Source: Thermoanaerobaculia bacterium (GTDB taxonomy: Bacteria; Acidobacteriota; Thermoanaerobaculia; Multivoradales; Multivoraceae). From it: a stretch of DNA of 64,000 nucleotides. The notes below the pieces were generated by a model. The model was not told where the DNA came from, did no database searches, and worked only from the letters and a program-made list of their open reading frames with translations. Shown here one piece after another: positions 1 to 64,000 of the stretch (positions are counted from its first letter, which is position 1; the number at the start of each line of letters is the position of its first letter). Location of the stretch: contig JAJEHN010000037.1 of NCBI GenBank assembly GCA_022823665.1, positions 23,531 through 87,530 of the forward strand, in the 5' to 3' direction. Both the position numbers and the translations under genes were made by a program.

Positions 1-1
1 C

Positions 2-565
2 GCCAGCCTGGCGCACCTGGCGTCCATGCTGTCGATCATCGGGATGTTCCTCTACGGGTACGCCGCGTCCACATGGCTCCGCTTGGCCGAGCAGGGGCCC
101 GGCGGTACGTGTCTGCGGCTGGGGGCCTACGTGAGCATGTTCGGATGGGCGCTCTACGTCGTCGCGATGGGCATGAGGCACTTCAGCGTCCACCTGATGC
201 AGCGCGGCATGGAGTCCGGCGACGATCAGGCGATGTTCGAGTCCCTCGCCGTGGGCACGTACGTCTCGATGGCCGGCATCGTCATCGCGCTGGTTTCCGT
301 CTATCCGATCGGATCCGTCCTGGTCGGCCTCGGCCTTGCCGCCCGCTTCGATTCGATGAGCATCTTCAAGCTGGCCTCCTGGGGATTCGTCCTGGTAGGG
401 GCCGGGGGAGCGGTCAACTTCCTGGTCCTGCAGCACGTTCCGGGGATCGAGGCCGCTGTGCTCCTGTTGAACGACAACGGTATGCTGGCGTTGGGTTCGC
501 TCCTCTTCGCCATCATCGGGGTGGGCATGTACCGGGGCAGAAGCGAACTCACGTCGGAGGCCTGA
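2..565 (+). CDS. Integral membrane protein, 5'-partial (frame open to window edge)
   Basis: Several hydrophobic helices; frame is open upstream of ATG 26; family not recognised. Confidence 0.65.
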   Translation, partial: ASLAHLASMLSIIGMFLYGYAASTWLRLAEQGPGGTCLRLGAYVSMFGWALYVVAMGMRHFSVHLMQRGMESGDDQAMFESLAVGTYVSMAGIVIALVSVYPIGSVLVGLGLAARFDSMSIFKLASWGFVLVGAGGAVNFLVLQHVPGIEAAVLLLNDNGMLALGSLLFAIIGVGMYRGRSELTSEA

Positions 566-587
566 GAGCCAGCGCAGCGGAAGCTGC

Positions 588-616
588 TTGACAGTCCGCA
601 CCTTCCGGTGCAGTAT
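588..616 (+). promoter_or_regulatory. Sigma70-type promoter for leader plus aro-his-trp operon
   Basis: TTGACA 588-593, 17-nt spacer, TG-CAGTAT 609-616. Confidence 0.6.
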
Positions 617-661
617 CCGGCGTCCTGGAGCCATTCCGGCCCGTTCCACCCGCACCGTGTC

Positions 662-766
662 ATGAACTCACCGGCCAGCACTTCCGCGTTCGTCGCTGCC
701 TCCGTCGCTCCGGCGACCGGGGTCGTGGCGACGTCCTGGTGGGCTCACGGTCACGGCAAGGGCTGA
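662..766 (+). CDS. Putative attenuator leader peptide, 34 aa MNSPASTSAFVAASVAPATGVVATSWWAHGHGKG
   Basis: Read by hand (below the ORF track cutoff); TGG TGG at 737-742, CAC at 746-748 and 752-754; lies between promoter and first operon gene. Confidence 0.8.
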   Translation: MNSPASTSAFVAASVAPATGVVATSWWAHGHGKG

Positions 767-807
767 ACCCGGGCCAGGTCCCGGTACGCACGGTCCGGGA
801 CGAGGGT
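767..807 (+). promoter_or_regulatory. Leader RNA hairpin (candidate alternative attenuator structure)
   Basis: GTCCCGG 778-784 pairs with CCGGGAC 795-801; ACCC 767-770 can pair with GGGT 804-807. Confidence 0.5.
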
Positions 808-813
808 AAGCAA

Positions 814-845
814 GAAGACCTCCTTCCGGATCGAAGGAGGTCTTC
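814..845 (+). promoter_or_regulatory. Perfect 13-bp hairpin sequestering the SD of aroDE
   Basis: GAAGACCTCCTTC-cggatc-GAAGGAGGTCTTC; 3' arm contains AAGGAGG 834-840, 10 nt before TTG 851; no U-tract. Confidence 0.8.
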
Positions 846-850
846 CCGCT

Positions 851-2440
851 TTGAACCCGACAACTGACGAACCCCGAACCGCCACCCTGGTGGCGTCGCT
901 GACCGAGGCGCCCAGCGCGTCCGGCGACGAGGTGCGCGCGCTCTCCGAGCAGGCGGACTGTCTGGAGGTGCGTGCGGATCTGGTCGGCGATGTCGGCGTC
1001 GAGTGGCTGCGGGAACGCTTCGCGGGCGAGCTCCTCTATACGCTGCGAAGCGAAGCGGAAGGCGGCCGGGGCACGGTCGAGCCGGAGCGGCGGGCGGCGC
1101 TGCTCTCCGCGGCGCAGGGATACGACCTGGTCGACATCGAGGCGGACCGCGATCTCGGCAGGACCGTCCTGGAAGCCGTCGAGCCCCGGCGTCGTGTCGT
1201 GTCGTGGCACGGCCGGGCGCGGAGCCTGAGGGTTCTGCGTGGCCGCCTGAGACAGGTTTCCGGGGTCGAGGCGCGGCTCTGCAAGCTCGTGACCGCCGCG
1301 GAGAACTCCGGCGACGAACTCGTGCCGCTCGAACTGCTGCTCGGCGCGCGTCGGAACGACCTCGCCGCCTTCTCCATGGGCGCTGTCGGCGCCTGGACCC
1401 GGCTGGTTGCGCCGCGTCTCGGCGCGCCGTGGATCTACGGCGCCGCCGGGCCGATGGCCGCCGCGCCCGGCCAACCGTCCATTGAACGGTTGCGGGCGGA
1501 CTACGGTTTACCGAACCTCCGCCGGGCATCGCGGCTCTTCGGCGTCGTCGGCCACCCGGCGGCGCACAGCCTGTCGCCCAGGCTCCACAACGCCGGTTAC
1601 CGCGACCGGGGCGAGGAGGCCCTCTACGTCGCCTTCGATGCGCCGGACTTCGAGGTCTTCTGGCGCGAGGTCGCGCTCTCCGACTTCTTCGACCGGGCGG
1701 GCCTGCCGCTGTGCGGCCTGAGTGTGACCGCGCCGCACAAGGCGGCGGCGCTCGCGGCGGCCTCCGAGGCGGGGGAGCTGGCGCGCGGGACTCAGGGCGC
1801 GAACACCCTGTTGCCGGAAGGTAGTGGCGCCGGAGCCCGGCGCAGGAAGGTCGCCGCTTCGCGGCGCGACTTCTTGGCCGCCTCCGGCGGCAGCGGGTCA
1901 GAAGACCCGCGCACCCGGTGGCGGGCAGAGAGTACGGACCCGGAAGGGGTCGTGGGCCCTTTTCGCCGTCGCGGCATCGATCTGGCGGGCCGCGCGGCCG
2001 TCGTGATCGGCGCCGGCGGGGCGGGGCGAGCCGCCGCCGCCGGTCTCGCTGCTGCCGGCGCCGAGGTGGCGCTCGCCAACCGCACGAGGCCGAGCGGGCG
2101 CGAGGCTGCCGAGTCGCTCGGCGTCGCCTTCGTGCCGCTCGAAGAGCTGGAACCCGGCGAATTCGACGTCGTGGTCAACGCGACGTCTCTCGGTCACCGG
2201 GCCGACGATCCGCTGCCCTGCGACCCGGCGGCGCTTCGGGCCTCGGCTGCCGCGGTCGAGCTGGTCTACGGCGGCGGTCCGACGCCCTGGAGCCGAACGC
2301 TCGCGGCGAGGGGCCTCGTGGTCATCGGCGGCCGGGAGGTGCTCCTGCATCAGGGGCTCTCGCAGTTCGAGGCGATGACCGGGAAGGTCCTGCCCTTCGA
2401 AGTCGGCGCCGCGGCCCTGGGTCTGGGGGCGCAGCCATGA
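851..2440 (+). CDS. aroDE: Bifunctional type I 3-dehydroquinate dehydratase / shikimate dehydrogenase
   Basis: N-half CLEVRAD and VVSWH (AroD); C-half GHPAAHSLSPRLHN, SVTAPHK, GANT, GAGGAGRA (AroE); TTG start inferred from the SD. Confidence 0.9.
   Translation: MNPTTDEPRTATLVASLTEAPSASGDEVRALSEQADCLEVRADLVGDVGVEWLRERFAGELLYTLRSEAEGGRGTVEPERRAALLSAAQGYDLVDIEADRDLGRTVLEAVEPRRRVVSWHGRARSLRVLRGRLRQVSGVEARLCKLVTAAENSGDELVPLELLLGARRNDLAAFSMGAVGAWTRLVAPRLGAPWIYGAAGPMAAAPGQPSIERLRADYGLPNLRRASRLFGVVGHPAAHSLSPRLHNAGYRDRGEEALYVAFDAPDFEVFWREVALSDFFDRAGLPLCGLSVTAPHKAAALAAASEAGELARGTQGANTLLPEGSGAGARRRKVAASRRDFLAASGGSGSEDPRTRWRAESTDPEGVVGPFRRRGIDLAGRAAVVIGAGGAGRAAAAGLAAAGAEVALANRTRPSGREAAESLGVAFVPLEELEPGEFDVVVNATSLGHRADDPLPCDPAALRASAAAVELVYGGGPTPWSRTLAARGLVVIGGREVLLHQGLSQFEAMTGKVLPFEVGAAALGLGAQP
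1821..1920 (-). repeat. Multi-hairpin REP-like cassette in-frame within aroE
   Basis: Hairpins 1827-1843, about 1850-1870 (imperfect), 1877-1891 and 1893-1910; 1877-1920 is 40/44 identical to the reverse complement of 30828-30871. Confidence 0.85.
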
Positions 2441-3441
2441 AGATCTCCGCCGGCCTGCCGACGGGGGTGTCGGCTGCCCTGTTCGACAGCGCGAAGCGGC
2501 GCCGCCGGCTCGAGGCGCGCCTTTCCGCGCTGCTCGAGGAGCGCGGTTTCGCCGAGGTCCTGCTGCCCATTCTCGACTACTTCGAGCCTTACCGGCCGCT
2601 GCTGACCGGTCGGCGGCTGGAGCAGCTCTACCGCTTCGTGGACCGGGACGGTCAACTGCTCGTTCTCCGGGGCGACTTCACGCCGATGCTGGCGCGGCTG
2701 CTCGCGCCGCACCTCGACGAGCTGGAACTGCCGCTGCGCCTCTACTACCGGGGCGATGTCGTGCGTCACCAGCCCTTGCGTCCCGGCCGGATGCGCGAGT
2801 ACTCCCAGTTGGGCGCGGAGCTTCTCGGCGGCGACGAGGCCGAAGCGGACGAGCGGATGTTGACCCTGTTCTTCGACCTGCTGCTCAAGGCGCGCGGCGA
2901 GGCTCCCGTACCCGGCGACGGCGAGGAGCACGCCCTGCGCGTCGTGCTCGGTGTGGCCGGAGCGCTCGACGAGGCCCTGCTGGCCGCTGCCGGCGATCGC
3001 GAAGCCTCCGACCTTGCGCTGCGCATCGCCAGCCGCGACCGGACCGCGGCGCGCCGGGCCGGTCTGGCCGAGGTCGTCGAGCGCGGCTACCCGACGGACC
3101 TCTCGGTACTGGGCGGCTTCGCCGAGGCAGTATCCGATCTCCTGGAGCTTCGCGACCGCCTGGCCGCGGCGTACCGGGGCCTGGGCATCGAGGTCGAGGT
3201 CGACCTCGCCGAGTTCGCCGCCGCCGCTCTCGACCCGCGCATCGGTGTCGGCGAGGGCCCACGCGGCTACTACGACGGCCTGATGTTCGCCGCCTACGCG
3301 CCCGGGACGGCCCTGGCCCTCGGCGTCGGCGGTCGCTACGACAAGGTGTTCCGGTCGCTCAGCGGCGATTGCTCCGCTGTCGGCTTCTCGCTCGGTCTCG
3401 ACCTGCTGCTGGAACTCGGCGCCGCGGAGGCGCTGCCATGA
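2437..3441 (+). CDS. hisZ: ATP phosphoribosyltransferase regulatory subunit
   Basis: LPTGV, YRFVDRDGQLLVLRGDFT, YYDGLMF, GGRYD, AVGFS; ATGA overlap with aroDE. Confidence 0.92.
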   Translation: MKISAGLPTGVSAALFDSAKRRRRLEARLSALLEERGFAEVLLPILDYFEPYRPLLTGRRLEQLYRFVDRDGQLLVLRGDFTPMLARLLAPHLDELELPLRLYYRGDVVRHQPLRPGRMREYSQLGAELLGGDEAEADERMLTLFFDLLLKARGEAPVPGDGEEHALRVVLGVAGALDEALLAAAGDREASDLALRIASRDRTAARRAGLAEVVERGYPTDLSVLGGFAEAVSDLLELRDRLAAAYRGLGIEVEVDLAEFAAAALDPRIGVGEGPRGYYDGLMFAAYAPGTALALGVGGRYDKVFRSLSGDCSAVGFSLGLDLLLELGAAEALP

Positions 3442-4076
3442 TCACCTTCGGCCTGCCCAAGGGGCGGAACCTGGGCCCTGCCCGCGCTTCCCTCGCGGCT
3501 GCGGGACTGAACCTCGACGGCCTCGATTCTTCGCGCCTGCGCCAGCGGTTCCCGGACCAGAACCTGCTGGGAACTCCGGTCGAGGTGCTGCTGCTCAAGG
3601 ACTGGGACCTGCCGCTCTACGTGGAGCACGGGATCGTCGACTGCGCGATCGTCGGCTCGGACGTGCTCGAGGAAACGCAGCCCGATGTCTTCCGGCCGCT
3701 ACAACTGAAAGACGGCCGGAGCCGCCTGTCCCTGATCGCCGAGACTCCGGATCTGCCGAAGCGGAGCGGCCAGCTCCGGGCGGCGACCCGCTACCCGGCC
3801 TGGGCGGCGCGGTTGCTTGCCAAGCGCAACCTCCACGTCGAGGTCATCCACCTGACCAGCTCGATCGAGCTTGGACCGCTGCTCGACCTGACCGATGTCG
3901 CGGTGGACATCGTGCAGACCGGCACGACGCTCCGCACGCACGACCTGCACGAGGTGGAGGTCCTGGCGCGGGTCGCGCCGACCTTCGTCGTCAACCGGGC
4001 GTCGTTTCACGCCCACCGGCGCCGGCTGAGCGGGTTGCTCGGCACACTCGAAGAGACGGAGACGGGCGGTGACTGA
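3438..4076 (+). CDS. hisG: ATP phosphoribosyltransferase, short form
   Basis: LPKGR, DLPLYVEHG, ATRYP, GSIELGP-like SSIELGP, DIVQTGTTL; 212 aa, no C-terminal regulatory domain, consistent with adjacent hisZ. Confidence 0.93.
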   Translation: MITFGLPKGRNLGPARASLAAAGLNLDGLDSSRLRQRFPDQNLLGTPVEVLLLKDWDLPLYVEHGIVDCAIVGSDVLEETQPDVFRPLQLKDGRSRLSLIAETPDLPKRSGQLRAATRYPAWAARLLAKRNLHVEVIHLTSSIELGPLLDLTDVAVDIVQTGTTLRTHDLHEVEVLARVAPTFVVNRASFHAHRRRLSGLLGTLEETETGGD

Positions 4077-5409
4077 GGCCGGCGGCAGTGCCCTTCGAGT
4101 TCTCGCCGCCGGGAGTTCCGCCGGGCGGGAACGTCTGGAACTCCTCGACCGGCGGGGCCGTGGCGGTGTCGCAGCGGAGATCCGCCGGACGGCGGCCGGG
4201 ATCGTGGATCGGGTGCGGGCCGGCGGCGACGCGGCCCTGCTGGAGGCGGTGCGCCGCTTCGACGGCTTCGAGGCGTCCTCGGCCGATGCGTTGCGACTGG
4301 CTCCCGGCCCGGAGCCGGACTCTCCCGCCGTCGACCCCCACGTGGCGGAGGCGATCGAACGCGCCCGGGACGCGATCGATGCGTATCACTCAGCCCTGCT
4401 GCGCGGGCCTGGAGTCGAGCGAGTCGACCGGGACGGCGTCCGGATCGAGGAGCGTCGCATCGCCGTTCGCCGGGTCGGCATCTACGTGCCGGGCGGCCGC
4501 TTCCCCTATCCGTCGACCGTGCTGATGACCGCGGTGCCGGCCCGGCTCGCCGGCGTGGAGGAGATCGTCGTCGCCACGCCGCCCCAGGCGTACCGGGACA
4601 GCCCGGTGCTGCGGCATGTTCTGGACCTGGTCGGCGTGGACGAAGTGTGGGGCATGGGCGGGGCCCACGCGGTCGCGGCGCTCGCCTACGGCACCGAGTC
4701 GATCCGACCCGTCGACCTGATCGCGGGGCCGGGCAACGCCTGGGTCGCGGCGGCCAAGCGGCACGTCGCCTCGGATGTCGGCGTCGACCGGGACGCCGGG
4801 CCGTCCGAGGTCGTCATCGTCGCGTCCGCCGGTGCTCCGGAGGAGTGCGTCGCCGCCGACCTGCTGGCGCAGGCGGAGCACGATCCGCTGGCGGTCGCGG
4901 TCCTCGTCACCGACAGCGGCGATCTGGCCGGTCGCGTCGCTGCGGAAGTCGACCGGCGGCTCGCGGAGCTGCCGACGGCGGAGACGGCGGCGGCAGCGCT
5001 GGAGCAGCACGGCGCGGCCTTCGTCGTCGCCGACCCGGACGAGGCGATCGCACTCGCCGAGCGCATCGCCCCGGAGCACCTGCAGTTGATGGGCGAGGCG
5101 GCCGAGGGACGGGCCGGCGAGTGCCGCAACGCCGGCGCGGTGTTCGTCGGCGCGTCGTCGCCGGTCGTGTTCGGGGACTACGTCGCCGGCCCCAGCCATG
5201 TTCTTCCCACCGGGGGCAGCGCGCGCTTCGCCTCCGGCCTCGGCACGGACGACTTCCTGCGGCGCAGCCACACCGTCCGCTTCTCTGCCGAGGCCGCCGC
5301 GGCCTGGGCTGGTGCCGCCGAGACGCTGGCGACCACGGAAGGCCTGGCGGCCCACGCCGCGGCGGCGAAGCTGCGCCGCGGGTCCGAAGACCGGGAGACC
5401 GTGCCGTGA
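4069..5409 (+). CDS. hisD: Histidinol dehydrogenase
   Basis: GIYVPGG, YPSTVLM, GPGNAWV, AGPSEV, LAQAEHD, APEHL, GDYVAGPSHVLPT. Confidence 0.96.
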   Translation: MTEAGGSALRVLAAGSSAGRERLELLDRRGRGGVAAEIRRTAAGIVDRVRAGGDAALLEAVRRFDGFEASSADALRLAPGPEPDSPAVDPHVAEAIERARDAIDAYHSALLRGPGVERVDRDGVRIEERRIAVRRVGIYVPGGRFPYPSTVLMTAVPARLAGVEEIVVATPPQAYRDSPVLRHVLDLVGVDEVWGMGGAHAVAALAYGTESIRPVDLIAGPGNAWVAAAKRHVASDVGVDRDAGPSEVVIVASAGAPEECVAADLLAQAEHDPLAVAVLVTDSGDLAGRVAAEVDRRLAELPTAETAAAALEQHGAAFVVADPDEAIALAERIAPEHLQLMGEAAEGRAGECRNAGAVFVGASSPVVFGDYVAGPSHVLPTGGSARFASGLGTDDFLRRSHTVRFSAEAAAAWAGAAETLATTEGLAAHAAAAKLRRGSEDRETVP

Positions 5410-6500
5410 GCGGCCGCGCCGAGCGAGCGGCGGCCCTCGTGCGGCCGGAGGTGCGCGAGCTCTCGCTCTACTCGCTGCACAAGGTAGATGCCCGCTTCAA
5501 GCTCGATCAGAACGAGGCGCCCTGGGACCTGCCCCGGTCGCTCAAGCGAGAGGCGCTGGCCCGGTTGGCCGATCTCACCTGGTCGGAGTACCCCGACTTC
5601 CACACCGACCGGCTGCGCCGGCTGATCGCCGAACACCACGACTGGCCGATGGACGGCGTCCTGGTGAGCAACGGTTCCAGCGAACTGCTGACCACCGTGC
5701 TGGAGGCGGTCGTCCGGCCGGGCCAGGAAGTGCTCATCTGCGATCCGAGCTTCAGTCCGTACCGCATGTTCGTGGCCCGTGCCGCCGGCGTGCCGCTCCA
5801 TCTTCCTCCCCTTCCCGGCCTGCGGCTCCAGACGGATGAACTTCTGGCCGAGATCGAACGCGACCCGCGGCGGCCGGCGATCCTCTGTACGCCGAACAAC
5901 CCCACCGGCGCGGCGGCCGATCCCGCGACGGTGGAGCGCGTCGCCGCTTCGCTCGACGCGGCACTCCTGCTGGACAATGCCTATGGCGAGTTCTGCCGCC
6001 ACGACTACCGGCCGCTCGCGCGTGCGAATCCGAACGTCATCCTGTTCCGGACCCTGTCCAAGGCCTGGTCCCTCGGCGGCGTCCGCCTCGGCTACCTGCT
6101 CGCGGCGCCGGAGCTCGTGGCCCAGTTGATCAAGGTCAAGCTGGTCTACAACGTCGGCCACGCGGCGGCCACCATCGGCGAGGTGGTAGTGGAACATGCC
6201 GACCGTTTCCCGCGTCGCGTCGCGGTCGTCAGGGGGCGGCGGGAGCAGTGGGCATCCATGCTCCGGGAGTTCGGTTTCGAGGTCTTCGACTCGGAAGCGA
6301 ACTTCCTGCTCGCTCGCCACCCCCGCTGCAGCGAGATCCGCGACGGTCTGGCGGCGGCCGGCGTGCTGGTCCGGGACGTGAGCCGCTACCCGGGCCTCAG
6401 GAACTGCATGCGGATCGGGATCGGCTCCGGGCCGGCCCTGCGCACGACCCGGCAGGCTCTGGCCGGGATGCTGGCGTCAACCTCTGGAGGCAGGTCATGA
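5406..6500 (+). CDS. hisC: Histidinol-phosphate aminotransferase
   Basis: LDQNEAP, PNNPTG, DNAYGEF, RTLSKAWSLGGVRLGY; GTG start inferred from GTGA overlap. Confidence 0.93.
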   Translation: MSGRAERAAALVRPEVRELSLYSLHKVDARFKLDQNEAPWDLPRSLKREALARLADLTWSEYPDFHTDRLRRLIAEHHDWPMDGVLVSNGSSELLTTVLEAVVRPGQEVLICDPSFSPYRMFVARAAGVPLHLPPLPGLRLQTDELLAEIERDPRRPAILCTPNNPTGAAADPATVERVAASLDAALLLDNAYGEFCRHDYRPLARANPNVILFRTLSKAWSLGGVRLGYLLAAPELVAQLIKVKLVYNVGHAAATIGEVVVEHADRFPRRVAVVRGRREQWASMLREFGFEVFDSEANFLLARHPRCSEIRDGLAAAGVLVRDVSRYPGLRNCMRIGIGSGPALRTTRQALAGMLASTSGGRS

Positions 6501-7096
6501 GAACAGCGTCGATCGAACGGAAGACGTCCGAAACGGAGATTCGCGCCGACCTGTCGCTCGACGGCGGCGAGCGCCGGATCGACACGCCGAACGGTTTCTT
6601 CAGCCACATGCTGGACGCGCTGACCCGCCACGGCGGCCTGGGGCTCGACCTCGTGGCCCGCGGGGACACGGACATCGACCTCCACCACACGGTGGAGGAC
6701 ACCGGGATCGTGCTCGGCGACGCGCTCCGGGAAACGCTCGGCGACCGTGCCGGGGTGCGCCGCTTCGCACACGCCTTCGCGCCGCTCGACGAGGCTCTGG
6801 CCCGCGCCGTGGTCGACCTCTCGGGCCGTGGCTCCTTCCACTTCCGGCTGCCGGCGGAACTGGAGCAGGCGTGGGTGACGACCGAGTTCCCGCTCACTCT
6901 GGTCGGCGACTTCTTCGGCGCCCTGGCCGATCGCGGCCGGTTGACCCTCCACCTGGACGTGCTCTGCGGCCGCAACCCGCACCATGTGGCCGAGGCCGCC
7001 TTCAAGGCGGTGGCCCTTGCCTTGCGGGACGCGGTGTCGCTCCGGGCCGGAGCGGCCGCCGATGTGCCGAGCACGAAGGGGAGCCTTACCGCATGA
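6497..7096 (+). CDS. hisB: Imidazoleglycerol-phosphate dehydratase (monofunctional)
   Basis: RKTSETEI, FFSHML, HHTVEDTG, PLDEAL, NPHHVAEAAFKA. Confidence 0.96.
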   Translation: MRTASIERKTSETEIRADLSLDGGERRIDTPNGFFSHMLDALTRHGGLGLDLVARGDTDIDLHHTVEDTGIVLGDALRETLGDRAGVRRFAHAFAPLDEALARAVVDLSGRGSFHFRLPAELEQAWVTTEFPLTLVGDFFGALADRGRLTLHLDVLCGRNPHHVAEAAFKAVALALRDAVSLRAGAAADVPSTKGSLTA

Positions 7097-7761
7097 ACGG
7101 CGCCGTGACAGCGACCGTGATCGACGCCGGGGTCGGCAACATCGGGAACCTGGTGCGGGCGCTACGGCACCTGGGCGCCGAGGTCGAGATCACCTGCGAC
7201 CCGGCGACGATTCGCGCTTCCCGCTGCCTGGTGCTGCCGGGGGTCGGCGCCTTCCGGCCGCCGCGGGAGGTTCTGCGCGGCGCGCCCGAGGAGGCCATTC
7301 GCTCCGCTGTCGACGCCGGCGCCACCCTGCTCGGCATCTGCATCGGCTACCAGCTCCTGTTCGACAGCAGCGAGGAGTTCGGGACGACGGACGGCCTCGG
7401 CCTGCTCGGCGGGCGGGTCACCGAGCTGCCCGGCGGCGTGCCCTTGCCGCACATCGGCTGGAACCGCGTCTTCGCGGTCGCGGACCACCCGCTGATGGCA
7501 GGCGCGACCAACGACGACCACTACTACTTCGTCCACTCCTTCGCGCCCCAGGACGTGCCGGAGGAGTGGGTGCTCGGGCGCTGCCGGCACGGCCGCAGTT
7601 TCCCGGCGATCACCGGTCGCGGTCGGATCGCCGGCACCCAGTTCCACCCCGAGAAGAGCGGCGCCGCGGGTCTCCGGTTGTTGAGCAACTACCTGGCCTG
7701 GGCCGGCGACCTGGCCGCTGAGGCCGTTGGAGGAGACAGTGCAACTGCTGCCGGCCATTGA
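7093..7761 (+). CDS. hisH: Imidazole glycerol phosphate synthase glutaminase subunit
   Basis: GNIGN, LPGVGAF, GICIG, PHIGWN, YFVHSF, QFHPEKSG. Confidence 0.95.
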   Translation: MNGAVTATVIDAGVGNIGNLVRALRHLGAEVEITCDPATIRASRCLVLPGVGAFRPPREVLRGAPEEAIRSAVDAGATLLGICIGYQLLFDSSEEFGTTDGLGLLGGRVTELPGGVPLPHIGWNRVFAVADHPLMAGATNDDHYYFVHSFAPQDVPEEWVLGRCRHGRSFPAITGRGRIAGTQFHPEKSGAAGLRLLSNYLAWAGDLAAEAVGGDSATAAGH

Positions 7762-8469
7762 TCTGCGAGGCGGCCAGGTCGTGCGCCTCGAGCGCGGCGA
7801 CGACCGGCGGCGCACCGTCTACGATGCCGATCCGTCGGCCGCACTCAGCCGCTACCGCGAGGCCGGAGTCGGCCGCATCCACGTCGTCGACCTGGACGCG
7901 GCGTTCGGCGGCGCGCCGCAGCGCGGCGTCGTCCAGGCACTGGCGCGGCAGGCACGGGACGCGCCGAACGGCGGCATCCAGCTCGGCGGCGGCCTGCGCG
8001 ACCGCGAGGCGGTTGAATGGGCGTTCGCTGCCGGCTGCGAGCGGGCCGTCGTGACCTCGCTCATCGTCCGCGACTTCGACGTCTTCGCCGACCTTTGCCG
8101 CCGGTACCCGGGCCGCATGGTGGCGGCGCTCGACATCGACGGCGGTGAGGTCCGGCTCGCGGGCTGGACCGAGTCGGCCGATCGCTCGCCGGCCGCCCTC
8201 TGCGCCGAACTCGCGGGTCTGCCCGTGGCCGCGATCCTGGTGACCGACATCTCGCGCGACGGGATGATGCAGGGCCCGAACATCGACCTCGCCTGCCGGA
8301 TCGGCGACCTGGCCGGCGCGCCGGCGATCCTCTCGGGCGGTGTGCGCTCGGCGGCGGATCTGGAAGCCGCGGCGCGGCGGCCGGAGATCGAAGCCGCCAT
8401 CGTCGGCCGGGCGCTCTACGACGGTTCGCTCGGCCTGGACGAGGCGATCGCCGCCTGCGGGAGCGCTTC

Positions 8470-8473
<4 letters not shown>
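7739..8473 (+). CDS. hisA: Phosphoribosylformimino-5-aminoimidazole carboxamide ribotide isomerase
   Basis: [37 protein letters not shown]; GTG 7739 preferred over TTG 7727 because GGAGGA lies at 7729-7734. Confidence 0.93.
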
Positions 8474-9275
<802 letters not shown>

Positions 9276-9279
<4 letters not shown>

Positions 9280-9932
9280 CCCAGACAACGACGATCGACC
9301 CGGCCGCCCTCTCCTACGACGACCGGGGCCTGCTGCCCGTCGTCGTCCAGGACGTGCTCTCGGGCGCGGTGCTGATGCTCGCCTACGCCAACCGGGAGGC
9401 GGTGGAGCTGACCCTCTCGACGGGCCAGGCTCACTTCTTCAGCCGTTCGCGCCAGGAGCTCTGGCGCAAGGGCGCGACCTCCGGCAACACCCTCGCGGTC
9501 GTCGAGGTGCTCCAGGACTGCGACCACGACGCCCTGCTGGTGCGGGCGCTGCCGGCCGGGCCGGCCTGCCACCTCTACACGCGGAGCTGCTTCGAGCCGA
9601 ACGTGGCCGAGTTCGAGCTCGGCTGGCTCCGGCGGGTGCTCGCCGAGCGGGCGGAAGCACAGCCGGAGGAGAGCTACACCGCGCGCCTGCTCGAACAGGG
9701 CGTGGACCGCATCGCCCGCAAGGTCGCGGAGGAAGCGGGGGAGACGGTGATTGCCGGCGTCCGCGCGGACGCGGAACCGAAGTCCGCCGAGCGTCGCGGC
9801 GACCTCGCGGCTGAAGCCGCCGACCTCGTCTACCACCTGCTCGTCCTGCTGCAAGCAACCGGCGTCGAACTTGCCGACGTGGCCGCTGAACTGGGCCGCC
9901 GGCACCAGGACTCCGGGAAGTCGCCGTCATGA
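9276..9932 (+). CDS. hisIE: Phosphoribosyl-AMP cyclohydrolase / phosphoribosyl-ATP pyrophosphatase
   Basis: [28 protein letters not shown]; [25 protein letters not shown]. Confidence 0.95.
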
Positions 9933-11418
9933 GCCGCCCCGCCGCCGCGATCGCGCACACGCGCGAGTTCCTGGCCGACACGTCCACGCCGCTCGGCGTC
10001 TACCGCAAGCTGGCGGCCCGCGCGGACGGCGATGCCGCTGGCCGGCGCTTTCTCCTCGAGAGCGTCACCGGCGGCGAGCACGTTTCGCGTTACAGCTTCC
10101 TCGGCGCCGGTCCGTCCCAGGTCTGCCGGGTCTACCTCGACCGGCTCGAGATCGAGGACTGCCGGAACGGCCGTGGCGTACAGGTGGAGACGGGCGACCC
10201 CCTGGTCCGGCTGCGTCGCCTGCTCGACGGCGTGGCCGGCGATCCCGCGCCGCCGCTGCCGTTCGCCGGCGGCTGGATCGGCGCCTTCGGTTTCGACGCG
10301 ATCCGGCTCGCCGAGCCGTGCCTGGTCGACCATGCGGCCGGCCGCCCGCGGGACCCGTTCGGCCTGCCGGTCGCGATTCTCGCGCGCTACGACGAAGTGC
10401 TGGTCTTCGATCATGCCCACCAGCGGATCCTCGCGGTGGCGAACGAGATCGAGGGTGAGAGCACTGCCGCCGACGCGGAGGCTCGTCTCGACGAGCTGCA
10501 GTCCGTACTCGAGAGCCGGGGTGAGGCGATGTCGGCACGGGTCGAGGACCGGGGACTCAAGGCGGAGACGGCCGACCCCACCCTGAGCGACGAGGAGTAC
10601 TTCGGCGTCGTCAACAAGGCCAAGGAGTACATCGCCGCCGGCGACATCTTCCAGGTCGTGCTCGCCCGCCGGTGGGCGCTCGACCTCGACGTGCCGCTGA
10701 CGACGGTCTACCGGGCGTTGCGCCTGGTCAACCCGTCGCCCTACATGGTGCTGTTCGAGGCGCCGGAGGTGTCGCTGATCGGCGCCTCGCCCGAGATGCT
10801 GGTGCGCCGGACGGGTCGGCGGCTCGAGATGCGGCCGATCGCCGGCACGCGGCCTCGCGGCGGGAACCCCGTCGAGGACCGGGCCCTGGCCGAGGAACTG
10901 ATGGCCGATCCGAAGGAGCGCGCCGAGCACGTGATGCTGGTCGATCTCGGCCGCAACGATCTGGGCCGGGTGGCGTCTCCCGGCGCGGTCTCGGTCGAGG
11001 AGTTCATGGTGATCGAGCACTACAGCGATGTGATGCACATCGTCAGCTCGGTCGAGGCGGAGCAGGCGGCGGGCGGCGGCAACGGCGCCGGATCGGCCCT
11101 CGACGCTCTCCTGGCATGCCTCCCGGCCGGCACGCTCTCCGGGGCACCGAAGATCCGCGCGGTGGAGATCATCGACGAGCTCGAGCCGGAGGCACGCGGC
11201 ATGTACGGCGGCTCGGTGGGCTACTTCTCGTTCGGCGGCGACATGGACACCTGCATCACGATCCGCACCCTGGCGCTCGTCAACGGCGAGGCCTCGATCA
11301 CCGCCGGGGGCGGCATCGTCGCCGACTCGGATCCGGTGCGCGAGGCGCAGGAGACCCGCGACAAGGCCGCGGCCCTCCTGAGGGCGGTGGCGCTGGCGCG
11401 CGAGCTCGAGGGCCGGAC

Positions 11419-11422
<4 letters not shown>
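9929..11422 (+). CDS. trpE: Anthranilate synthase component I
   Basis: FLLES, GDIFQVV, NPSPYM, ASPEML, RPIAGT, EHVMLVDLGRND, PAGTLSGAPK. Confidence 0.95.
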
Positions 11423-11989
<567 letters not shown>

Positions 11990-11997
<8 letters not shown>

Positions 11998-13024
11998 TCT
12001 CGACCTTTCCAACCTGCTGAGAACGACGATCGCCGGCGAGGATCTGCCGGCGGCGACGGTGGAGGAGCTGTTCGGCCGCCTGATGGACGGCGAACTCTCG
12101 GAGGTCTGGAAGAGCGCGTTCCTCGTCGCGCTGGCGGCGAAGGGAGAGTCGGTCGGCGAGATCGCCGGCGCCGCCCGGGCGATGCGCGCGCGTGCGGCGC
12201 GCGTCGAGCACGGGAGTTCCGGCGTGATCGACACCTGCGGCACCGGCGGCGACGGTCGGGGCACGTTCAACATCTCGACCGCGGCCGCGCTGGTCGCGGC
12301 GGCGGGCGGCGCCCGCGTCGCCAAGCACGGCAACCGCGCGGTCTCGAGCCGGTCCGGCTCGGCCGATGTGCTGGCCGCGCTGGGCGTGAGGCTCTCCGGC
12401 TACACGGAGGCGCTGGGGCGCTGCCTGGACGAGGTCGGCATCGTGTTCCTCTTCGCGCCGATGCTGCATCCTGCGATGGCCCAGGTCATGCCGGTGCGGC
12501 AGGAACTCGGCGTGCGCACCCTCTTCAACGTGCTGGGGCCCCTGACCAACCCCGCGGGCGCGAAACGGCAGTTGATCGGCGTCTTCTCGGCCGATCTCGT
12601 CGAGCCGATCGCGCGGGTCCTGCTCGAGCTCGGCAGCGAGCACGCGCTGGTCGTTCACGGCGACGGCCTGGACGAGATGACGACCACGGGCGCGACGGCG
12701 GTTGCCGAAGTCCGGGACGGCGAGGTCAAGACGTACGAGGTCCGGCCGGGCGACTTCGGCATCGCCGCGGCGTCGCCCGAGGACCTGCTCGGCGGCGACC
12801 CGGAGCGGAACGTCGAGCTGATGCGCGGCGTGCTCGACGGCGGGAAGGGGGCGCTGGCCGACATCACCTGCCTGAATTCCGGGGCGGCGCTCTACGTGGC
12901 GGGCAGGGCCGACAGTCTCGCGGCCGGCGTCGCCGCGGCGTCGGAGGTCCAGGCTTCCGGCGCGGCCGCCGCGAAGCTCGCTGAGCTCGTCAACTGGACC
13001 GGCTGGGACGACGGAGGGGAGTGA
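11990..13024 (+). CDS. trpD: Anthranilate phosphoribosyltransferase
   Basis: DTCGTGGDG, NIST, KHGNRAVSSRSGSAD, RTLFNVLGPL, DGLDE. Confidence 0.96.
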
Positions 13025-13872
13025 GGCCGGCGGTCGTGTCCGAAGTACCCGACATCCTGCGGCGCATCTGCGAGCAGCGGCGCCGGCGCGTGGTTGCCGG
13101 CGACGCGGGCGTATCCCCGGCGGGGCGTCTGCCCGCCGAGGCCCCGGGCGGTCGCTTCCTCGACGCGATCTCCGCGCGCCGCGGCCGGGCCGTGATCGCC
13201 GAGATCAAGATGGGTTCGCCCAAGCTGGGCGACCTGCGCGGCCGTTTCGATCCGGTCGCGCGCGCCGCGACCTACGCCGATGCCGGGGCGGCCTGCCTGT
13301 CCGTCGTGGTCGAGCCGGACCACTTCCACGGAAGCTACGAACTGCTGGCCGGGTGCGCGGCCGCGTCCGGGCTGCCGGCGGTGGCGAAGGACTTCGTCGT
13401 CTCCGACGTGCAGCTCGCGTGGGCGCGGGACGCGGGCGCCTCCGCCGTGCTGCTGATCGCGGCCCTCCACGACGCGGCTGAACTGCGCCGTCTGGCAGGG
13501 GTCGCCCGCGGCCTCGGGCTCGTGCCGCTGATCGAGACCCACGACGACGCGGACTTCGAGAAACTCCGTCCGCTGGCGCCGGACGACGGCGACGGGAAGA
13601 ACTCCAGTTGGGAACTGGTGGGCATCAACAACCGCGACCTGCGCACGTTCGAGGTCGACCTGGAACGCAGCGCCGGCCGCGTCGGCTGCCTGCCGTCGTC
13701 GGCCCTCAAGGTCGCCGAGTCGGGCATCCACACCGGCGCCGACGTCGCGAAACTGCGCCAAGCCGGTTTCGACGCTTTCCTGATCGGCGAACGCCTCGTG
13801 CTCTCCGGCGACCCCGCGGCGGCACTCGCTGAACTACTGGGTGCGCCGGCGCCCCACGAGGTGACCTCGTGA
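13021..13872 (+). CDS. trpC: Indole-3-glycerol phosphate synthase
   Basis: AEIK.GSP, KDF, GINNRDL, AESGI, LIGE. Confidence 0.93.
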   Translation: MRPAVVSEVPDILRRICEQRRRRVVAGDAGVSPAGRLPAEAPGGRFLDAISARRGRAVIAEIKMGSPKLGDLRGRFDPVARAATYADAGAACLSVVVEPDHFHGSYELLAGCAAASGLPAVAKDFVVSDVQLAWARDAGASAVLLIAALHDAAELRRLAGVARGLGLVPLIETHDDADFEKLRPLAPDDGDGKNSSWELVGINNRDLRTFEVDLERSAGRVGCLPSSALKVAESGIHTGADVAKLRQAGFDAFLIGERLVLSGDPAAALAELLGAPAPHEVTS

Positions 13873-14510
13873 AGGTCAAGATCTGCGGCGTCACGACACC
13901 CGCCGACGCCCGCCTCGCCGTCGACCTGGGCGCCGACTTCATCGGCCTCAACTTCTACCGTCCGAGCCCGCGCTGGATCGACGTCGACGAGGCGGCCCAC
14001 ATCCGCCGCCGGATCGGGAACCGGGCCCGGGCCGTCGGCATCTTCGTCGACCCCACGCGCGAAGAACTCGAGACGATCGACCGCAAGGTCGGCCTCGACT
14101 ACATTCAGTTCAGCGGCGACGAGAGCCCGGAACTCGTTGCCGAGTACAGCGTCCGCGCCATCCGTGTCCGCCGTGTTGGCGGCGCGGCGGCCCCGGCCCC
14201 GGTCCTTGAGGAGGATTGCTGGGCGGTCCTGATCGACCGCGCCCACGATCGCCTCTACGGCGGCTCCGGCGAGAGCTGGGACTACGCCGCCGCGGCCGAC
14301 CTCGTCCGAACGCCGGCCGGCGACGGCGGGCCGCGACGCCTGTTCATCGCAGGCGGCGTGCGCCCCGGCAACGTTGCCGAAGTGGCGTCGGCGGTGCCTG
14401 GCGCCTACGCCGTCGACACCTGTTCGGGCGTCGAGTCCGCGCCCGGCCGGAAGGATCGCACCAAGCTGGAGCGACTGTTCGCCAACCTCAGAGCGGGAGC
14501 AGCACGATGA
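13869..14510 (+). CDS. trpF: Phosphoribosylanthranilate isomerase
   Basis: [36 protein letters not shown]. Confidence 0.93.
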
Positions 14511-15733
14511 AGGTACGAACACCCCTCGCCGCCGCGGCGCTGGAGCCGGACGAGGGCGGACGCTACGGCGTCTACGGCGGGCGCTACGCCCCGGAGACGC
14601 TGATGGCGCCGCTCGAGGAGTTGAGCCGCGCCTACGACAAGCTGCGCCGGAAGCGGACCTTCCAGCGCCGGCTCAACCACCTGCTGGAGCACTACGTCGG
14701 CCGCCCGACGCCGCTCTACTTCGCGGAACGGCTCACCGAGCACCTCGGCGGCGCCCGCATCTACCTGAAGCGCGAGGATCTGCTCCACACCGGCGCGCAC
14801 AAGATCAACAACGCCCTGGGCCAGGTCCTGCTGGCGAAGGAGATGGGCAAGACGCGGATCATCGCCGAGACCGGCGCCGGACAGCACGGCGTCGCCACCG
14901 CGACGGCGGCGGCGCTCCTCGGTCTCGACTGCGTCGTCTACATGGGTGAGGAAGACATGCGGCGCCAGCGCCTGAACGTCTATCGCATGCAGCTTCTCGG
15001 CGCCGAAGTGGCTGCGGTCGACGCCGGCAGCCGGACGCTCAAGGACGCGATCAACGAGGCGTTCCGCGACTGGGTGGCGAGCTTCGCCGACACCCACTAC
15101 GTGCTCGGCACGGTGACCGGGCCCGAGCCGTATCCGCGGATGGTCCGCCAGTTCCACAGCGTGATCGGGTCGGAGGCCCGGCGTCAGTTGCGGCGCCTCG
15201 CCGGCACGCCGGACCCCGACGTGGCGGTTGCCTGCGTCGGCGGCGGCAGCAACGCGATGGGTCTGTTCTCCGCCTTCCTCGACCGGCCGGACGTGCTGCT
15301 CGTCGGCGTCGAGGCCGGCGGCCGGGGACCCGAGCTGGGGGATCACGCGGCCCGCTTCTCGGGCGGCACGCTCGGCGTTCTTCACGGCGCGCGGACGCTG
15401 GTGCTCCAGGACGAGGAGGGTCAGGTCGTCGGCACCCACTCCGTGTCGGCCGGGCTCGACTACCCGGCGGTCGGTCCCGAGCATGTCTTCCTGCACGATG
15501 AGGGGCAGATCGAGTTCACCTCGGCGACCGACCAGGAGGCGATCGAGGGGTTTCACCTCCTGTCGGCGACCGAGGGCATCCTGCCGGCACTCGAGTCCGC
15601 GCACGCGATCGCCGAGGTGACACGCCGTGCGCCGGGGATGGACGGCGATCAGGTCATTCTCGTCAACCTGTCGGGCCGCGGCGACAAGGACGTCGAGTCC
15701 GTACTCGAGTACGACGCCGGAGACGCCGAATGA
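14507..15733 (+). CDS. trpB: Tryptophan synthase beta chain
   Basis: [56 protein letters not shown]. Confidence 0.97.
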
Positions 15734-16557
15734 GCCCCCGCCGCAAGCGCCGCTCCAACGGCGCCATCGCCGCCGCCTTCAAGACCTGCGCGAAGGAACG
15801 CCGGTCGGCCTTCATCCCCTTCCTCGTCGCCGGCGATCCGTCCCTCGAGGCCACGCCCGACCTGCTGCGCGCTCTCGTCGCCGGCGGCGCCGACGTGATC
15901 GAGCTCGGCGTCGCCTTCAGCGACCCGATCGCCGACGGGCCGACGATCCAGCGCGCCTCGCATCGCGCGCTCGCCGCCGGCTCCTCGCTCAGCGCCGTGC
16001 TCGGCATCGTCGAACGCCACCGGGAGGAACTCGGCGTCCCGATCGTCCTCTTCACCTACTACAACCCGGTCCACGCCCGAGGCGTCGAGAACTTCGCCGC
16101 CCAGGCCGCCGCTAGCGGCGTCGACGGCGTCCTCTGCGTCGACCTGCCGCCCGACGAGGGCCTGCGCGAGCTGCAGCCGGCGCTCGAGGAGCGGGGCGTC
16201 GACTCGATCTACCTGATCGCCGCTACCAGTACCCGCGAGCGCATCGACCGCGCCGCCGCCGCGTCGAACGGCTTTGTCTACTACACCGCCCGCTCGGACG
16301 TCACGGGCGAGCGGGAAGACCTGATTCCCACTCTGGCCCGCGAAGTGAAGCGGGTGCGCCGCCGGGTGCGCCTGCCGGTCGCCGTCGGCTTCGGCATCTC
16401 GACTCCCGAGCAGGTCGAGGAAGTGGCCCAGGTCGCCCACGGCGTCGTCGTCGGCAGCTCCCTGGTGCGCCTGGTCGAGGAGAACGCAGCCGAAGCGGAC
16501 CTGGCCGCGCGCCTGGAGCGCCGCGTCACCGAGCTGACCGCGCCGCTGCGCCGGTAG
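15730..16557 (+). CDS. trpA: Tryptophan synthase alpha chain
   Basis: [44 protein letters not shown]. Confidence 0.96.
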
Positions 16558-16580
16558 TCCCGAGTCATAGACTCTTCGGG

Positions 16581-18956
16581 ATGGAACCGCGGACGAAGAA
16601 GACACGATCCAGTCGATTGCGTCCGCGCCTTCTGCAAGTAGTGCTGCCGGCCCTGATCGCCGCTGTCGCCGCGCTGCCGGCGCCGGCAGTCCGGGCGGCC
16701 CAGCCCGCCGCCGACATCGAACTCGCCGTCCGTCTGTCCGCGGTCGCCACGCCCGACGAGGCCCCCGCCGGCGACGTGACGATCCACTTCGTCGACGCGG
16801 CCACCCGGGAGGCGGTGACCTCCTACGTGGTCCAGGCCGCACCGCCGGAGCAGACAGTTCAGGTCACCGTGCCGGCGCTCGAGTCGCGATCCGGCTGGCT
16901 TCTCTGGGCACGGTCGGAGGGCTGGTGGAGTCCTGCCGCCTTCATCCCGTGGGACGAGCGGGAGGGCTCGCTGACCCTTGTGCCGGAAGGCATGGTGCGG
17001 TTTGCCGTCGACGGCACGGATACCGGTGTGGACTTCCTGGAGACCGGCAAGGTCTGGATCGACGGGCGAGTCCACAGGCGTCGCGTCCGGCTCGATCGCG
17101 GCCTCTACGGCGGTCCCTGCGAGGTGGACCGGGAACCGGACCGCCGCGAAGTGCTGATCGCGTGCCGGTTCGCCCGGGACGAGGAAGTGGAACTGCGGGT
17201 ACGGCTGGGGCCGTTCCTGCCCCTGCTGCGGTCCGAGGTGACGGTCGAGGCGGACACGGACCTGGGACTGATCGAGCCGGTCAGGGGCGCGCGCGTGACC
17301 GCCAGCCTGGCCTCGCCGGACGGCGCCAGTCACCAGTTCCGCTTGCGGCAACGGGATGGGTACCTGGCCCTTGGCTGGGTTGCCTGGACGGATGCCGGAG
17401 GCGCCTTCACGTTCGAGGGCCTTTCGCCGGCGGCGTACGAACTCGGCCTCGCCGGCTCGGACGGCGACAGTTGGACGGTACGCATCGACTCGCTGTCCGA
17501 CCAGATCGACCTGGGCCAGCTCGTGTCGTCCGCCGGGAACCTGCTGACCGTTTCCTTCCTGACGCCGAGCGTCCTGGAGATCGATCTGAGACCGACGGTG
17601 TCGTTAGTGACGCTGGGGCCCGATGGCGAGGTGGAACGGCGCGAGCGCAGGTTCGAGTTCCACGATCGCGGAAGCGACGGCTCCTTCCTGTGGCGAGGCC
17701 TGCCGCCGGGCGACTACGAGGTCGCCATCTGGGACGACCGCGGCAACCGGTGGGGCCACGAGGTGCTCCAGGCCTTTGGCCAGGACCACCACTACGTCGA
17801 CCTGGATGCCGTGCCGCTGGTCGGCAGGATCCAACGTGGAGGCGAGCCGCTCGAAGACGCGATGGTCTGGTTCGGCGGCATGTGGGGCCATGAACGAATC
17901 TCCTTCCGTAGCCGCGAGGAGGGCCGCTTCAGCGGCCTGCTGCCGAGGGAGGGTTTCTGGCCCGTCGAGGTGACGCCAGCCCCCGACTGCGATCCCTGCG
18001 AAGGAGGGTGGGACACGGATGGCTGGGGTGACTTCGACGATCGCGAGGTCAACGACGCCGGCGTCTTCGAGATCGAGACGGACTCCGATGGCATCGCGAG
18101 GGTCGACATTGACCTCGCGGCAGGTGCGATCAGTGGGCGAGTCGTGAGAGGCAACGTGGAGAGCGGCCTTCTCGAGCCGGTGGCGGGGGCCCGGGTCTGG
18201 GTTTGGGCCGCGGGCGAAGTTGCAGGCGAAGAACAAGACCCCCTGCAACCGCGGAGTTGGCGTAGTCGGACCGACGCTTCAGGGGCCTTCGAGGTCACCG
18301 GCCTGCCTGAGTGGAGCTACAGCGTCCATGCCGAAGCGTACGTGGACGAACGCGAACTCCAGTCGCCTCCGTTGCGCCTCGATCTACAGGGCGACGAGCA
18401 AGTCGAGGATGTTGAACTGCGGCTCGCCGATCAGCGGCGCGTCACGGTAGTCGTTCGCTCCGGAGGAGTGCCGGTAGACGGAGCGCAGACCTTTGTGCTC
18501 TACCCGGTTGGGTCAGGCACCGCCGTGGCGAGCGGCTACTCCGGCGGCGCGGGTGAAGCCACTCATCATCTGCCGTTGGAGGCCGAGACCGTTGGTGTCG
18601 TCGTCCGGGCGACGGGCCACGGGATGGTCGGCTGGCGATTCGAGATTCGGGAGGGCGAGCCGCTTGGCCTCGAGCTGGCGCCGGAACGTGGGTCGCTCCG
18701 CGTACCGCGCTGGCAGGACGGTTCCGGATCCCGGAACGCCAGCTTCTTCCATGACGCCCGCCTCGTGACACCGGGCGGCGCCACCATTCGGGTCGGCACC
18801 CTTGCCTCCGTCAACGACCGGGGCCAGGTCCAGGAGGACGGAGACGAAGGGATCGTCAGGGATCTGGCGCCCGGTACGTACAGCTACTGTCCGAAGGACA
18901 GCGCCTGCACCAGGGTCGAGGTCGTCCCCTGGGGCGAGAGCCGGGTCCGCGAGTAG
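16581..18956 (+). CDS. Secreted beta-rich protein with carboxypeptidase-regulatory-like (prealbumin-fold) repeats
   Basis: Signal-peptide-like N-terminus; repeated TD..G.F...GL..G.Y motifs (TDAGGAFTFEGLSPAAY, TDASGAFEVTGLPEWSY). Confidence 0.7.
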   Translation: MEPRTKKTRSSRLRPRLLQVVLPALIAAVAALPAPAVRAAQPAADIELAVRLSAVATPDEAPAGDVTIHFVDAATREAVTSYVVQAAPPEQTVQVTVPALESRSGWLLWARSEGWWSPAAFIPWDEREGSLTLVPEGMVRFAVDGTDTGVDFLETGKVWIDGRVHRRRVRLDRGLYGGPCEVDREPDRREVLIACRFARDEEVELRVRLGPFLPLLRSEVTVEADTDLGLIEPVRGARVTASLASPDGASHQFRLRQRDGYLALGWVAWTDAGGAFTFEGLSPAAYELGLAGSDGDSWTVRIDSLSDQIDLGQLVSSAGNLLTVSFLTPSVLEIDLRPTVSLVTLGPDGEVERRERRFEFHDRGSDGSFLWRGLPPGDYEVAIWDDRGNRWGHEVLQAFGQDHHYVDLDAVPLVGRIQRGGEPLEDAMVWFGGMWGHERISFRSREEGRFSGLLPREGFWPVEVTPAPDCDPCEGGWDTDGWGDFDDREVNDAGVFEIETDSDGIARVDIDLAAGAISGRVVRGNVESGLLEPVAGARVWVWAAGEVAGEEQDPLQPRSWRSRTDASGAFEVTGLPEWSYSVHAEAYVDERELQSPPLRLDLQGDEQVEDVELRLADQRRVTVVVRSGGVPVDGAQTFVLYPVGSGTAVASGYSGGAGEATHHLPLEAETVGVVVRATGHGMVGWRFEIREGEPLGLELAPERGSLRVPRWQDGSGSRNASFFHDARLVTPGGATIRVGTLASVNDRGQVQEDGDEGIVRDLAPGTYSYCPKDSACTRVEVVPWGESRVRE

Positions 18957-18963
18957 CCGCTCG

Positions 18964-20685
18964 CTACCGCGACGGCACCCTCGCCCCGTCGCGGACCAGT
19001 GACATCTCGCTGGTCGTCTCGTCCCGGACGCCGACGACGACCTGGTAGTCGCCCTCGGCCAGGCTGACCGACACCTCGAAGCGGAAGGCGCCATCGGTGG
19101 CCTGGACGTCACCGGCGGGTCCCACCGGCACCGTCATCTGGCGCACGGACGTTCGGCCGCGTTTCTCCTCGTCGACCGCGAGCAGCAGAAGGCGGAGCCG
19201 GCCGCCTGGTCCGCCGGCGCCGGGCACCAGCAGGACGGCCTCCTCGGGTACGACGATGCTGACCGGTTGCCGGTGCACCTTCTTCTCCCGCGGGGTCGTC
19301 GCGCCCAGGTCGACCGCGACGCCGAGCGGATTCGGGGTGCTGCCGAGGTAGGCCGCGGAGATCAGCCGCTCCGCGAGTTGCTCATCCTGGGTCTTGTCGC
19401 GGTAGGACCGGCGGTACTCCACGCTGCGGCCCTGAGCGGCGTGGGGTGCGAGTTCGACCTTCAGGCGGCGTACTTCGCCCGACCGCCGCTCGTCCGGGGA
19501 AAAGCCCAGGGAATAGGTGGAGACGAGCTGCTCCGTCACGTCCTCGAGCAGGTCGGCCAGGTCGTTCGAGTTGAGGAGAGCCTTGCCGCCGGTCTCGGAC
19601 GCGAGCTGTTGGAGGCCGCCCTGGATGTTCGTCCAGTGCAGCCGGTCGTTCTGGTACGACGGCGCAACGCCATCGAACGACATCGACTGGCTGAGCCCGG
19701 TGCGAATGCCGCCCGCGTCCAGCGTGAAGAGAGTGACCCGGTTCGCGTTGGCGTGCGCCGTGAGCTGCTGGAAACGGCGGGTTTCGTCGTGCCGCTGGGC
19801 CGCCGCGTTCGTCTCGGGGACGATGCGCGGGTCGTTCGGGCAGAGAACCTGGGCGATGTAGTCGAAAGCCGAGAGCCCGGGCTGCTGCGGCAGTCCGTCG
19901 CTCATGTACACGATCGCCTTCCGCCCGGGGATTCCGGCCAGGGTACTGGTCAGGTCGGCGAGCCCGTCGGCAGCGATCGCGGCGCGATTCGCCTGCTCGA
20001 CCGCGTACGTGTCGGCCAGCGCCATGAGTTGGCCGGTGTTCTGACAGCCCCGGCTGTTCACGTTGATCTCCTCCAGAGTGAACTGCCGGGAACGCTGGTT
20101 CCGGACGGCGCGGGCCAGCCCCTTGGGGCGTTTGGACGCGGCCTTGAGGATCGCGTCGAGGTCCCGGGTCGGCGGCACGACGACTTCCAGCCGGTTGACG
20201 AAACGCGCGTACATGAAGCGCGCGTTCAGGGTACGCCACGACTCGACCGCCTTCTCCAGACGCCGGAGCAGCCGCGAGCGGTAGGGCGGGAAGAGGTTCG
20301 CGTCGTCCATGTACAGGACGACGGTGAGCGAGGCGGGGTCGGCCGCGGCCTCGGCCTGGGCAGGCTCGGCCCCGGCAGCCGGCGGGGCAGCCCGGTCGGC
20401 TGGCTCGGCCGGCTGCCCGAGAAGCTCCGACTCGAAGAAGTTCGTGATCTCGACCGGCTCGCCGTCCACCGAGAGCTCGAAGTCGTCGCGGGTCAGTCCC
20501 CGGACGGGACGGCCGTTCCGGTCCGTGACCACGACGTCGACTTCGACGACCTGCACGTCGAGGGTGTCGATGAAGGTCTGGTCGGGCTGCGCCTGAACCG
20601 CGGCGGCGCCGGAAAGCACGAGCAGCGTTGCCGCCGCCGCAGGTGGAAGATGGCTCGTCAAGCGCTTGAGTGCGTTCTGCTGCAA
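18964..20685 (-). CDS. Acidobacteria-type VWA domain protein (copy 2)
   Basis: Signal peptide; F.DT.DVQVVEVDVVVTDR.G.PV.GL, KAIVYMSDG, LASETGGKA; TTG start with GGAGG 7 nt upstream. Confidence 0.85.
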   Translation of the reverse strand: MQQNALKRLTSHLPPAAAATLLVLSGAAAVQAQPDQTFIDTLDVQVVEVDVVVTDRNGRPVRGLTRDDFELSVDGEPVEITNFFESELLGQPAEPADRAAPPAAGAEPAQAEAAADPASLTVVLYMDDANLFPPYRSRLLRRLEKAVESWRTLNARFMYARFVNRLEVVVPPTRDLDAILKAASKRPKGLARAVRNQRSRQFTLEEINVNSRGCQNTGQLMALADTYAVEQANRAAIAADGLADLTSTLAGIPGRKAIVYMSDGLPQQPGLSAFDYIAQVLCPNDPRIVPETNAAAQRHDETRRFQQLTAHANANRVTLFTLDAGGIRTGLSQSMSFDGVAPSYQNDRLHWTNIQGGLQQLASETGGKALLNSNDLADLLEDVTEQLVSTYSLGFSPDERRSGEVRRLKVELAPHAAQGRSVEYRRSYRDKTQDEQLAERLISAAYLGSTPNPLGVAVDLGATTPREKKVHRQPVSIVVPEEAVLLVPGAGGPGGRLRLLLLAVDEEKRGRTSVRQMTVPVGPAGDVQATDGAFRFEVSVSLAEGDYQVVVGVRDETTSEMSLVRDGARVPSR

Positions 20686-20709
20686 CGTCTGACCTCCCTC
20701 GGTGGCCGT

Positions 20710-22467
20710 CTACCCGGACGGCACGGATACTGGTTCGCGAATCAGGGAGGTCAACCCCGTTCTCTCGTCGCGGATTCCCGCCGCGACCAGATAGTCCCCT
20801 TCGGGCAGGTTCATCGCCACTTCGACGCGGTACTTGCCGTCATCGGCCGCGACGCCCGCCGCCTCGCCGACGTCGATCGCTTTCTGCCGGACGGTAGTTC
20901 GCGCGCCTTTCTCGTCCTCGACGGCGACCAGCCAGAGGCGGAGTCGGGTGCTCGCGCCGGGCGAGGCGCCGTTCCCGCCGGCCAGGCTCGGGACGGAGTC
21001 CGCCGGCACGCTGACGCCTACCGTCAACTCATGGATCTTCTTCTCCAGCAGCCTCGTGCCGCCGAACTCGATGCTCGCTTCGAGCGGGTTCTCCGTGTTG
21101 CCGAGGTAGGCGACGGAGAGGAGGCGTTCGGCGAGCCGCTCGTCCAGTGGCTTGTCCCGGAAGGTGCGACGGTAGGTAATCCGCCGGCCCTTGTCGGTGC
21201 CGGGCGCGAGCATGACCGAGATCTGCCTCACCTCGCCCGTTTCCCCCTCCGCGGGAATGAACCCCAGCGAGTACGAGGCGGCGAGCTGGCCGGTCATGTC
21301 GTCAAGGAGGATCGACAGGTCGTTGGCGTTGATCAGTGCCTTGCCGCCGGTCTCGTGGGCCAGCAGGTGCAGGCCGCTCTGGGCGTTCATCGCCCGCAGG
21401 CTGACGTTCCGGGTCGAGGGCGACAACTGGGGGTTGTCGAGTGAGATATCGGGGCTGGCACCGCGCACGCCGGCGGCATCGACTCCGTAGAACGTGACGC
21501 GATTCGCGTTGGCGTGAGCCGAGATGCGGTTGAACCGGCGGCTCTCGTCGTACTGGACGATCTCCGCCATCGTCTCCGAGTTCGCGCTGGGGCGCAGGTC
21601 CCGGCAGAGTTCGCTGCCCAGGTAGTCGAGGACGGAGATGCCGGGCCGTTGGGGCAGGCCGTCCGTGACGTGGATCACAGCCTTCCTGCCCGGCACCCCG
21701 GCGAGGGTGGTCACCAGATCGGCGAGGCCGTCGGCCGCGACCGCCGTGTTGGTCGCCCGGTTGTCGGCGTACTGCCGCGCCAGCCCCAGCATCTCGCCCC
21801 AGTTGTCCTCGCAGGGGCGACAGTACGGCGCCAATCTGCAGGCCTCGTAGCTGTCGATCAGGCTCCGAATCGCAAAGAGACGGGCGCCGCGGCCGTTCTG
21901 GATCGCCCGCGGGGAGCCCTTCGGGATGCTCGTCGCCCCTTCCAGGATGCCGCCGAGGTCGCGCGTGGGCGGCACGAGCACCTCGAGCCGGTTGACGAAC
22001 CGGGCGAGCATGAAGCTTGCGTCCATGGACCGCCACGGCTCGACCGCGGCTTCCAGCCGTCGCAACAGGCGGGTGCGGTGAGACGGGAAGATGTTCGGGT
22101 CGTCCAGGTAGAAGACGACGGTGAGCGGACCCGGGTCGGCGTTGCCGGATGGTGTCACGGCGCGCACGGCAGGGCGTTCCCGTTTGCGGTTGCCGGTCGG
22201 CCTGTCCACGAAGATCGCCGACTCGTAGAAGTTCGTGATCGCGACCGGCTGACCATCGACGTACAGCTCGAAGTCCTCGCGATCCAGCCCCTTGACCGGG
22301 CGCCCCTTCCTGTCGGTCACCGCGACGTCGACTTCGACCACCTGGACGTCGACCGAGTCGACGAAAGGCTGGCTGGGTTGGGCTTCCAGGGTCGCTGCCA
22401 GGGCGAGGCACAGAAACGATGCCAGGGCCGGCGCCGTTCGCGGATTGCGCTCAGGTCGTGTCGCCAT
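20710..22467 (-). CDS. Acidobacteria-type VWA domain protein (copy 1)
   Basis: Same architecture, clear paralog of 18964-20685; GGAGG SD upstream. Confidence 0.85.
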   Translation of the reverse strand: MATRPERNPRTAPALASFLCLALAATLEAQPSQPFVDSVDVQVVEVDVAVTDRKGRPVKGLDREDFELYVDGQPVAITNFYESAIFVDRPTGNRKRERPAVRAVTPSGNADPGPLTVVFYLDDPNIFPSHRTRLLRRLEAAVEPWRSMDASFMLARFVNRLEVLVPPTRDLGGILEGATSIPKGSPRAIQNGRGARLFAIRSLIDSYEACRLAPYCRPCEDNWGEMLGLARQYADNRATNTAVAADGLADLVTTLAGVPGRKAVIHVTDGLPQRPGISVLDYLGSELCRDLRPSANSETMAEIVQYDESRRFNRISAHANANRVTFYGVDAAGVRGASPDISLDNPQLSPSTRNVSLRAMNAQSGLHLLAHETGGKALINANDLSILLDDMTGQLAASYSLGFIPAEGETGEVRQISVMLAPGTDKGRRITYRRTFRDKPLDERLAERLLSVAYLGNTENPLEASIEFGGTRLLEKKIHELTVGVSVPADSVPSLAGGNGASPGASTRLRLWLVAVEDEKGARTTVRQKAIDVGEAAGVAADDGKYRVEVAMNLPEGDYLVAAGIRDERTGLTSLIREPVSVPSG

Positions 22468-22647
22468 GTTGCCTCCCTACGTCCCACTTGGGGCTGTTGG
22501 TCGATCCTGACGGACAGTGACGCAATTTTCGTGCCGGGACGGCTGCACACCGAGCGGCAGGGCTAGCCTCGGGGTGATTGGTTGCCGGGCTGGCGGCGGG
22601 CTTGTTCACGCCGATTACGATACAGACCTTCCAGCAAGTGGCTCCAG

Positions 22648-23637
22648 ATGACTTCCCGTTCAGCCGCAGCGCTCCAGGCGGTCGTCGCCGGTGTCCTGTT
22701 CTCGACCGGCGGTGCCGCCGTCAAAGCGACCCAGCTCGATGCCTGGCAGGTGGCCGGGATGCGCTCCCTGATTGCGGCCGCGGTGCTGCTGGTCGCGTTT
22801 CCCGCGGCGCGGCGGTGGGCAGGCGGCGGTGGCGGGAAGAGTCAGGCGGCCAGCTCGTCCCGCTGGTGGCGCAGCCCGGCGCGGCGGCGTGCCCTCCTCC
22901 TCACCCTGGGGACCGGTTGCTGTTACTGCCTGACCCTGGTCCTGTTCGTCCACGCGGCCAAGCGGACGACGGCGGCCGAGACGATCTTCCTGCAGTCGAC
23001 GGCGCCCCTGTTCGTGCTGCTGCTTGCGCCCATCCTCCTGCGGGAGAGGCCCAGCGGACGGCAGCTTCTGTTCGTGCCCCTGTTCGCCGCGGGCCTGGTG
23101 ATGGCGTTCTTCGGCGGCGCCGATGCCGCCGTCACCGCCCCGGACCCCCGGACGGGCAACGTGCTCGCCACCTTCTGCGGTCTGGCTTACGGTCTGACCC
23201 TGATCGGCCTGCGTGCCGCCGGCCGGCCGCGGCCGGTGCGACCGGCCGGTGCGCCCGGCGAAGCGTTCTCTGCGGGGACCGGCGAGGCCGCTCGCGCACC
23301 CGGAATCGCGGCCGCTGCCTGCGGCAACGTGATGGTCTGCCTCGCGTGCCTGCCGGTCATGGCGCCTCTCACCGCCGCGGCTCCCGGCGACTTACTGGTC
23401 GTGGCGTATCTCGGGCTGTTCCAGGTGGCTCTCGCCTACGTCTTCGTGACCCGGGCCGCCAGCGTCCTGCAAGCCCCCGTCGTCGCGCTCCTTCTGCTGC
23501 TGGAACCCGCGCTCACTCCGGTCTGGGCGATGTGGTTCCACGGGGAGCAGCCGCACCTGCTTACCTGGCTCGGCGGTGCGGTCATAGCCGCGGCGACCGT
23601 GCTGCTCGCGACGGTCGTGCGGTCCGCGGACGAGTAG
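22648..23637 (+). CDS. EamA/DMT family transporter
   Basis: LFSTGG, FLQSTAP, LGLFQ.ALAY, LLEP..P.W, GE.P; start at ATG 22648 inferred. Confidence 0.88.
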   Translation: MTSRSAAALQAVVAGVLFSTGGAAVKATQLDAWQVAGMRSLIAAAVLLVAFPAARRWAGGGGGKSQAASSSRWWRSPARRRALLLTLGTGCCYCLTLVLFVHAAKRTTAAETIFLQSTAPLFVLLLAPILLRERPSGRQLLFVPLFAAGLVMAFFGGADAAVTAPDPRTGNVLATFCGLAYGLTLIGLRAAGRPRPVRPAGAPGEAFSAGTGEAARAPGIAAAACGNVMVCLACLPVMAPLTAAAPGDLLVVAYLGLFQVALAYVFVTRAASVLQAPVVALLLLLEPALTPVWAMWFHGEQPHLLTWLGGAVIAAATVLLATVVRSADE

Positions 23638-23653
23638 GGCGCGCTCCTCTCTG

Positions 23654-23678
23654 CTAAACAAACGTCCTTTGCGGCGTC
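23654..23678 (+). promoter_or_regulatory. Possible ECF-type promoter upstream of the ECF sigma gene
   Basis: CTAAAC-N15-CGTC; spacing one base short of the typical AAC-N16-CGT. Confidence 0.3.
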
Positions 23679-23707
23679 TTCTCCACTGAACCCACCGGGG
23701 CGCCGGC

Positions 23708-24391
23708 ATGGAGCCGGCGCACTCGGAGCCAAGGAGGCGCCGTTTGACGATCGCAAGCGTTTCGATGACCGAAGGGCCGCCCGCAGTTCCTCCCGCCGCG
23801 CCGGACTCTGCCGGGGACGCGCTGCAGGGGCTCTTCGAGGAGCACCACCGGTTGATGTTCCACACGGCCTACCGCGTCACGGGCAACGCTTCCGACGCGG
23901 AGGACGTGCTGCAGACGATCTTCCTGCGGCTGCTGAACCGGCCGCCGCGGTCCCTGGACACGGCGAAGGCCGGCGGCTATCTGCGGCGGGCGGCGATCAA
24001 CGCCTCGCTCGACCTGATCCGTTCGCGCAAGCGCTCGCGCCTCGTGGCACTCGATCAGCAGGTTCTCGAGGAAGTGGGACCGTCTTCCGCCGTGGAGAGC
24101 GATCCGGCGCGGCGCTTCGCCTCGCTGGAACTCCGCGACCGGTTGCGACGCGAGCTGGCCAAGGTCAACCCGCGGGCGGCCGAGATGTTCGTGCTGCGCT
24201 ACTTCGAGGGTTACCGGAACTCGGAGATCGGGCCGATGATGGGCACTTCGCGAATGACCGTGGCGGTGACGCTGCACCGGCTGCGCAAACGCCTGGGTGC
24301 GGCGCTCGCCGAGGAGGACGCCGCGGGATTGGAACAGGACGGACCGGAAGACCGGAAGGACCGGGAAGAAGAGCGGAGGGAGCTGCGATGA
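23708..24391 (+). CDS. ECF RNA polymerase sigma factor
   Basis: AYRVTGNASDAEDVLQTIF (region 2); FVLRYFEGY.NSEI (region 4). Confidence 0.92.
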   Translation: MEPAHSEPRRRRLTIASVSMTEGPPAVPPAAPDSAGDALQGLFEEHHRLMFHTAYRVTGNASDAEDVLQTIFLRLLNRPPRSLDTAKAGGYLRRAAINASLDLIRSRKRSRLVALDQQVLEEVGPSSAVESDPARRFASLELRDRLRRELAKVNPRAAEMFVLRYFEGYRNSEIGPMMGTSRMTVAVTLHRLRKRLGAALAEEDAAGLEQDGPEDRKDREEERRELR

Positions 24392-27213
24392 GCGACCGCA
24401 ACCAGATGAACCAGACTCTGATCGAAACCGCGCAGGCGATCGCCGCGGAGCGGCCGCCGGCCGAAGTCGAGGCCGCCGCGGCCGCACGCGTGCGGCAGGC
24501 GCTGGCCGCCGCGGCCGGCGCGCCCCACGCCGACATCGACGCGAACGCGACGCTGACATCCTGCACCGACTACCAGGCGCGGATGCCGGCCCTGGTCGCG
24601 GGCACGTTGCCGGAGGCCCAGCGCCTCCTGGTGGAGGACCACACCCGCGAGTGCATCCCCTGCCGCAAGCACCTGCAGGCGGTGCGGGCCGGCCGCGCGG
24701 TGGCCGACGTCGCCGGGCCGGCAGCGCCGGCTCGGGTTGGCCGCTACTACGCGGCCGCCGCGGCAGTGGTCGGCGTGGCCGTGGCGGGCGTGTGGCTCAG
24801 CCAGCGGGTGCTCCTGCCGCCCCAGGACGGCATCGTGCAGGTGCGGAGTGTCGATGGCCGGATGTTCACGGCAGGCGACGACCGCGGGGCGGACCTCGTT
24901 CCGCTCGGCCCCGGCGACGCGGTCGACGGCGGTGACCGGATCCGCACCGGCGCGGGCAGCCGCGCGGTGCTCGAACTTGGCGATGGCTCCCGGGTCGAGG
25001 CCGCCGGACTGACCACGTTCCGCGTCGACGCCCGGCGCAGCGGTCATCGTGTGCGGGTCGACCGCGGCAGCGTGATCGTCCAGGCCGCCCAGCAGGAGAA
25101 CGGTTCGCTGATCGTGTCGACCGAGGAGATGCTGGTGGCGGTCAAGGGCACGATCTTCGCCGTCACGCACGGCGTCAAGGGGTCGCGCGTCTCGGTGATC
25201 GAGGGCGAGGTCGAAGTCGAGAAGGGCCGCGAGCGCCACAGCCTGCTGGCCGGCGATCAGTTTCGCAGCCGTCCGACACTGGTGGCGATGACGTTGCAGG
25301 AGGAAGTCGGCTGGAGCCAGGACGCGGATCGCTACCTCGCCTTGCTCGAGGAGTTCAAGTCGCTGCGCAGCGAACTGAACCAGTTGATGGAAGCGGCGCC
25401 GGCGCGCCACTCGACACGGCTGCTCGACCTGATGCCCGCCGACACGAAGGTCTACATGGCGATGCCGAACGCGCCGGCCACGTTGAGCGACCTGTTCGAG
25501 CTCGTGCGGTCGCGCGTCGGCACGAGCGACCTGTTCGCCGAGTGGTGGACCGAGTTCGAAGCCTCCGGCGCGGTCGGGACGATCGACGAAGTGATCGCGT
25601 TGCTGGGCGAACTCGGGGACACGATGGGCGCCGAGACGGTCATCGCGCTCTCCGGCGGCATCGCCGACAACACGGCCCGCCCCCTGCTCGTCACGGAAGT
25701 CTCGGACGCCACCGCCCTGCGGGAAGCGCTCGACGAACACCTGGAGGGACTCGGCGACGCGATGGGCGAGGAGGGCACGCCGGTCATCGTCGAGGATCTC
25801 GATGCGGCGGCCGAGTCGGACGGCGCGCTCCTGGTCTGGATCGCCGACGACCTCGCCGCGGCGTCGCCTTCGCTCGCCGCGCTTCGCACCGTGGCGGCGA
25901 ACCGGGAAGGCGCGACCAACCCGTTCGTCGGTTCGCGGCTGCACGGCCGGCTCGCGGAACGCTATGCCGCCGGCGCGGAGCTGCTGGCCGCGGTCGAACT
26001 GGCGGCCGTGGTGGCCGAACTCGGGGACGGCGAGGAGGCGGACGCCAACGGCTTCGCGTTCAGCGGGCTCGACCACGTCGAGGATCTGGTCGCTTCGCGG
26101 ACCCAGGACGGCGACCGGGCGAACCTCACCGCGACCCTGAGCTTCGACGGCGAGCGGTCGGGGATGGTCTCCTGGCTGTCCGAGCCGGGAACCAACGGCG
26201 CCCTCGACTTCTTCTCTCCCGAGGCGTCCTTCGTCGCCGCCGGCGTGATCGAGGATCCGCTGACGATCTACGACGACTTCCTCGACTTCCTCGCCGACCT
26301 GGGCGGGGAGATGGACGGGCCGCCGGCGGAGATAGAGAGCGAACTGGGCATGTCGATTCGCGAGGACTTCCTGGCGCACCTGGGTGGTGAGTACGCCGCC
26401 GGCATCGACGGTCCGGTCCTGCCCTCGCCGGCGTGGAAGGCGGTTGCGTCCGTCTACGATGCGGAGGGCTTGCAGAACTCGATCGAGACCCTCGCCCGAA
26501 AGGCGAACGACCGGCTGGCGGCGGAGGGAGTGGGCGCGGCGGTCTCGATCGACGAGCAGGAGTCGGGCGGCCGCACGGTCTACCGTCTCTCGATCGAGAT
26601 CGACGACGCGGAGGGCGACGGCGGGGAGGCCGACGAAGGCGACGACGACTCTCTCGAGGGAGTGCTCGAGAGCCTGGTGGAAACTCCCGAGATCTTCTAC
26701 ACGTACTTTGATGGGTACATGGTGAGCGCGTCCAGCGTGGCAACGATCGACACCGCGATCCGGTATCGCGGCAGCGGCGCCTCGCTGACCTCGAGCCAGC
26801 AGTTCCTCGATCTGCTGCCCGAGAACGGCTACGCGGACTTCTCCGCGATGGTCTACAACCGCCTCGCCGAGACGGCCAGCGAACTCTTCGACCTGCTGCC
26901 GACGGAGGTCGTGGGCGACGACCAGCAGGCCGTTGTCCAGGCGATCGAGGAGTCGATCACCAGCCAGGGGGCGTCCCTCTACACGGTGTACGCGGGTCGC
27001 AGCGAGATCGTCGTGACCTCCAGCGGTCCCAGCCTGCTGGCCTTCGCCGGATTGGGGCCGCTGCTCGGTATGCCCGCTCTCCTGGAGGGTCTGGAGGCGA
27101 TGGATGACGCGGCGGAGCCCGAGCCGGAGGCCGAGCCGGGAACCGAGGCGGACGATCAGGTCGCCGGGATTCTGCCCCCATCGGCGAGCAGCGGCCTGAG
27201 GCCCGCCGCCTGA
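24388..27213 (+). CDS. Large membrane-anchored anti-sigma-like protein (zinc-finger, TM, FecR-like, acidic C-domain)
   Basis: HTRECIPC (HxxxCxxC), TM segment, [32 protein letters not shown]; ATGA overlap with sigma. Confidence 0.8.
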
Positions 27214-28163
27214 TGAGTGAGGCGCCGCCGGTCATCGACCTCGACGGTCTCGGGGTTCGGTTCGGCCGGCACCAGGTGCTCGACGATCTGCGCGGCGCCT
27301 TTTCGGGCCGCGCGATCGGCCTCCTGGGGCCCAATGGCGCCGGCAAGACGACGCTGCTGAACACCCTGCTCGGCTTCTACCGGCCGACCGCCGGCACGGC
27401 GCGCCTGTTCGGCATGGACATCACCGCCCAGGGTCGGGAACTGCGGCGCCGGGTCGGCTACATGCCGGAGCGGGACGCCTTCATCGCCGGCATCTCGGGC
27501 GTCCGCTTCGTGCGGCTGATGGCGGAGGTTTCCGGGCTGCCGCCCGAGGCGGCGCTGGAACGCGCCCACGAGGTCTTCTTCTACGTCGGCCTGGGCGAGG
27601 CGCGCTACCGCAACGTGGAGACCTACTCGCTGGGCATGAAGCAGTTGCTGAAGCTGGCGCAGGCGATCGCCCACGGTCCGAGCCTCCTCTTTCTCGACGA
27701 GCCGACGAACGGTCTCGACCCGCCGGCACGGCTGCGCATGCTGCGGCTGATCCGGGAGATCCGGGACTCGGGCAAGGCCCGGATCGTCGTCTCGTCGCAC
27801 CTGCTCCGGGACGTGGAGGAGTGCTGCGAGGAGGTGCTCGTCCTGAACCGGGGGCGGATCGCCACCTACTGCAACCTCGCCGAGGAGCGCCGCGCCAACC
27901 GCCGGTTCCTCGAACTCGACCTCGCCGCGGAGCGCGAGGGCGCGGGGAGCGGCTTCCGGGCCGCGATCGAGGGGCTCGGCTGCGAGGTCGCCGTGGTCAA
28001 CCGCCGCCGGATCAAGGCCGTGCTGCCGCCGGGGGTCGAGGTGCGCCACATCTACGCTTCGGCGATCCAGCAGGACGTGACGATTCGCCGCCTGGACTAC
28101 AAGCGCACTTCGCTGGAGGACATCTTCCTCCAGGCGATGGAGGGCGACGATGGCCGTCTATGA
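27213..28163 (+). CDS. ABC transporter ATP-binding protein
   Basis: [25 protein letters not shown]. Confidence 0.95.
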
Positions 28164-29022
28164 CCACGGCTACAAGGGCTACGACGGTCCCCTGATGCCG
28201 GCGCGGAGCCGTTTCCTCGTCATCAGCCGCTACGGCCTGCGCGACGTCTTCGCGTCGCGGCTGTTCCTGGCCTTCTTCGCTTTCTGCTTCGCCTGGCCGC
28301 TGGTGCTGCTCGGCGCCATGTACCTGCGCTACAACGCGGAGGCGCTGGCCCTGATCAACCTCGATTCGGCCGACCTGCTCGAGTTCGTCCAGGTCAACAC
28401 CTGGTTCTTCCAGAACCTCTTCCTGCGCGCCCAGTTGTACCTGGCGTTTATCGTCGTGCTCGTCGTCGGGCCGTCGCTGGTCTCGGCGGATCTGCGGAAC
28501 CGGGCGATGCCGCTCTACCTCTCGCGGCCGCTCACGCGGACGGACTACGTGCTCGGCAAGCTCGTCGTCCTCGGCGTCCTCGTCTCGGCGATCACCTGGG
28601 CGCCGGGGCTGCTCCTGTTCGCAATCCAGGCGTCGCTCGGCGGCCGCGAGTGGCTGCTGGAGCACTGGCGGGTCGCGCCGTCGATGGTCGTCGTGTCGGT
28701 CGTCTGGCTTCTCTGCATGTCGCTGCCGATGCTGGCGATCGCGGCCTGGGTGAAGTGGAAGCCCTGGGCCCGGATCGTCTTCATGGGCGCGATCCTCACG
28801 GGCACGGCCTTCGGCTCGTTCTACAAGGAGTTCTACGACTCCTGGCTCGGCAGCCTGGTCGTCGCCTTCGACGTGACGGACGCGCTCTCCGCCTCCGTCT
28901 TCGGCACCCAAGGGACCGTCCAGATGCCGGAGGCGGCCGCCTGGCTGGCGGCGGCCGCGCTGGCCTCCTTGTCGGCGGCCCTGCTCTACCGGCGCGTGCG
29001 CGCCTTCGAGGTCGTCAAGTGA
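28150..29022 (+). CDS. ABC-2 type permease
   Basis: Six hydrophobic segments, [13 protein letters not shown]. Confidence 0.85.
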
Positions 29023-29975
29023 GCGACGACCGCAACATCGTGATCCACGACGTCTCGAAGTTCTACGGCGACGTGCTGGGCGTCAACCGGGTCGACCTGG
29101 AGATCGAGCCGGGCATCACCAGCCTGGTCGGCCCGAACGGCTCCGGCAAGAGCACGCTGATGAACCTGCTAGCGGGCCTGTTGCGGCCGACCCGGGGCGA
29201 GATCAGCGTTCTCGGCCTCCCGGTGACCCGGCCGCAGGATCTGTTCCGCCGTTTCGGCTACTGCACCCAGTACGACTCCTTCCCGCGGGGCGCCACCGGC
29301 TGGCAGTTCGTCTTCTCCTACCTGCTGCTTCACGGCCTGGACCGCGGCGAGGCGGAACGCCTGACCGCCCGGGCCCTGGAGCGCGTCGGCCTGGTCGACT
29401 CGGCGCACCGTCGGATCGCGGGCTACAGCAAGGGCATGCGGCAACGGATCAAGCTGGCGCAGGCGATCGCGCACGGGCCGCAGGTCATGGTGCTCGATGA
29501 GCCGCTCAACGGCCTCGATCCGATGGTCCGCGCCGAGACGATCGAACTCTTCCGGCAACTGGCCGGCGAGGGACAGCACGTGCTCATCTCGAGCCACATC
29601 CTGCACGAGGTCGACCTGCTGTCGGACCGCGTCATCCTGATCTCGAACGGCTACATCGTCGCCGAAGGCGAGGTGCCGGGCATGCGGGCGGAAGTCGAGG
29701 AGGTCCGCGAGCAGCCGCTCCAGGTCTTCGTGCGCTGCGACCGTCCGCAGTGGCTCGCCGGCCGCGCCTTCGAGCTGGACCACGTCACCGAGGTGCAGCT
29801 TCACGACGACGGCGGCGGCCTCCACCTGCGCACGCGGGACGCGGACCGCTTTCTGCGCCTGGTGGCCGAACTGGTCGCCGAGGGCGGCGTGGAGGTCGAA
29901 GCGGTGGGCCCGGCGGACAGCGACCTGCAGGCCGTCTACCGCTACCTGGTTGACGAAGAGGAGGAGCCCTCGTGA
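29019..29975 (+). CDS. ABC transporter ATP-binding protein
   Basis: [25 protein letters not shown]; GTGA overlap. Confidence 0.95.
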
Positions 29976-30826
29976 CGGTGGCCCAGGAGACGGCGGCGCG
30001 TCCGCGCCTCGACTGGGCGCTCCTGGCCCGGCAGGTCGGCGGACTCGTGCGGCTGGAACTGCGCCGGCTGCTGCTGACCCGCAGGGCGGTGATCCTGGGG
30101 CTCGCGTCGGCGATTCCCGTGGGGATCGTCCTCCTGGTCGGCTCGATACCGATCGGCGGCCAGACGGTGCTGGAACGCTTCGGCAACCGGATCGTCTACG
30201 AGACGATCTTCGAGACGGTCTTCCTCGGCGCGATCCTGTTCTTCGGTTGCCTGTACGTCTTCTTCAACCTGTTCCGGGGCGAGATCCTGGAGCGCAGCCT
30301 GCACTACCTGCTGCTGACGCCGCTTCGCCGCGAAGTCGTCGTGGCGGCGAAGTACGCGGCCGCGGTCGCCGCGGTGGCGGTGCTGTTCATGGCGAGCACC
30401 GTGTTCAGCTACGCGCTGATCTACCTGCCCGTGGGCGTCTCCGGTGCGATCGAGGACCTGACCGCCGGCCCGGGCGGCCGCCATCTGGTGGCCTACCTGG
30501 GGGTGACCCTGCTCGCCTGCATCGGCTACGGCTCGCTGTTCACACTGGTCGGCATGGTGTTCCGGAACCCCATCATCCCGGCCGGCGCCCTGTATGTCTG
30601 GGAGATGCTGCACTTCCTGCTGCCGCCGGCGCTCAAGAAGCTCAGCGTGATCCACTATCTGAAGGGCCTGCTGCCGGTGCCGCTTTCCGACGGTCCGTTC
30701 GCCGTGGTCGTCGAACCGCCGCCGCCGGCCGTCTCCGTCCTCGGCCTGCTCGCCTTCGCCGCCGTCGTGCTCGCGGTGACCGCCCTGATCATCCGCCGCA
30801 TGGAGATCCGGTACACCGAGGACTGA
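29972..30826 (+). CDS. ABC-2 type permease
   Basis: Hydrophobic helices, [17 protein letters not shown]...AK. Confidence 0.85.
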
Positions 30827-30827
30827 C

Positions 30828-30900
30828 CACTGGGTGCGCGGGTCGTCTGACCCGCCGCCGCCGCAGGCGGCATGAAGAACGCGCCGGCCGCAGGCCGGCC
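30828..30900 (+). repeat. REP-like composite (CACTGGGTG-CGCGGGTC/GACCCGC variant plus two GC hairpins)
   Basis: Starts 1 nt after the permease stop; CACTGGGTGCGCGGGTCGTCTGACCCGC 30828-30855; matches copies in aroE and hemCD. Confidence 0.85.
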
Positions 30901-30920
30901 CAATCTGCCACGATTGCCTT

Positions 30921-31343
30921 ATGGCCACGATCGACATCGGCGGCCTGGCGATCCCCGAGCGGGCGCTGAGCTTCAAGTTCGTCCGCGCCTCGGGCCCCGG
31001 CGGTCAGAACGTGAACAAGGTGGCAACGGCCGCGCAGTGCCGCCTCGACCTCGACGCGGCCGGTATCGAGGGGCCTTTGCGGCGTCGCCTGGAGGCGTTG
31101 GCCGGGAAGCGCCTCACCGTGGCCGGCGAGATCGTCGTCTCCGCCGATACCCACCGCACCCAGGCCCGCAACCGGGCCGAGGCGCTCGCACGGCTCGGAG
31201 CGATGATCGAAGAGGCTAGTGAGGAGCCGCGGCCGCGCCGCCCCACGCGGCCCTCTGCCGGCGCAAGGGAAAGGCGGCTTCAGGACAAGCGCCGGCGCGG
31301 CGAGACGAAGAGGCGCCGCGGTCCGGTCGGCCCGGAAGACTAG
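30921..31343 (+). CDS. arfB: Alternative ribosome rescue peptidyl-tRNA hydrolase ArfB
   Basis: F.RASGPGGQNVNKVAT, basic C-tail RR.TRPS...RERRL..K.RRG..K..R. Confidence 0.95.
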   Translation: MATIDIGGLAIPERALSFKFVRASGPGGQNVNKVATAAQCRLDLDAAGIEGPLRRRLEALAGKRLTVAGEIVVSADTHRTQARNRAEALARLGAMIEEASEEPRPRRPTRPSAGARERRLQDKRRRGETKRRRGPVGPED

Positions 31344-31351
31344 GAGGTCGG

Positions 31352-31747
31352 CTACCCCAGCCCGCCGCGGCACGACACGGTCGTGAACCAGCCACGGTCC
31401 GCCGTTTCCAGGTCGATCTCGATGTCCTGGCCGCGGGTCAGTTCCTCCCAGACCGGATGGTCTGACGGCGGGCAGGCGATCTCCGCCACCATGCGCTCCC
31501 GTTGACGACCGGGCATGATCATCAGGTCGCCCGCGAACTCTGGAATCACGACGATGCGATGGATGAGCGTATCCACCCGTTCCAGCTCCCGGCCGACCCA
31601 GACCCTGGTCCACCCCTGGCGCAGCCGCTGCGGCGACGGGAAGTCCAGGCTGTGCCGGTAGACGAGGTCGGCGCTGACGTGAGGCGGAGAGCCGCACGAG
31701 ACGGGCGCCAGTGCGGCGACGATCAGCGGTAGAAGCACGCGGCGCAT
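31352..31747 (-). CDS. Hypothetical lipoprotein, 131 aa
   Basis: MRRVLLPLIVAALAPVSCG signal/lipobox-like; C-terminal part of track ORF 31352..33247. Confidence 0.6.
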   Translation of the reverse strand: MRRVLLPLIVAALAPVSCGSPPHVSADLVYRHSLDFPSPQRLRQGWTRVWVGRELERVDTLIHRIVVIPEFAGDLMIMPGRQRERMVAEIACPPSDHPVWEELTRGQDIEIDLETADRGWFTTVSCRGGLG

Positions 31748-31789
31748 GGCGGCGCACAAACTACCGCACTTGACGTGTCGGCGACAGCA

Positions 31790-31836
31790 ACTGGGTGCGC
31801 CGGCGCCCTCGCCGGCATCCGGCGCAGAGCGCCGGC
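31790..31836 (+). repeat. REP-like palindrome (GCCGGC-stem variant)
   Basis: ACTGGGTGCGCCGGCGCCCTCGCCGGCATCCGGCGC identical to 46609-46644. Confidence 0.9.
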
Positions 31837-31870
31837 CCTCCGGCCGACACCCACGGCTATGCTTCACGCC

Positions 31871-33199
31871 ATGAAAGCGGCAGCTCTCGTCGTGGCATTG
31901 GTGATTACCTGCGCGCCATACCCGGCCCAGGCCGACGACTGGCCGCAGTGGCGGGGCGACGAACGCCGCGGCGTCTGGCGCGAGGACGGCATCCTCGAAC
32001 GCTTCCCCGAAGGCGGCCTCCGCTTCGCCTGGCGCGTGCCGATCGGCGCGGGCTACGGCGGCCCGGCAGTGGCAGCCGGCCGCGTGTTCGCGACCGACTT
32101 CGAACGGCTGCCCGGGAACCGCGGCCGGGAGCGCCTGATCGTGCTCGACGAGGCCACAGGCGAGCAGCTCTGGGAGCACGCCTGGGAAACCAGGATGGCA
32201 GGGCTCATGCCCGCCTACGCCAACGGCCCGCGGGCAACCCCGACGGTCGACGGCGACCGCGTCTACGTGCTCGGCTCGGCGGGCTACCTCGCCGCGCTCT
32301 CGGTCGAGGATGGCCGTGTGCTGTGGCGGCACGACCTGGTGGCGGACTACGAAGCGCCGGTTCAGGCCTGGGGCTTCGTCGGCGCGCCGCTCGTCGACGG
32401 CCGGCAGATCATCACCCTCGTCGGCGGCGAACCCGACGCCATGGTCGTGGCGTTCGACCGGGGAACCGGCGACGAGCTCTGGCGCTCGATGGAGGTAGGC
32501 AACGAACCGGGGTACAACCCGCCGGTCATCTACGAGCTTGGCGGCCGGCGGCATCTCGTCATCTGGCATCCGAAGGGCATCGCGGGGCTCGACCCGGACG
32601 GCGGCGAGGTGTTCTGGCAGTTCCCCTACGAGGTCGAGTACGGGCAGACGATCGCGACGCCGATCCAGGACGGCAACCAGCTCCTCGTGTCGTCCGCGTC
32701 GCACGGTTCGACGCTGATCGAGGTCGCCGCTGCCGCGGGGGCCAAGCCGGAAGCCCGGATCGTCTGGAAGGGCAAGAGTTCCAGCAAGGAGGACCTCGAC
32801 GGCCTGCACTCCTTCAACTCCACGCCTGCCTTCGACGGCGACATGATCTACGGCATCGGCGGCCAGGGGGCGCTGCGCGCCATCGACCGCGCCACCGGCA
32901 GGGAGGTCTGGGCGACCTTCGAGCCGAGCGAGGACGCCCGCATCGCCACCGCGTTCCTGGTCCGGAACGGCGACCGCTACTTCATCAGCAACGACCGCGG
33001 CGAACTGATGATCGCCCGCCTGAGCCGCGACGGTTACCACGAGATCGACCGGACGCGCCTGCTCGAACCGACCACCCGCAGCGTCCGCATCCGCCGGGAG
33101 CTCGGCAAGCTCCTCTGGGTGCACCCCGCCTACGCGAACGGCCACATCGTGCACCGCAACGACCGGGAGATCGTCCGCGCATCGCTGTTGGCCGAGTAA
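31871..33199 (+). CDS. PQQ-binding-like beta-propeller protein, secreted
   Basis: Signal peptide, DWPQWRG, GYGGPAV, GPRATPTVDG, W.HPAYANG; start ATG 31871 (the upstream extension is REP-derived). Confidence 0.85.
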   Translation: MKAAALVVALVITCAPYPAQADDWPQWRGDERRGVWREDGILERFPEGGLRFAWRVPIGAGYGGPAVAAGRVFATDFERLPGNRGRERLIVLDEATGEQLWEHAWETRMAGLMPAYANGPRATPTVDGDRVYVLGSAGYLAALSVEDGRVLWRHDLVADYEAPVQAWGFVGAPLVDGRQIITLVGGEPDAMVVAFDRGTGDELWRSMEVGNEPGYNPPVIYELGGRRHLVIWHPKGIAGLDPDGGEVFWQFPYEVEYGQTIATPIQDGNQLLVSSASHGSTLIEVAAAAGAKPEARIVWKGKSSSKEDLDGLHSFNSTPAFDGDMIYGIGGQGALRAIDRATGREVWATFEPSEDARIATAFLVRNGDRYFISNDRGELMIARLSRDGYHEIDRTRLLEPTTRSVRIRRELGKLLWVHPAYANGHIVHRNDREIVRASLLAE

Positions 33200-33246
33200 A
33201 GAACCGGGAGCGGCCCCAGGTGCCGGGTGTAGACTCCTGAACTCCA

Positions 33247-34956
33247 ATGCGCGGCACCCGCAGCCTCGTCGTCGTACTGGCGGTAATACTCGCCGGCTTC
33301 GGCCTGTACCGCTTGCTGTCGAACGATTCGGGAAGTGACTCGGCTGAAACCGGGGCGACTCAGGCCGCCGCGAGCACCGACTACGCGGATCTCGTCGCGC
33401 TCTTCGAGGATTTTCGTTCGTTCCAGCAGGGCGGCTCCGGCAACATCCAGTCCTATTCGCAGAGCGGCTGGTTCCTGTCGGACCTTGATACCGCGCCCGA
33501 CTTCTCCGCCACGGCGATGGCGGAGAAGTACGGCGAACTGAGAGCGTTTCAGGAGCGCTTGGAGGCGATCGATCCCACGGGCTGGCCGATCCCGCAACAG
33601 GTCGACTACCAGCTTGTCCGGGCGGAGACGAACGGCTATGAGTTTCAGCACCGGGTGCTCAGCCCATGGTCCAGGGATCCCGGCTTCTACAACGACGTGA
33701 TCGCCACGTTCGCCTGGGTAGCTGAACCGCCTCTGCAGGGGAACGAGGTGGCGGCTCTGCAATCCAGGCTCGGATCCGTACCCGATGTGGTGCGACAGGC
33801 GAAGGAGAATCTCGAAGACTTCTCCCTGATCGCCGCCGATCTGGGCACCCTGGCGATTCTCTCCATTGGAGATACGAGGTCAGCCTACGAATCGCTGGCG
33901 CAGGGCCTGAGGGTTCATCATCCGGAGCTCGTGGCCGACGTCGAGTCGGCGCTGGCCGCCATCGACGACTACGAGGACTGGATACGGGCCAACGAAGATC
34001 GGATGACGGGCACCACGGGTGTGGGCAGGGAGAACTACAACTGGCTGCTCAGGAACGTCTATCTGTTTCCCTACACCTGGGAGGAGATCCGAACGATCGT
34101 CGAACTGGAAGACAATCGCGTGATCACCTTTCAACGACTGGAGGAGCACCGCAATCGCGATGTTCCACCGCTCGTGCCGGTCGGGTCACAACTCGAGTAC
34201 AGGCAAGGCATCGAAGAAGCCGTCGATCACGTGATGAGTTTCCTGCGCGACGAGGAGATCTTCACTGTGCACGATTACCTCGTGCCGGATGACTACTTCG
34301 ACTCGCGGCTCTACGGAAAAGGGTACGCCCTGGAGGATCCCTGGCCCGAGACGCACGACTATTTCTTCAATTTCTCCCACCGGGAAGCGGTGATGGAGAA
34401 CACGCATGAGCTGGTCGGCCACCACTTCGACATGCTCAGGGCAGAGCGGGAGGATCACCCGATCCGCGGCGGAGAGCGGCCGTACAAGATCTCGACGGCT
34501 CGCGACGAGGGGCTGGCGTTTGCCCTCGAGGAACTGCTGATGCATGCGGGCTACCTGGACGGACGGAATCCCCATGGCAGGGAAGTCACCTATGAACAGG
34601 CGGCTTTCCGCACCGTGCGAGCACTCTCCGACATCTACATGCACAGCGGCGACTGGAGTCTGGAAGAAGCGACGCAGTTCTGCATCGACAACGCGCCGCA
34701 CGGCGAGCTGCTGGAGGGCAGCCACCACCTCTGGTTCGAGCTGGACACGACCCTGCGCGGCGTGGGGCACCACATGCTGATGGTCCTGGGGAAGGTCCAG
34801 TTCATGAAGCTGATGCGAGACCGCGCCAATCAACTCGGCGACGACTTCGTCCTGCGGGAGTTCCTGGACGAGGTCTACGCGGCGGGCCAGATCCCCTGGT
34901 CGCTCATCCGGTGGGAGATGACCGGGTACGACGACGAGGTGTCACGACTCTGGTAG
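33247..34956 (+). CDS. DUF885-like secreted protein (putative metallopeptidase fold)
   Basis: N-terminal anchor, W.RDP.FY, HELVGHH, EGLAFALEE, GK..FMKL, LREFLD. Confidence 0.7.
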   Translation: MRGTRSLVVVLAVILAGFGLYRLLSNDSGSDSAETGATQAAASTDYADLVALFEDFRSFQQGGSGNIQSYSQSGWFLSDLDTAPDFSATAMAEKYGELRAFQERLEAIDPTGWPIPQQVDYQLVRAETNGYEFQHRVLSPWSRDPGFYNDVIATFAWVAEPPLQGNEVAALQSRLGSVPDVVRQAKENLEDFSLIAADLGTLAILSIGDTRSAYESLAQGLRVHHPELVADVESALAAIDDYEDWIRANEDRMTGTTGVGRENYNWLLRNVYLFPYTWEEIRTIVELEDNRVITFQRLEEHRNRDVPPLVPVGSQLEYRQGIEEAVDHVMSFLRDEEIFTVHDYLVPDDYFDSRLYGKGYALEDPWPETHDYFFNFSHREAVMENTHELVGHHFDMLRAEREDHPIRGGERPYKISTARDEGLAFALEELLMHAGYLDGRNPHGREVTYEQAAFRTVRALSDIYMHSGDWSLEEATQFCIDNAPHGELLEGSHHLWFELDTTLRGVGHHMLMVLGKVQFMKLMRDRANQLGDDFVLREFLDEVYAAGQIPWSLIRWEMTGYDDEVSRLW

Positions 34957-35682
34957 CGCCGTCGGCTCCTGCTTCCGCCCCTGCCGGGCACGGGAAACCG
35001 CGGTACTGACCAGACCCACGATCAAGCCCGCCACGGGCATGAGCAGCCACACCGTGGCCCAGGGCGAGTCCGGATCCTCCTCGATCTTCTCCAGGCCGCC
35101 CCGGGCGAAGTGCAGAAAGGCGATCGAACTAGCGGGCACACTGAACCAGGGATCACGAAGCGCGCTGTCGACGACCGACTCCTCTTCGCCCGAGTTCGCC
35201 GCTTCGCCCGGTGGACTCGCCTGCTCGTTCTTCGCCCGCTTCTTCGAGTCGGTGGCTCCGATGAGACCGAAAGCCACGGCGAGAATCGCGATCGCCAACG
35301 TCGCCAGGAACCACACGGCTCGGCCGGTCATCGGCGGCGTGGCCATCAGGTCCAGGACGAACCGGGAGAACAGGACGAACACGCAGAAGATCGCGGGCAC
35401 CTGATACCAGGGGTCGGTGAACACGGTCGACTCGTGCCAGACCGGACCCGTTCCCAGCGTTTCCGCTTCGGGCGAGGTCTCGCTCCGGGCACCGCGGCGC
35501 AGTGCGACCAGTGTCGCAACCGCCGCCGTCGCCAGAGCGACCGCATAGACCATCGACACCGGCGAGGTACGTAGCGCCTCGATGCTCAGGAGGCCGCTGT
35601 CGCTGCCGGCGATGAGGAGCCCCATCAGCACGAGGAATCGCGGCCCGGGCTTGGACTCGTCGAGTCCCTTCTCCTTCGTCAT
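34942..35682 (-). CDS. Hypothetical membrane protein with internal duplication
   Basis: Hydrophobic helices; DPWYQVPA..LFSR vs DPWFSVPA..HFAR. Confidence 0.6.
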   Translation of the reverse strand: MTKEKGLDESKPGPRFLVLMGLLIAGSDSGLLSIEALRTSPVSMVYAVALATAAVATLVALRRGARSETSPEAETLGTGPVWHESTVFTDPWYQVPAIFCVFVLFSRFVLDLMATPPMTGRAVWFLATLAIAILAVAFGLIGATDSKKRAKNEQASPPGEAANSGEEESVVDSALRDPWFSVPASSIAFLHFARGGLEKIEEDPDSPWATVWLLMPVAGLIVGLVSTAVSRARQGRKQEPTALPES

Positions 35683-35840
35683 CGGGCTGAGGCCCCTGAG
35701 TCGTCGTACTTTCTGGCGGGGGAGGACACCGTGTCTCCGGTCCGTGCTTGTTTCTCCGAGTGGCCCTGGTGGAGGACCGACGGATCCTAGCTTCGCCCGA
35801 CGGCGTTCGGGCCGAATCCGGCCTGAGCTAAGTTCGACCG

Positions 35841-36089
35841 ATGCGGTTGCACATCACCTTGGACGACGATCTGGTGGCCGAGATCGACCGGCGTGCCGGT
35901 CGCCGAAAACGAAGCGTCTTCATCGCTGAGCTGATTAGGCGGAGTCTCGACGACGAGCGGCGATGGGACGACCTCGAAGCAGCGCTCGGCGGAATCTCCG
36001 ACACCGGCCACGACTGGGATGACGATCCAGCGGCGTGGGTACGGCGCCAACGGCGAGGCGACGGGCGACTTTCTGCCCGTATGGACTGA
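35841..36089 (+). CDS. Ribbon-helix-helix / VapB-like antitoxin
   Basis: MRLHITLDDDLVAEID..AG...RS.FI.E; acidic W-containing C-terminus. Confidence 0.7.
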   Translation: MRLHITLDDDLVAEIDRRAGRRKRSVFIAELIRRSLDDERRWDDLEAALGGISDTGHDWDDDPAAWVRRQRRGDGRLSARMD

Positions 36090-36129
36090 TCCGCCTGATT
36101 CGCGCCGGCCGCGTTGGCTAGCCGCACCG

Positions 36130-36600
36130 TCAAGCGAACGCCCTGGGCTCGAAGTCCTCAGCATTGAGAATGCTGGTGCTGCCGCCCGTGGCCCGAATGA
36201 GGAACAGTCCCCTGCGCTCCGCGTAGGTGGTCACGGCGGTGTCGCTCTTCACGTAGGCCACGGCACCGAGGATCCGCCTGCCCTGATACACGTGCGCCAG
36301 ATCGGTGAATCTCGGCAGCCTGGAGAGGAACTCGGTCACGTCCTCCGACCGCAGGGTCGGCCTGACCTCGACCACCACGACGGCCAGTTCGCTCACGGCC
36401 ACGAGGTCGAACTCGAGGTACTCGCCGTTTCGTCTTCCCTTGTGCCGCTGGTGAGTGCTCTCGACGGCGATTCCCCTGCCCTTGAGCAGGGGGACGAGAT
36501 CCCCATCGACCAGGCTTTCTAGGAGCTCTTCCCACGGAGAGCTGAAGAGTTCGGCCAGGGTCTGCGGTTTTCTGGGCTGGGCTAGTTCGTGCGTCGTCAT
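36130..36600 (-). CDS. PD-(D/E)XK nuclease-like protein, possibly N-truncated or degenerate
   Basis: EFDLVAV....VVVVEVRPTL, ILGAVAY, GLFLIRATG; start ATG 36600. Confidence 0.6.
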   Translation of the reverse strand: MTTHELAQPRKPQTLAELFSSPWEELLESLVDGDLVPLLKGRGIAVESTHQRHKGRRNGEYLEFDLVAVSELAVVVVEVRPTLRSEDVTEFLSRLPRFTDLAHVYQGRRILGAVAYVKSDTAVTTYAERRGLFLIRATGGSTSILNAEDFEPRAFA

Positions 36601-36610
36601 GCTCGAGGCC

Positions 36611-37558
36611 TCAGAACCGGTACCGCAACCCCACCGACACGCCCACATACCCGATCCCGTCGAACCCCAGGTCGCTCGTGAACGGCGTCGTTCCGTCCGC
36701 CTTGACGGGTTCATGGCTGCGGAGCACCTTCCACAGGTCGCTTCCGCTGAAGTCGTCGAACCGGGCCCAGCGCGCCTTGATCGTGAACGATGCGCTGTCG
36801 CCGAGGGCGTGGTCCACGCCGGCGAGGACCTGGTAGCCGGAGAGCGTGTCGCTGAACTCGCTGTCGAAGAGACTGAGACTGCCGGCTGCCGCGGCTGGAC
36901 GGTCGGCGAGGGTGAGCGGCGGGTCGACGTCCTGGTAGCCCTGCGCGAGGGTCTTGCGCAGGAGGCGGGTGCTGTAGCGGAGGCTGACGCGAGCCTGGCC
37001 CAGGCCCACGCCGACGAAGGGGGTCCATGACGTGGCGTTGTCGAAGTCCCAGTACGCGTTGACGAAGAGTTCGCGGGAGTCGAAGTCCGAGACGGTCACG
37101 CTGGGAGGATCGACGGGGCTCCACTCGCTCATCTTGTCGTCGAAGGTCGGGTCGCCGGTCGGCGACAGAAAGTAGATCGTGCCGCCGTCGTGCTGCCGGG
37201 CGGTGTGCTCCGCCTCGAGGCGCAGCCTGCCCAGGTCGTAGCCGATGCCCAGGCTGCCGGTGAACCGGGAACCCAGGTCGAAAGGAGTGGTGACCTCGGG
37301 CGACGAACCGGGTCCGCCGCACGCGGGGTCGCCGGTCGGCGCCATGGCCGGATCGGCGTAGAGCAGGACGTCGCACCTCGTCGGATGGTCGGCGCCCGAG
37401 ATGGTGGCCTCCAGGGTCGAGGCGTCGACCATGCCGGCCTCGAAGGCGAGGTAGAAGCCGCGGTCGTCGTCCTGGGCGCCTGCGATGCTGGCGGCCCCGA
37501 GGACAGGGGCGGCGAGGATCAGGGAGAGCAGTCCGCGAGCGGACCGGGGCGTGAACAT
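36611..37558 (-). CDS. Outer-membrane beta-barrel protein (opacity/OmpA-like)
   Basis: Signal peptide, GFYL, LGIGYD, LRLEAE, FVNAYWDF, WTPFVGVGLG, C-terminal GLRYRF. Confidence 0.8.
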   Translation of the reverse strand: MFTPRSARGLLSLILAAPVLGAASIAGAQDDDRGFYLAFEAGMVDASTLEATISGADHPTRCDVLLYADPAMAPTGDPACGGPGSSPEVTTPFDLGSRFTGSLGIGYDLGRLRLEAEHTARQHDGGTIYFLSPTGDPTFDDKMSEWSPVDPPSVTVSDFDSRELFVNAYWDFDNATSWTPFVGVGLGQARVSLRYSTRLLRKTLAQGYQDVDPPLTLADRPAAAAGSLSLFDSEFSDTLSGYQVLAGVDHALGDSASFTIKARWARFDDFSGSDLWKVLRSHEPVKADGTTPFTSDLGFDGIGYVGVSVGLRYRF

Positions 37559-37724
37559 CTTGAGGTTGTCTCCTGAGGAAGCGCGACCGGTGGTGGTGCA
37601 TCCCCGATTCTAGGGGCCGCGTGACCTCCGGTGTTAGCTCGACGAACGGAGGAGACCGCCGGGGCGGCTTCGCTGTTCGTGAACGCAGGACGGCTTGCGC
37701 GGCAGCGGGTGTTCGGGGAACGCA

Positions 37725-38639
37725 TCAGGCCTCGATCTGACTCTCTACGAACGGCAGCATCGCCTCGACGCACTCGGCCGGCTGCTCGAGCTGAAGGAGG
37801 TGCGTCGTGTCCGGAACGAAGTCGTAGTCGAGGGCCAGAATCTCCCTCAGATCCACCGTGGGCAGAAACGAGAAAGGCACCGTGGGGTCGGAGCCGATGA
37901 TCTTCACGGGACAGGAAACGCGGCTCAGGTCCGCTGCCCTTGCCCATCGCGGGCCTTCCAGCGAGATCGCCGCTTCGTACTCCCTCGGGCAGCGCAGTTC
38001 GTAGCCGTCGCCGTTCGAGGCCTGCCGCAGCGTGGTGCGTGCGACGAGCTCGGGCGCGCCGGGGCAGAGAAGCTGGAAGCCGGGCGCGCGCAGTACGCGC
38101 TCCATGAACTCCTCGGGGCTCGCGAAGCGTTCGCGGCGCCTCAGGGCGGCTTCGCCCAGGTGCCGGAGCATGGTCTCCACCTTCTCGACGTCCTCGGGCC
38201 GGCAGCCGGGCGGGCAGATGACGGGGTCGAAGAGGAGCAGGGCGGAGTAGGCGGAACTTCGCGTGGCGTGGATGAGCGCCGATTGCGCCGACACCGAGTG
38301 GAACACGCCGATCTTCGGCCTGGCCCCGAAGTGCCGGTCGATCGCTTCCGCGATGTGGCCGTGATCGTCGATGAAGGTCGCGACGCTGTGGGCTTCGGCC
38401 TCGCCGACCGGGTTCCAGCCATGGTTGCGGAGGTCGAAGAGGACGACGTCGAACCGGTCCGTGAGCAGCGACCAGAACGGGTAGTAGGCGTCGGCCGCGA
38501 ACCCGTTGCAGTGGCTGACGACGAGCCGCGGGCCGCTGGAGTTGCCGTGCCGCCGGAGAACGATGCGGCTGCCGTCCGCCATGCGGACCTCGGCCGTCGC
38601 CTGGGGCTCCGGCACTTTCCACCGCGTCGGTTGCGCCAT
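37725..38639 (-). CDS. Alpha/beta hydrolase fold protein
   Basis: SHCNGF, FDLRNHG, LFDP, HLLQLEQP; nucleophile elbow FHSVSA; start ATG 38639. Confidence 0.8.
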   Translation of the reverse strand: MAQPTRWKVPEPQATAEVRMADGSRIVLRRHGNSSGPRLVVSHCNGFAADAYYPFWSLLTDRFDVVLFDLRNHGWNPVGEAEAHSVATFIDDHGHIAEAIDRHFGARPKIGVFHSVSAQSALIHATRSSAYSALLLFDPVICPPGCRPEDVEKVETMLRHLGEAALRRRERFASPEEFMERVLRAPGFQLLCPGAPELVARTTLRQASNGDGYELRCPREYEAAISLEGPRWARAADLSRVSCPVKIIGSDPTVPFSFLPTVDLREILALDYDFVPDTTHLLQLEQPAECVEAMLPFVESQIEA

Positions 38640-38649
38640 CGCGGGGATC

Positions 38650-39381
38650 CTACGGTCGCCGGCAGACGAACAGCTCGTACTCGCCGGGCTCGATCTCCGA
38701 GTGGTCGCAGTCCACGGCCTTCGCCTCGAAACCGACCTCTCCCAGCAGCCCGAGCCAGTCGGCACGGCGGAAGAGGCCCGTGACGTGGCGGTCATGCACA
38801 ACCTCGACGCTGCCGTCGGCCTCGCGCAGCACGAAGGCGTAGTCCGTCGTGATCGTCGTGTCCGTGGGGTCCGGATCCCAGGTGTTCTCGAGGTAGTGGG
38901 CGCTCCGGTCCTCGCCGTCGCAACCGCCGCAGTCCGTGCTGGGCTGGAAGTTCTCGCGCAGGTGGTCGGGCGCGAAGAGGGCGGCGCCGCCGGGCCGGCA
39001 GTGGACCCAGGCGGTTTCGATGGCGGAGCGCAGGTCCTCGAGCGTCGTCATGTAGTCGATCGCGTCGTGGACGAAGACGCAGTCGAACGTCCGGTCGAGA
39101 CGGACCGTTCGCATGTCGCCCTCGACGTGTTGGCACTCGGGATTGAGCTGGCGGCTCATCGCCAGCATCTCCGGGGACAGGTCGACGAGGGTCATCTCGA
39201 AGTGCGCCTTGAGATGGGAGGCGTTGTGGCCGCCGCCGCTGCCGAGTTCGAGAGCGGTTCCGGGGGTGTCGCCGGAGGCTTCGAGCAGGTGCCGGAGGTA
39301 GATGCCGGCTTCTTCCTCGTACTCGTGGGGCGGTGAGATCAGCGGCCACCAGGGCGCGATCTCAGCGTAGAGCTTGGGCAT
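38650..39381 (-). CDS. Class I SAM-dependent methyltransferase
   Basis: LELGSGGG, VDLS..ML, EGDMR, FDCVF.HD. Confidence 0.9.
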   Translation of the reverse strand: MPKLYAEIAPWWPLISPPHEYEEEAGIYLRHLLEASGDTPGTALELGSGGGHNASHLKAHFEMTLVDLSPEMLAMSRQLNPECQHVEGDMRTVRLDRTFDCVFVHDAIDYMTTLEDLRSAIETAWVHCRPGGAALFAPDHLRENFQPSTDCGGCDGEDRSAHYLENTWDPDPTDTTITTDYAFVLREADGSVEVVHDRHVTGLFRRADWLGLLGEVGFEAKAVDCDHSEIEPGEYELFVCRRP

Positions 39382-39401
39382 GAGTCGTGAAGGATACGGG
39401 C

Positions 39402-39455
39402 TCGCCGCTTCGCGGCGTCGCGCGGATGCCGGCGAGGGCGCCGGCGCACCCAGTG
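39402..39455 (-). repeat. REP-like palindrome plus GCCGC-TTC-GCGGC hairpin
   Basis: Reverse complement of 39424-39455 equals 46608-46639 (32/32); begins 7 nt after the GPP34 stop. Confidence 0.9.
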
Positions 39456-39462
39456 CGGGGAT

Positions 39463-40164
39463 TCAGCCGGAGTTCGAGGAGGTCGACGAGGCGATGATGG
39501 CGGGCATGACGGCGGCCGCGGTGATGGCGGCCTGCGCTGCCTGGACGGCGTTGGACGTGGCCTTGCCGATGACGTCTCCCTTGGTGAGGCTCTTGATGCG
39601 CTGCTTGCGGGGTCTCAGTTCCCGGCGGCCGAAGGTCGGGTTGAGCAGGCCGACCGCGTGCGCCAGAGCGGCCAGGACGACCGTCCGGGGCTCGACTTCC
39701 CGGTCGTCGCTGAAGATCGCGGTGCGCAGGCGCTCGATGATCTCCCGTTCGGGGCCAGGGTCGATTTCCGGGAAGACGCGTCGCCTGAAGATGAGGAGGA
39801 TCTCCTGCTCATCCGCCCGCAGGATGCGCCGGGAGCAGAGCTGTTCGGCGACCCGGTGGTGGAGCTTCTTCATGGAGGAGAAGCGCGTGATCCAGGTCTG
39901 GATCGAGGCGCGCCGTTTGGCGTCCCGGATTCTCTTCAGGCACTCGTTGAGGATGGCGTCTTCGGTGCGGCGGATCTCGCGGACCTCGACCAGCTTGCGC
40001 CAGCGGCGCGACTCGTCGATGCGGATGCGCTCTCTGAGCAGGAGCTCGGCGGCGATCGCGCCGCCGAGTCCGATGCTCGTGTGGGCGCCGCCCAGGGTGC
40101 CCTTCGTGTCGTGCAGCGCGAGGAGGAGCAGTTCTTCGTGGAGGTGGAGGGGGGTGTCGCGCAT
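39463..40164 (-). CDS. GPP34/GOLPH3 family protein
   Basis: L.LHEELLLLAL.D.KG, GGAIAAELLL.ERI, FRRRVFPE.D. Confidence 0.85.
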   Translation of the reverse strand: MRDTPLHLHEELLLLALHDTKGTLGGAHTSIGLGGAIAAELLLRERIRIDESRRWRKLVEVREIRRTEDAILNECLKRIRDAKRRASIQTWITRFSSMKKLHHRVAEQLCSRRILRADEQEILLIFRRRVFPEIDPGPEREIIERLRTAIFSDDREVEPRTVVLAALAHAVGLLNPTFGRRELRPRKQRIKSLTKGDVIGKATSNAVQAAQAAITAAAVMPAIIASSTSSNSG

Positions 40165-40173
40165 CGCTTGAGT

Positions 40174-41979
40174 CTAGAAGGCCTCGCTCCAGGGGCGGCT
40201 GAGGCGCAGGGCGGAGTTGATCAGGCCGACCATCGAGTACGTCTGGGGGAAGTTGCCCCAGAGTTCGCCGGTCTCCGGGTCGAGGTCCTCGGAGAGAAGT
40301 CCTACGGGGTTGCGGCGTTCGAGCATCTGCTGGAACAGTTCGCGGGCCTCCTCGCGGCGGCCGAGTGCGTTGATCGCGTCGATGTACCAGAAGCTGCAAA
40401 CGGCGAAGGAGGTGGCGGGGGAACCGAAGTCGTCCTCCCGGTAGCGGAAGAAGTGGCTGCCGGAACGCAGCGGCTCGAGGGACTCGACCGTGGCCGCGAA
40501 GCAGGGGTCGTCGGCGTCGAGGAAGCCCAGATCGTGGAGCAGGAGGAGGCTGGCGTCGATGCCGTCGCCGTTCAGCGTGGCTGCAAGGCCGCCTCCTTCG
40601 GTCTCCGCGTGCCGGAGGACGTGCGAACGGATCGCCTCGGCCTGGTTCGTCCAGTGCCGCTGACGATCGGCCAGGCCGAGCGCTCTCGCGATGCGGGCCA
40701 GGCGGTCGCAGGCGGCCCAGCACATGACGCTCGAGAAGGTGTGGACGGCGCTCCGCTGCCGGAACTCCCAGAGGCCTGCGTCGGGCTGGTCGAACAGGGC
40801 CACGGCCTGGTCGCCGAGCTGCTCCAGCCAGCCGAACACGCGGCGGTTGCCGGGCTTGACCAGCCGCCGGTCGAAGAAGCTCTGGGTGACGGAGAGAATC
40901 GCGCTGCCGTAGCTGTCGTTCTGGAGTTGGCGCCAGGCGTCGTTGCCGACCCGGACCGGCGGCATGCCGCGGTAGCCCGGCAGGCCGTCGACCGTGCGCT
41001 CGGTGAGTTCCCGCTCGAACTTGATGCCGTAGACCGGCTGCAGCACGCCGCCCTCGGCGGCAGCGGCGAGGTTCGTGATGTAGCCGAGATAGCCCTCCAT
41101 CGTCCGCGTGGCGCCCAGGCGGTTGAGCGCCTGGACGACGAAGTGGGAGTCACGCAGCCAGCAGAAACGGTAGTCCCAGTTGCGGCCGCTGTCCGGCGCT
41201 TCGGGGATCGAGGTGGTCATCGCCGCGAGCACGGCCCCGGTCTCCTCGAAGCTGCAGAGCTGGAGCGTGATGGCGGCGCGGATCACCGCCTCCTGCCACT
41301 CGAAGGGCACCGCAAGGTGGCGCACGAACTCGCGCCACCAGGTCTCCGTCCGGCTCCGGAACTCCCGCGCCACCGAGTCCACGGGCTCGGTCAGACTCTC
41401 GTCCGGCCCGAGCAGCAGGGTGAGCGGCTGCTCCAGGACGAAGGAGATCTCGTCGCTGATCAGGGAGACCGGCGCATCGGTGGTCAGGCGAAGCGTCAGG
41501 GCCGGTCCGACGTAGCGGACGTGGTTGCTGCCGCGGGTTACCTCGGGGCGACGCGCGCCGTAGTCGAACCGCGGCCGCAGTCGAATGCGGATGCGCGGCT
41601 CGCCGGAGAGGCGCTCGATCGTGCGGACGATCATCGTGGGCCGGAAGGAGCGGCCGAACTGCTCGAAGCGGGGCGCGAAGTCGGTGATCCGGATCGCGGC
41701 GCCGTTGCCGTCGCGGAGCGTCGTCACCAGGATCGCGGTGTTCTCGAGGTACTGCTGCTCGCTTTCGCGGAACCCCTCGAGCAGGATGTCGAAGAAGCCT
41801 CCGGCCTCGGGATCGCCGTCGTCCCCGCCGTTGCCGCCGAGGAGGGAATGGAAGACGGGGTCGCCGTCGAAGTGGGGCAGACAGGCCCAGCAGATCCGGC
41901 CGCGCGGGTCGATCAGCGCTCCGAACCCGCAATTGCCGATCACGCCGCCGTCGAGCGGACGCGCGTCACCGCCCGTCAT
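40174..41979 (-). CDS. Glycoside hydrolase family 15 (trehalase/glucoamylase-like)
   Basis: IGNC, CLPHFD, AAMTTSIPE, RNWDYRFCWLRDS, RVGN.A..QLQ.D.YG, LLSED, GNFPQ.YS; start ATG 41979. Confidence 0.93.
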   Translation of the reverse strand: MTGGDARPLDGGVIGNCGFGALIDPRGRICWACLPHFDGDPVFHSLLGGNGGDDGDPEAGGFFDILLEGFRESEQQYLENTAILVTTLRDGNGAAIRITDFAPRFEQFGRSFRPTMIVRTIERLSGEPRIRIRLRPRFDYGARRPEVTRGSNHVRYVGPALTLRLTTDAPVSLISDEISFVLEQPLTLLLGPDESLTEPVDSVAREFRSRTETWWREFVRHLAVPFEWQEAVIRAAITLQLCSFEETGAVLAAMTTSIPEAPDSGRNWDYRFCWLRDSHFVVQALNRLGATRTMEGYLGYITNLAAAAEGGVLQPVYGIKFERELTERTVDGLPGYRGMPPVRVGNDAWRQLQNDSYGSAILSVTQSFFDRRLVKPGNRRVFGWLEQLGDQAVALFDQPDAGLWEFRQRSAVHTFSSVMCWAACDRLARIARALGLADRQRHWTNQAEAIRSHVLRHAETEGGGLAATLNGDGIDASLLLLHDLGFLDADDPCFAATVESLEPLRSGSHFFRYREDDFGSPATSFAVCSFWYIDAINALGRREEARELFQQMLERRNPVGLLSEDLDPETGELWGNFPQTYSMVGLINSALRLSRPWSEAF

Positions 41980-42779
41980 GGACCCGCCAGCCGCTCGCGC
42001 AGCGCCTCCAGCCAACGGTGCAGCTCCCGAACGCCGCCCAGGCCGTACGTGGCGGCGCTTTCACGGCTGCCGTCCGGCTCCAGGCCGACGACGATCGCGG
42101 CGCCGCCGCAACTCTGGGCGGCTTCGAACCCTTCCTCGTCGGTGATGTCGTCGCCGATGAACACGGGCGCCCGGCCGCGGAACGGCGCTTCGGCCATGAA
42201 GTCCTCGACCACCGTGCGCTTGTTCGGGCGGTGCGGCTTGAGTTCGAGCACCATCTTGCCTTCCTGCACCCGGTAGCCCGAACCGAGGGCGGCGCGCGCC
42301 CGCTCCATCGCCTCGCGGGCAGGGGCCTCCGCGGCGGTCGCGCGGCGGTAGTGGAGCGCCAGGGTCGCCGACTTGTCCTCCAGCAGCGTGCCCGGATGCT
42401 CGTCGACGAAGCGCTCGAGGTCGCGACGCGCCGGTTCGAGGGCGGCCGAGCCGTCGCTCCGGCTGACGGCGCCGCCCGCCGACCGCCGCTCCAGGCCGTG
42501 CAGCCCCGCCGCCGGAAGGGCAAGCGGCGCGAAGAAGCGGTCGAGCACGTCGAGCGACCGGCCGCTCGCGAGCGCCAGCGCGCCGTCGAGGCTCTCGCTC
42601 AGGCGGGCCAGCAGGCTGGCGACGCCTTCGTCGACGTGGACCGCGTCGGGCGCCTCGGCGATCTCGATCAGGGTGCCGTCGACGTCCAGGAACAGGGCCC
42701 AGGAGTGTGGCGGCGGCGCGGCGGAGCCGGTTTCCAGGAGGGTCCAGGCGGTGCGTGGCGGATGCGCTCTCTGGTTCAC
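41976..42779 (-). CDS. otsB: Trehalose-6-phosphate phosphatase
   Basis: LFLDVDGTL, SGR, GLHGLE, EDK, LHYR, GK.V.E, FIGDDITDE; start GTG 42779 uncertain. Confidence 0.93.
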   Translation of the reverse strand: MNQRAHPPRTAWTLLETGSAAPPPHSWALFLDVDGTLIEIAEAPDAVHVDEGVASLLARLSESLDGALALASGRSLDVLDRFFAPLALPAAGLHGLERRSAGGAVSRSDGSAALEPARRDLERFVDEHPGTLLEDKSATLALHYRRATAAEAPAREAMERARAALGSGYRVQEGKMVLELKPHRPNKRTVVEDFMAEAPFRGRAPVFIGDDITDEEGFEAAQSCGGAAIVVGLEPDGSRESAATYGLGGVRELHRWLEALRERLAGP

Positions 42780-42817
42780 ACGGGCCCCCACCGAGATCCC
42801 TTACGATACTGAAACCG

Positions 42818-44215
42818 ATGGCCCCTCAGGATCTGCCGGCTGCCCAGCAGTCGGAACTGGTGATTGTCGCCAACACCTTGCCCGTGCGTCGCGAGGAGGT
42901 GGATGGGGAACTGGGCTGGGCGCAGAGCCCCGGCGGCCTGGTCAGCGCCCTGTCGCCGATCGTCCGCGACGCGGGCGGCTGCTGGGTCGGCTGGACCGGC
43001 GGCGCCGACGACGCGCCCGAGCCGTTCCGGCACGAAGGCATCCTGAACGTCGCGGTGCCGGTGTCGGAGGCCGAGGTCGCCGGCTCCTACCAGGGGATGT
43101 GCAACTCGACCCTGTGGCCGCTCTACCACGACGCGGTGCGGCCGCCCGAGTACCACCGGCACTGGTGGAACCCCTACGTCGCGGTCAACCGCCGCTTCGC
43201 CGAGGAGGCCGCTCGCCGCACCGCGCCCGGCGGCAGGGTGTGGATCCAGGACTACCACCTCCAGCTCGTGCCGCGGATGCTGCGCGAGCTGCGGCCGGAC
43301 ATCAGCTCGGGCTTCTTCCTGCACATCCCCTTTCCCCCGATCGAACTGTTCCTGCGCCTGCCCTGGCGGCGGCGGGTGCTCGAGGGGCTGCTCGGGGCCG
43401 ACGTGATCGGCTTCCAGACGCCTGCCGGCGCCTACAACTTCACGCGGCTCGCCGACCGGCTGATCGAGGCCGAGCCTCAGGGGGAGACGATCCGCTACCA
43501 GGGCCGCGACATCCGGGTCGGCGCCTTTCCGATCTCCATCGACACGGACCGCTACGCGAACGCGGCGCTGGCGCCCGAGATCCGGGAGCGGGCCGAACAA
43601 CTCCAGCAGCTTCGTCGCGGGCGGAAGATCATCCTCTCCGTCGACCGCCTGGACTACACGAAGGGCATCGACCTGCGGCTCAAGGCGTTCCTCGAATGGC
43701 TGGGTCGCGAGGACCGGTCGATCCGGGACGCGGTGATGGTCCAGGTCGCCGTGCCCAGTCGCGAGCGCATCTCGGAGTACCAGATCCTGCGGCGCGACGT
43801 GGAGGAACTCGTTGGTCAGATCAACGGCGAGTACGGCGAACTCGGCGTCGTGCCGGTGCAGTACTTCCGGCGCAACCTGCCGTTCGAGGAGCTGATCGCC
43901 TTCTACCTCGTCGCCGACGTGATGCTCGTGACGCCGCTCTGCGACGGCATGAACCTGGTGGCCAAGGAGTACGTCGCCACCCGGCTCGAGGACGACGGTG
44001 TGCTCGTGCTCTCCGAGTTCGCGGGCGCCGCCTCCGAGCTGCCGGACGCCCTGCTGGTCAATCCCCACGACGTGAACGCGATGGCGGCGACGATCGAGCA
44101 GGCGATCACCCTCGACCCGGAGGACGGGGCGCGACGGATGAAGGCGATGCGCGAGGTCGTGCGGCGGCACTCCGTCCACGAGTGGGCCGCCCAGTTCATC
44201 GAGGCGCTGGCCTGA
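42818..44215 (+). CDS. otsA: Trehalose-6-phosphate synthase
   Basis: GGLV.AL, WVGWTG, LWPLYH, WIQDYHL, FFLHIPFP, DRLDYTKGI, DGMNLVAKEY, LSEFAGA; start ATG 42818. Confidence 0.95.
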   Translation: MAPQDLPAAQQSELVIVANTLPVRREEVDGELGWAQSPGGLVSALSPIVRDAGGCWVGWTGGADDAPEPFRHEGILNVAVPVSEAEVAGSYQGMCNSTLWPLYHDAVRPPEYHRHWWNPYVAVNRRFAEEAARRTAPGGRVWIQDYHLQLVPRMLRELRPDISSGFFLHIPFPPIELFLRLPWRRRVLEGLLGADVIGFQTPAGAYNFTRLADRLIEAEPQGETIRYQGRDIRVGAFPISIDTDRYANAALAPEIRERAEQLQQLRRGRKIILSVDRLDYTKGIDLRLKAFLEWLGREDRSIRDAVMVQVAVPSRERISEYQILRRDVEELVGQINGEYGELGVVPVQYFRRNLPFEELIAFYLVADVMLVTPLCDGMNLVAKEYVATRLEDDGVLVLSEFAGAASELPDALLVNPHDVNAMAATIEQAITLDPEDGARRMKAMREVVRRHSVHEWAAQFIEALA

Positions 44216-44220
44216 CGCGC

Positions 44221-45408
44221 ATGGCACGGCCCGTCAGCGACGCCGAAGCGGGGTTCGAGGTAGGGGAGGGCTTCGAACGCTTCTCGCAGAAGGACGACGT
44301 CTTCTGCCGTTCGTTCTGGGACCCCGAGGTGAGGACCTCCCGCTCGGACATGTTCTACGAGACGTACCGCACGCCGGAGCTGCGCTGGCGCCCGGTCGAC
44401 GGATTCACGCGGCGCGACTACGCGCTGCGCAACGCTTCCTGGCACGTCACCGATCTGTTTGCGGAGTTCCGGGGAGACGCCGACCGTCGCGAGGGCTTCC
44501 TCGACCCCTACACGGTGCTCCGTGACGGTCCGGGTCCGCCGGACGAGAGCGATGAACCGGAGGAGGTCCTCGCCGCTCGACTCGCGGCGGATCTCAAGAC
44601 GGCCGCCCGCGCGTTGGGCGCCGACCTGATCGGCATCACCGCAAACGACGACCGTTGGGTGTACACCCACGCGTACTCGCGGGAGACCGAGACGGAGAAA
44701 CCCCAGGAGCTTCCGGGCGAACTCGGGAACGTCGTCGTCATCGCGCAGGCGATGGACCGGGGTCTGGTGGAGACCGTGCCGTCGGCCCTGAGCGGGACGG
44801 CGACGGGGGTCGGTTACAGCAGCGACACGGTGGTGCTGCTCGCGATCGCCCAGTACATCCTGAACATGGGCTACTCCGCGGTGCCGACGATGAACGACAC
44901 GGCTCTGGCGATTCCGCTCGCGATCAAGGCGGGGCTGGGCGAGTACGGCCGTCACGGTCTGCTGATCACGAGGGAGTTCGGCCCCAGGGTGCGGCTCGGA
45001 AAGATCTTCACCGACATGCCCCTGGCGCACGACCGTCCGCTGCGCTTCGGTGTGCGCGAGACCTGCGAGGTGTGCCGTGCGTGTTCGGATGCCTGCCCGC
45101 CGAAGGCCATCGCGATGGACGCGCCGACGGACCGGATCTACAACATCTCCAACATCCGCGGCGTCAGAAAGTGGACGACGGACGCCGAGAAGTGCTTCCG
45201 GTTCTGGTCGAACCAGAACACCGACTGCTCGATCTGCGTCAGGGTCTGCCCCTACAACCGGGACTACTCCAGGCGCTTCAGCCGAATCTGGCGGTGGATG
45301 GCGGGGACCCGTCTGCGCCGGCTCGCCCTCTGGCTCGACCGCCGGAGCGGCCGCGGACGGAGGGTTGAGCCCCAGACGTGGTGGGGGCGCGCCCTGTCCG
45401 GCTGGTAG
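44221..45408 (+). CDS. Reductive dehalogenase-like (RdhA family) cobalamin/2x[4Fe-4S] protein, 395 aa, no TAT signal
   Basis: A...GADLIGI, AGLGEYGRHGLLIT.EFGPRVRL..IFTD.PL..D.P, CxxCxxCxxxCP, KW..DAEKC, Cx10CxxCxxxCP. Confidence 0.82.
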   Translation: MARPVSDAEAGFEVGEGFERFSQKDDVFCRSFWDPEVRTSRSDMFYETYRTPELRWRPVDGFTRRDYALRNASWHVTDLFAEFRGDADRREGFLDPYTVLRDGPGPPDESDEPEEVLAARLAADLKTAARALGADLIGITANDDRWVYTHAYSRETETEKPQELPGELGNVVVIAQAMDRGLVETVPSALSGTATGVGYSSDTVVLLAIAQYILNMGYSAVPTMNDTALAIPLAIKAGLGEYGRHGLLITREFGPRVRLGKIFTDMPLAHDRPLRFGVRETCEVCRACSDACPPKAIAMDAPTDRIYNISNIRGVRKWTTDAEKCFRFWSNQNTDCSICVRVCPYNRDYSRRFSRIWRWMAGTRLRRLALWLDRRSGRGRRVEPQTWWGRALSGW

Positions 45409-45502
45409 GCTTGAACGTAGCGTCCGGCCGCCGAGCGCAGGAGAACAGGAGGAAAGGCCGAACGGAATAGCGACTCTGCCCGTCCCGTTCGGATCCAATG
45501 CC

Positions 45503-46600
45503 ATGTGGATCAAGAAGTACGACCCCGCCCGCTACCTTCCCTCAGACTCCGGGATCGCGCTGCCGAGCCGCGAGCCGACGCCGCGGGACGTCTATATGGA
45601 CCGGCGCAAGTTCGTCGCGGCGGCCGGCCTCGGCATCGCCGCCGCGTCGCCCCTGGCCGCCCAGTTCCGCCTTCGCCAGCAGGTACCGGCGCCTCCTCCG
45701 GCGCCGCCGATTGAGGACAAGCTGAAGCCGGCCCTCGAGAGGCCCGATGTCTACGGCGCCGAGCTCAGCGCGCGGCCCAAGCGCAACGTGAAGTTCGCCA
45801 GTCCGCCGGCAAGCATCGGCGGCGAACTGACGCCGCGCGACGCGGCGGGCAGCCACAACAACTTCTACGAGTTCTATCCCGGTCGTGGCGGCCCGGTGTG
45901 GAAGTTCGCCGGCAAGTTCACCGTCGAGCCGTGGAAGGTCGAGGTCACGGGCCTGTGCGACAACCCGATGACGCTCGATCTCGACGACATCTTCGGCTTC
46001 GAGCACGAGGAGCGGCTCTACCACTTCCGCTGCGTCGAGCGCTGGGCGATGAACGTGCCCTGGAGCGGCTTCCCCCTCAGCAAGCTGATCGAGAAGGCGC
46101 AACCGAAGTCGTCAGCCAGGCATGTCCGTTTCTTCACCGCTCTCAAGAGGGACCAGATGCCGGGCGTCAGGGAGGCCCACTGGTACCAGTGGCCTTACTT
46201 CGAAGCCCTCCGCATGGATGAGGCGATGAACGAGCTGGCTTTCGTCGCCACCGGTATCTATGGAGAGCCTCTGGTCAAGCAGCACGGTGCGCCGCTGCGG
46301 CTCGCGATCCCGTGGAAGTACGGCTACAAGAGCGCGAAGTCGATCGTGAAGATCGAGTTCGTGGCCGAGGAGCCGAAGATCTTCTGGCAGATCCAGCCGC
46401 ACGAGTACGGGTACCTCTCGAACGTGAACCCGAACATCCCGCACCCGCGCTGGAGCCAGGCGACATCTCACTGGCTGCACAACAGCCAGCCGTTCGAGAC
46501 ACCGATCTTCAACGGCTACGGCGAGTACGTCTCGAAGCTCTATCCAGACGAGCCGACGACGATGCAGCGGGCGCTACGGATGGGTCAGGTCGCCCGGTAG
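45503..46600 (+). CDS. msrP: Protein-methionine-sulfoxide reductase catalytic subunit (molybdoenzyme)
   Basis: TAT motif DRRKF, NNFYEF, ERLY.FRCVE.W, EALRMDEAM, GAPLRL..PWKYG.KS.KSIV, NVNP..PHPRWSQ. Confidence 0.93.
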   Translation: MWIKKYDPARYLPSDSGIALPSREPTPRDVYMDRRKFVAAAGLGIAAASPLAAQFRLRQQVPAPPPAPPIEDKLKPALERPDVYGAELSARPKRNVKFASPPASIGGELTPRDAAGSHNNFYEFYPGRGGPVWKFAGKFTVEPWKVEVTGLCDNPMTLDLDDIFGFEHEERLYHFRCVERWAMNVPWSGFPLSKLIEKAQPKSSARHVRFFTALKRDQMPGVREAHWYQWPYFEALRMDEAMNELAFVATGIYGEPLVKQHGAPLRLAIPWKYGYKSAKSIVKIEFVAEEPKIFWQIQPHEYGYLSNVNPNIPHPRWSQATSHWLHNSQPFETPIFNGYGEYVSKLYPDEPTTMQRALRMGQVAR

Positions 46601-46607
46601 CGTCCTC

Positions 46608-46655
46608 CACTGGGTGCGCCGGCGCCCTCGCCGGCATCCGGCGCGAGGCGCCGGC
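46608..46655 (+). repeat. REP-like palindrome
   Basis: CACTGGGTGCGCCGGCGCCCTCGCCGGCATCCGGCGC, 7 nt after the msrP stop, between convergent genes. Confidence 0.9.
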
Positions 46656-46663
46656 TCCGCGAG

Positions 46664-48265
46664 CTACCGTTCCGTCCCCGCTGCCAGCGTCGTTCCCGCA
46701 CCGTGCCGCGCGGCCTGCACCGCGGCCGCGAACAGGCCGATCGCGACGCCGAAGGTGATCAGACCTACGAGTTGCAGCCAGCCGAACATGTCCGATGGCG
46801 TGGCGATCGAGAGTAGCGCGGATCCGAAGCCGAAGTCGGCGAACTCGCCGGCGCGCACGGCCTCGAGCGCGCTCAGACCTGTGAGCAGGAGGGCGCCTCC
46901 GCCCAGAGTAAGGGCACCGTAGGTCACGCCGTGAGCGGTGAGCTGCGCCGGCGACCGCGGCGGCAGCGGCTCCTGGCGGCGAACCTCGAACTTCGGCTCG
47001 CGCTCGCTCGGCTTGACGAAGCGGCTGAGCATGTAGAGGCCGGGCAGGCCGAGCGGGATGGTGAAGAGGAAGAAGTTCGACCACCCCACCGAGTGCACCA
47101 TGAAGCCGGCGATGGGCCCGGAGACGATCCGTCCCATGCCGAAGAGGGTCGAGAACAGGGCGTACTGAGTAGCCGAGAAGCGCTTCTGCGTCATGCGCAG
47201 CAGCAGCACGGAAAAGGCGCCCGTCCCCAATCCCTGGCACAGCGATTCGAACCCCATGGCGCCGTAGAGAAGGCCCGGCTGCATCGGCAGGTTGGCGAGC
47301 AGGATGTACCCGACGTTGGAGAAGATCTGGAGGAACCCGAAGATCCACAGCGCCCTTCCGAGGCCGATCACGTTCGTCCCGAGACCACCGACGATGGAGC
47401 CGACGATTGTCGCCGTCGTGCCGACGGTCGCCAGGGCTACACCGCGGTGGAACTCGGTGTAGCCCATGTCGACCAGGAATGGTCGTAGCAGGCCCTGGGC
47501 CAGGTTGTCGCCGAACTTGAAGAGAATGACGAAGGCGAGAATCTCGACCGCTCGGTGGCGGGAGAGAAAGCCCAGAAACGGCTGCCAGACGGCGTCCCGG
47601 AGCGTCTTCGGGCCGGGCGGCAGGTTCTTCGGCTCGGGCGCCAGGATGGTCACTGCGAGCATTGGCAGGTAGAGAGCTGCCAGGCCGACGCAGACGAGCG
47701 GCCACGAGATGCTGCCAGCGACCGTGATGGCGGTCCCGCCGGCAACGAGCATGGCCATCCGGTAGAGCCCGATCCTGGCGCCGACCGCCGCTCCCTGTTC
47801 CTCCTTGCGGAGCACGTCCACGGCGTAGGCGTCGACCGCGATGTCCTGGGAGGCGGCCGCCATGGCGATGGCCAGGGTCAGAGCCAGAGCCAGCCAGGGA
47901 GTGTCCGGATGATCGCCGACGCCTGCCAGAGAGAGCGTGCCAAGCAGCAGGCACACCTGGGCGACCGCCGCCCAGCCCCGGCGGCGACCGAGGAAGGGCA
48001 GGGGGAAGCGGTCCATGAGGGGCGCCCAGACGACGTTGAACGTCCACGGCGCTTGCGCCAGCGTGAAGAGGCCGACCAACCGGATGTCGATGCCGGCGTC
48101 GCGCATCCAGTCCGGTATCGCGATCCAGACCAGCCCCAGCGGCATGCCGGACGAGAACGAGAGGAGGACGACCGACAGCGTCCGCCAGGAGCGGACTGCC
48201 TGTGCGAGGCTCTGCAGCGTTCCGAGCCGTTCCGGCGCCTGCTCCTGCTCGGCCATCGGACTCAT
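46664..48265 (-). CDS. ampG: AmpG-like muropeptide MFS transporter
   Basis: SFSSGMPL, W.PLMDR...PFLGRRRGW, ASQDI.VDAY, ILFKFGD, FSATQYALFS. Confidence 0.88.
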   Translation of the reverse strand: MSPMAEQEQAPERLGTLQSLAQAVRSWRTLSVVLLSFSSGMPLGLVWIAIPDWMRDAGIDIRLVGLFTLAQAPWTFNVVWAPLMDRFPLPFLGRRRGWAAVAQVCLLLGTLSLAGVGDHPDTPWLALALTLAIAMAAASQDIAVDAYAVDVLRKEEQGAAVGARIGLYRMAMLVAGGTAITVAGSISWPLVCVGLAALYLPMLAVTILAPEPKNLPPGPKTLRDAVWQPFLGFLSRHRAVEILAFVILFKFGDNLAQGLLRPFLVDMGYTEFHRGVALATVGTTATIVGSIVGGLGTNVIGLGRALWIFGFLQIFSNVGYILLANLPMQPGLLYGAMGFESLCQGLGTGAFSVLLLRMTQKRFSATQYALFSTLFGMGRIVSGPIAGFMVHSVGWSNFFLFTIPLGLPGLYMLSRFVKPSEREPKFEVRRQEPLPPRSPAQLTAHGVTYGALTLGGGALLLTGLSALEAVRAGEFADFGFGSALLSIATPSDMFGWLQLVGLITFGVAIGLFAAAVQAARHGAGTTLAAGTER

Positions 48266-48307
48266 CCTATGCGTAATCGTCTATGAATCCGACGATGCCG
48301 GTGACCT

Positions 48308-48333
48308 GGAACCCGGGTCGTGCAGAATCCGTA
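48308..48333 (+). promoter_or_regulatory. ECF-type promoter upstream of pspC
   Basis: GGAACC-N16-CGTA. Confidence 0.5.
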
Positions 48334-48371
48334 GTTGAACGTGAGCAGTCTCTCTTGAGGAGGAACCGACC

Positions 48372-48581
48372 GTGACCGCGACAGCCACCCAGTCCCGCCC
48401 CCTTCATCGTTCCGGGTCCGACCGCCTGATCGGCGGCGTCTGCGGAGGCATCGCCGCCTGGCTGGGCTGGAACCCGACGGGCGTCCGTCTGCTCTACATC
48501 CTGATCTCGATCCTCTCGGTCGCTTTTCCCGGGATCATCGTCTACATCCTGCTCTGGATCGTGATGCCGCTCGGCGACTGA
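48372..48581 (+). CDS. pspC: PspC domain protein
   Basis: L.RS.SDRLIGGVCGGIA..LG, YILLWIVMP; GAGGAGG SD. Confidence 0.92.
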   Translation: MTATATQSRPLHRSGSDRLIGGVCGGIAAWLGWNPTGVRLLYILISILSVAFPGIIVYILLWIVMPLGD

Positions 48582-48611
48582 GACCTCCGGCCATTGGTAG
48601 GCTGACCGCTG

Positions 48612-50069
48612 ATGGCTCCAGCCGACGCCGCCACCTTCCTCGAGGCGCTCAGCAACCGCCTCGGCGCCGACCGTGTCCTCACCGGCGCGGCCCCGATGGC
48701 GGCCTACGAGTCGGACGCGCTGACCGCGTTTCGGGCCCGGCCTCGCGCCGTCGTGCTGGTCGATTCGGCGGAAGAAGTCGTCGACGTGGTCCGTCTATGC
48801 GCGGCGGCCGAAGTTCCGTTCCTCGCCCGCGGCAGCGGCACGAGCCTGTCCGGCGGCTCGCTGCCGGTCGACGACGGCGTCGTCATCGCGATGAACCGGC
48901 TGAACCGGATCCTCGAAGTCGACCCGGTGCGGCGGACGGCGGTCGTCGAGCCCGGCGTCGTCAACCTCGCCGTTTCCGACGCGGCGGAGCCCTACGGCCT
49001 CTACTACTCGCCCGACCCGTCGAGCCAGTCCGTGTGCACGATCGGCGGCAACCTGGCCTTCAACTCGGGCGGCGCTCACTGCCTGAAGTACGGCATGACG
49101 AGCAACCACGTGCTCGGTCTGGAGGTCGTGCTCCCGGACGGGGAGGTGATCGAGATCGGTGGTGACAGCCTGGAGGGCATCGGCCCCGACCTGGTCGGGC
49201 TCTTCGTCGGCTCCGAGGGGCTGTTCGGCATCGCGACGAAGATCACGTTGCGCCTGCTGCCGAAGCCCGAGACGTACTTCACCCTGCTGGCCGCCTACGA
49301 CTCGCTGGCGGCCGCGGGTGAGGCGGTGGCCGCCGTCGTCGCTTCGGGCCTCCTGCCAGGGGCGATGGAGATCATGGACAACCTGGCCATCGAGGCCGCC
49401 GAAGCGGCGGTCGGCGCCGGCTATCCGCTCGATGCCGAGGGCCTTCTGATCGTCGAACTCGAAGGCGAGGAGCAGCAGGTCGCCGCCGAGAGCGAACTGC
49501 TGCTGGAAGTCGTCAGGCAATCGAAGCCCTACCTCGAGCACATCGCCAGCGACCCGGATGACCGGATGCGCATCTGGAAGGGCCGCAAGAGCGCTTTCTC
49601 CGCGGTCGGGCGGCTGAGCCCCGACTACATCGTCCAGGATGGGGTGGTGCCGCGCTCGCGCCTCGGCGAGGCACTGACGGAGATCCAGCGGCTCGGCGAA
49701 CAGCACGGGATCCGGGTCGCCAACGTCTTTCATGCCGGCGACGGCAACCTGCACCCGCTGATCCTCTTCGACGGCCGGGTCGAAGGCGAACTGGAGCGCG
49801 CCGAGGAGCTGGCGGGCGAGATCCTCCGACTCTGCATCGACCTCGGCGGTTCGATCACCGGCGAGCACGGGGTGGGGATGGAGAAGCGGCAGTACCTGGG
49901 CGAGATGTTCGACGACGTCGATCTGGACGCGATGCGCCGCATCCGTATGGCGATCGACCCCGGCGAGCTGGCGAACCGGGGCAAGATGTTCCCGGACGCC
50001 GAGGCGCCGGCGCTGCTCAGCCACGGTCCGCACCCCCTGGAGGTGGCGGGGGTCATCTCGCGCGAATGA
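48612..50069 (+). CDS. glcD: Glycolate oxidase / FAD-linked oxidase subunit D
   Basis: [49 protein letters not shown]. Confidence 0.9.
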
Positions 50070-50109
50070 GGCGCGGCGGCGCGGTCAACAGCGGAAGGCC
50101 AGGAGACTT

Positions 50110-51228
50110 GTGACCGGCGTTGTCCATCAGCCGGGTTCGGCGGCCGAGGTTGCCGAGGCCGTTCGCGGTGCGGAACGGGTCGTGCCGCGGGGCGGCGGCA
50201 CGAAGCCTGCTCTGTGGTCGGTCGGCGGCGCTGACCTGCTCGACGTGTCGGCGCTCAGCGGCATCACCGAGTACCTGCCGAGCGAGTACACGGTGACGGC
50301 CCTGGCCGGCACGCCGCTCGTCGATATCGAGGCTCGACTTGTGGCCGAGGGCCAGTACCTGCCGTTCGATCCGTTGCTGGTCGACGCCGGCAGCACCGTC
50401 GGCGGCGCGGTTGCCGCGGGCGCGAATGGCCCCGGCCGGTTGCGCTACGGCGGTCTGCGGGACTTCCTGCTCGCGGTGGCCTTCGTCGACGGCCGGGGCG
50501 AGATCGTCCGCGGCGGCGCAAAGGTGGTCAAGAACGCCGCCGGCTTCGACGTGCCGAAGCTCATGGTCGGCAGCCTGGGTCGTCTGGGCGTCCTCACCGA
50601 GTGCACGTTCAAGGTCTTCCCGCATCCCGAAAGCTGCGCCACCGTGCGCGTCGCCGGCATGGCGCTGGACGAGGCCCTCGAGGCCGCCGGCCGCGTCGGG
50701 TCCGGCGCGGTCGAGCTCGAGTGCCTGGACCTGATGCACGGCCTGGCCGGCTGGGACCTGGAGATCCGCATCGGCGGTCGCAGCTTCGCCCTGGACGCTC
50801 GTCTCAAGCGCGCCGCCGATCTTCTCGACACGGACGTCACCATTCTCTCGGGCGACGCCGACGCGACGCACTGGCGCACCCGCCGCGAGTTCGGCTGGGC
50901 TCCGCCGGACGCCTCCGTCCTCAAGCTCCCCCTGACGCCGGCCACGGCGGCCGTCCTGGAACAGGTCCTGGCCGACCTCGGCGCTTCCCACGTAGCCAGG
51001 GTCTACAGCGCTGGCGTCCAGCAGGCTTTCGTCGCCTGGCCCGTCGAACGCGCAGCCGACATGCCGTCCCTCGACCGCGCCCTCGCACAGTCGAAGCTGA
51101 CGGCGCTCGCGCTGCGCGCACCGGCCGAAGCTTCGAACCAGCCGATCCTCGGCTACCGCACCGGCGGCGAGCTGCTACGCCGCGTCGAACAAGCCCTCGA
51201 CCCGGCCGGCCGCTTCGGCCGGCTGTAG
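50110..51228 (+). CDS. glcE: Glycolate oxidase subunit E
   Basis: GGGTK, GITEY.PSE, GP.RL.YG..RD, GG.KVVKN.AGFDV.KL..GS.G.LG, DP.GRF. Confidence 0.88.
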   Translation: MTGVVHQPGSAAEVAEAVRGAERVVPRGGGTKPALWSVGGADLLDVSALSGITEYLPSEYTVTALAGTPLVDIEARLVAEGQYLPFDPLLVDAGSTVGGAVAAGANGPGRLRYGGLRDFLLAVAFVDGRGEIVRGGAKVVKNAAGFDVPKLMVGSLGRLGVLTECTFKVFPHPESCATVRVAGMALDEALEAAGRVGSGAVELECLDLMHGLAGWDLEIRIGGRSFALDARLKRAADLLDTDVTILSGDADATHWRTRREFGWAPPDASVLKLPLTPATAAVLEQVLADLGASHVARVYSAGVQQAFVAWPVERAADMPSLDRALAQSKLTALALRAPAEASNQPILGYRTGGELLRRVEQALDPAGRFGRL

Positions 51229-51250
51229 CGCTTCCGCACGCCAGAGCGTC

Positions 51251-51272
51251 GGCGCGCCGGCCTCTGGCCGGC
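51251..51272. repeat. Short REP-like hairpin remnant
   Basis: GCGCGCCGGC-CTCTG-GCCGGC, like the core of 52683-52729. Confidence 0.4.
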
Positions 51273-51313
51273 CCGGCGCTGCCGAGCGTTCAACCCCGAG
51301 CAACCGCGGGCAG

Positions 51314-51382
51314 AATCTTCAATCTGCGAGTGCCGGAACTTTCAATCTGCCGGCGCTCAACCTTGCAATCTGCTGACACGTT
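51314..51382 (+). repeat. Three direct repeats, period 23 bp, core CAATCTGC
   Basis: Exact CAATCTGC at 51320, 51343 and 51366, immediately before the -10-like TACGAT 51387-51392. Confidence 0.8.
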
Positions 51383-51398
51383 ACCTTACGATCAGCCG

Positions 51399-52682
51399 AT
51401 GCCGGAACCGATCCTGTTCCCGCGCTTGATCGAGCGCCGACTTGTCGAGGCCCTGGAAGACTCTCCGGCCGTTCTCATCCATGGTCCGCGGCAGTGCGGC
51501 AAGACGACGTTGGCCCGCATGGCGGCTGCCGGCCCTGACCGGCTCGGCTATTCCTACGTCAGCCTGGACGACGCGGTGGCCCGCGACAGTGCCCGGTTGG
51601 ACCCGGCGGGATTCGTCGGCGAGCTTCCGGACCGGGTCATTCTGGACGAGGTTCAGCGCGCGCCGGAGCTGTTCGAGGCGATCAAGCTGGACGTGGACCG
51701 CCGGCGGGCGCCCGGTCGTTTCCTGCTCACGGGTTCAACGAACGTACTGCTCCTGCCGAAGCTGTCCGAGTCGCTTGCGGGGCGTCTGGAGATCGTTCGG
51801 CTTCATCCGCTGGCGCAGCGGGAGACTGCGGGGCCATCGAAAGAGCCGGTGGGCGTTGCGCCCCGCCGCGAGTTCCTGGATCTTCTCTTCGGCGACGGAT
51901 TCGACGTCCGTCGCTCGGAGCGGCTTGGCGCCGAGCTTCCGGAACGCATCGCGGCCGGCGGCTTCGCACCGGCGATCCTTCGTCCCACTCACCGGCGCCG
52001 GGCGAACTGGCATCGGAGCTATGTCGAAGCGCTGGTTGCCCGAGACGTGCGGGACCTTGCGAACATCCGGTCTCTCGATGTGTTACCGAGGTTGCTTTCG
52101 GCCGTTGCCGGCCAGACCGCGCGTCTCTTCAACCTGACGGACCTGGCCGCGCCGTTTCAGCTCAGCCGGCCGACGATCCGCGACTATGTGGCGCTGCTCG
52201 AGCGCCTGTTCCTGTTTGAGCGGCTCCTCCCATGGCACAGCAATCGTCTGAGCCGGCTGGTCAAGAGCCCGAAACTCCACTTCGTGGACACGGGAGTCGC
52301 CGCCACGCTTCTGGGCACGAGTCCGGCCGGTCTGATGGCGGACCGCCCCCTGCTCGGGCAGCTACTGGAGACCTTCGTCTACCAGGAACTTCGGCGTCAG
52401 GCCGGCTGGCACGACACGCCTTTCGGCTTCTTCCACTTCCGCGACCGGGATGGGTTCGAGGTCGACATCGTGATCGAGCAAGGACCGGCCGCCGTGGCGG
52501 GCGTTGAAGTCAAGGCGTCCGCGACGGTCAGACCGTCCGACTTCCGTGGCCTCCGCAAGCTGGCCGCGACCGTCGGTGGTCGCTTCGCAGGCGGAGTGGT
52601 CCTCTACGATGGCGAACTGACCGCACGCTTCGGAGACCGTCTCCACGCCGTGCCTGTCCGCCGGCTGTGGGAGACGGTGTGA
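51399..52682 (+). CDS. AAA+ ATPase with DUF4143 domain
   Basis: GPRQCGKTT, ILDEVQR, LLTGS, KSPKLHFVDTG, EVDIV..GVEVKAS; start ATG 51399. Confidence 0.9.
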   Translation: MPEPILFPRLIERRLVEALEDSPAVLIHGPRQCGKTTLARMAAAGPDRLGYSYVSLDDAVARDSARLDPAGFVGELPDRVILDEVQRAPELFEAIKLDVDRRRAPGRFLLTGSTNVLLLPKLSESLAGRLEIVRLHPLAQRETAGPSKEPVGVAPRREFLDLLFGDGFDVRRSERLGAELPERIAAGGFAPAILRPTHRRRANWHRSYVEALVARDVRDLANIRSLDVLPRLLSAVAGQTARLFNLTDLAAPFQLSRPTIRDYVALLERLFLFERLLPWHSNRLSRLVKSPKLHFVDTGVAATLLGTSPAGLMADRPLLGQLLETFVYQELRRQAGWHDTPFGFFHFRDRDGFEVDIVIEQGPAAVAGVEVKASATVRPSDFRGLRKLAATVGGRFAGGVVLYDGELTARFGDRLHAVPVRRLWETV

Positions 52683-52729
52683 CGGCGCTTCGCGCCGGGT
52701 GCCGGCCAGAAGGCCGGCGCACCGGCAGT
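52683..52729 (-). repeat. Diverged REP-like palindrome filling the gap between convergent genes
   Basis: Reverse complement ACTGCCGGTGCGCCGGCCTTCTGGCCGGCACCCGGCGCGAAGCGCCG aligns to 46609-46653. Confidence 0.75.
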
Positions 52730-52739
52730 TGGCCTTTCC

Positions 52740-54176
52740 TCAGCTCGCCTTCGGCAAAGCTCCCATCACGGCCTTGACCTCAAGGAACTCCTCGAAGCCG
52801 AAGTCCCCCCACTCGCGGCCGTTGCCGGACTGCTTGTAGCCGCCGAAGGGGGCGCCGAAGTCGGCAGGGGCGCCGTTGATGTGGACGTTGCCGGCGCGGA
52901 TGCGCGAGGCGACGCTGCGGGCGTGGTCGAGGTCGCCGGACTGGACGTAGCTGGAGAGGCCGTACGGGGTGTCGTTGGCGATCCGGATCGCTTCTTCCTC
53001 CGTCTCGTAAGGGAGGATCGAGAGCACGGGACCGAAGATCTCCTCCTGGGCGATCGTCATGTCGTTGCTGACCCCGCCGAAGACGGTGGGGCGGACGTAG
53101 TAGCCGCTGTCCATGCCTTCGGGGCGGTCGGTGCCGCCGGTGACCAGCTCGGCGCCTTCCTCGATGCCCTTGGCGATGAGGCCCTGGATCTTGTCGTACT
53201 GGACCTTGCTGACGACGGGGCCGATGGCGACGCCTTCCTGTCCCGGCGGACCGACGGCGGTCGCTTCGGCGGCCGCCTTGGCGACCTCGAGCGCACGGGC
53301 GTGCGAGGCCGCCGGCACGAGCATCCGCGTGGGAGCGTTGCAGGACTGGCCGCTGTTCAGGAAGCACTGCCGGGTGCCCGCCTTGACCGCCTTGTCGATG
53401 TCCGCGTCCTCGAGGACGATGTTCGGCGACTTGCCGCCGAGTTCCTGGGCGACCCGCTTGATCGAGTCGGCGGCGGCCTTGGCCACGGCGCGGCCGGCGC
53501 GCGTCGAGCCGGTGAAGGACATCATGTCGATGCCCGGGTGACCCGACAGCGCGGCGCCGACCTCGGGGCCTTCCCCGTTGATCAGGTTGAAGACGCCCGG
53601 CGGAACGCCCGCGTCGTGGAGGATCTCGGCGAGGAGGATCGCGTTGAGCGGCGCCACCTCGCTCGGCTTGAGCACCATCGTGCAGCCCGCGGCGAGCGCC
53701 GGCGCCACCTTGCAGGCGATCTGGTTGATCGGCCAGTTCCAGGGCGTGATCAGGCCGCAGACGCCGACCGGTTCCTTGACGATGTTCGTCGTGCCGCGCG
53801 TCTCGACGAACTCGTAGCCCTTCAGCACGTTCAGGGCGCCGGCGAAGTGGCCGAGGCCGGAGGGCGCCTGGGCGGCCTTGGCGAGCCAGGCCGGGGCGCC
53901 CATCTCCATGGAGATCGTCTCCGCCATCTCGCCGATCCGGGCCTGGTAGCCGGCGACGATGCGGCCGAGGAGTTCCACGCGTTCTTCCTGGCTGGTCTGT
54001 GAGAAGGACTCGAAGGCTGCCTGCGCCGCCGCGACGGCCTTGTCGACGTCCGCCGCGCTGCCGAGGCTGATCCGGCCGACCGCTTCTTCCGTCGACGGAT
54101 CGATCACGTCCATCGTCTTCGGGGCCACCGGGTCGACCCATTCACCGTTGATGTAGAACTGCAGCGCTTCCTTCAT
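52740..54176 (-). CDS. NAD(P)-dependent aldehyde dehydrogenase
   Basis: ITPWNWP, LKPSE, FTGST, ELGGKSP, NSGQSC, EEIFGPV, FGGYKQSG.GRE. Confidence 0.96.
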   Translation of the reverse strand: MKEALQFYINGEWVDPVAPKTMDVIDPSTEEAVGRISLGSAADVDKAVAAAQAAFESFSQTSQEERVELLGRIVAGYQARIGEMAETISMEMGAPAWLAKAAQAPSGLGHFAGALNVLKGYEFVETRGTTNIVKEPVGVCGLITPWNWPINQIACKVAPALAAGCTMVLKPSEVAPLNAILLAEILHDAGVPPGVFNLINGEGPEVGAALSGHPGIDMMSFTGSTRAGRAVAKAAADSIKRVAQELGGKSPNIVLEDADIDKAVKAGTRQCFLNSGQSCNAPTRMLVPAASHARALEVAKAAAEATAVGPPGQEGVAIGPVVSKVQYDKIQGLIAKGIEEGAELVTGGTDRPEGMDSGYYVRPTVFGGVSNDMTIAQEEIFGPVLSILPYETEEEAIRIANDTPYGLSSYVQSGDLDHARSVASRIRAGNVHINGAPADFGAPFGGYKQSGNGREWGDFGFEEFLEVKAVMGALPKAS

Positions 54177-54237
54177 GGGACTCTCTCCGCGTGTGTGTTG
54201 GTTCCTTGGGCCGGTGAGTGTAGCCCGGATGAGGCAG

Positions 54238-55635
54238 CTACGGGAGCAGCAGGCGGGCGGCCTTCTCCCCGCACTCGGCGCCGACGGCGATCGCCCGGCT
54301 CAGGCCGACGCCGTGGAGCGCGTTGCCGGCCAGGTAGAAGCCGTCGATCGGGTCCAGGGCGGCCTCGATTCGGGTCACTCGCCGCAGGTGGCCAGGGGCG
54401 TACTGCGGGATGGCGTGCGGCCAGCGGGCGACGCTCGTGTAGGTCGGTTCCGCGTCGATGCCGGCCGTCCGGCGTAGCTCGCGGAGGGTCAGGTCGACGA
54501 GCTGAGCGTCGCCGAGGTCGGCAGCCTCGGGGTCCACGCTGCCTCCGAACATCGAGCGGGTCAGGAACGTGCCATTCGGGCCGCGGCCTCGGAAGGTAGC
54601 GGTCTCGTACTGGCAGCCGAGCATGCGGATGCCTTCGCCGCGGGCGACGAGGAAGCCGTAGGCCGGCTCGATGTGGGCAGCGGCCGCGGCGTCGAAGGCG
54701 GTATGGACGACGGCCATCGGCGGCGACTCGATCTGCCGGAGTTCGGCCGCGGCCTCTGCCGAGACGCCGTCGACGAGATCCGCGGCCGAAGGCAGGTCGG
54801 CCGCTACGACGACTGCATCTCCAGTGACTTCGCCGCCGGACGAAGCGACCCTGAAGCCGCTGCCGCGCCGCTCGATCGCGGTGACCCGCCGGTTGCAGCG
54901 GACTTCGATTCCCGGAAGAGCGCCGACGGCGTGCGGAAAGGCCTGGATGCCGTGGCGAAGTGTCCGGTGCCCTGGCGGCGGAACGCCGCGCCTGCGGCCG
55001 GCGCGCATCGCCTTGAACAGGGAACCGTAGGCCCGTTCCATCGCGACCAGACGCGGAAACGCGGCCGCGGCCGAGAGCTTCCGCGCGTCGCCGGCGAAGA
55101 TGCCGAGGACGACGGGCGAGATGAGGCGCCGGGCCGCCTGCGGCCCCATGCGGCGGGCGGCGAAGTCGTACAGCGACTCGTCTTCGCCGGCGCCGCCCTC
55201 CGCGTCGTCGTCGTGCCGACTCCGCACCAGGGGTTCCAGCGCCAGCCGCGCCAGGCCGAGCGGTCCCAGCATGCCGCTCCTGGCGAAGGCCAGCGGGCTG
55301 CGCCGCAACTCCCGCAGCCTGCCGCCCCGGTAGATGTAGCGTCGGTTCGCCGCCGGTTCCGGCGCCAGCACCTCGCTCTCGAGGCCGCAGGCGGCGATCA
55401 TCTCCCGCACGACCGGCTGATCGTCGAGGAAACCCTGGGGGCCGGTCTCGATCAGGAAGCCGCCGGCCTGTCCGGTCCGGGCCTTGCCGCCGACCTCGCC
55501 GTCCGCCTCGAGCACGAGGATCTCGATCTCGCGGCCGGCGCGCTCCGCTTCGACCGACGCTTTCCAGGCGGCGGCCAGTCCGGAAGGCCCGCCGCCGACG
55601 ACAACCAGGCGGCAGGCCTCCGGCTGTTCGCTCAA
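54238..55635 (-). CDS. hemY: FAD-dependent protoporphyrinogen/coproporphyrinogen oxidase (HemY type)
   Basis: VVGGGPSGLAAA, GGKART, ETGPQGF, GIFAGD, W..AIPQY..GH, AGN...GVG; TTG start by TTGA overlap. Confidence 0.9.
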   Translation of the reverse strand: MSEQPEACRLVVVGGGPSGLAAAWKASVEAERAGREIEILVLEADGEVGGKARTGQAGGFLIETGPQGFLDDQPVVREMIAACGLESEVLAPEPAANRRYIYRGGRLRELRRSPLAFARSGMLGPLGLARLALEPLVRSRHDDDAEGGAGEDESLYDFAARRMGPQAARRLISPVVLGIFAGDARKLSAAAAFPRLVAMERAYGSLFKAMRAGRRRGVPPPGHRTLRHGIQAFPHAVGALPGIEVRCNRRVTAIERRGSGFRVASSGGEVTGDAVVVAADLPSAADLVDGVSAEAAAELRQIESPPMAVVHTAFDAAAAAHIEPAYGFLVARGEGIRMLGCQYETATFRGRGPNGTFLTRSMFGGSVDPEAADLGDAQLVDLTLRELRRTAGIDAEPTYTSVARWPHAIPQYAPGHLRRVTRIEAALDPIDGFYLAGNALHGVGLSRAIAVGAECGEKAARLLLP

Positions 55636-56726
55636 GCGTCCTCCGCCTCGGCGTGGACGGCCTCGACCAGGGCCTGCACCGCCTGAAGCGGCGTTTCCGG
55701 CAGCACGCCGTGTCCCAGGTTCACGATGTGGCCGCGGCGAGGGAGGCTGGCGAGCAGGAGTCCGGTCTCGCGCCGGACCGCCCGTTCGCCGGCCAGGAGC
55801 GCGGCGGGGTCCAGGTTGCCCTGCAGGCAAAGGTCCGGCCGCCGCCGGCGCAGCGCGCCGAGGTCGGTACGCCAGTCGACGCCGAGCGCTTCGCAGGGCA
55901 GACCTGCGTAGTCGTCCACCAACTGGGGCGCGGCGTGGAGGAAGAGGATGCGGGGGACGGCGGCGTCGCCTAGTCGCCGCAGCAGCCGATCGAGGTGCGG
56001 CCGAATCCTCCGCCGCCATTCGGAGCGCGGGAAGAGGCCGGCCCAGGAGTCGAAGACCTGGACCGCGTCGGCGCCGGCCCGGTGCTGCCCGATCAGATAG
56101 CGGGCGCAGAGCCGTCCCAGGCGGTCGAGCAGGGCGTCGAAAGCCGCCGGCTCCTGGTAGGCGAACGCCCGCAGCCGCGGGAAGTCGCGGACGCCGCGAC
56201 CCTCGACCAGGTAGGCCGCGAGGGTCAACGGAGCGCCCGCGAAGCCGAGGAGCGCCGTCTCCGGGACGAGCTCGGACCGCACGATCCGCTGGGCGGCCGC
56301 GACCTCCGGGGCGATCGCGGCTTCGTCGAGGTCGTCGGGATCGGGCAGGGCGGCGACGTCCCGCGCGCTCCGGATCGGCTCGGCGATCACGGGCCCCGGA
56401 TCGAAGCGGAAGTCGACGCCGAGCGCCGGCATGGGCGACATGATGTCCGCGAACGTGATCGCGGCGTCGAACGGGAAGCGCCGGAGCGGCATCAGGGTGA
56501 CTTCGGCCGCCAGTTCAGGGTCGCGCGCGAGGCCGGCGAAGCCGTGGCGCTCCTTGAGTGCCCGGTACTCGGGCAGGATGCGTCCGGCCTGACGCATCAT
56601 CCACAGCGGCCGCCGCGGCGTTTCCTCGAATCGAAGGGCGCGCAGCAGCAGGGGTTCGGCTGGCGGGACGGTGGCGGCGGCCGGGGCGGCAGCAGGCCCG
56701 GCCGCGGTCGTCGGCAGGCCGTTCAC
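55632..56726 (-). CDS. hemE: Uroporphyrinogen decarboxylase
   Basis: P.WMMRQAGRILPEY, AAITFADI, GFAGAP.TL..Y, QVFDSW, QGNLDP, NLGHGVLP; GTG start by GTGA overlap. Confidence 0.95.
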   Translation of the reverse strand: MNGLPTTAAGPAAAPAAATVPPAEPLLLRALRFEETPRRPLWMMRQAGRILPEYRALKERHGFAGLARDPELAAEVTLMPLRRFPFDAAITFADIMSPMPALGVDFRFDPGPVIAEPIRSARDVAALPDPDDLDEAAIAPEVAAAQRIVRSELVPETALLGFAGAPLTLAAYLVEGRGVRDFPRLRAFAYQEPAAFDALLDRLGRLCARYLIGQHRAGADAVQVFDSWAGLFPRSEWRRRIRPHLDRLLRRLGDAAVPRILFLHAAPQLVDDYAGLPCEALGVDWRTDLGALRRRRPDLCLQGNLDPAALLAGERAVRRETGLLLASLPRRGHIVNLGHGVLPETPLQAVQALVEAVHAEAEDA

Positions 56727-58081
56727 TTGCCGGCCGTCCAGCGGGTCGATGGCTCGGAGGGCCTGTCGGCGCGCCGCTGTTCGAGCAGCTCCGGCGCCGC
56801 GGCGGCAAGGAAGGCGTCGACGCCGTCCTGGCCGATCTCGATCGCCACCGCGCGCAGCCCCACGACCGGCAGGTGGCTCAGACGCTTCGCCATCACGGCC
56901 GTCCACTCCCGGAGCGTTTCCCGTTCCGCCTCCGAGAGGCCCGCGAGATCGCCCTGCAGCAGGCGGTCCAGGTTCGCGCCCAGGGAATCCTGGTACTTGG
57001 CGCCGATCGCGCGGATGGCGCCGGCCACCGACCGGGTGGCCATCGCTTCCCGGTAGGCGTCGAGTTCCTCGTCGATCAGCACGCGGGCTTCGGCAGTGCG
57101 CCCGCGCCGGTCGCGGAGGGTCTTCTGGGCCAGTTCATTGATCTGGTCCATGCCGATCCGCTTCAGACCCGCGACGCGGGCGTCGGCTGGAGCGACATCG
57201 GCCGGGATCGCCATGTCGATCACCAGCGGTGAGGCGCCGTACCGGGCGTCGCCGGTCGCGGCCAGGACCGACAGGCACCGCCGATCGACCACCGGCCCCG
57301 GGGCGCCGGTCGAAAACAGTGTTGCGGTCACCGGCGGCGGCTCGGACCGGAACCGGTCGAGGCTCATCGTTTCGACCGCCTTTGCGGATCCGTTCGCCCC
57401 GGTCGCGCCCCCCGTTCTTTCGGCAAGATCGTCGGCCTTCGAGCGCGTGCGGTTGACGAGGACCAGAGGAATGCCGCGAGAGCGCAGCCGCTCCGTACAC
57501 GTCTCGGTCATCGCCGCCACGCCGATCAGCGCCACCGGCCCCGGATGCTCCGCGGCGCGCTCGGTCAACAGGTCGGCGGCAATCTCCGACAGTGACGTGC
57601 GCCCGGCGCCGACCCCAGTCTCCCGGTGGACCCGCTTGCCGGCCCGAAGCGCCGATTCGACCACGCGCCGCAACTCCGGGTCGACCGTACCGCTGGCCGT
57701 CGCCTCGTCGAGCGCGTCGCGCAGTTGCCCGCGGATCTCCCGCTCTCCAGGCTGGGCCGAGTCGAGGCCGGCCGCTACCAGGTACAGGTGCTCGACCGCC
57801 CCTTCCCCTTCCCAGCTCCGGAACACGCGCCGTGCCGCCCCCGCGCCAGCCACCAGCCGCAACAGCTCCCGCCGGCATGACGCCAACGTAGCTCCCGGCT
57901 CCGCCGAGAAAACGAACGCCACCCGGTTGCAAGTGGCGAGGTAGATCAGCCCCTGAGCACCGACCCGCTGCTTCAGCCGCCGCATCTCGGCGGCCCGCCG
58001 CTCATCCGGCATGGTGTACTGCGCGATCTCTTCGGCGCTGGCATACCGCCAGGTCACCGCAACGACACAACAGTTGTCCAT
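56723..58081 (-). CDS. hemA: Glutamyl-tRNA reductase (divergent)
   Basis: LATCNRV, AAGLDS...GE.EI.GQ, RV..ET, NRT, DMAIP.DV; start ATG 58081. Confidence 0.85.
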   Translation of the reverse strand: MDNCCVVAVTWRYASAEEIAQYTMPDERRAAEMRRLKQRVGAQGLIYLATCNRVAFVFSAEPGATLASCRRELLRLVAGAGAARRVFRSWEGEGAVEHLYLVAAGLDSAQPGEREIRGQLRDALDEATASGTVDPELRRVVESALRAGKRVHRETGVGAGRTSLSEIAADLLTERAAEHPGPVALIGVAAMTETCTERLRSRGIPLVLVNRTRSKADDLAERTGGATGANGSAKAVETMSLDRFRSEPPPVTATLFSTGAPGPVVDRRCLSVLAATGDARYGASPLVIDMAIPADVAPADARVAGLKRIGMDQINELAQKTLRDRRGRTAEARVLIDEELDAYREAMATRSVAGAIRAIGAKYQDSLGANLDRLLQGDLAGLSEAERETLREWTAVMAKRLSHLPVVGLRAVAIEIGQDGVDAFLAAAAPELLEQRRADRPSEPSTRWTAGK

Positions 58082-58115
58082 CGGGCGATTCTGACCTAGT
58101 GAGACGCCTGGATTG

Positions 58116-59252
58116 TCACGGTTGTGTCGGCGTCGACGATCCACTCTCGCGCACGCCGCTACGCGGCGGCGCGTCTGATGCCGGCGGGGGCGCCGGCGCA
58201 CCCAGTGTTCGCCACTCGCGGGTGTTGCGGAGGATCAGGTCGGTCAGCGCGTCGAGGTGGTCGGGGCGGTCGTTGAGGCAGGGGATGTAGCGGAGGCGCT
58301 CGCCGCCGGACTCCTCGAAGTAGCCGCGGTTCTCGACCTCGATCTCTTCGAGCGTCTCGATGCAGTCGGCGGAGAAGCCGGGGCAGGCGACGTCGACGTT
58401 CCCGAGGCCGGCCTGGGGCAGCTCGCGCATCGTGGCATCCGTCTTCGGGCCGATCCAGAGTTCGCGGCCGAACTGGGACTGGAACGTGCTGATCACCCGC
58501 TCCGCGTCGATGCCCAGTTCCTCCACCAGCAGGCGTGTCGTCTCCAGGCACTGGCACTGGTAGGGATCGCCGTTGTCGATGTAGCGCTTGGGGACGCCGT
58601 GGTAGGAGAGGACGAGCCGGTCGGGCTCGCCGTCGGCCCAGGTCTCGCGGATGCTGGCGGCGAGGGCGCGCAGGAAGCCGGGGTCGTCGTAGTAGCTGTT
58701 GATCGTGCGCAGTTCCGGCACCCAGCGCCAGCGGCGGAGTTGCCGGGCGAGCATGTCGACCGTGGACGCCGTGGTGGCCGCCGAGTACTGCGGGAAGAGC
58801 GGGAAGAACAGGAGGCGCGTGCATCCCCTGTTGCGGAGTTCGGCGAGCGCGCTTCGGATGGAGGGGGTGCCGTATCGCATCCCGATGGCGACGTGAAAGG
58901 TCGGCTCGCCCGCTCCCTGAGCCTCCCGCAGCCGTCGTTCGATGCCCTCGACCTGCCGTTTGCCGATCGCGAGGAGCGGCGAGCCTTCGTCCGTCCAGAT
59001 CTTCTCGTAGAGCTTCGCGACCCGCTGCGGCCGCGTTGTCAGGACGAACAGGTACAGGATCGGCAGCCACTTCCAGCGCGGCACCTCGGCGATGCGCGTG
59101 TCGCTCAGGAACTGCCGAAGGTAGCGGCGCAGGGCCTTCGGCGTCGGGGCCGCCGGCGTGCCGACGTTGGCGAGCAGGACGCCGATGGCGCGGCGGTCCA
59201 CGGAGGCTTCGACGCGCGGTTCCGGTTCGTAGAGAGATGTGCCGCTGGTCAT
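58116..59252 (-). CDS. hemH: Ferrochelatase
   Basis: GVLL.N.GTP, PL.PQYSAAT, SYHG.P, FQSQFG..WIGP, PGFSADCIETLEEI. Confidence 0.95.
   Translation of the reverse strand: MTSGTSLYEPEPRVEASVDRRAIGVLLANVGTPAAPTPKALRRYLRQFLSDTRIAEVPRWKWLPILYLFVLTTRPQRVAKLYEKIWTDEGSPLLAIGKRQVEGIERRLREAQGAGEPTFHVAIGMRYGTPSIRSALAELRNRGCTRLLFFPLFPQYSAATTASTVDMLARQLRRWRWVPELRTINSYYDDPGFLRALAASIRETWADGEPDRLVLSYHGVPKRYIDNGDPYQCQCLETTRLLVEELGIDAERVISTFQSQFGRELWIGPKTDATMRELPQAGLGNVDVACPGFSADCIETLEEIEVENRGYFEESGGERLRYIPCLNDRPDHLDALTDLILRNTREWRTLGAPAPPPASDAPPRSGVRESGSSTPTQP
58154..58207 (-). repeat. REP-like palindrome translated as part of the HemH C-terminal tail
   Basis: Reverse complement of 58177-58207 is 30/31 identical to 46608-46638; adjacent CGCCGC-TAC-GCGGCG hairpin like that at 39402. 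Confidence 0.88.
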
Positions 59253-59262
59253 GCGTTGCCGG

Positions 59263-60237
59263 TCAGATCCAGTCGCGACGGACCAGGAAGTCGGAGGCGA
59301 GGCGGGCTTCGGGAGTTCCGGGTTCGGGGGCGTAGTCGTAGCGCCAGGCCGCCAGCGGTGGCAGGGAAGCGAGGATGGACTCGGTGCGGGCCCTCGCCTG
59401 CAGTCCGTAGCGCGTGCCGCGGTCGTACACCAGGTTGAACTCCACGTAGCGCCCTCTGCGGTAGAGCTGGAAACAGCGCTCCCGCTCGCCGTATTGCAGG
59501 TCTTTCCGGCGTTCGAGGATGGGCAGGTAGGCGGGCAGGAAGTGATCGCCGATGCTGCGCGCGAAGGCGTAGCAGCGTCCGAACGGGTCGAGCCCGGAGG
59601 GCTGTTCGAGGCGGTTCAGGTCGTCGAAGAAGAGGCCGCCGACGCCGCGCATCTCCTGGCGGTGGGGAAGGTAGAAGTAGTCGTCGCAGGCGGCCTTGTA
59701 GCGGCTGTAGAGACCGTCGCCGAACGGCGCGCAGGCCTCGGCCGCCGTCCGGTGCCAGTGAACCGCGTCCTCCTCGAAGCCGTAGTACGGGGTCAGGTCG
59801 AAGCCGCCGCCGAACCACCAGCCTTCTTCCTCTTCGTCGCCCGTTTCTTCTGGCGAACGGCCTTCCGGCGAATGGGCGATGAAGAAGCGGATGTTCGCGT
59901 GGCTGGTCGGGGCGTAGGGGTTGCGCGGATGGACGATCAGGGAGATCGAGGTCGCCTCGAAGCTCCGGCCCGCGAGCTCCGGCCGCCGTTCGGTCGCCGC
60001 CAGCGGCAGCGAGTCGCCCCGGGAGTGGCTGAAGTTCACCGCCGCCTTTTCGATCACTTCGCCGTCGGTGAGCACCCGCGGCCGGGCGACGCCACGACGC
60101 TCGCCGCGCAACTCGCGGGCGTCGAAGGCGCCGCCATCGACCTCGACCAGGGCGTCGCAGATGCGGTCCTGGAGCTCCCGGAAGTAGGTGGCGACGGTTT
60201 CGGCGCTCGGCTGCCCCGCCGGCGGCTGGGACGTCAC
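59263..60237 (-). CDS. hemF: Oxygen-dependent coproporphyrinogen III oxidase
   Basis: EKAAVNFS, S...[49 protein letters not shown]; GTG start by GTGA overlap. Confidence 0.95.
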
Positions 60238-61532
60238 GGCGCCGGGATCTCCGCCAGCGCTTCGCCGACCGCGCCGGCGAAGCCGGCAAGCGCGTCTTCG
60301 TCGTGGGCGAGCGACAGGAAGCCGACCTCGAACGCGGACGGGGCGAGCATGTAGCCGCGGTCGAGCAGCCCGCGGTGGAGCAGGCCGAAGACCTCGGCCG
60401 TGTTCGGGTGGAAGCGGTCGGCCCGCCGCGGCGGTTCGCCGTCGCCGTAGGCGAGCCAGAAGATCGACCCGCAGCGGACGAGCCGGTAGGGGTGGCCGCT
60501 CGCTTCCAGGACGGGGCCGAGCCCGGCTTCGAGCAGCGCCCCCTGGTCTTCCATCCGCTTCCATCCATCGCCGGCCGCGAGTTCGCGCAGGGTGGCGAGC
60601 CCGCCGGCGACGGCGAGCGGGTTCCCGGACAACGTGCCCGCCTGGTAGACGGGGCCGAGCGGGGAAAGCCGGTCCATGAGCCGCGCCGGACCGCCGTACG
60701 CGCCGACCGGCAATCCGCCGCCGATCACCTTGCCGAGGGTGACCAGATCGGGCTCGATGCCGAGCTGAGCGCCGACGGTGACTCCGGGGACCCGGAAGCC
60801 GCTCAGCACCTCGTCGAAGATCAGCAGTGCGCCGTGCTCGCTGCATAAGCGGCGCAGGAGTCGCAGGTAGTTCGGCCGCTGCACCAGCAGGCCGTTGTTC
60901 GCCGGCAGCGGCTCGACGATCGCGGCCGCGAGCTTCGCGCCATGACGCCGGAACGCCTCTTCCAGGGCCTCCTCGTCGTCGAGCGGCAGGACGATCGTGT
61001 CGCGCGCGGTCGCCGCCGGGATGCCGGCGCTCGAGGCGATCCCGAAGGTAGCGAGACCGCTTCCGGCTTCGACCAGCAGGGCGTCGACGTGGCCGTGGTA
61101 GCAGCCCTCGAACTTGAGCACCAGGTCGCGGCCGGTACATCCGCGGGCGAGCCGGACCGCCGACTGGGTCGCCTCGGTGCCGGAGTTGACGAACCGGATC
61201 TTCTCGATGACCGGCACGAGTTCCTTGACCATCCGCGCCAGTTCGACCTCGCCCTCGTGGGGTGCGGCGAACGAAGTGCCGCGCGCTGCCGCCTCGCGCA
61301 CCGCCTCGACCACGGCCGGGTGGCTGTGCCCAAGCACCAGGGGCCCGAAGGAGCCGACGAAGTCGACATAGCTCCTGCCGTCGACCGAGCGCATGACCGC
61401 CCCTTCGGCCTCGCCGATGAAGGGCGGCGTGCCGCCGACCGCGCGGTATGCCCGCACCGGGCTGTTCACGCCTCCGACCAGGTGGCGCTGCGCCTCCGTC
61501 CAGAGGTCTTCACTGCTTCGTCCGGCGCTCAT
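60234..61532 (-). CDS. hemL: Glutamate-1-semialdehyde 2,1-aminomutase
   Basis: [52 protein letters not shown]. Confidence 0.96.
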
Positions 61533-63392
61533 TCAGTCCCCCTTGGGGTCGGCGCCCACTTCGTCTAGCCACAGGCGTTCGATGCCGGCGGCGGTCGGTT
61601 CCTGTGCGCACTTCACGTTGCCGGCTCCGGCGCTTCGGAGCGCCGCGGCTGTGGCGGCTCCGATCGCCCAGCAGCTTCCCGGCCAGTCCGGGCCGGACGC
61701 TGCGAAGGCGGAAACCGCCGATGGAGCGGTGAAGAGTACGCGGGCGCGGGCCGCTTGCCAACCTTGCGGCCAGTCGAGCTCGTCGTTCGGATGCACGGTG
61801 TAGGCCGGCCAGGCCGTGACCTGGCGGCCCGCCGCCTGGAGCGCCTCGACGAGTGGCGCTCCGCCGCGGGCGGAATGCGGCACGAACAATGGGCAACGCG
61901 GGTCGAGCACCCGAGCCGCGTAGCGGGCGAACTCCTCGCCGCCGGAGGCCCGCGCGGCCAGGTTCGGCGGCACGCCGGCCGCGAGCAGCGCGCGCGCCGT
62001 GCCCTCGCCCAGCGCGCACCACGGCAGCCGGCCCCAGACCGGCTCGCGCGCGGCTCGCTCCGCCACGACGCGCGCGGCGTTCGGCGACGAGACGAGCAGC
62101 CACGGCCACTGGCGTCGCGGGCGGCTCAGGTCGATGCGGTCCGCCGGCCAGGGGGTATCGAAGACCTGGACGGTGGTCGCCGGCAGGGCCGCGACCCGGA
62201 CGGCCGGGTCGAGCCGCCTGGTCAGCCGACGGACAGTCTCTGGACCGGAAGTCACGATCAGGTCCGGCGTCTCCGCACTGGGTGCGCGGGTCTTCTGACC
62301 CGCAGAGAACAGCGCGCCGGCCGTCAGGCCGGCACCGAACTCCGCCAATCCCCGCTCGACCCGCCCGGCCAGGGCGTCGAGCTCGACCGCGCCGTCCGCT
62401 GCTGAAGCCGCTGCACCGACGGCACCCGGTGCCTCCCCGACCGAGGCAGGTTCCCGCCAGTCGTCGGCCGCGATCAGGGCGTGGACCTCGTGCAGTACCG
62501 GCCCTTCGAGGCCGGCGGCGCCCGCGTCCGCCCAGGCCCCAAAGGGCCGCAGACAACCGCCGCCAAGCCGGCCAAGCAGGGAGCGCTCCGCGAAGGCCGC
62601 GGCGCGGCTCGGAGGGTGGTCGAGCGCCGCCATCGCCGCGTGTCCGTCGAGCCGGCCGCCAAGCAGGATCTGGACCGCCAGGGCGCCCTGACCGGGCGCG
62701 CAGGGCCAGGAGCGAAGGTCCAGCCGGAAACCCCGGATAGCGGCGGTTGCAGCGTCGAGCTCGCCACTTCGTGCCAGGCGCAGGACGCCCGCCTCCGCCG
62801 CCAGCAGGGCCTCGATCGCGCCGCTCCGAAGCCACTCCAGCCGTCGCCCCACCGAGCCGCGGACGGCGCAGCAGACGAGGTCCGGCCGCAGAGCCAGCGC
62901 GCCGGCCTGCCGGCGGGGAGACGATGTGCCCAGGCGGGCGCCCGCGGGCAGCGACGCGAACGCTTCGCCAGCGGGTCTGGCGCGGGCCTCCAGGGCGTCG
63001 TCTGCGTGATCGAGCAGTGTCGCGAGTTCCGTCGCCCCGTCACAGGCTTCTGCTTCTCCGGCGGTTGTCAGATCCGGCGCGAACAGCAACAGATCGAACG
63101 GCCGCTCCCGCTCCGGCACCGCCGCGATCACCAGGTCGGGCTCGTCCTCGACCGGCAGGTCCTTCAGCGAGTGGACGACCAGGTCCACGGAGCCGTCGCG
63201 CAGGGCCGCGGTCAGTTCGCCCGTGAACACGCCCTTGGCCTGGGCGAAGCTGCCTCCGAGGCTGCGGTCTCCCTGGGAGGACATGGCTCGAACCGCCGTG
63301 TCCACGCCGAGTTCGCCGAGCCGCCGGGCGACCAGGTCGGCCTGAATCCGCGCCAGTGGCGTCGCCCTGGTGCCGATGACGATCGGGGCCAT
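61533..63392 (-). CDS. hemCD: Hydroxymethylbilane synthase fused to uroporphyrinogen-III synthase
   Basis: IGTR..LA..Q, KGVFT, VHSLKD.P, GTSS.RR, GGGC..P.G; C-terminal HemD-like SSPNA, W.AY, FTAPSAV, AIG..TA..L. Confidence 0.88.
   Translation of the reverse strand: MAPIVIGTRATPLARIQADLVARRLGELGVDTAVRAMSSQGDRSLGGSFAQAKGVFTGELTAALRDGSVDLVVHSLKDLPVEDEPDLVIAAVPERERPFDLLLFAPDLTTAGEAEACDGATELATLLDHADDALEARARPAGEAFASLPAGARLGTSSPRRQAGALALRPDLVCCAVRGSVGRRLEWLRSGAIEALLAAEAGVLRLARSGELDAATAAIRGFRLDLRSWPCAPGQGALAVQILLGGRLDGHAAMAALDHPPSRAAAFAERSLLGRLGGGCLRPFGAWADAGAAGLEGPVLHEVHALIAADDWREPASVGEAPGAVGAAASAADGAVELDALAGRVERGLAEFGAGLTAGALFSAGQKTRAPSAETPDLIVTSGPETVRRLTRRLDPAVRVAALPATTVQVFDTPWPADRIDLSRPRRQWPWLLVSSPNAARVVAERAAREPVWGRLPWCALGEGTARALLAAGVPPNLAARASGGEEFARYAARVLDPRCPLFVPHSARGGAPLVEALQAAGRQVTAWPAYTVHPNDELDWPQGWQAARARVLFTAPSAVSAFAASGPDWPGSCWAIGAATAAALRSAGAGNVKCAQEPTAAGIERLWLDEVGADPKGD
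62276..62303 (+). repeat. REP-like palindrome inside hemCD at the domain junction
   Basis: CACTGGGTGCGCGGGTCTTCTGACCCGC, 27/28 identical to 30828-30855 and 27/28 to the reverse complement of 1893-1920. Confidence 0.9.
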
Positions 63393-63502
63393 CGAACGGG
63401 GATTCTACGGAGCTTCCGTTCGGCGTGCTGGCCTGGAACGCTGGCATAGAGTCGACGCCGGTCTCGCTGTCAGCCGCCTGGAACCGACTGGGAGGACTCG
63501 CC

Positions 63503-64000
63503 GTGCCGCTGATTCCGCTTCGAACCCGACTTCGCCCCTTCTGCCTGCTCCTGGCCGCTACCGTGGCCGTCCTGCTTGCCGGCTGTGCCGGCGAAGCGCG
63601 TCCGACGGCGACCGAGTTCACGGCGGCTGCCGAGGAGACGCTCATGGAGCACTACTACGACGGCAGCCGCGCGGCCTGGGTGCAGTCGACGTACATCAAC
63701 GAGGACACGACCGCCCTGGCGGCCCGTGCCGGAGCGGAGGCGCTGACCCGCGCGATCGACTTCGCGCAGGAGGCGGCGACCTACGACGCGGCGTCGGAGG
63801 CGGACGAGGTGGCGCGCAAGCTCGGCCTGCTGCGGGGCGGACTGACCGTGGCCGCGCCAGCCGACGAGGCGAAGATCGAGGAACTGAGCCAGATCACGAG
63901 CAGGATGGAAGCGGCCTACGGCACGGGCAGCCACTGTCCGAACGGGCCGGAATCCTGCCGTTCGCTCGACGATCTGGAGGACGTGATCGACAACAGCCGG
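63503..64000 (+). CDS. M2 family (ACE-like) peptidyl-dipeptidase lipoprotein, 3'-partial
   Basis: GGAGG SD, GTG start, LLAGC lipobox, AAWVQSTYINEDT, RKL.LL....APAD, MEAAYG.G..C. Confidence 0.8.
   Translation, partial: MPLIPLRTRLRPFCLLLAATVAVLLAGCAGEARPTATEFTAAAEETLMEHYYDGSRAAWVQSTYINEDTTALAARAGAEALTRAIDFAQEAATYDAASEADEVARKLGLLRGGLTVAAPADEAKIEELSQITSRMEAAYGTGSHCPNGPESCRSLDDLEDVIDNSR

Follow-up and report, generated by a model that had tools for sequence, protein, structure and literature searches.

Our comparative analysis strongly supports a single leader with control codons for both tryptophan and histidine as the element governing a merged his and trp operon in the Thermoanaerobaculia, and we consider it probable that this leader works as a ribosome-mediated (leader-peptide) attenuator responding to both amino acids. 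The leader was found in the window, i.e. the whole 64-kb stretch of DNA that was analysed, as an unannotated open reading frame (ORF) adjoining an operon for making both Trp and His (Table 1). According to NCBIfam assignments, the operon starts with an aroD-aroE fusion (aroDE), followed by hisZ, hisG, hisD, hisC, hisB, hisH, hisA, hisF and hisIE, and then by trpE, trpG, trpD, trpC, trpF, trpB and trpA. An identical gene order is seen in the related loci L040, L042, L044, L052, L061, L069, L072 and L088. A his-only class of operon was not encountered, as all sufficiently long loci carry trpE after hisIE.

Table 1. Elements of the leader and the operon downstream, in window coordinates (SD, Shine-Dalgarno sequence; ON and OFF, the two alternative RNA folds)
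Feature	Position	Strand	Description
Promoter	588-616	+	-35 TTGACA 588-593, spacer 17 nt, -10 CAGTAT 611-616
Leader ORF	662-766	+	34 codons and stop; ATG 662, TGA 764-766; product MNSPASTSAFVAASVAPATGVVATSWWAHGHGKG
Hairpin within leader ORF	686-734	+	662-745 fold at -41.2 kcal/mol, z = -2.1
Tandem Trp control codons TGG TGG	737-742	+	codons 26-27, sole Trp codons of the leader ORF
His control codons CAC GGT CAC	746-754	+	codons 29 (746-748) and 31 (752-754), sole His codons
R1, CCGGG	769-773	+	begins 2 nt after the stop; can pair with R2 (780-784) in ON
R2, GUCCCGG	778-784	+	can pair with R3 (OFF) or R1 (ON)
R3, CCGGGACGAGG	795-805	+	forms the 3' side of hairpin A (OFF) or, as anti-terminator/anti-sequestor, can pair with R4 (ON)
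R4	814-829	+	5' arm of the SD hairpin (814-826) and loop CGG; 819-829 can pair with R3 (ON)
R5	833-845	+	3' arm of the 13-bp hairpin; holds the SD AAGGAGG (834-840)
aroDE start codon TTG	851-853	+	10 nt 3' of the SD
Regulated operon	851-16557	+	17 genes, contiguous, on one strand; genes abut or overlap

What does the window itself offer in support of such a device? The original prediction had described a TTGACA-N17-CAGTAT promoter, a 34-codon ORF with its Trp and His codons clustered at the 3' end, a hairpin at 778-801 and a perfect 13-bp hairpin over the SD at 814-845, all of which we recovered. As the -10 element matches the consensus at only three of six positions, a consensus promoter scan makes no call at 588-616; across 31 related loci, the -35 element is invariant and the -10 element is either CAGTAT or TCTAAT, and in the wider family a TTGACA-N17/18-TGTAAT or GGTAAGCT promoter occupies the same position 5' of the leader. 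The leader peptide ends in S-W-W-A-H-G-H-G-K-G, with 12 nt from its final His codon to the stop. Since the proteins of the operon are poor in these residues (0.78% Trp, 2.12% His), two Trp and two His in a nine-residue tail are very unlikely to have arisen by chance. The region folds better than shuffled sequences (z = -4.9; none of 200 shuffles as good). Hairpin A comprises 7 bp (GTCCCGG 778-784/CCGGGAC 795-801), and the SD hairpin pairs GAAGACCTCCTTC (814-826) with GAAGGAGGTCTTC (833-845). The further hairpin within the leader ORF may possibly serve as an RNA polymerase pause hairpin specific to the window lineage; a family-wide pause hairpin in leader ORFs is rejected, given a median z of -0.34 with only two of 33 below -2.

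Of 32 Ca. Multivorans/Thermoanaerobaculia genomes, about 29 have the leader 5' of aroDE, as do L038-L040; homologous leaders occur in 32 of 80 more distant metagenome loci, and the feature recurs in dozens of independent lineages; aroDE-his or aroDE-trp loci without any leader are L045, L053, L056, L063 and L103. Over AroDE identities falling from 93% to about 47%, relatives keep the ORF, its location and a cluster of Trp followed by His codons near its end, variable in number and spacing, while the remainder of the peptide diverges, so that only the Trp/His-rich tail and the position of the stop are maintained. We compared the composition of the last 14 residues between 26 distinct leaders of operons with his genes (his+) and eight leaders of his-less, trp-only operons. 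The his+ tails contain 13.7% Trp and 23.1% His, as against 0% and 2.5% in the rest of the same peptides; relative to the operon proteins, both residues are enriched 10- to 17-fold in 25 of the 26. The tails in front of aroDE-trpEGDCFBA operons without his genes keep their Trp (13.4%), whereas His is down to 5.4%. At least one Trp is present in the tail of 25 of 26 his+ and of all eight trp-only leaders; at least two His are present in all 26 his+ leaders versus one of the eight his-less ones (Fisher p = 1.5e-6, kinship ignored).

This dependence on gene content is most apparent between close relatives. His codons were lost, by single-base substitutions, in three sister pairs: L040 (his+) has GWRGMAHHHVS where L048 (his-less), at 83% AroDE identity, has GWRGLIQNRMS; L075 (his+) has CWWGYAHHHV where L065 (his-less) has CWWSYAQPYV; and the ..HHHSVS-type tails of L069, L071 and L110 stand against AWGWCAPHRSVS in L073, L086 and L119, a set counted as one pair. 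The ORFs between aroDE and trpE in L048 gave no NCBIfam match. CAT and CAC are both used at His positions, and their interchange places the constraint on the meaning of the codon rather than on its bases. Both codon types appear to be under selection, judging from the persistence of Trp and the loss of His where his genes are absent. The central claim of the original prediction, a Trp and His leader for a merged his+trp operon, is borne out by these comparisons.

Might the leader nevertheless respond to only one of the two amino acids, either Trp or His, with the other residue type being incidental or a relic? We regard such a single-input attenuator as very unlikely. It could draw on the his+ leaders with a single Trp codon (L040, L052, L060, L061 and L069), on L046, in which W is replaced by R so that no Trp codon is left (its contig ends at hisA), and on L119, which retains HH although its operon is without his genes. 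However, the joint enrichment of both residues in nearly all his+ tails, the presence of Trp in all trp-only operons and the loss of His in at least three independent sister pairs argue against it, as Trp kept and His lost without his genes is the pattern expected from selection on each input separately.

Conservation of this kind could also arise without any reading of the control codons, if the conserved 110 nt were a structured RNA binding a metabolite, a protein or a tRNA, as in a riboswitch, a T-box or a protein-mediated attenuator, with the ORF untranslated and the Trp/His codons a by-product. Such an element might explain why hardly a base changes from TGGTGG onwards to the SD hairpin in the Multivorans lineage, Gly third positions included, and why the leader ATG has no recognisable SD upstream, either in the window or in its relatives. 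Yet Rfam gave no relevant match in the whole 64-kb window at gathering scores, and only chance miRNA hits in 500-950 at E values up to 10, on which grounds the known leader (His_leader, Trp_leader), T-box and riboswitch families are rejected. Moreover, across the family the Trp/His region differs in its sequence, in how many such codons it has and in how they are spaced, with CAT and CAC interchangeable, while the reading frame, the ATG and the distance from stop to R1 are nevertheless maintained; none of the five paired segments includes the Trp/His codons, and His codons are tied to the set of genes in the operon. A structured RNA of this type is therefore extremely improbable to us. We think just as little of the peptide itself being the effector, be it a TnaC-like arrest peptide sensing a free amino acid or a small functional protein. 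About 28 Multivorans-lineage genomes share a nearly invariant C-terminal WWAHGHGKG, and the leaders of many soil and sediment relatives end in S-V-S or the variants A-V-S and S-V-D. In the Multivorans lineage, however, the bases are as invariant as the peptide, whose constancy need not reflect selection at the peptide level; family-wide, only the Trp/His content and its spacing to the stop are shared, with no peptide motif, and the N-terminal parts diverge freely.

Returning to the two-input attenuator, the RNA between the leader stop and aroDE can be divided into five segments, R1 to R5, that assemble into two mutually exclusive chains: R2:R3 with R4:R5 (OFF), and R1:R2 with R3:R4 (ON). We scored the pairing of each helix as the percentage of alignment cells paired in 39 sequences. 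The OFF helices reach 92.1%, with double-sided changes at seven pairs; R2:R3 is paired in 100% of cells with compensatory changes at two pairs, R4:R5 in 88% with such changes at five, and RNAalifold independently predicts the same structure. The ON helices reach 95.8%, and slid controls for the two registers only 57-69%. Within ON, R1:R2 pairs in 93% of cells, with double-sided changes at three pairs, for example in L057 (GCCGAAGC/GCUUCGGC) and L121 (GGCCGGAGC/GCUCCGGCC). For the anti-terminator helix R3:R4, about 97% of cells are paired, compared with 66-69% when it is slid by one column, and its support comes from this conservation, with no double-sided change in the alignment. The stem covariation among relatives is accordingly present for R1:R2, R2:R3 and R4:R5, and is not seen for R3:R4. 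In the window, the hairpin energies are -8.4 kcal/mol for R1:R2, -16.0 for R2:R3, -17.4 for R3:R4 and -23.2 for R4:R5. R3 mimics R5 (CCGGAAGGAGG in relatives), and CCGGGACGAG within R3 is nearly invariant across relatives.

Copies of CCGGGACGAG elsewhere in the window (17174, 19018 and 56261) do not exceed the number expected by chance.

Other registers deserve consideration, as all segments are built of CCGG, CCCGG and CCGGG words. The switching helices originally suggested, CCTGG 735-739 with CCAGG 774-778 and AGGTC 776-780 with GACCT 817-821, did not survive comparison: they are paired in 57% of cells, equal to slid and shuffled controls. An alternative helix R1:R3, CCCGGGCC (768-775) with GGTCCGGG (792-799), was dropped from the model on account of the covariation between R1 and R2 in L057 and L121, but it may still form.

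In addition to the parts, their conservation, the pairing registers and the correlation of the leader's codons with the genes of its operon, the geometry is a matter of direct observation. The last control codon lies 12 nt 5' of the stop in 27 of the 39 sequences, the core of R1 starts 0-4 nt past the stop in 37, and in most of them 11-16 nt separate the first base of the stop from the start of R2. What follows is inference, from the translation of the leader and the stalling of the ribosome to the order in which the RNA folds and the output of the switch. Transcription would begin at the conserved promoter, and the leader would be translated as the polymerase makes the 85 nt between its stop and aroDE. 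With Trp-tRNA and His-tRNA plentiful, the ribosome would reach the stop and cover R1, such that R2:R3 (778-784/795-801) and R4:R5 (814-826/833-845) would form; R4:R5 would bury the SD and, in most relatives, would double as an intrinsic terminator, with the TTG start lying in its U-tract. A ribosome stalled at the Trp or the His codons would instead have its front edge short of R1, R1 would pair with R2 once the latter is made, and the free R3 would capture R4 (795-805/819-829). R5 with the SD would then emerge unpaired, allowing the 17-gene operon to be transcribed and/or aroDE to be translated. As either starvation would be sufficient, the device would constitute an OR gate.

Truncated transcripts of the 39 sequences, folded with the ribosome footprint masked, are largely consistent with this order of events. 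With a stalled ribosome, R1:R2 is seen in 27-29 and R3:R4 likewise in 27-29 of the 39; with the ribosome at the stop, R1:R2 is seen in 0-1, and R2:R3 in all 39 once R3 has been made. If the transcript is cut just before R5 with the ribosome at the stop, the minimum-energy fold contains R3:R4 in 12-16 of 39, which renders the outcome sensitive to the assumed footprint. A thermodynamic switch is rejected: the equilibrium energies are -24.0 kcal/mol for ON and -36.8 kcal/mol for OFF, and the SD hairpin forms wherever the footprint is masked, be it at W26, W27, H29, H31 or the stop. The expectation of the original prediction that stalling on the control codons opens the SD thus fails at equilibrium. 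Because the SD hairpin persists there, any switch must be kinetic, i.e. co-transcriptional, and the model rests on the order of folding.

At which level would the switch act? The 13-bp hairpin of the window is followed by CCCGCTTTG, without a U-tract, ahead of the TTG start at 851; it does not qualify as an intrinsic terminator and receives no call in a terminator scan. In most relatives, TTTTCGTTTTG comes after the same SD-containing hairpin, and a terminator-like element is called there (e.g. in L052, L060 and L069), with the aroDE TTG start embedded in the U-tract of the terminator. The terminator-like hairpin in most relatives indicates that the ancestral device was a transcription terminator that also sequestered the SD. 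The window lineage has lost the U-tract from this arrangement, while most relatives keep a canonical terminator, and the window copy, with neither U-tract nor terminator call, fits an SD-sequestering sub-type. Translational attenuation without a U-tract, as originally envisaged, is hence appropriate for the window lineage but not for most of its relatives.

In the Ca. Multivorans-like lineage, the same sensor could therefore act solely on the initiation of aroDE translation, by sequestering the SD without termination, with the downstream genes following through translational coupling or mRNA stability. The longer window hairpin (13 bp) ending in CCCGCTTTG rather than a U-run, the lack of a terminator by scan, the location of AAGGAGG entirely within the 3' arm, the overlapping or abutting genes, which permit coupling, and the SD-sequestering attenuator variants on record (PMC9413887, PMC1262725) all speak for such an arrangement. 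But the hairpin is the most stable element in every equilibrium fold, so that the switch would shut again if no ribosome loads while the transcript is being made, and the homologous hairpin is a canonical terminator in most relatives. We see this translation-only mode as possible, although we lean against it. Slightly less tentative, though still held at less than even weight, is a generalisation to the family as a whole. Here a single hairpin would terminate transcription, sequester the SD and hold the TTG start in its U-tract, gating both transcription and translation by Trp or His starvation; leaders would shed their His codons soon after the his genes leave the operon, and the window lineage would represent a purely translational switch.

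What is gained from these observations? To our knowledge, almost all characterised leader-peptide attenuators respond to a single amino acid or a single branched pathway and are from Proteobacteria, Actinobacteria and a few Firmicutes. Our literature search found neither a Trp and His leader nor a description of an aroDE-his-trp operon. Judged by its sequence, the leader appears to be a new variant of leader-peptide attenuation in which two unrelated end products are sensed by one leader, the integration of Trp and His being a consequence of the fusion of both pathways into one operon. As the his-less relatives lost their His codons and kept the Trp codons together with the RNA switch, the link between codon content and operon content is directly testable, and the relatives provide a dated series of intermediates in leader evolution. 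If true, the model would supply a regulatory annotation for the Thermoanaerobaculia, a large and mostly uncultured clade that includes the Candidatus Multivorans genomes and in which this small ORF lacks an annotation, and offer a compact natural two-input RNA sensor. The hairpin that combines terminator, SD sequestor and start codon would be an example of one structure serving two levels of control, one of which can be lost.

Among the known systems, the closest in layout is hisL of Salmonella and E. coli, in which the position of the ribosome sets the registers A:B, C:D and E:F versus B:C and D:E. The leader described here resembles it in its short ORF with a His run near the end, in its RNA chain of more than four segments with a terminator as the last hairpin, and in its alternating registers, R2:R3 and R4:R5 versus R1:R2 and R3:R4. 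However, it has no sequence or structure homology to hisL, as Rfam His_leader is unmatched, and it also contains Trp codons. Its His runs are of 2-4 rather than seven codons, the 3' arm of the terminator is the SD of the first gene, the U-tract holds the start codon, and the trp pathway and aroDE belong to the operon as well. The inclusion of control codons for more than one amino acid has parallels in the leader of the thr operon, which is reportedly multivalent with Thr and Ile codons (Lynn et al. 1987, J Mol Biol 194:59, cited in PMC7041290), and in those of ilvGMEDA and ilvBN, which have Ile, Leu and Val control codons. There, as here, one leader carries control codons for several amino acids and any limitation relieves attenuation, but while the thr and ilv leaders serve one branched pathway, here two separate pathways are fused in one operon. 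The aromatic supraoperon of Bacillus subtilis, aroFBH-trpEDCFBA-hisC-tyrA-aroE, is controlled by the TRAP protein. It likewise joins aro, trp and a his gene in one transcription unit, but it includes only hisC and relies on TRAP, whereas here the whole his pathway is included and a leader peptide takes the place of the protein; supraoperons are discussed in PMC1173090.

General accounts of leader-peptide attenuation are available (PMC1183508, PMC9413887). In trp leaders, the terminator is favoured when the ribosome has reached the stop, and the anti-terminator when it has stalled (PMC1183508; for Actinobacteria, PMC1262725). As in trpL of E. coli and of Corynebacterium and Streptomyces, the Trp codons are tandem or close and lie few codons before the stop. 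Unlike trpL, the leader is unmatched by Rfam Trp_leader, has five segments instead of four and a second amino-acid input, and in the window lineage is without a U-tract. Finally, as in SD-sequestering attenuators and T-boxes, the SD of the first gene lies within the hairpin that is regulated (PMC9413887; actinobacterial ileS T-boxes, PMC1262725). In contrast to the SD-sequestering attenuators, the hairpin of most family members is also a canonical terminator, and it is the window lineage alone that resembles a pure sequestor.

What does the region upstream of aroDE control, and through which inputs? Re-reading of the window sequence matched, base for base, the features from which the original prediction had drawn a dual Trp/His leader (see table), and the fold of 620-870 is much more stable than that of shuffled sequence (z = -4.9). 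Downstream lie 17 same-strand genes in an uninterrupted array (851-16557) with abutting or overlapping ends, which NCBIfam identifies as an aroD-aroE fusion, hisZ, G, D, C, B, H, A, F, IE and trpE, G, D, C, F, B, A, that is, a complete his pathway with hisZ and a complete trp pathway joined to aroD-aroE. A simple scanner called no terminator at the window leader and no promoter, the -10 matching at 3/6 positions only; Rfam gave no family match in the whole window, nor near the leader at permissive thresholds. As judged from comparative sequence data, the region is most likely a two-input (Trp and His) leader-peptide attenuator, which would control the merged aro-his-trp operon.

Features of the leader region and neighbouring ORFs; R1-R5 are the RNA segments between leader stop codon and aroDE, listed with their consensus
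Feature	Position	Strand	Remark
Promoter-like hexamers	TTGACA 588-593, 17-nt spacer, CAGTAT 611-616	+	sequence reading
Leader ORF, 34 codons	ATG 662, TGA 764-766	+	encodes MNSPASTSAFVAASVAPATGVVATSWWAHGHGKG
Trp codons, sole ones of leader ORF	737-742	+	within last nine positions
His codons, sole ones of leader ORF	746-748, 752-754	+	within last nine positions
R1	769-773		GCCGGG
R2	778-784		GUCCCGG
7-bp hairpin	GTCCCGG 778-784 / CCGGGAC 795-801	+	sequence reading
R3	795-805		CCGGGACGAG
Perfect 13-bp hairpin	814-826 / 833-845	+	AAGGAGG (834-840) in 3' arm
R4	819-829		CCUCCUUCCGG
R5	arm 833-845		CCGGAAGGAGG (= SD)
TTG start of aroDE	851	+	sequence reading
Adjacent ORFs, 573 and 585 aa	18964-20685, 20710-22467	-	clear paralogues; common N-terminal signal-like segment and motif ..VDVQVVEVDV.VTDR.GRPV.GL.R.DFEL.VDG.PV.ITNF.ES..

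An AroDE scan of species-representative genomes yielded 32 close loci (74-93% identity) in metagenome-assembled genomes of Candidatus Multivorans and other Thermoanaerobaculia (Acidobacteriota). In about 29 of these loci a small leader ORF occupies the same site, with a divergent N-terminal two-thirds (e.g. MNSQASDSAITMPTV..., MNTPPRDLAISTLSV...) and an almost invariant tail, ..WWAHGHGKG. In the nucleotide alignment the -35 hexamer is invariant, and hardly any change is seen over the roughly 110 nt that run from TGGTGG to the SD hairpin, Gly-codon third positions included, such that peptide- and RNA-level constraint are inseparable in this lineage. One locus (L022) is without leader, and two look like leader deletions: in L007 (5870-6000) the promoter spacer is fused directly to GCTCACGGTCAC, with the -10 lost along with most of the leader ORF, and in L030 (5900-6000) the upstream gene is fused to GAGGGTGAGCG, with promoter, leader and R1-R3 gone and the SD hairpin retained. 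These may be genuine regulatory losses or assembly artefacts. Many Multivorans-lineage genomes also carry, in the first ~20 codons of aroDE, 1-4 copies of a ~30-nt palindromic unit (..GGAGGTCGC..GAGCGCGAC..; L011:5890-6040, L017, L003:6004-6060, L018, L020, L021), which lengthen the AroDE protein and may be REP-like elements inserted in frame; the window copy has none.

More distant loci (39-68% identity) came from three extra AroDE homologues and a metagenome scan with an AroDE alignment, and the aroDE-his-trp order is preserved down to ~50% AroDE identity. At 67-68% identity L038 and L039 retain the tails ..AWWAHGHGRD and ..AWWTHGHGKD, while L040 (53%), with the same gene order, ends in ..GWRGMAHHHVS. 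Among 80 metagenome loci, 32 have an ATG-initiated ORF ending 60-150 nt before aroDE, in which clustered Trp codons come first, then clustered His codons, with typically three further codons after them (..GWWGWYGHTHHHVC, ..LWGWWPAHAHQHSVS, ..TWWPVHHHSAG, ..AWRSHHHHSVS, ..GWWGHAHHHAVS). Preservation of both codon clusters extends from close to distant relatives. Each metagenome leader is preceded by a conserved promoter (TTGACA-N17/18-TGTAAT or GGTAAGCT) and a short 5' UTR. The ORFs, which have no recognisable SD before the ATG in any leader of the family, would nevertheless be translated; in L040 (9770-9815) and L048 (1905-1945) the ATG lies just ~9 nt past a -10-like hexamer, and the mRNA of this sub-lineage may be leaderless or nearly so.

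When the 17 operon proteins of the window were mapped onto every locus, three classes emerged: class A, aroDE-his...-trp; class B, with trpEGDCFBA directly after aroDE and without his genes (L057, L062, L065, L073/L086, L091, L119, L121); and class C, a clade at ~40% identity with neither his nor trp after aroDE and no such leader. L048, also of class B, has an insert between aroDE and trpE whose ORFs gave no NCBIfam match. The last 14 residues contain 13.7% Trp and 23.1% His in the 26 distinct class A leaders and 13.4% Trp and 5.4% His in the eight of class B; the remainder of the class A peptides has 0% and 2.5%, the window operon proteins 0.78% and 2.12%. At least two His occur in 26/26 class A and 1/8 class B leaders (Fisher p = 1.5e-6, leaders counted regardless of kinship). 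As class B loci are scattered amid class A neighbours, His was lost several times, as seen in three sister pairs, L040 GWRGMAHHHVS and L048 GWRGLIQNRMS (83% AroDE identity, same RNA), L075 CWWGYAHHHV and L065 CWWSYAQPYV, and L069/L071/L110 (..HHHSVS-type) and L073/L086/L119 (AWGWCAPHRSVS or AWGWCAHHRSVS); each replacing residue (Q, N, R, P, Y) is a single base change from a His codon. The dual leader of the original prediction is strongly supported by both codon types in class A and by the shedding of His in class B, and this comparative pattern disfavours three rival readings: a sensor of Trp or His alone, a structured RNA that is not translated, and an arrest peptide. CAT and CAC are interchangeable in the leaders (64:45), which shows that selection acts on codon meaning. 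Of the leader His codons (tails of 44 loci, e.g. L067:2439-2471, L060:1184-1216), 59% are CAT, compared with 20% (343:1336) across the operon genes of these high-GC loci (odds ratio 5.5, p = 6e-17). In the window lineage the leader has CAC instead (746-754). In L046 (9140-9228) the leader, ..LRGRVRVAVHHHPVI, retains HHH and has Arg (CGG) at the Trp position of its relatives L047 and L051 (..LWGWWPVHAHHH). Its contig stops at hisA; a departure of the trp genes from this operon would make it the reciprocal natural experiment.

Alignment A2, of the 3' parts of 39 leaders, resolves the five segments R1-R5, followed in most lineages by UUUUCGUUUUG with the TTG start inside. In the OFF register (R2:R3 and R4:R5) pairing extends to 92.1% of cells (100% for R2:R3), with double-sided changes at seven pairs and 57-63% in controls slid one column; RNAalifold recovered the same structure independently. 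The ON register (R1:R2 and R3:R4) pairs 95.8% of cells, compared with 66-69% in its controls slid one column. R1:R2 covaries in L057 (GCCGAAGC/GCUUCGGC, R3 there altered to CCGGAGC) and L121 (GGCCGGAGC/GCUCCGGCC), while the putative R3:R4 helix is supported by conservation and showed no double-sided change; R3 nearly duplicates R5, as a competitor strand should. Stem covariation is present in R2:R3, R4:R5 and R1:R2. The two helices originally proposed (735-739 with 774-778; 776-780 with 817-821) pair just 57% of cells, no better than controls. In L088 (9880-10000) and L114 (9930-10000), 60-90 nt are inserted between the R4 and R5 arms, where the loop is usually 3-6 nt.

By classical attenuation logic, the position of the ribosome would set the pairing register of this chain. 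The last control codon starts exactly 12 nt upstream of the stop in 27/39 leaders, R1 0-4 nt past the stop in 37/39, and R2 11-16 nt past its first base in most, so that a ribosome stalled at the last His codon would reach about the stop codon and leave R1 free, and one at the stop would cover R1 and leave R2 uncovered. For the window, folding energies are -8.4 (R1:R2), -16.0 (R2:R3), -17.4 (R3:R4) and -23.2 kcal/mol (R4:R5), and -24.0 and -36.8 kcal/mol for the ON and OFF states. Equilibrium folds with the ribosome footprint masked never opened the SD; the decision must then fall during transcription. When only RNA existing before R5 synthesis was folded for the 39 sequences, a stalled ribosome gave R1:R2 and R3:R4 in 27-29, and a ribosome at the stop gave R1:R2 in 0-1 and, with R3 just completed, R2:R3 in all 39. 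Once R4 is made, R3:R4 is preferred in 12-16 of 39 even though the ribosome sits at the stop, and the model thus rests on the persistence of first-formed helices.

At which level would the device act? In L052, L060 and L069 the R4:R5 hairpin and its U-run were called terminator-like; in these lineages one hairpin would terminate transcription and hide the SD, its U-tract carrying the start codon. This speaks against translational attenuation without a U-tract, as first proposed, for those lineages. That proposal may fit the window lineage, with its longer stem and degenerate U-run, although we consider action mainly on translation initiation there a tentative reading, rather less likely than not. 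Nearly all members of the family start aroDE with TTG (window 851-853; homologous sites in L043-L121), in most lineages as the last three bases of the terminator U-tract (GGAGGTTTTCGTTTTG), which may explain the conservation of this rare start codon.

Full-text literature searches turned up no account of a Trp+His leader, of this operon in Acidobacteriota, or of such a merged aro-his-trp operon. In working logic the leader is like the his and trp leaders of enterobacteria and the multivalent thr and ilv leaders; in sequence and structure it is not homologous to the leader families in Rfam. The attenuation principle is familiar. New are the combination of inputs, its occurrence in this clade, a hairpin with three duties, and a natural experiment in how leaders evolve.

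Follow-up and report, generated by a model that had tools for sequence, protein, structure and literature searches.

A dispersed GC-rich hairpin repeat inserted in frame in the aroE part of an acidobacterial aroD-aroE fusion gene

The window, a stretch of 64,000 nucleotides of DNA that was analysed as a whole, comes from an acidobacterium (Acidobacteriota, class Thermoanaerobaculia, Candidatus Multivorans-like) with a genome of about 5 Mb; nothing was found in the literature on 'Candidatus Multivorans' or on MITEs of Acidobacteriota sponge symbionts. The plus-strand ORF 851-2440, whose reading frame is intact, encodes a 529-aa fusion of type I 3-dehydroquinate dehydratase (AroD) and shikimate dehydrogenase (AroE). 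Pfam domains PF01487, PF08501 and PF01488 were located at residues 28-216, 232-320 and 377-446, respectively. An AlphaFold2 model of the protein had an overall pLDDT of 93, and Foldseek matched it to Arabidopsis DHQ-SDH (2O7Q, TM 0.76-0.79) and to bacterial AroE (target TM about 0.9). The AroE part combines PF08501 and PF01488 with the catalytic Lys and Asp, the NT and NTD motifs and the AroE fold. Residues of the catalytic motifs, S240, S242, K297, N318, T319, D363 and Q501, are invariant across 40 orthologues.

Between GANTLLP and WRAESTD the ORF reads GANTLLPEGSGAGARRRKVAASRRDFLAASGGSGSEDPRTRWRAESTD. A preliminary description of this DNA had taken about 33 residues here (about 100 nt) as an insert in an enzyme that normally has a short loop at this place. 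The short loop is borne out by the homologues: among 123 that were parsed, the stretch at the site (counted with LP included) has 6 residues in 63, 11 in 27 and 36 in 27. Orthologues of about 50% identity have the 6-residue stretch and closer ones 11, while 36 residues are found in one subclade only. The Arabidopsis DHQ-SDH structure has NTILRRKSDGKLLGYNTD at the insert site; a HMMER alignment to PDB chain 2GPT misplaces the insert region and served only for reading the short native loop. The extra residues are thus real, but fewer than had been claimed. The nearest insert-free orthologues are 504 aa long, a difference of exactly 25 codons, and the native loop EGSGAGARR (9 residues) aligns one-to-one with CRNGAATRR and GRNGSGRRQ of relatives (loci L122, L123 and L002), so that the first nine of the 33 residues are native and the insert is trimmed to 25. 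It covers 75 nt at 1843-1917 (with 1-2 nt ambiguity at the boundaries), corresponds to about R332-R356 (RKVAASRRDFLAASGGSGSEDPRTR) and lies between the NT and (S/N)TD motifs. The element itself is on the minus strand, antisense to the mRNA. Because its length is a multiple of three and it contains no stop codon in the host frame, it would be translated as 25 residues rich in Gly, Ser, Arg, Asp and Pro. An example of a peptide predicted from the insert-bearing region is DFLAASGGSGSEDPR.

On its own strand the element has, in this order, the head GGGTGCGC, three GC-rich hairpins and a short tail. The head lies at 1909-1916 (plus-strand reading GCGCACCC), and its columns are invariant in a 45-copy alignment (A3). 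The first hairpin (1894-1909, minus strand), with CGGGTC and GACCCG enclosing a loop, codes for ...GSEDP...; the second, GCCGCC-GGAG-GCGGC (1877-1891, minus strand), and the third, CGCCGC-GAAG-CGGCG (1852-1866, minus strand), follow, and the 15-mer of the latter is shared with the copy at 39400-39455 and with many other genomes. Consecutive hairpins had been reported for this DNA, and the segment 1811-1930 was predicted to fold with -76.1 kcal/mol against a shuffle mean of -59.7 (z = -4.1; none of 200 shuffles was as stable). Of the four hairpins reported, the fourth, 'hairpin 4', is for the most part the native loop (residues EGSGAGARR). The palindrome GCGCCGG-AGC-CCGGCGC at 1827-1843, originally counted as the second hairpin, consists almost entirely of native loop codons (G326-R331) and is outside the family model described below, whose match ends at 1849. 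Likewise, GTAG is present at 1821-1824, where the cassette had been said to start, but it belongs to native loop codons beyond that match. We rejected it as a REP head; the conserved head GGGTGCGC is at the opposite end, on the minus strand.

Membership of the insert in a repeat family was assessed with a covariance model, R1, whose 45 source copies all came from other genomes and included neither aroE nor window sequence. R1 matched 1849-1920 (minus strand) over model positions 1-76 with 78.9 bits and E = 1.4e-15, the second-best match in the window. Over about 68 nt the insert shares 91-94% identity with its best paralogues, which lie in other genomes. The antisense match to an intergenic element, noticed at the outset, was recovered by BLAST with 41/45 identities (91%; 1877-1921 versus 30871-30827), and ungapped extension gave 60 nt at 82% (1862-1921 versus 30827-30886). 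A 33-nt core occurs twice in the window at up to three mismatches, with none expected from shuffles. The idea that a mobile palindrome has become protein sequence in a core enzyme is therefore supported, with corrected boundaries, by an end-to-end family match (E about 1e-15).

Eight copies of the family were found in the 64-kb window, six of them extragenic. The best intergenic copy (30828-30903, plus strand; 84.7 bits, E = 7.5e-17) begins 2 nt past the stop of ORF 29954-30826. A copy at 31789-31852 (plus strand), upstream of a gene start, has a different first hairpin (CGGCGCCCTCGCCGG). The others lie between two minus-strand genes (39400-39455, minus strand), adjoining the stop codon of the minus-strand ORF 46664-48280 (46608-46668, plus strand), downstream of the minus-strand ORF 52740-54299 (52669-52730, minus strand) and at the junction of two minus-strand ORFs (58151-58207, minus strand). 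More than 112 stretches of GTDB genomes carry the family. Its GC content is about 75% (76% in the aroE element), each stem-loop behind the GGGTGCGC head is 14-17 nt long, and C-T or C-C precedes the head in nearly all of 173 copies among the matches listed. The aroE copy is a single unit without terminal inverted repeats; elsewhere palindromic composites of about 135 nt with a head at each end occur, such as inverted doublets with heads outward (L012, L028, L034, L096, L099), as do tandem arrays (L032, L038, L101). No target-site duplication was seen at three palindromic doublets checked by eye (L012, L096 and L099), a small sample. A tblastn search with an approximate E. coli YafM query gave no RAYT at E < 0.1 in 0.96 Mb of repeat-centred loci. 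An Rfam scan of 1500-2300 at E <= 1 yielded no match to the element; a sub-threshold mir-718 match (23 bits versus a gathering score of 55) was set aside as chance.

Further in-frame copies were found in the window and in sampled loci of related genomes. The window contains one at 62276-62337 (plus strand; R1 57.1 bits), in the linker of a HemC-HemD fusion ORF (61533-63392, minus strand), which reads ...AGLTAGALFSAGQKTRAPS... there; the crude gene caller, based on GC3/GC2 thresholds, missed it and it was found by inspection. The length of this linker varies among orthologues. In related genomes the family is in frame in a peptidase S9, a peptidase M16, a Zn-ADH, a PKS and a VWA protein, with Pfam domains flanking the insertion on one or both sides, and the peptides WVRGSSDP, GSEDPRTQ and AGQKTRAP recur in these proteins. 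Both orientations of the element relative to mRNA occur in other genes. Of the copies sampled, only about 5% lie inside coding sequences.

The insert was present in frame in 27 protein sequences from several independent assemblies and in loci L004, L005, L006 and L007 from different samples. The sequences come from metagenome assemblies, in which repeats may produce mis-joins, so that an assembly artefact or a decaying pseudogene had to be considered. The probability of either is negligible: junctions are identical in independent assemblies that differ in sample and assembler, long-read contigs included, and the intact frame, invariant catalytic residues and confident predicted fold are not those of a pseudogene. 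Outside the insert, nucleotide divergence between insert-bearing genes reaches about 17%. Neither the closest orthologues (504 aa) nor any of the more distant ones have the insert, and the insert-free genomes carry the family elsewhere, with one copy upstream of aroDE. The pattern that would have told against a mobile origin, an insert conserved in relatives devoid of the family, is thus not what was seen. Since distant orthologues are short-looped, the difference is exactly 25 codons and insert-free genomes carry the family, the insert is the derived state.

Two further length variants were found. Alleles L001 (P0005) and L003 (P0026/P0143) lack 84 nt (1834-1917) and read LLPEGSGAG/WRAES with an identical junction; allele L121 (P0008) lacks 69 nt (1822-1890) and reads LLPEGSG/SEDPRTRW. 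The latter retains the head and hairpin 1, with a residual R1 match of 37.5 bits, and is therefore a deletion derivative of an insert-bearing allele. L001 and L003 could instead represent the true empty site, in which case the element would measure 84 nt and half of 'hairpin 4' would be element-borne. Such an empty-site-like allele exists in two genetic backgrounds, no allele with the inferred pre-insertion loop, EGSGAGARR/W, was found among the 123 parsed homologues, and in some long composite copies hairpin 3 is succeeded by ...CCTTGTTG-TCCGGGCT..., which is similar to the extra 14 nt. However, the last 14 of the 84 nt are not canonical, as the family model and the best paralogues end at ...GCGGCGACC, and the residue-by-residue alignment of EGSGAGARR, together with the exact 25-codon difference from the 504-aa orthologues, speaks for a boundary after this loop; with an 84-nt element, the likeness to relatives' loops would be a matter of chance. 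That the insert does undergo in-frame internal deletions is proved by the 69-nt allele, and a single deletion followed by recombination suffices for L001 and L003, which share downstream sequence. We thus regard the 84-nt element as unlikely and, while not preferring L001 and L003 as a simple empty site, keep it as a minority rival to the 75-nt insertion. As judged from sequence, the gene appears to remain under selection, all three length variants (0, -84 and -69 nt) being in frame and the catalytic residues invariant.

In the AlphaFold2 model, 10-residue blocks over the insert (residues 321-350) have average pLDDT of 73, 54 and 51, compared to more than 90 for the remainder. Strands 319-322 and 357-360 flank the insert, which the model places, at low confidence, at the tip of a beta-hairpin and which is predicted to be a flexible surface loop protruding from the AroE fold. 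When four alleles were compared, divergence in the insert was significantly below that of its 300-nt flanks for three of them (Fisher p = 0.006, 0.002 and 0.0001). This is unexpected for a purely neutral old passenger and needs recombination, gene conversion or constraint.

Constraint could act on the protein, if the inserted peptide had gained a function, for instance in contacts between proteins, in localisation or in regulating the bifunctional enzyme, and were kept by selection. The low divergence, the persistence of the insert in 27 sequences despite the divergence of the gene, and the changes within it, roughly three non-synonymous and four synonymous, are compatible with this, though the substitutions are too few for dN/dS. 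We nevertheless consider such an exaptation quite improbable: natural alleles without all or most of the insert persist, AlphaFold2 gives it low confidence and no packed structure, and the same peptides appear in unrelated proteins and in a linker, which suggests a property of the DNA element and not of AroE. Constraint on the mRNA, with the hairpins selected for pausing between the two AroE domains, as a processing or stability signal or for attenuation, seems to us highly improbable. The predicted structure is strong, nucleotide conservation exceeds that of the flanks, two stem substitutions, one or other of them found in L005 and L007, lead to G-U pairing on the sense strand, and intergenic copies lie just past stop codons, like mRNA-stabilising REP elements. 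But no compensatory double substitutions were seen in the stems among the alleles compared, alleles P0129 and P0137 carry stem-disrupting changes, the deletion alleles are viable, Rfam provided no match, and the element is antisense to the mRNA in aroE while both orientations are found in other genes.

With the family membership of the insert, its derived state, the preserved frame, its polymorphism and its predicted structural position established, we hold it very probable that a copy of a dispersed REP/REPIN-like hairpin repeat inserted antisense into the aroE part of the gene and is translated as a tolerated surface loop. A 75-nt GC-rich copy would have entered the aroD-aroE gene where the beta-hairpin connecting the NT and (S/N)TD motifs of the active site has its tip, presumably through whatever transposition or recombination process disperses the family. 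A REP/RAYT-like single-strand mechanism is suggested by the lack of target-site duplications. The insert would protrude as a flexible loop from an enzyme that stays functional, and the element may be seen as a tolerated selfish passenger and not an adaptation. The later 84-nt and 69-nt in-frame deletions may be products of slippage over the hairpins, from one short imperfect direct repeat to another, the resulting alleles surviving through restoration of a short loop, and homologous recombination could have carried the insert-bearing segment between strains.

REP and REPIN elements are mobilised by RAYT transposases (Y1, IS200/IS605-like) in Gammaproteobacteria, and REPs are extragenic by definition. 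The Multivorans family resembles them in its short imperfect palindromes with a conserved head, in its hundreds of copies, mostly extragenic and often located just past stop codons, in inverted doublets with outward heads and tandem arrays, and in the lack of target-site duplication in the doublets examined. It differs in that its head is (C)TGGGTGCGC and not GTAG, in that it repeatedly enters reading frames, and in that the sampled 0.96 Mb gave no RAYT match, a weak test. Intragenic MITE-type repeats such as ERIC, Correia/NEMIS and pneumococcal BOX are, as reviewed in PMC10969869, small and non-autonomous and occasionally form in-frame fusions with host ORFs. The aroE element is likewise a small non-autonomous repeat fused in frame with a host ORF. 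MITEs, however, are DDE-derived and have terminal inverted repeats and target-site duplications, whereas the aroE unit is without inverted termini and no duplication was seen in three doublets.

The closest parallel in behaviour is with Rickettsia palindromic elements (RPEs; Ogata et al. 2000 Science), which PMC10969869 describes as dispersed palindromes present in frame in unrelated housekeeping genes, with nearly half of 44 RPEs in R. conorii reported inside genomic ORFs. In both systems copies are in frame in unrelated genes with the ORF preserved, intergenic copies exist in the same genome, and a recurrent hydrophilic peptide is placed where the host fold tolerates it (here by AlphaFold2 prediction). 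Judged by host class and GC content, no sequence relationship to the consensus sequences of RPE-1 to RPE-10 is apparent, and the host here belongs to Acidobacteriota. With their AT-rich sequence and a length of about 100-150 bp, RPEs are unlike the GC-rich stem-loops behind GGGTGCGC, and the approximately 5-Mb acidobacterium contrasts with Rickettsia, a reduced obligate intracellular alphaproteobacterium, as does the share of copies in coding sequences (about 5% of those sampled) with that in R. conorii. The aroE element is, therefore, RPE-like in behaviour and REP/REPIN-like in build, yet not a member of the RPEs.

To our knowledge, it is mainly in Rickettsia that selfish palindromic DNA has been documented to enter essential genes in frame at high frequency. 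The same outcome as with RPEs is now seen in a different phylum, via an unrelated, GC-rich, REP-built element. For a single enzyme, nature provides a series of alleles (without insert, with the full insert and with either of two in-frame deletions), which offers material on insertion tolerance, decay and the contribution of new loops and linkers. The repeats also inflate protein lengths and create low-complexity segments in MAG annotations of the Thermoanaerobaculia clade. More tentatively, and with less confidence than doubt, the family may be a second, independent system of the Rickettsia-RPE type, one that colonises many unrelated genes in three hydrophilic frames (WVRGSSDP, GSEDPRTQ/R and AGQKTRAPS), builds or lengthens loops and linkers, and is homogenised within genes by ongoing gene conversion or recombination. 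If this is true, the repeats of Ca. Multivorans and related Thermoanaerobaculia would go on supplying new protein sequence to a large-genome bacterium.

The ORF at 851-2440 (plus strand; base composition of the window, 70% G+C) encodes a 529-aa AroD-AroE fusion: a type I dehydroquinase with PF01487 at residues 28-216 is joined to a shikimate dehydrogenase whose PF08501 domain extends to residue 320, its limit falling exactly at GANTL, and whose PF01488 domain begins at residue 377. The peptide flanked by GANTLLP and WRAESTD is EGSGAGARRRKVAASRRDFLAASGGSGSEDPRTR, the atypical stretch singled out in the preliminary description. The DNA at 1811-1930 indeed folds into consecutive hairpins (-76.1 kcal/mol, z = -4.1 against dinucleotide shuffles), and the claimed similarity of its 3' part to an opposite-strand intergenic element is confirmed (30827-30871, 41 of 45 positions). 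The ungapped match reaches 60 nt at 82%; no comparable match to the intergenic element was found in shuffled sequences.

A covariance model of the hairpin-repeat family, R1, was built from 45 copies of other genomes, with aroDE loci and the window sequence excluded. Its alignment to the minus strand at 1849-1920 spans the full 76 positions of the model (78.9 bits, E = 1.4e-15), and BLAST revealed paralogues of the aroE element in other genomes with 91-94% identity over ~68 nt. The aroE segment is thus a full member of the family and, since the match is on the minus strand, runs antisense to the gene. The conserved end of the element, the head, occupies 1909-1916, towards the 3' side, and reads GCGCACCC on the plus strand. 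The GTAG reported as the start of the cassette is present at 1821-1824, but lies outside the R1 match, on the side opposite to the head.

At E < 0.01, eight family copies were detected in the window by covariance model: the aroE copy, an intergenic copy at 30828-30903 (plus), one within a HemC-HemD ORF at 62276-62337 (plus), and copies at 31789-31852 (plus), 39400-39455 (minus), 46608-46668 (plus), 52669-52730 (minus) and 58151-58207 (minus). When GTDB was scanned with one genome for each species, at least 112 stretches matched GGGTGCGCGGGTCNNNNGACCC; nearly all of the matches listed came from Thermoanaerobaculia, 'Candidatus Multivorans', Holophagales or Acidobacteria metagenome-assembled genomes. 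Alignment of 173 copies in register revealed a head, (C)T/GGGTGCGC, followed by hairpin 1 (GGGTC-TTCT-GACCC), hairpin 2 (GCCGCC-GAAG-GCGGC), a purine-rich spacer, hairpin 3 (GCCGGCC..GGCCGGC or CGCCGC-GAAG-CGGCG) and a short tail. Palindromic doublets of ~135 nt with one head per end, lacking target-site duplications where examined, and tandem arrays of head and hairpin 1 also occur; arrays of these two parts only, with 3-4 units and a period of 28-40 nt, are found in related loci L032 (2820-2897), L038 (1916-2057) and L101 (482-600). This anatomy is that of a REP/REPIN-type element, although the head is different. No Rfam family matched the repeat, and no paper on repeats of this clade was found in the literature library searched. 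Separately, a partial copy (head and CGGCGCC...; 14.4 bits, a weak score) at 13835-13880 overlaps the last ~12 codons of a trpC-like ORF (12985-13872) as well as the beginning of the ORF that follows, and may supply the C-terminus of the trpC-like protein.

A protein search returned 935 homologues of the window protein. At the insert position, AroE orthologues with ~50% identity carry a stretch of 6 residues, while those with 67-93% identity have 11 residues, LP plus a 9-residue loop (e.g. GRNGAAAGQ, CRNGAATRR, GRNGSGRRQ). The 36-residue version is present in 27 sequences. The closest orthologues without the insert have 504 aa, exactly 25 codons fewer than the window protein, and EGSGAGARR pairs one-to-one with their 9-residue loop (in DNA, AGT GGC GCC GGA GCC CGG CGC with AAT GGC GCC GCG ACC AGG AGG). 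The net insertion therefore appears to be 75 nt, at ~1843-1917, encoding RKVAASRRDFLAASGGSGSEDPRTR: in frame, as proposed, but smaller than the suggested ~33 residues. By the same alignment the palindrome at 1827-1843, counted as one of four cassette hairpins beside GTAG, is probably essentially native loop sequence. The full-length R1 match and the restriction of the insert to a subset of orthologues bear out the proposal that a mobile repeat has become protein sequence in AroE, with the insert as the derived state.

The gene appears to be alive. Catalytic-motif residues of AroE (S240, S242, K297, N318, T319, D363 and Q501) are unchanged across 40 aligned orthologues, and an AlphaFold2 model (115 homologues) scores 93.2 in mean pLDDT and 0.91 in pTM; in Foldseek it matched both Arabidopsis DHQ-SDH 2O7Q (TM 0.76-0.79) and AroE structures from bacteria (target TM ~0.9). 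Confidence drops in the insert only, where 10-residue blocks over 321-350 average 73, 54 and 51. Since strands 319-322 and 357-360 bracket the insert, it is predicted to lengthen the tip of a beta-hairpin whose base holds the NT and STD motifs, a surface-loop position. Other length differences occur in the same gene. In A1, the alignment of AroDE orthologues, the AroD N-terminus (window 851-900; columns 27-53) carries 0-4 tandem ~9-aa motifs T(E/A)VA(R/Q)SAT depending on orthologue (none in the window), a polymorphism separate from the insert. Lineage-specific in-frame inserts are AAAGEREAAGNAPCG after NAGYRH in L004 (P0015) and L003 (P0026; columns 307-322) and VTDFLAARQPAPGGDVAADLLYGH after VYGG in L008 (P0035; columns 552-575), the latter sharing DFLAA with the window's insert.

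R1 detected an in-gene copy in aroE of related loci L004, L005, L006 and L007 and none in aroE of L001, L002, L003, L008, L122 and L123. Upstream of aroDE, five of the latter six (all but L008) contain a family copy, so absence of the insert in these relatives does not mean absence of the family. A full copy lies ~300 nt upstream in most relatives, in either orientation (L001 and L002, 2647-2723; L003, 1627-1702; L004, 1626-1701; L005, 1173-1248; L007, 1628-1703; L122, 139-213; L123, 142-218); in some, it is enclosed by a longer element that has terminal inverted repeats GCATGGAACTGGCCGCC. No copy is present at 566-850 in the window.

Two shorter alleles were found, both differing by in-frame deletions. 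L121 (P0008) lacks 69 nt (1822-1890; LLPEGSG/SEDPRTRW), between short imperfect direct repeats GGTAGTGG and GGCAGCGG; because it retains head and hairpin 1 (residual R1 match, 37.5 bits), it must descend from an insert-bearing allele. L001 (P0005) and L003 (P0026, P0143) lack exactly 84 nt (1834-1917) with an identical junction, LLPEGSGAG/WRAES, between imperfect direct repeats GCGCCGG and GCACCCGG. In our reading this allele arose by a second deletion, which took three native loop codons with it; an 84-nt insertion for which the allele would represent the empty site seems unlikely. L001 also carries an IS1595-family transposase gene upstream of aroDE (813-1721), probably unrelated to the repeat family.

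Identity between aroDE alleles (window 851-2440 against L001-L007) varies from 0.56 to 1.00 per 100-nt step within the gene, a mosaicism that points to frequent homologous recombination between strains. The 84-nt segment holding the insert is 96-99% identical among insert-bearing alleles, significantly better conserved than its 300-nt flanks (Fisher p = 0.006, 0.002 and 0.0001 for L004, L005 and L006). This low divergence fits recent recombinational spread of the segment, homogenisation against other genomic copies, or sequence constraint. Substitutions within the insert (roughly 3 non-synonymous and 4 synonymous) are too few for a dN/dS test. An exapted peptide, an mRNA-level function of the hairpins and an artefact are rival, unlikely explanations of the insert.

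The in-frame insertion in aroE is not a one-off. In the window, the minus-strand ORF 61533-63392 encodes a HemC-HemD fusion whose interdomain linker contains the copy at 62276-62337, read as ...AGLTAGALFSAGQKTRAPS... and also given as ...ALFSAGQKTRAPS...; the fusion itself is ancestral. Among orthologues, which are 604-770 aa long, the linker differs in length and contains no head (protein of 616 aa), one head or two heads (proteins of 645-671 aa), and AGQKTRAP occurs in 20 orthologues. In GTDB loci, in-frame copies were found in five gene types, with Pfam domains on one or both sides: peptidase S9 (two or three insertions; L012, ~2821-3197), peptidase M16 (a whole 45-aa doublet inside PF05193; L099, 4099-4236), a Zn-dependent alcohol dehydrogenase (just before GxGxxG; L027, 2989), a polyketide synthase (L090, 2019) and a VWA-domain protein (L014, 6596). 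The peptides WVRGSSDP, GSEDPRTQ and AGQKTRAP are reused in related genomes. Three frames are in use, WVRGSSDP in element sense and GSEDPRT(Q/R) and AGQKTRAPS antisense; the TGA-containing sense frame is not. About 5% of sampled copies lie in coding sequences, an order of magnitude only, given a biased sample and crude filter.

In the best-supported account, a mobile, non-autonomous REP/REPIN-type hairpin repeat would have entered a permissive surface loop. In an essential gene only insertions in multiples of three without stop codons would survive; the Gly/Ser/Arg/Asp/Pro-rich peptide would be tolerated as a flexible loop, and the hairpin-rich insert would be prone to slippage deletions, of which in-frame ones alone would persist. 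No tblastn match to RAYT was found in 0.96 Mb of loci, a weak test with an E. coli query sequence.

The review PMC10969869 describes the same phenomenon for Rickettsia palindromic elements (RPEs) and, as more scattered cases, for ERIC and MITE elements inside genes. The likeness to RPEs is functional, a repeat lying in frame within genes; the two differ in phylum and base composition, there are no grounds for homology, and the repeat family found in aroE does not belong to the RPE families.

Follow-up and report, generated by a model that had tools for sequence, protein, structure and literature searches.

The rdhA-like locus and its neighbouring genes

The window, a 64-kb stretch of sponge metagenome DNA of the Thermoanaerobaculia 'Ca. 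Multivorans' lineage, carries an rdhA-like gene that translates to 395 aa and a stop codon (Table 1). As predicted from its sequence, the product is a reductive dehalogenase (RdhA) homologue of the B12/iron-sulfur kind, leaderless and stand-alone, from an acidobacterial sponge symbiont. The gene lies between otsA and msrP. The otsA stop codon (TGA, 44213-44215) is separated by five bases (cgcgc) from the ATG at 44221, and a gap of 94 nt precedes msrP, which agrees with the arrangement in the first-pass annotation of this DNA.

The adjacency of otsA and the rdhA-like gene is kept in 19 acidobacterial loci, and the metatranscriptome contigs X23 (44099-44536) and X24 (43928-44268) run across their junction; the two genes are probably co-transcribed and translationally coupled. 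As a downstream neighbour, msrP is found in the acidobacterial lineage only. RNA contigs for msrP start at 45427-45510 and have a depth of 10-39, compared with ~3-6 for the rdhA-like gene, and msrP seems to be transcribed on its own and more strongly. The GC3 of the rdhA-like gene is 0.90, similar to its neighbours.

Scanning 42.3-46.8 kb for promoters and terminators gave no promoter-like site and one terminator-like hairpin, which is within the coding region and represents a count not above chance. Rfam and tRNA scans of the 64-kb window returned zero matches, cobalamin riboswitch included, and no cobalamin synthesis or uptake genes were present among the roughly 50 ORFs scanned, a search confined to the window. 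The O2-dependent HemF reported earlier from the same window was confirmed, and a protoporphyrinogen oxidase is encoded on the same strand; hemF is context for an aerobic lifestyle and stands outside the rdhA-like enzyme system.

Table 1. Positions of the rdhA-like gene, its parts and the genes discussed, numbered within the window.
Feature	Position	Strand	Details
otsA (trehalose-6-phosphate synthase)	42818..44215	+	PF00982 E=1e-140; 465 aa by gene callers
rdhA-like gene	44221..45408	+	395 aa plus stop codon
N-terminal region, aa 1-119	44221..44577	+	opens at conserved FxRFSQKDDxFxRxFWD motif
Presumed cobamide-binding catalytic core, aa about 120-275	44578..45045	+	PF13486 at aa 171-268; pLDDT >90 over most
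Tyr199 codon	44815..44817	+	PceA Tyr246 and NpRdhA Tyr426 (proton donor) by alignment; invariant in 76 sequences
Arg258 codon	44992..44994	+	PceA Arg305 and NpRdhA Lys488 by alignment; invariant
First [4Fe-4S] motif CEVCRACSDACP, aa 282-293	45064..45099	+	C282-x2-C285-x2-C288-x3-C292-P293
Second, split [4Fe-4S] motif, aa 325-344	45193..45252	+	C325-x10-C336-x2-C339-x3-C343-P344 (C325-x10-CSICVRVCP)
msrP	45503..46600	+	Tat leader (DRRKFV); NF003767 349 bits
Protoporphyrinogen oxidase	54241-55680	-	TIGR00562 230 bits (cut-off 97.85)
hemF (O2-dependent coproporphyrinogen oxidase)	about 59263-60270	-	NF003727 387 bits (cut-off 297); start codon not fixed

Family assignment, predicted fold and active site

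The 395-aa protein was matched by TIGR02486 (RDH) at E=1.6e-46 and 159.6 bits, which narrowly misses the curated cut-off of 160.35, and by PF13486 at 21.9 bits, again narrowly under its cut-off (24.3); PF13486 is present in the precomputed Pfam domains of the relatives P0015 and P0017, which are 94-96% identical. Sequence matches to the PDB were obtained with TmrA (8q4h, E=1.9e-49), PceA (4uqu, E=2.5e-48) and NpRdhA (E=1.9e-24), corresponding to 168-172 bits for the respiratory PceA and TmrA and 89 bits for the catabolic NpRdhA. Judged from these searches, homology to RdhA is far above chance and beyond doubt, in keeping with the RdhA-type core first read from the translation. Public names for the clade are inconsistent ('4Fe-4S protein', 'QueG'/epoxyqueuosine reductase, 'ferredoxin' and 'reductive dehalogenase'), and its annotation in public databases is unreliable.

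An AF2 model built from an alignment of 76 sequences had a pLDDT of 92 and a pTM of 0.92. The structure search with this model gave 46 matches at E<=0.001, of which RdhA structures make up the best 36 (TMq 0.66-0.79) and QueG the remaining 10 (TMq 0.31-0.40); the TM to 8q4h_A was 0.79. The RdhA fold, a cobamide-binding core with a ferredoxin-like insert, is thus found in the predicted structure. An earlier model from the close clade alone (40 sequences, 66-94% identical) reached a pLDDT of 56 and a TM of ~0.47, and was replaced by the 76-sequence model.

Within the core, the alignment to PceA 204-306 is free of gaps. PceA Thr242, Tyr246, Asn272, Arg305 and Trp376, active-site residues whose roles, that of Tyr246 included, are described in PMC5500849, align with T195, Y199, N225, R258 and W329; the last four of these are invariant throughout the 76 relatives. 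Both cysteine motifs noted previously (CxxCxxCxxxCP and Cx10CxxCxxxCP) are complete, at C282-P293 and C325-P344, and Fer4_16 and Fer4_7 matches extend across aa 281-346. In the alignments, the split motif is spaced as in PceA and TmrA. C282, C285, C288, C325, C339 and C343 are invariant among the 76 aligned relatives, and C292 and C336 are kept in at least 90%.

Absence of a leader and of partner proteins

The N-terminus, MARPVSDAEAGFEVGEGFERFSQ, opens directly at the conserved FxRFxQ motif. In respiratory RdhAs the FxRFSQKDDxFxRxFWD motif follows the Tat leader, and in Tat-bearing relatives it is located 50-70 residues further in. Invariant clade columns in this region are F18, F21, Q23, D26, R30, F32, W33 and D34. 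No Tat leader (RRxFxK followed by a hydrophobic stretch) was detected at the N-terminus, and homologues that have unrelated upstream genes share the same start position. As MsrP bears a Tat leader, the organism does use Tat. No membrane helix was found either, the best 19-residue Kyte-Doolittle mean being only 1.5 and belonging to a helix in the interior of the sequence (residue 203), away from the N-terminus.

There is no room for rdhB because otsA is 5 nt away upstream and msrP 94 nt downstream, and no ORF for a small membrane protein adjoins the gene, either here or in those related loci that were inspected. Other rdh accessory genes were absent among the neighbours scanned with Pfam or NCBIfam. 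A Pfam scan of the protein itself returned the RdhA core and the ferredoxin part and no further domain, so no fused reductase. The three absences listed in the first-pass annotation, of a twin-arginine leader, an RdhB-like anchor and a fused reductase domain, were therefore all upheld.

Distribution and conservation of the clade

Far from being an oddity on its own, the gene belongs to a large and very conserved clade. This clade is tight (61-98% identity), common to Acidobacteriota, Gemmatimonadota and Chloroflexota, and largely sponge and coral associated, although pelagic members also occur. The gene is almost confined to sponge, coral and marine metagenomes, and the genome matches bear sponge- or coral-MAG names. 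Identity is 61-76% between phyla, which is unusually high for RdhAs, and 92-98% across 19 acidobacterial species-level genomes, on a par with otsA. Among 13 clade members from two phyla the mean column identity is 68%. Most genomes have a single copy. Fragments ~95% identical to the gene are present in metatranscriptome contigs from closely related strains.

Neighbouring genes are conserved within lineages only, and no neighbour conserved across phyla was found in the related loci compared. An apparent cross-phylum grouping of neighbours with otsB, produced by de novo ORF clustering, was due to antisense shadow ORFs over the 5' end of the gene, a high-GC artefact. In a rough distance tree built by neighbour joining (NJ), the acidobacterial clade is nested among Gemmatimonadota sequences, which suggests that the acidobacterial gene was acquired by horizontal transfer. 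Literature searches on 'Ca. Multivorans' and on this clade in sponge MAG papers returned nothing, and the ecogenomic description of Palauibacterales makes no mention of a dehalogenase (PMC10469786).

Proposed function and alternative explanations

The product is likely to be a non-respiratory, cytoplasmic RdhA-family dehalogenase of the short Tat-less class and of halophenol type, as judged from sequence and the predicted structure. The proposal of a non-respiratory dehalogenase or detoxifying enzyme is supported by family, fold and active-site residues, and by the absence of Tat leader, RdhB and membrane helices. The cobamide of the core, fed by two [4Fe-4S] clusters, would remove a halogen reductively from an organohalide, with Tyr199, held by Arg258, giving the proton as in PceA. 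The electron donor would most likely be a separately encoded low-potential ferredoxin or flavodoxin, and the enzyme would be uncoupled from any respiratory chain. It may serve in detoxification, or as the first catabolic step, for natural halogenated phenolics in the sponge or marine habitat, and would probably be at work under O2-poor conditions in the tissue. Bromo- and iodophenols are candidate substrates, as are possibly host metabolites derived from halotyrosine.

Natural organohalides, which had been put forward as possible substrates, gain support from the sponge source and from the nearest characterised relatives, which are Tat-less marine enzymes that debrominate or deiodinate halophenols. 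Ros_A3X954, a debrominase from Roseobacter sp. [quoted passage not shown] Some observations count against a dehalogenase. Ros_A3X954 is highly O2-sensitive in vitro (PMC13101508), yet the genome analysed here has O2-dependent haem enzymes; furthermore, the TIGR02486 and PF13486 scores are below their cut-offs, and the scans of the 64 kb revealed neither a cobalamin synthesis or uptake gene nor a cobalamin riboswitch.

The high conservation across phyla and the lack of a conserved partner gene would also fit a conserved physiological substrate without halogen, which would make the protein an RdhA-superfamily cobamide/Fe-S reductase and a housekeeping analogue of QueG. The mostly single copy, the lack of a conserved regulator, the scores slightly below the RDH cut-offs and the inconsistent public annotations point the same way. 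We nevertheless consider this unlikely, as the nearest assayed relatives, of the same architecture and ~49% identical by the proxy described below, are true dehalogenases (PMC13101508), no variation occurs in the PceA-type Tyr/Arg/Asn/Trp set near the cobalt, and the habitat is abundant in natural organobromines. Decay of a horizontally acquired gene into a non-functional remnant could be read from the nesting in Gemmatimonadota, which suggests transfer, and from the low depth in the RNA libraries, but the frame is intact, none of the eight cluster cysteines or the catalytic residues is missing, identity is high across the 19 species-level genomes at a fixed locus, and GC3 matches the neighbours; a remnant is thus highly improbable.

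In sequence and fold the protein is nearer to PceA and TmrA than to NpRdhA, with a TMq of 0.79 to 8q4h_A, as might be expected if it were a respiratory reductive dehalogenase acting through an unrecognised membrane partner or export route. Against this, the protein lacks any membrane helix as well as the kind of Tat motif that the product of the neighbouring msrP bears; no rdhB or other rdh accessory gene is present, the neighbours being trehalose and methionine-sulfoxide genes, and the entire surrounding clade is Tat-less. A respiratory role is accordingly very unlikely. Clustering with QueG had been named in advance as the finding that would overturn a dehalogenase, and the comparison with RdhA and QueG profiles suggested at that stage was run. 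Epoxyqueuosine reductase is the JGI label of several relatives, and TIGR00276 does match weakly over the ferredoxin part (aa 223-349); this match reaches only 68 of the 200 bits that the cut-off requires, and compares with the 159.6 bits of TIGR02486. QueG structures were matched at E=4e-11 and 5e-7, as opposed to ~1e-49 for RdhAs, and their TMq is below that of the RdhA structures (see above). The QueG identity is effectively refuted.

If the likely reading as a non-respiratory dehalogenase is correct and the enzyme is active, it would give marine halogen cycling an extra non-respiratory route, perhaps one of quantitative importance, and enzymology a soluble single-subunit dehalogenase scaffold. 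The sequences place a well-conserved cytoplasmic RdhA homologue in lineages of three phyla that are dominant as sponge symbionts, as well as in pelagic Gemmatimonadota. A more speculative and rather unlikely reading is that the clade represents a near-core enzyme for a single, conserved natural substrate rather than a niche xenobiotic dehalogenase, and that horizontal transfer spread its gene among the symbiont phyla. Such a substrate might be a halogenated amino-acid derivative from the host or from marine organic matter (for example bromo- or iodotyrosine, in detoxification or salvage), or even a non-halogenated metabolite. Studies of debromination in sponges have focused on Desulfoluna, an anaerobic organohalide respirer (PMC12203066); were the near-core reading true, the abundant facultatively aerobic symbionts would turn over halogen in sponges in addition to Desulfoluna.

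Comparison with known systems

QueG belongs to the same superfamily and also uses cobalamin and two [4Fe-4S] clusters, but the protein is far under the TIGR00276 cut-off and the likeness in fold covers only part of it. The catabolic NpRdhA (4ras/6zy1), BhbA and the self-sufficient JtRdhA are, like the protein described here, cytoplasmic, Tat-less and non-respiratory. The catalytic module of NpRdhA superposes with a TMq of 0.69-0.74 and the equivalent of its Tyr426 is kept. These proteins differ in reaching at least ~700 aa and in having an additional vestigial B12-binding domain, to which some add a C-terminal NAD(P)H reductase; similarity is limited to NpRdhA residues 351-614 (89 bits, ~21% identity), and the Lys488/Arg552 pair of NpRdhA corresponds to Arg258/Trp329 here, which is PceA-like. 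PceA from Sulfurospirillum multivorans (4uqu) and the TmrA/RDH complex (8q4h) are the best matches of solved structure (E ~1e-49, TMq 0.66-0.79), and share the Tyr246/Arg305/Asn272/Trp376 constellation and both Fe-S motifs. Identity to them is ~26-30%, however, and the Tat leader, RdhB and respiratory context are lacking here. Tyr382 of PceA is replaced by Asp335, a residue shared by 90% or more of the 76 relatives in the alignment.

Short cytosolic proteins have been described before. RdhA-like proteins of a 'simplified cytosolic type' from cold-seep metagenomes average 395 aa and are without the vestigial second cobalamin-binding domain (PMC12219181); they resemble the present protein in being cytosolic and ~395 aa, a likeness drawn from their published description, and differ in belonging mainly to Desulfobacterota and Chloroflexota of anoxic sediments. 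Tat-less short RdhAs of the Ros_A3X954 type were described by Li et al. 2026 (PMC13101508) and, as cited in the text of that paper, by Ng & Silver 2024.

Identity to 119 Roseobacter-group cluster representatives ranged from 46.5 to 51.2% (median 49%) over residues about 4-390. In 67 of the 119, CDICTKCADACP is present at 283 and CAICMRVCP at 337, exactly as published for Ros_A3X954, and the ~49% identity to Ros_A3X954 itself is given by proxy, through these Roseobacter-group proteins that carry its published motif strings. The phylogeny proposed in the first-pass annotation, run here as an NJ tree (a rough distance tree and not maximum-likelihood), placed the protein with the Roseobacter-group RdhAs in one wholly Tat-less clade. 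The two groups agree in length (389-393 aa in cultured Roseobacter-group genera, 395 aa here), in the absence of Tat leader, RdhB and fused reductase, in the PF13486 segment (174-269 there, 171-268 here), in Fe-S motifs that are shifted by one residue (283/337 there, 282/336 here) and in the Y, R, N and W around the cobalt, which are invariant in both. By length, absent partners, motif positions and common clade, the predicted 395-aa protein is a member of the short Tat-less cytosolic RdhA class. The differences are the identity of only ~49%, a level at which substrate specificity is not transferable, and the hosts, which are Alphaproteobacteria there and Acidobacteriota, Gemmatimonadota and Chloroflexota here. 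The earlier premise that catabolic RdhAs usually have a reductase partner was too narrow, and the novelty of the gene was overrated, because a short reductase-less class had already been described and a ~49%-identical branch (by the same proxy) already assayed. The protein adds to a known class of short leaderless RdhAs, and the Roseobacter branch of its clade already has a characterised bromophenol debrominase.

Reading frame and absence of export features

The first-pass annotation had placed a 395-residue, RdhA-like reading frame directly after otsA and before msrP, and translation bore this out, the ATG lying 5 bases beyond the otsA stop codon and msrP starting 94 nt past the end of the rdhA-like gene. 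Both cysteine motifs it had reported are exact, C282-x2-C-x2-C-x3-C-P and C325-x10-C-x2-C-x3-C-P. As it had also claimed, the N-terminus (MARPVSDAEAGFEVGEGFERFSQ...) carries no twin-arginine (Tat) leader, and there is no fused reductase domain, as Pfam detected the RdhA core and a ferredoxin-like part in the protein and no further domain. Nowhere along the protein was hydrophobicity sufficient for a membrane helix. The missing leader is meaningful because the adjoining MsrP has one (DRRKFV). The oxygen-dependent HemF listed by the same annotation was correctly identified.

Coordinates of the rdhA-like gene and other features of the window
Feature	Position	Strand	Remark
Aromatic amino-acid and histidine biosynthesis run (aroD/aroE fusion, hisD, hisA/hisF, trpE, trpD, trpF, trpB, trpA)	767-16554	+	
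Long ORF	16116-18953	+	946 aa
VWA-domain gene	18967-20709	-	TIGR03436 (acidobact_VWFA)
VWA-domain gene	20713-22476	-	TIGR03436 (acidobact_VWFA)
Long ORF	23638-27210	+	1191 aa
DUF885 gene	33241-34953		
GPP34 gene	39463-40164	-	PF05719
otsA stop codon	44213-44215	+	
rdhA-like gene	44221-45408	+	ORF encoding 395 residues
msrP	45503-46600	+	
Haem-biosynthesis cluster	54241-63404	-	
Protoporphyrinogen oxidase	within 54241-63404	-	TIGR00562, 230 bits (cut-off 97.85)
hemF, oxygen-dependent coproporphyrinogen oxidase	about 59.3-60.3 kb	-	NF003727, 387 bits (cut-off 297)
Partial ORF, off window end	63380-64000	+	Peptidase_M2

Family, fold and active site

The proposed comparison of RdhA and QueG (epoxyqueuosine reductase) profiles favoured RdhA. 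The protein scored 159.6 bits (E=1.6e-46) with TIGR02486 (NCBIfam RDH), slightly under the curated cut-off of 160.35, and 68 bits with the QueG equivalog, for which 200 are needed. The best sequence matches among solved structures were the respiratory enzymes TmrA (8q4h, 1.9e-49) and PceA (4uqu, 2.5e-48), with weaker matches to the catabolic NpRdhA (1.9e-24) and to QueG (4e-11). From a shallow alignment AlphaFold gave a model of low confidence (pLDDT 56), and the final model, with relatives from the Roseobacter group added, reached pLDDT 92 and pTM 0.92. When this predicted fold was searched against the PDB with Foldseek, the 36 best matches were all RdhA structures (TMq 0.66-0.79) and QueG came next (0.31-0.40). 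In a gap-free phmmer alignment to PceA, its residues Thr242, Tyr246, Asn272, Arg305 and Trp376, whose roles have been described (PMC5500849), correspond to T195, Y199, N225, R258 and W329; in the alignment to NpRdhA, Tyr426, Lys488 and Arg552 correspond to Y199, R258 and W329. All 76 aligned relatives share Y199, N225, R258 and W329. The family and structure matches and the invariant residues therefore identify the protein as an RdhA whose active site resembles that of PceA, and the QueG identity was rejected.

Genomic context and transcription

The order otsB (reversed), otsA, rdhA-like gene, msrP is kept in 19 of 19 acidobacterial loci, as is the GPP34 gene (Golgi phosphoprotein 3-like) adjoining the trehalose genes, a family flagged as sponge-symbiosis associated in Actinobacteriota (2025, PMC11706023). 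None of otsB, otsA and msrP accompanies the gene in other phyla. In Longimicrobiales, 26 loci have an ABC exporter (ABC_membrane and ABC_tran) on the 5' side of the rdhA-like gene and 18 have a DUF885 gene on its 3' side (6098-7915 and 9263-10954, respectively, in locus L001); another DUF885 gene lies about 9 kb upstream within the window. One apparent cross-phylum neighbour was rejected as antisense shadow ORFs. The rdhA-like gene is functionally stand-alone, because no neighbour accompanies it across phyla.

Metatranscriptome contigs about 95% identical to the gene cover parts of it at a depth of about 3-6, and two of them span the otsA junction. The depth over msrP is 10-39, and its contigs start in the intergenic spacer. 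This is consistent with weak co-transcription of the rdhA-like gene with otsA, although contig depth says little about expression and carried-over DNA may contribute. No msrQ adjoins msrP; the next gene, on the other strand, encodes an MFS transporter.

Elsewhere in the 64-kb window, no queG, cobalamin genes or cobalamin riboswitch were found. The compact haem cluster comprises protoporphyrinogen oxidase, hemE, hemA, hemH, hemF, hemL and a hemC/hemD fusion, and the partial ORF at the window end matches the angiotensin-converting-enzyme family, making it a eukaryote-like protein of a sponge symbiont. The 946-aa ORF has no family match and the 1191-aa ORF a FecR domain only; parts of both may be non-coding, as their GC3 is somewhat below that of neighbouring genes.

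Distribution of the clade

The genomes closest to the window are MAGs of 'Candidatus Multivorans' (Thermoanaerobaculia, Acidobacteriota), and the two tandem genes matching the Acidobacteria-specific VWA family support this placement. A protein search yielded more than 100 clusters (90% identity) that are 66-100% identical to the query and nearly all 387-450 aa long. Two variants stood out: P0121, 685 aa long, contains two RdhA-like stretches and may be a tandem fusion, and P0100, a 469-aa protein, is 96% identical across only 73% of the query, possibly owing to a frameshift or fusion. Of the 583 encoded relatives that a genome scan confirmed, the best 80 had identities of 92-98% in Acidobacteriota, 62-76% in Gemmatimonadota (Longimicrobiales, 'Ca. 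Palauibacter' and pelagic UBA Gemmatimonadales) and, over the best segment, 63-65% in Chloroflexota (Caldilineaceae, Anaerolineales and Promineifilaceae), for which tblastn gave 61-66%. Some Gemmatimonadota MAGs, Ca. Palauibacter denitrificans SB0661_bin_40 (L043 and L045) and RHO3_bin_72 (L057 and L059), hold two copies on different contigs.

Nearly all sequencing runs in which the gene occurs are metagenomes of sponges; some come from corals or marine samples. The literature searched makes no mention of this clade in the dominant sponge-symbiont lineages of three phyla, and its presence there is of moderate ecological interest.

Proposed function and relation to assayed enzymes

An exhaustive search of representatives clustered at 50% identity showed no Tat leader in any of the nearest relatives, which all start at the same FxRFxQ motif; Tat-bearing RdhAs are first met at about 37-41% identity. 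A neighbour-joining distance tree united the window clade, Acidimicrobiia and Caldilineaceae sequences and the Roseobacter group in one entirely Tat-less clade. A few 'TAT' flags within it were dismissed as N-terminally truncated fragments in which the regular expression had matched the conserved DRREGF motif.

The Roseobacter group includes Ros_A3X954 of Roseobacter sp. MED193, a Tat-less RDase expressed by Li et al. 2026, with PF13486 at 174-269 and Fe-S motifs CDICTKCADACP at 283 and CAICMRVCP at 337 (PMC13101508). It debrominates 2,6-dibromophenol to 2-bromophenol at a kcat of 1.1 s-1 and is very sensitive to O2; a Pararhodobacter enzyme 72% identical to it reduces 2,4,6-triiodophenol to phenol (PMC13101508). 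Both motif strings occur at the same positions in 67 of 119 Roseobacter-group cluster representatives, and named relatives belong to genera such as Ruegeria, Sulfitobacter, Falsiruegeria and Tropicibacter. Identity to Ros_A3X954 was measured by proxy on representatives carrying its motif strings; the window protein is 46.5-51.2% identical to the group (median 49%) over residues about 4-390.

The protein most likely acts in the cytoplasm as a non-respiratory reductive dehalogenase that depends on a cobamide. A low-potential donor encoded by a separate gene would supply the electrons, which would reach the corrinoid by way of the two [4Fe-4S] clusters, and Tyr199, assisted by Arg258, would protonate the dehalogenated carbon. 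Halogenated phenolics are the likely substrates, since the assayed relatives turn over such compounds and sponges and marine algae are well-known producers of bromophenols and bromotyrosine derivatives. An O2 sensitivity like that of the assayed relative would be compatible with the host's aerobic traits, as the enzyme may act in the reducing cytoplasm or during the anoxic phases known for sponge tissue.

A respiratory function is unlikely, and the non-respiratory RdhA reading of the first-pass annotation is supported by the RdhA profile and fold, the lack of a leader and the Tat-less clade. That the gene is a pseudogene is also unlikely; it is conserved to the same degree as otsA across the acidobacterial loci. 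The main rival, which we consider rather improbable, is a single conserved physiological substrate, possibly not halogenated; unusually strong sequence conservation and the lack of a partner gene speak for it.

Reductive dehalogenation remains the preferred reading, and RdhA-like proteins of a 'simplified cytosolic type', averaging 395 aa and without the vestigial B12 domain, are known from a cold-seep survey (PMC12219181). Like Ros_A3X954, the window protein is Tat-less, and it shares a tree clade with the Roseobacter group. Enzymes of this kind have been described before, and a branch of its own clade has been characterised.

Follow-up and report, generated by a model that had tools for sequence, protein, structure and literature searches.

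The minus strand of the window (the whole 64-kb stretch of DNA that was analysed, to which all positions refer) carries an ORF, hemCD, predicted to encode one protein in which porphobilinogen deaminase (HemC, residues 1 to ~356) is followed by uroporphyrinogen-III synthase (HemD, residues ~373-619). A palindromic repeat lies within the linker between the two enzymes. The hemCD locus comprises the following features:

61533-63392, minus strand: hemCD ORF, 619 aa, ATG start.
62276-62333, plus strand (element orientation): REP-like element in the hemCD linker, read antisense as residues 354-372, AGLTAGALFSAGQKTRAPS.
62277-62285, plus strand: conserved head ACTGGGTGC, read on the coding strand as APS.
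62286-62303, plus strand: hairpin 1, A-type, GCGGGTC-TTCT-GACCCGC, identified by palindrome count, fold and depth.
62316-62333, plus strand: distal hairpin, GCCGGCC-GTCA-GGCCGGC, which is the third hairpin in the full element and is common to the copy at 30828.

Pfam places PF01379 (Porphobil_deam) at residues 4-242 (E=2e-46) and PF02602 (HEM4) at residues 423-603 (E=8e-20) of hemCD, with a weak match to PF03900 at residues 266-290. The cofactor cysteine of the GGGC motif (C280) is invariant, as are the motifs of the catalytic regions. An AlphaFold2 model of the product, for which 43 homologues served as input, has a pTM of 0.86 with both the HemC and the HemD half modelled confidently, and Foldseek aligns it to solved porphobilinogen deaminases with TMt up to 0.81 and to solved uroporphyrinogen-III synthases with TMt up to 0.73. 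Residues 357-371 form the sole interdomain stretch with pLDDT below 50, and its flanks exceed 80. Judged from sequence and model, both catalytic domains are intact within a single ORF, and enzymatic activity is predicted. Each hemCD half is covered in part, at a depth of 2-5, by metatranscriptome contigs of 95-99% identity; a transcript spanning the linker was sought among these contigs, and none crosses it.

The repeat was recognized by a 28-mer, CACTGGGTGCGCGGGTCTTCTGACCCGC, at 62276-62303 on the plus strand, of which copies with one mismatch (27/28) are found at 30828-30855 (plus strand) and 1893-1920 (minus strand). None of 100 dinucleotide shuffles matched the 28-mer, and the palindrome GCGGGTC-N4-GACCCGC occurs exactly three times in the window against an expectation of 0.21. 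On the minus strand the 28-mer reads A364-G-Q-K-T-R-A-P-S372 (AGQKTRAPS) and is followed by AETPDLIVTSG, and the translated ORF gives the peptide across the linker as ...GALFSAGQK/TRAPSAETPDLIVTSGPETVR. A preliminary description of this DNA had reported both the 27/28 identity to the copies at 30828 and in aroE and the antisense reading of AGQKTRAPS directly before the HemD-like start, and the shuffles and the ORF translation bear these out. It was also right to place the repeat at the HemC-HemD linker, but the extent of 28 nt was too short, as the element runs on to 62333 and includes a second hairpin. Covariance-model matches in the linker lie at 62274-62306 (46.5 bits) and 62314-62336 (22.5 bits). 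The hemCD copy is without the middle hairpin of the full element and has kept the distal hairpin together with the spacer preceding it. The repeat-coded residues 354-372 coincide with the low-confidence interdomain segment, and in the AlphaFold2 model the repeat-coded segment is shown as disordered.

Other copies in the window share a common anatomy, in which the head ACTGGGTGC is followed by one to three GC-rich hairpins, and every strong copy has a stem of 7 bp and a loop of 4 nt. The copies at 30828 and 1893 have ~85 nt in common and form three stem-loops. The head also leads a second hairpin (B-type), GCCGGCG-CCCY-CGCCGGC, at 31790 (plus), 39454 (minus), 46609 (plus) and 58206 (minus). A covariance model built on 33 members from the window and its relatives recovers all seven known strong copies and an eighth, at 52698-52732 on the minus strand, with a third stem type (C-type). 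Outside hemCD, the copies in the window are:

1833-1919, minus strand: full three-hairpin copy in aroDE (851-2440, plus strand), an 84-nt (28-aa) in-frame insert.
13836-13853, plus strand: REP remnant (head and half a hairpin) in the 3' end of trpC, a weak covariance-model match (17 bits).
30826-30905, plus strand: full three-hairpin A-type intergenic copy, found by 28-mer match, alignment and covariance model.
31787-31851, plus strand: B-type intergenic copy, found by head plus hairpin and covariance model.
39390-39457, minus strand: B-type intergenic copy, found by head plus hairpin and covariance model.
46606-46655, plus strand: B-type copy between convergent molybdopterin oxidoreductase and MFS transporter genes.
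52698-52732, minus strand: C-type copy with variant head ACTGCCGGTGC and hairpin GCCGGCC-TTCT-GGCCGGC, covariance model 34.6 bits.
58133-58209, minus strand: B-type copy, GCCGGCG-CCCC-CGCCGGC, in ferrochelatase hemH (58116-59252, minus strand).

The window thus holds at least eight strong copies (three A-type, four B-type and one C-type). Five of the eight are intergenic, with the head 2-10 nt past a stop codon and neighbouring genes that are co-directional or convergent. The Pfam gene scan covered the genes flanking REPs, as the GC3-based gene caller was too noisy window-wide. The copy at 30826 begins 2 nt past the stop of an ABC-2 permease gene and lies upstream of an RF-1-domain (ArfB-like) gene, the copy at 39390-39457 begins 8 nt past the stop of a GPP34-family gene and lies upstream of a methyltransferase gene, and the C-type copy directly follows the stop of an ORF at 52743-54299 (minus strand). 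A suspected rule, that every intergenic copy shares the frame of the ORF before it, held in three of three cases (2, 8 and 8 nt past the stop) and was broken by the copy at 52729 (10 nt). The longer head string ACTGGGTGCGC, with at most one mismatch, occurs 11 times in the window where 2.2 matches are expected; a head match at 8684 was rejected as a REP, being a chance match within a HisF-like coding sequence (DLDWVRR).

Across the 33 family members the head is near-invariant, and the stem types differ by paired changes at four of the seven stem positions while the head remains constant, the members having been selected for a perfect stem. The comparison is partly circular for that reason, and it shows only that several stem types have one head in common. 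Contig depth indicates that copies are numerous. In four sponge metagenome runs the 28-nt core has 40-100 times the depth of its flanks; in one of them (X1) the core reaches a depth of about 4100 against 69 in the flanks, corresponding to about 60 near-identical copies per genome-equivalent, and the excess of about 60-fold falls in the bin 62278-62304, which covers hairpin 1. A metagenome-wide scan with the A-type core matched one JGI contig (L080). No Rfam family matched the window at the gathering threshold or the linker at E<=1. A trait of REPs is a RAYT gene, encoding an IS200/IS605-like tyrosine transposase, that is flanked by REPs; no RAYT or other transposase was identified in an unsystematic look through the 64-kb window and loci of about 22 kb. 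Terminal inverted repeats, a trait of MITEs, are not evident in the family, whose head stands at one end only. Judged by its anatomy, the repeat family is REP-like and lineage-specific, and its core is the 28-nt palindrome.

Coding sequence is overlapped by three of the eight strong copies and by the remnant, so that in 64 kb about four copies out of nine reach into an ORF, each at a domain boundary or terminus. aroDE encodes a 529-aa AroD-AroE fusion, and the insert lies between the Pfam domains Shikimate_dh_N (substrate-binding) and the NADP-binding domain, in a frame that differs from that in hemCD and reads SEDPRTRW. The 84 nt are precisely absent from a 96%-identical orthologue (P0125/L081), from P0126 and from many others, and the flanks of the insert, where a MITE would have its target-site duplication, have only an ambiguous 2-3-nt CGG/GG repeat. 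In hemH the B-type copy codes for a C-terminal tail of 33 aa (TLGAPAPPPASDAPPRSGVRESGSSTPTQP, followed by the stop) and reads LGAPAP; orthologues with 97-98% identical HemH (L001, L002) and many more distant ones end at ...NTREWRGG, without a REP. These two clean differences of presence and absence support the reading of aroDE and hemH as probable independent entries by one family. The trpC remnant codes for the last residues of that gene (13021-13872), which overlaps the start of trpF at 13869.

To place the repeat in hemCD in evolutionary context, 79 genomic loci and more than 100 fused homologues with both Pfam domains, down to 30% identity, were compared. The source of these sequences is uncultured Acidobacteriota that carry the labels Thermoanaerobaculia, Holophagales or 'Candidatus Multivorans', for the most part sampled in sponge or coral metagenomes. 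Chromosome-level assemblies contain the fusion as well, and in other Thermoanaerobaculia HemC is an ordinary separate protein of about 306 aa. The linkers of deep fused lineages (L030, L033, L037-L039 and L043, at 43-67% identity) bear no relation to the repeat, and the loci of these lineages (10-22 kb) contain neither head-plus-hairpin copies nor strong covariance-model matches. The existence of fused deep relatives with unrelated linkers and no REP means that the repeat landed in an existing linker. A neighbour-joining (NJ) tree of the hemCD protein, computed without the linker, splits the repeat-bearing sequences into two groups, Z (which includes the window) and X, both nested in the fused clade. 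The sequence comparison shows the fusion to be older than the repeat, the order of events being fusion first and repeat later. A repeat-free clade Y (L018-L024, L029) and L032 fall among the repeat-bearing groups in the tree. The repeat may have been lost in Y or have entered on two occasions, or this part of the tree may be incorrect; the flanking residues GLAKxDAGL.AG...APS, common to X and Z, favour a single old entry into both clades. A clean empty site for the hemCD insertion was found in none of the loci, and the REP-free linkers of clade Y are unalignable although equal in length. As the shortest REP-bearing linkers have the length of REP-free ones (87 nt), a model of simple insertion needs a compensating deletion.

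The linker differs widely in length and content among relatives. Measured from the end of the RIERxL helix to PDLIVTS, linker DNA is 84-249 nt long across the loci, and length differences range over 30-162 nt, every one of them a multiple of three. The linker peptide of 90 homologues varies from 17 to 121 aa and contains from 0 to more than 7 REP modules. The following architectures were observed:

Head and one hairpin only (87 nt): L007, L009, L015, L031, L035.
Two hairpins: the window, L001, L004.
Full three hairpins: L003, L012.
A-type replaced by B-type hairpin: L006, L008.
Tandem units of 24-27 nt: L002, L016.
More than 7 GxDAGAPS modules: P0054 (121-aa linker).

Even sister species differ, in hairpin type or in whether a module is present, with three hairpins in L012 against one in L007 and an A-type hairpin in L004 against a B-type in L008. 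In three independent assemblies (homologues P0001-P0003) the linker is the same or nearly the same as in the window. Comparison among loci thus shows the site to be hypervariable at the sequence level. The 28-nt core is 27-28/28 identical while third-codon positions of hemCD are only 62-90% identical to the window. This identity of the core, together with the swaps of hairpin type, points to continuing copy-paste turnover and not to slow divergence of one ancient insert.

The reading we prefer, at a probability of roughly 85%, is that a REP-like copy entered the pre-existing disordered linker between HemC and HemD, was kept as a harmless passenger and later became a REP cluster. A copy of the element would have landed in the disordered linker of an already fused HemC-HemD, where its survival would have depended on a length that is a multiple of three and on a GC-rich sequence without stop codons. 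We read both orientations of A- and B-type units as almost stop-free by virtue of their GC content, so that frame would be the only filter needed. The peptide added would be flexible, rich in Gly, Ala, Pro, Ser, Thr, Lys and Arg, and situated between domains that fold independently. Hairpin modules may afterwards have been gained, lost, duplicated in tandem and swapped for other types of the family, the likely routes being re-insertion, ectopic gene conversion and slippage, while selection would ask only for an open frame and a minimum linker length. Of this account, the mechanism of mobilisation and the neutrality of the peptide are what we infer.

Two origins for the repeat had been offered in the preliminary description. 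One is read-through, in which an intergenic REP between hemC and hemD turned into coding sequence upon loss of the hemC stop. Such an event would suit a family whose intergenic copies in the window begin within about 10 nt of the upstream gene's stop and whose copy at 39454 is in frame with both adjoining genes, and the REP in hemH, which turned non-coding sequence into a C-terminal extension, makes read-through plausible in this genome. For hemCD it is nevertheless very improbable: the deep relatives are already fused with unrelated linkers and their sampled DNA is without the REP family, the REP-bearing proteins are nested in the fused clade of the NJ tree, and none of the 79 loci has separate hemC and hemD genes flanking a REP. 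The same fusion with an unrelated linker in relatives had been named beforehand as a refuting outcome, and it tells against read-through specifically. The other origin, landing in a tolerant linker, has held up, given the low pLDDT between the domains, the range of module numbers in relatives and the insertions in aroDE and hemH. The suggestion that repeat DNA supplied a domain linker survives in part, in that the repeat codes for about 19 of roughly 29 linker residues but did not give rise to the fusion. Assemblies classically go wrong at repeats, and numerous 31-mer unitigs stack up precisely on the core, which would suit a false join of hemC to hemD; a further artefact would be a linker peptide that converged on these residues and is not repeat DNA at all. 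Both are hardly credible. In X1, a source-like run of sponge metagenome DNA, an independent Logan contig of 3948 nt at depth 69 crosses the junction and matches the window over 61900-62700 with zero differences, which also excludes a hidden stop or frameshift in hemCD and with it the sequencing error that the preliminary description had allowed for. The fusion recurs in the chromosome-level assemblies and in REP-free relatives, and copies outside genes or in other reading frames (SEDPRTRW in aroDE, LGAPAP in hemH) place the identity in the DNA and not in the peptide.

A further alternative is that the linker repeat is kept for a function in nucleic acid, such as ribosome pausing between the domains, an RNase or processing site that would uncouple HemC from HemD expression, or protein binding, with the peptide as a by-product. 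Both hairpins form in the predicted fold of the sense RNA (62262-62347; -48.5 kcal/mol, z=-3.1), the head and stems are 96-100% conserved against 62-90% identity at synonymous sites, and the stems remain perfectly paired through changes of type; conservation of head and stem in a disordered linker could instead reflect selection for such a function. RNA of the REP core is abundant in one sponge metatranscriptome, but this signal may stem from the many other copies. The module count in close relatives varies from 0-1 to more than 7, and some are without the A-type hairpin, which argues that no particular hairpin is required. Copy-paste turnover accounts better than purifying selection does for the A/B/C swaps between sister species, intergenic copies are equally conserved, and no Rfam family matches; we consider a nucleic-acid function quite unlikely. 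A broader proposition, that the REP family is actively maintained in the linker for a nucleic-acid role, such as pausing or an mRNA processing that sets the HemC:HemD ratio, or that REP remodelling is a general route of building and resizing linkers and tails of fused enzymes in this lineage, is likewise unlikely; its second part draws on the position of the ORF-touching copies at domain boundaries or termini.

Under the preferred reading of a passenger in an existing linker, hemCD provides a well-resolved natural case of dispersed repeat DNA recruited as protein sequence with the order of events established. The linkers of 17-121 aa form a natural length series in one essential bifunctional enzyme among related species, and this series could serve for testing the effect of linker length and composition on HemC-HemD channelling. 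For annotation, a previously undescribed REP-like family with head ACTGGGTGC in sponge-associated Thermoanaerobaculia should be flagged, as it can inflate ORFs, alter C-termini and break short-read assemblies. The known workings of such elements are unchanged by the finding.

The family resembles REPs and BIMEs in having a short conserved head by a GC-rich palindrome, in reaching dozens of copies or more per genome, in lying for the most part close behind ORFs, with flanking genes that are unidirectional or convergent, in forming multi-hairpin clusters, in varying in abundance between close relatives and in occasional copies within ORFs (Di Nocera et al., 2013; PMC3733652). Catalogues of intragenic REPs exist for several bacteria, and the two REP superfamilies described carry a GTAG or CGTC tag at one end (Di Nocera et al., 2013; PMC3733652). 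In contrast, the head here is without GTAG, and the single CGTC, in a loop at 30838-30855, is there by chance. The present family further differs from REPs in having several interchangeable stem types behind one head and in its host, an uncultured sponge-associated Thermoanaerobaculia lineage ('Ca. Multivorans'). A second likeness is to the Rickettsia RPEs, which are in-frame palindromic insertions (reviewed in PMC10969869). Both are palindromic repeats in frame within unrelated metabolic genes, present or absent among orthologues and at sites compatible with the fold (PMC10969869); in the present family, presence and absence with the frame kept is seen in aroDE, hemH and hemCD, and a fold-tolerant location in hemCD and aroDE. 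RPEs are about 100-150 bp long and AT-rich, with a conserved peptide and a fixed frame (PMC10969869), whereas the units here are 27-85 nt and GC-rich, are read in more than one frame and orientation and make up, at one site, an array that varies.

The fusion itself has a counterpart in Leptospira interrogans, where hydroxymethylbilane synthase forms the N-terminal and uroporphyrinogen-III synthase the C-terminal part of one polypeptide (Guegan et al., 2003, cited in PMC8698207). That fusion is in a different phylum and is not known to have a repeat-derived linker. In its in-frame units of 24-27 nt, whose copy number varies among close relatives (L002, L016, P0054), the hemCD linker is like a VNTR, except that the unit is a dispersed genomic repeat that is also found outside genes and is not locus-specific. 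The case is clear but has precedents, as intragenic REPs and RPEs are already known; what is new here is the family with head ACTGGGTGC, its host lineage and a REP array evolving within the linker of a fusion protein.

In the window, REP-like elements (REPs; a conserved head with one to three GC-rich hairpins) were found in the coding sequence of aroDE (an AroD-AroE fusion), at the 3' ends of trpC and hemH, and between genes:

1833-1919: full three-hairpin REP, an in-frame insert of 84 nt in aroDE (ORF 851-2440, plus strand)
13836-13872: REP head and half hairpin at the trpC 3' end
39390-39465: intergenic REP with a GPP34-family gene upstream and a methyltransferase gene downstream
58116-58209: B-type REP (hairpin GCCGGCG-CCCC-CGCCGGC) at the 3' end of hemH, read through by the ferrochelatase ORF

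The aroDE insert occupies residues ~329-356 and separates the two AroE domains; it is absent from an orthologue that is 96% identical (P0125, locus L081). At the N-terminus, many aroDE orthologues (alignment A3) carry 1-3 tandem copies of a ~9-aa unit, 'EVA(R/Q)SAT..', past residue 10, and the window protein has none. Read-through of the B-type REP gives ferrochelatase a 33-aa tail. HemH of most relatives stops 5 residues past the Pfam domain, and loci L001 and L002 have another, unrelated insertion at the same 3' spot. The REP head and half hairpin encode the final 12 residues of TrpC, whose stop codon overlaps the trpF start (GTGA). At the intergenic site, the GPP34-family gene, the REP and the methyltransferase gene share one reading frame, and loss of one TGA would join the two genes through a REP-coded linker.

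Other features of the window are as follows:

18964-22476, minus strand: two neighbouring paralogous genes of ~580 aa each
56723-63392, minus strand: contiguous heme gene cluster of hemCD (the HemC-HemD fusion), hemL, hemF, hemH and hemA
~62940-63080: lineage-specific insertion in the HemC domain (residues ~105-150)

The paralogues contain stretches 72-73% identical at ~1795 nt spacing (repeat families D1 and D2). In the heme cluster, hemF encodes the oxygen-dependent coproporphyrinogen oxidase. The HemC-domain insertion is partly of low confidence (pLDDT<50 at residues 111-117) and differs among relatives, being much enlarged in the homologue P0058.

Two loci of relatives hold multiple REP units:

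L016:4673-4809: REP array outside hemCD, four tandem 37-nt units
L036:5718-5815: inverted pair of REP units separated by ~40 nt

Each unit of the L016 array holds the A-type hairpin (CCGGGTGTCGGTGCGCGGGTCTTCCGACCCGCATCCG), followed by the GCCGC-AGG-CGGC hairpin. The inverted pair in L036, which includes a compensated stem variant (GCCGACG/CGTCGGC), is a REPIN-like doublet.
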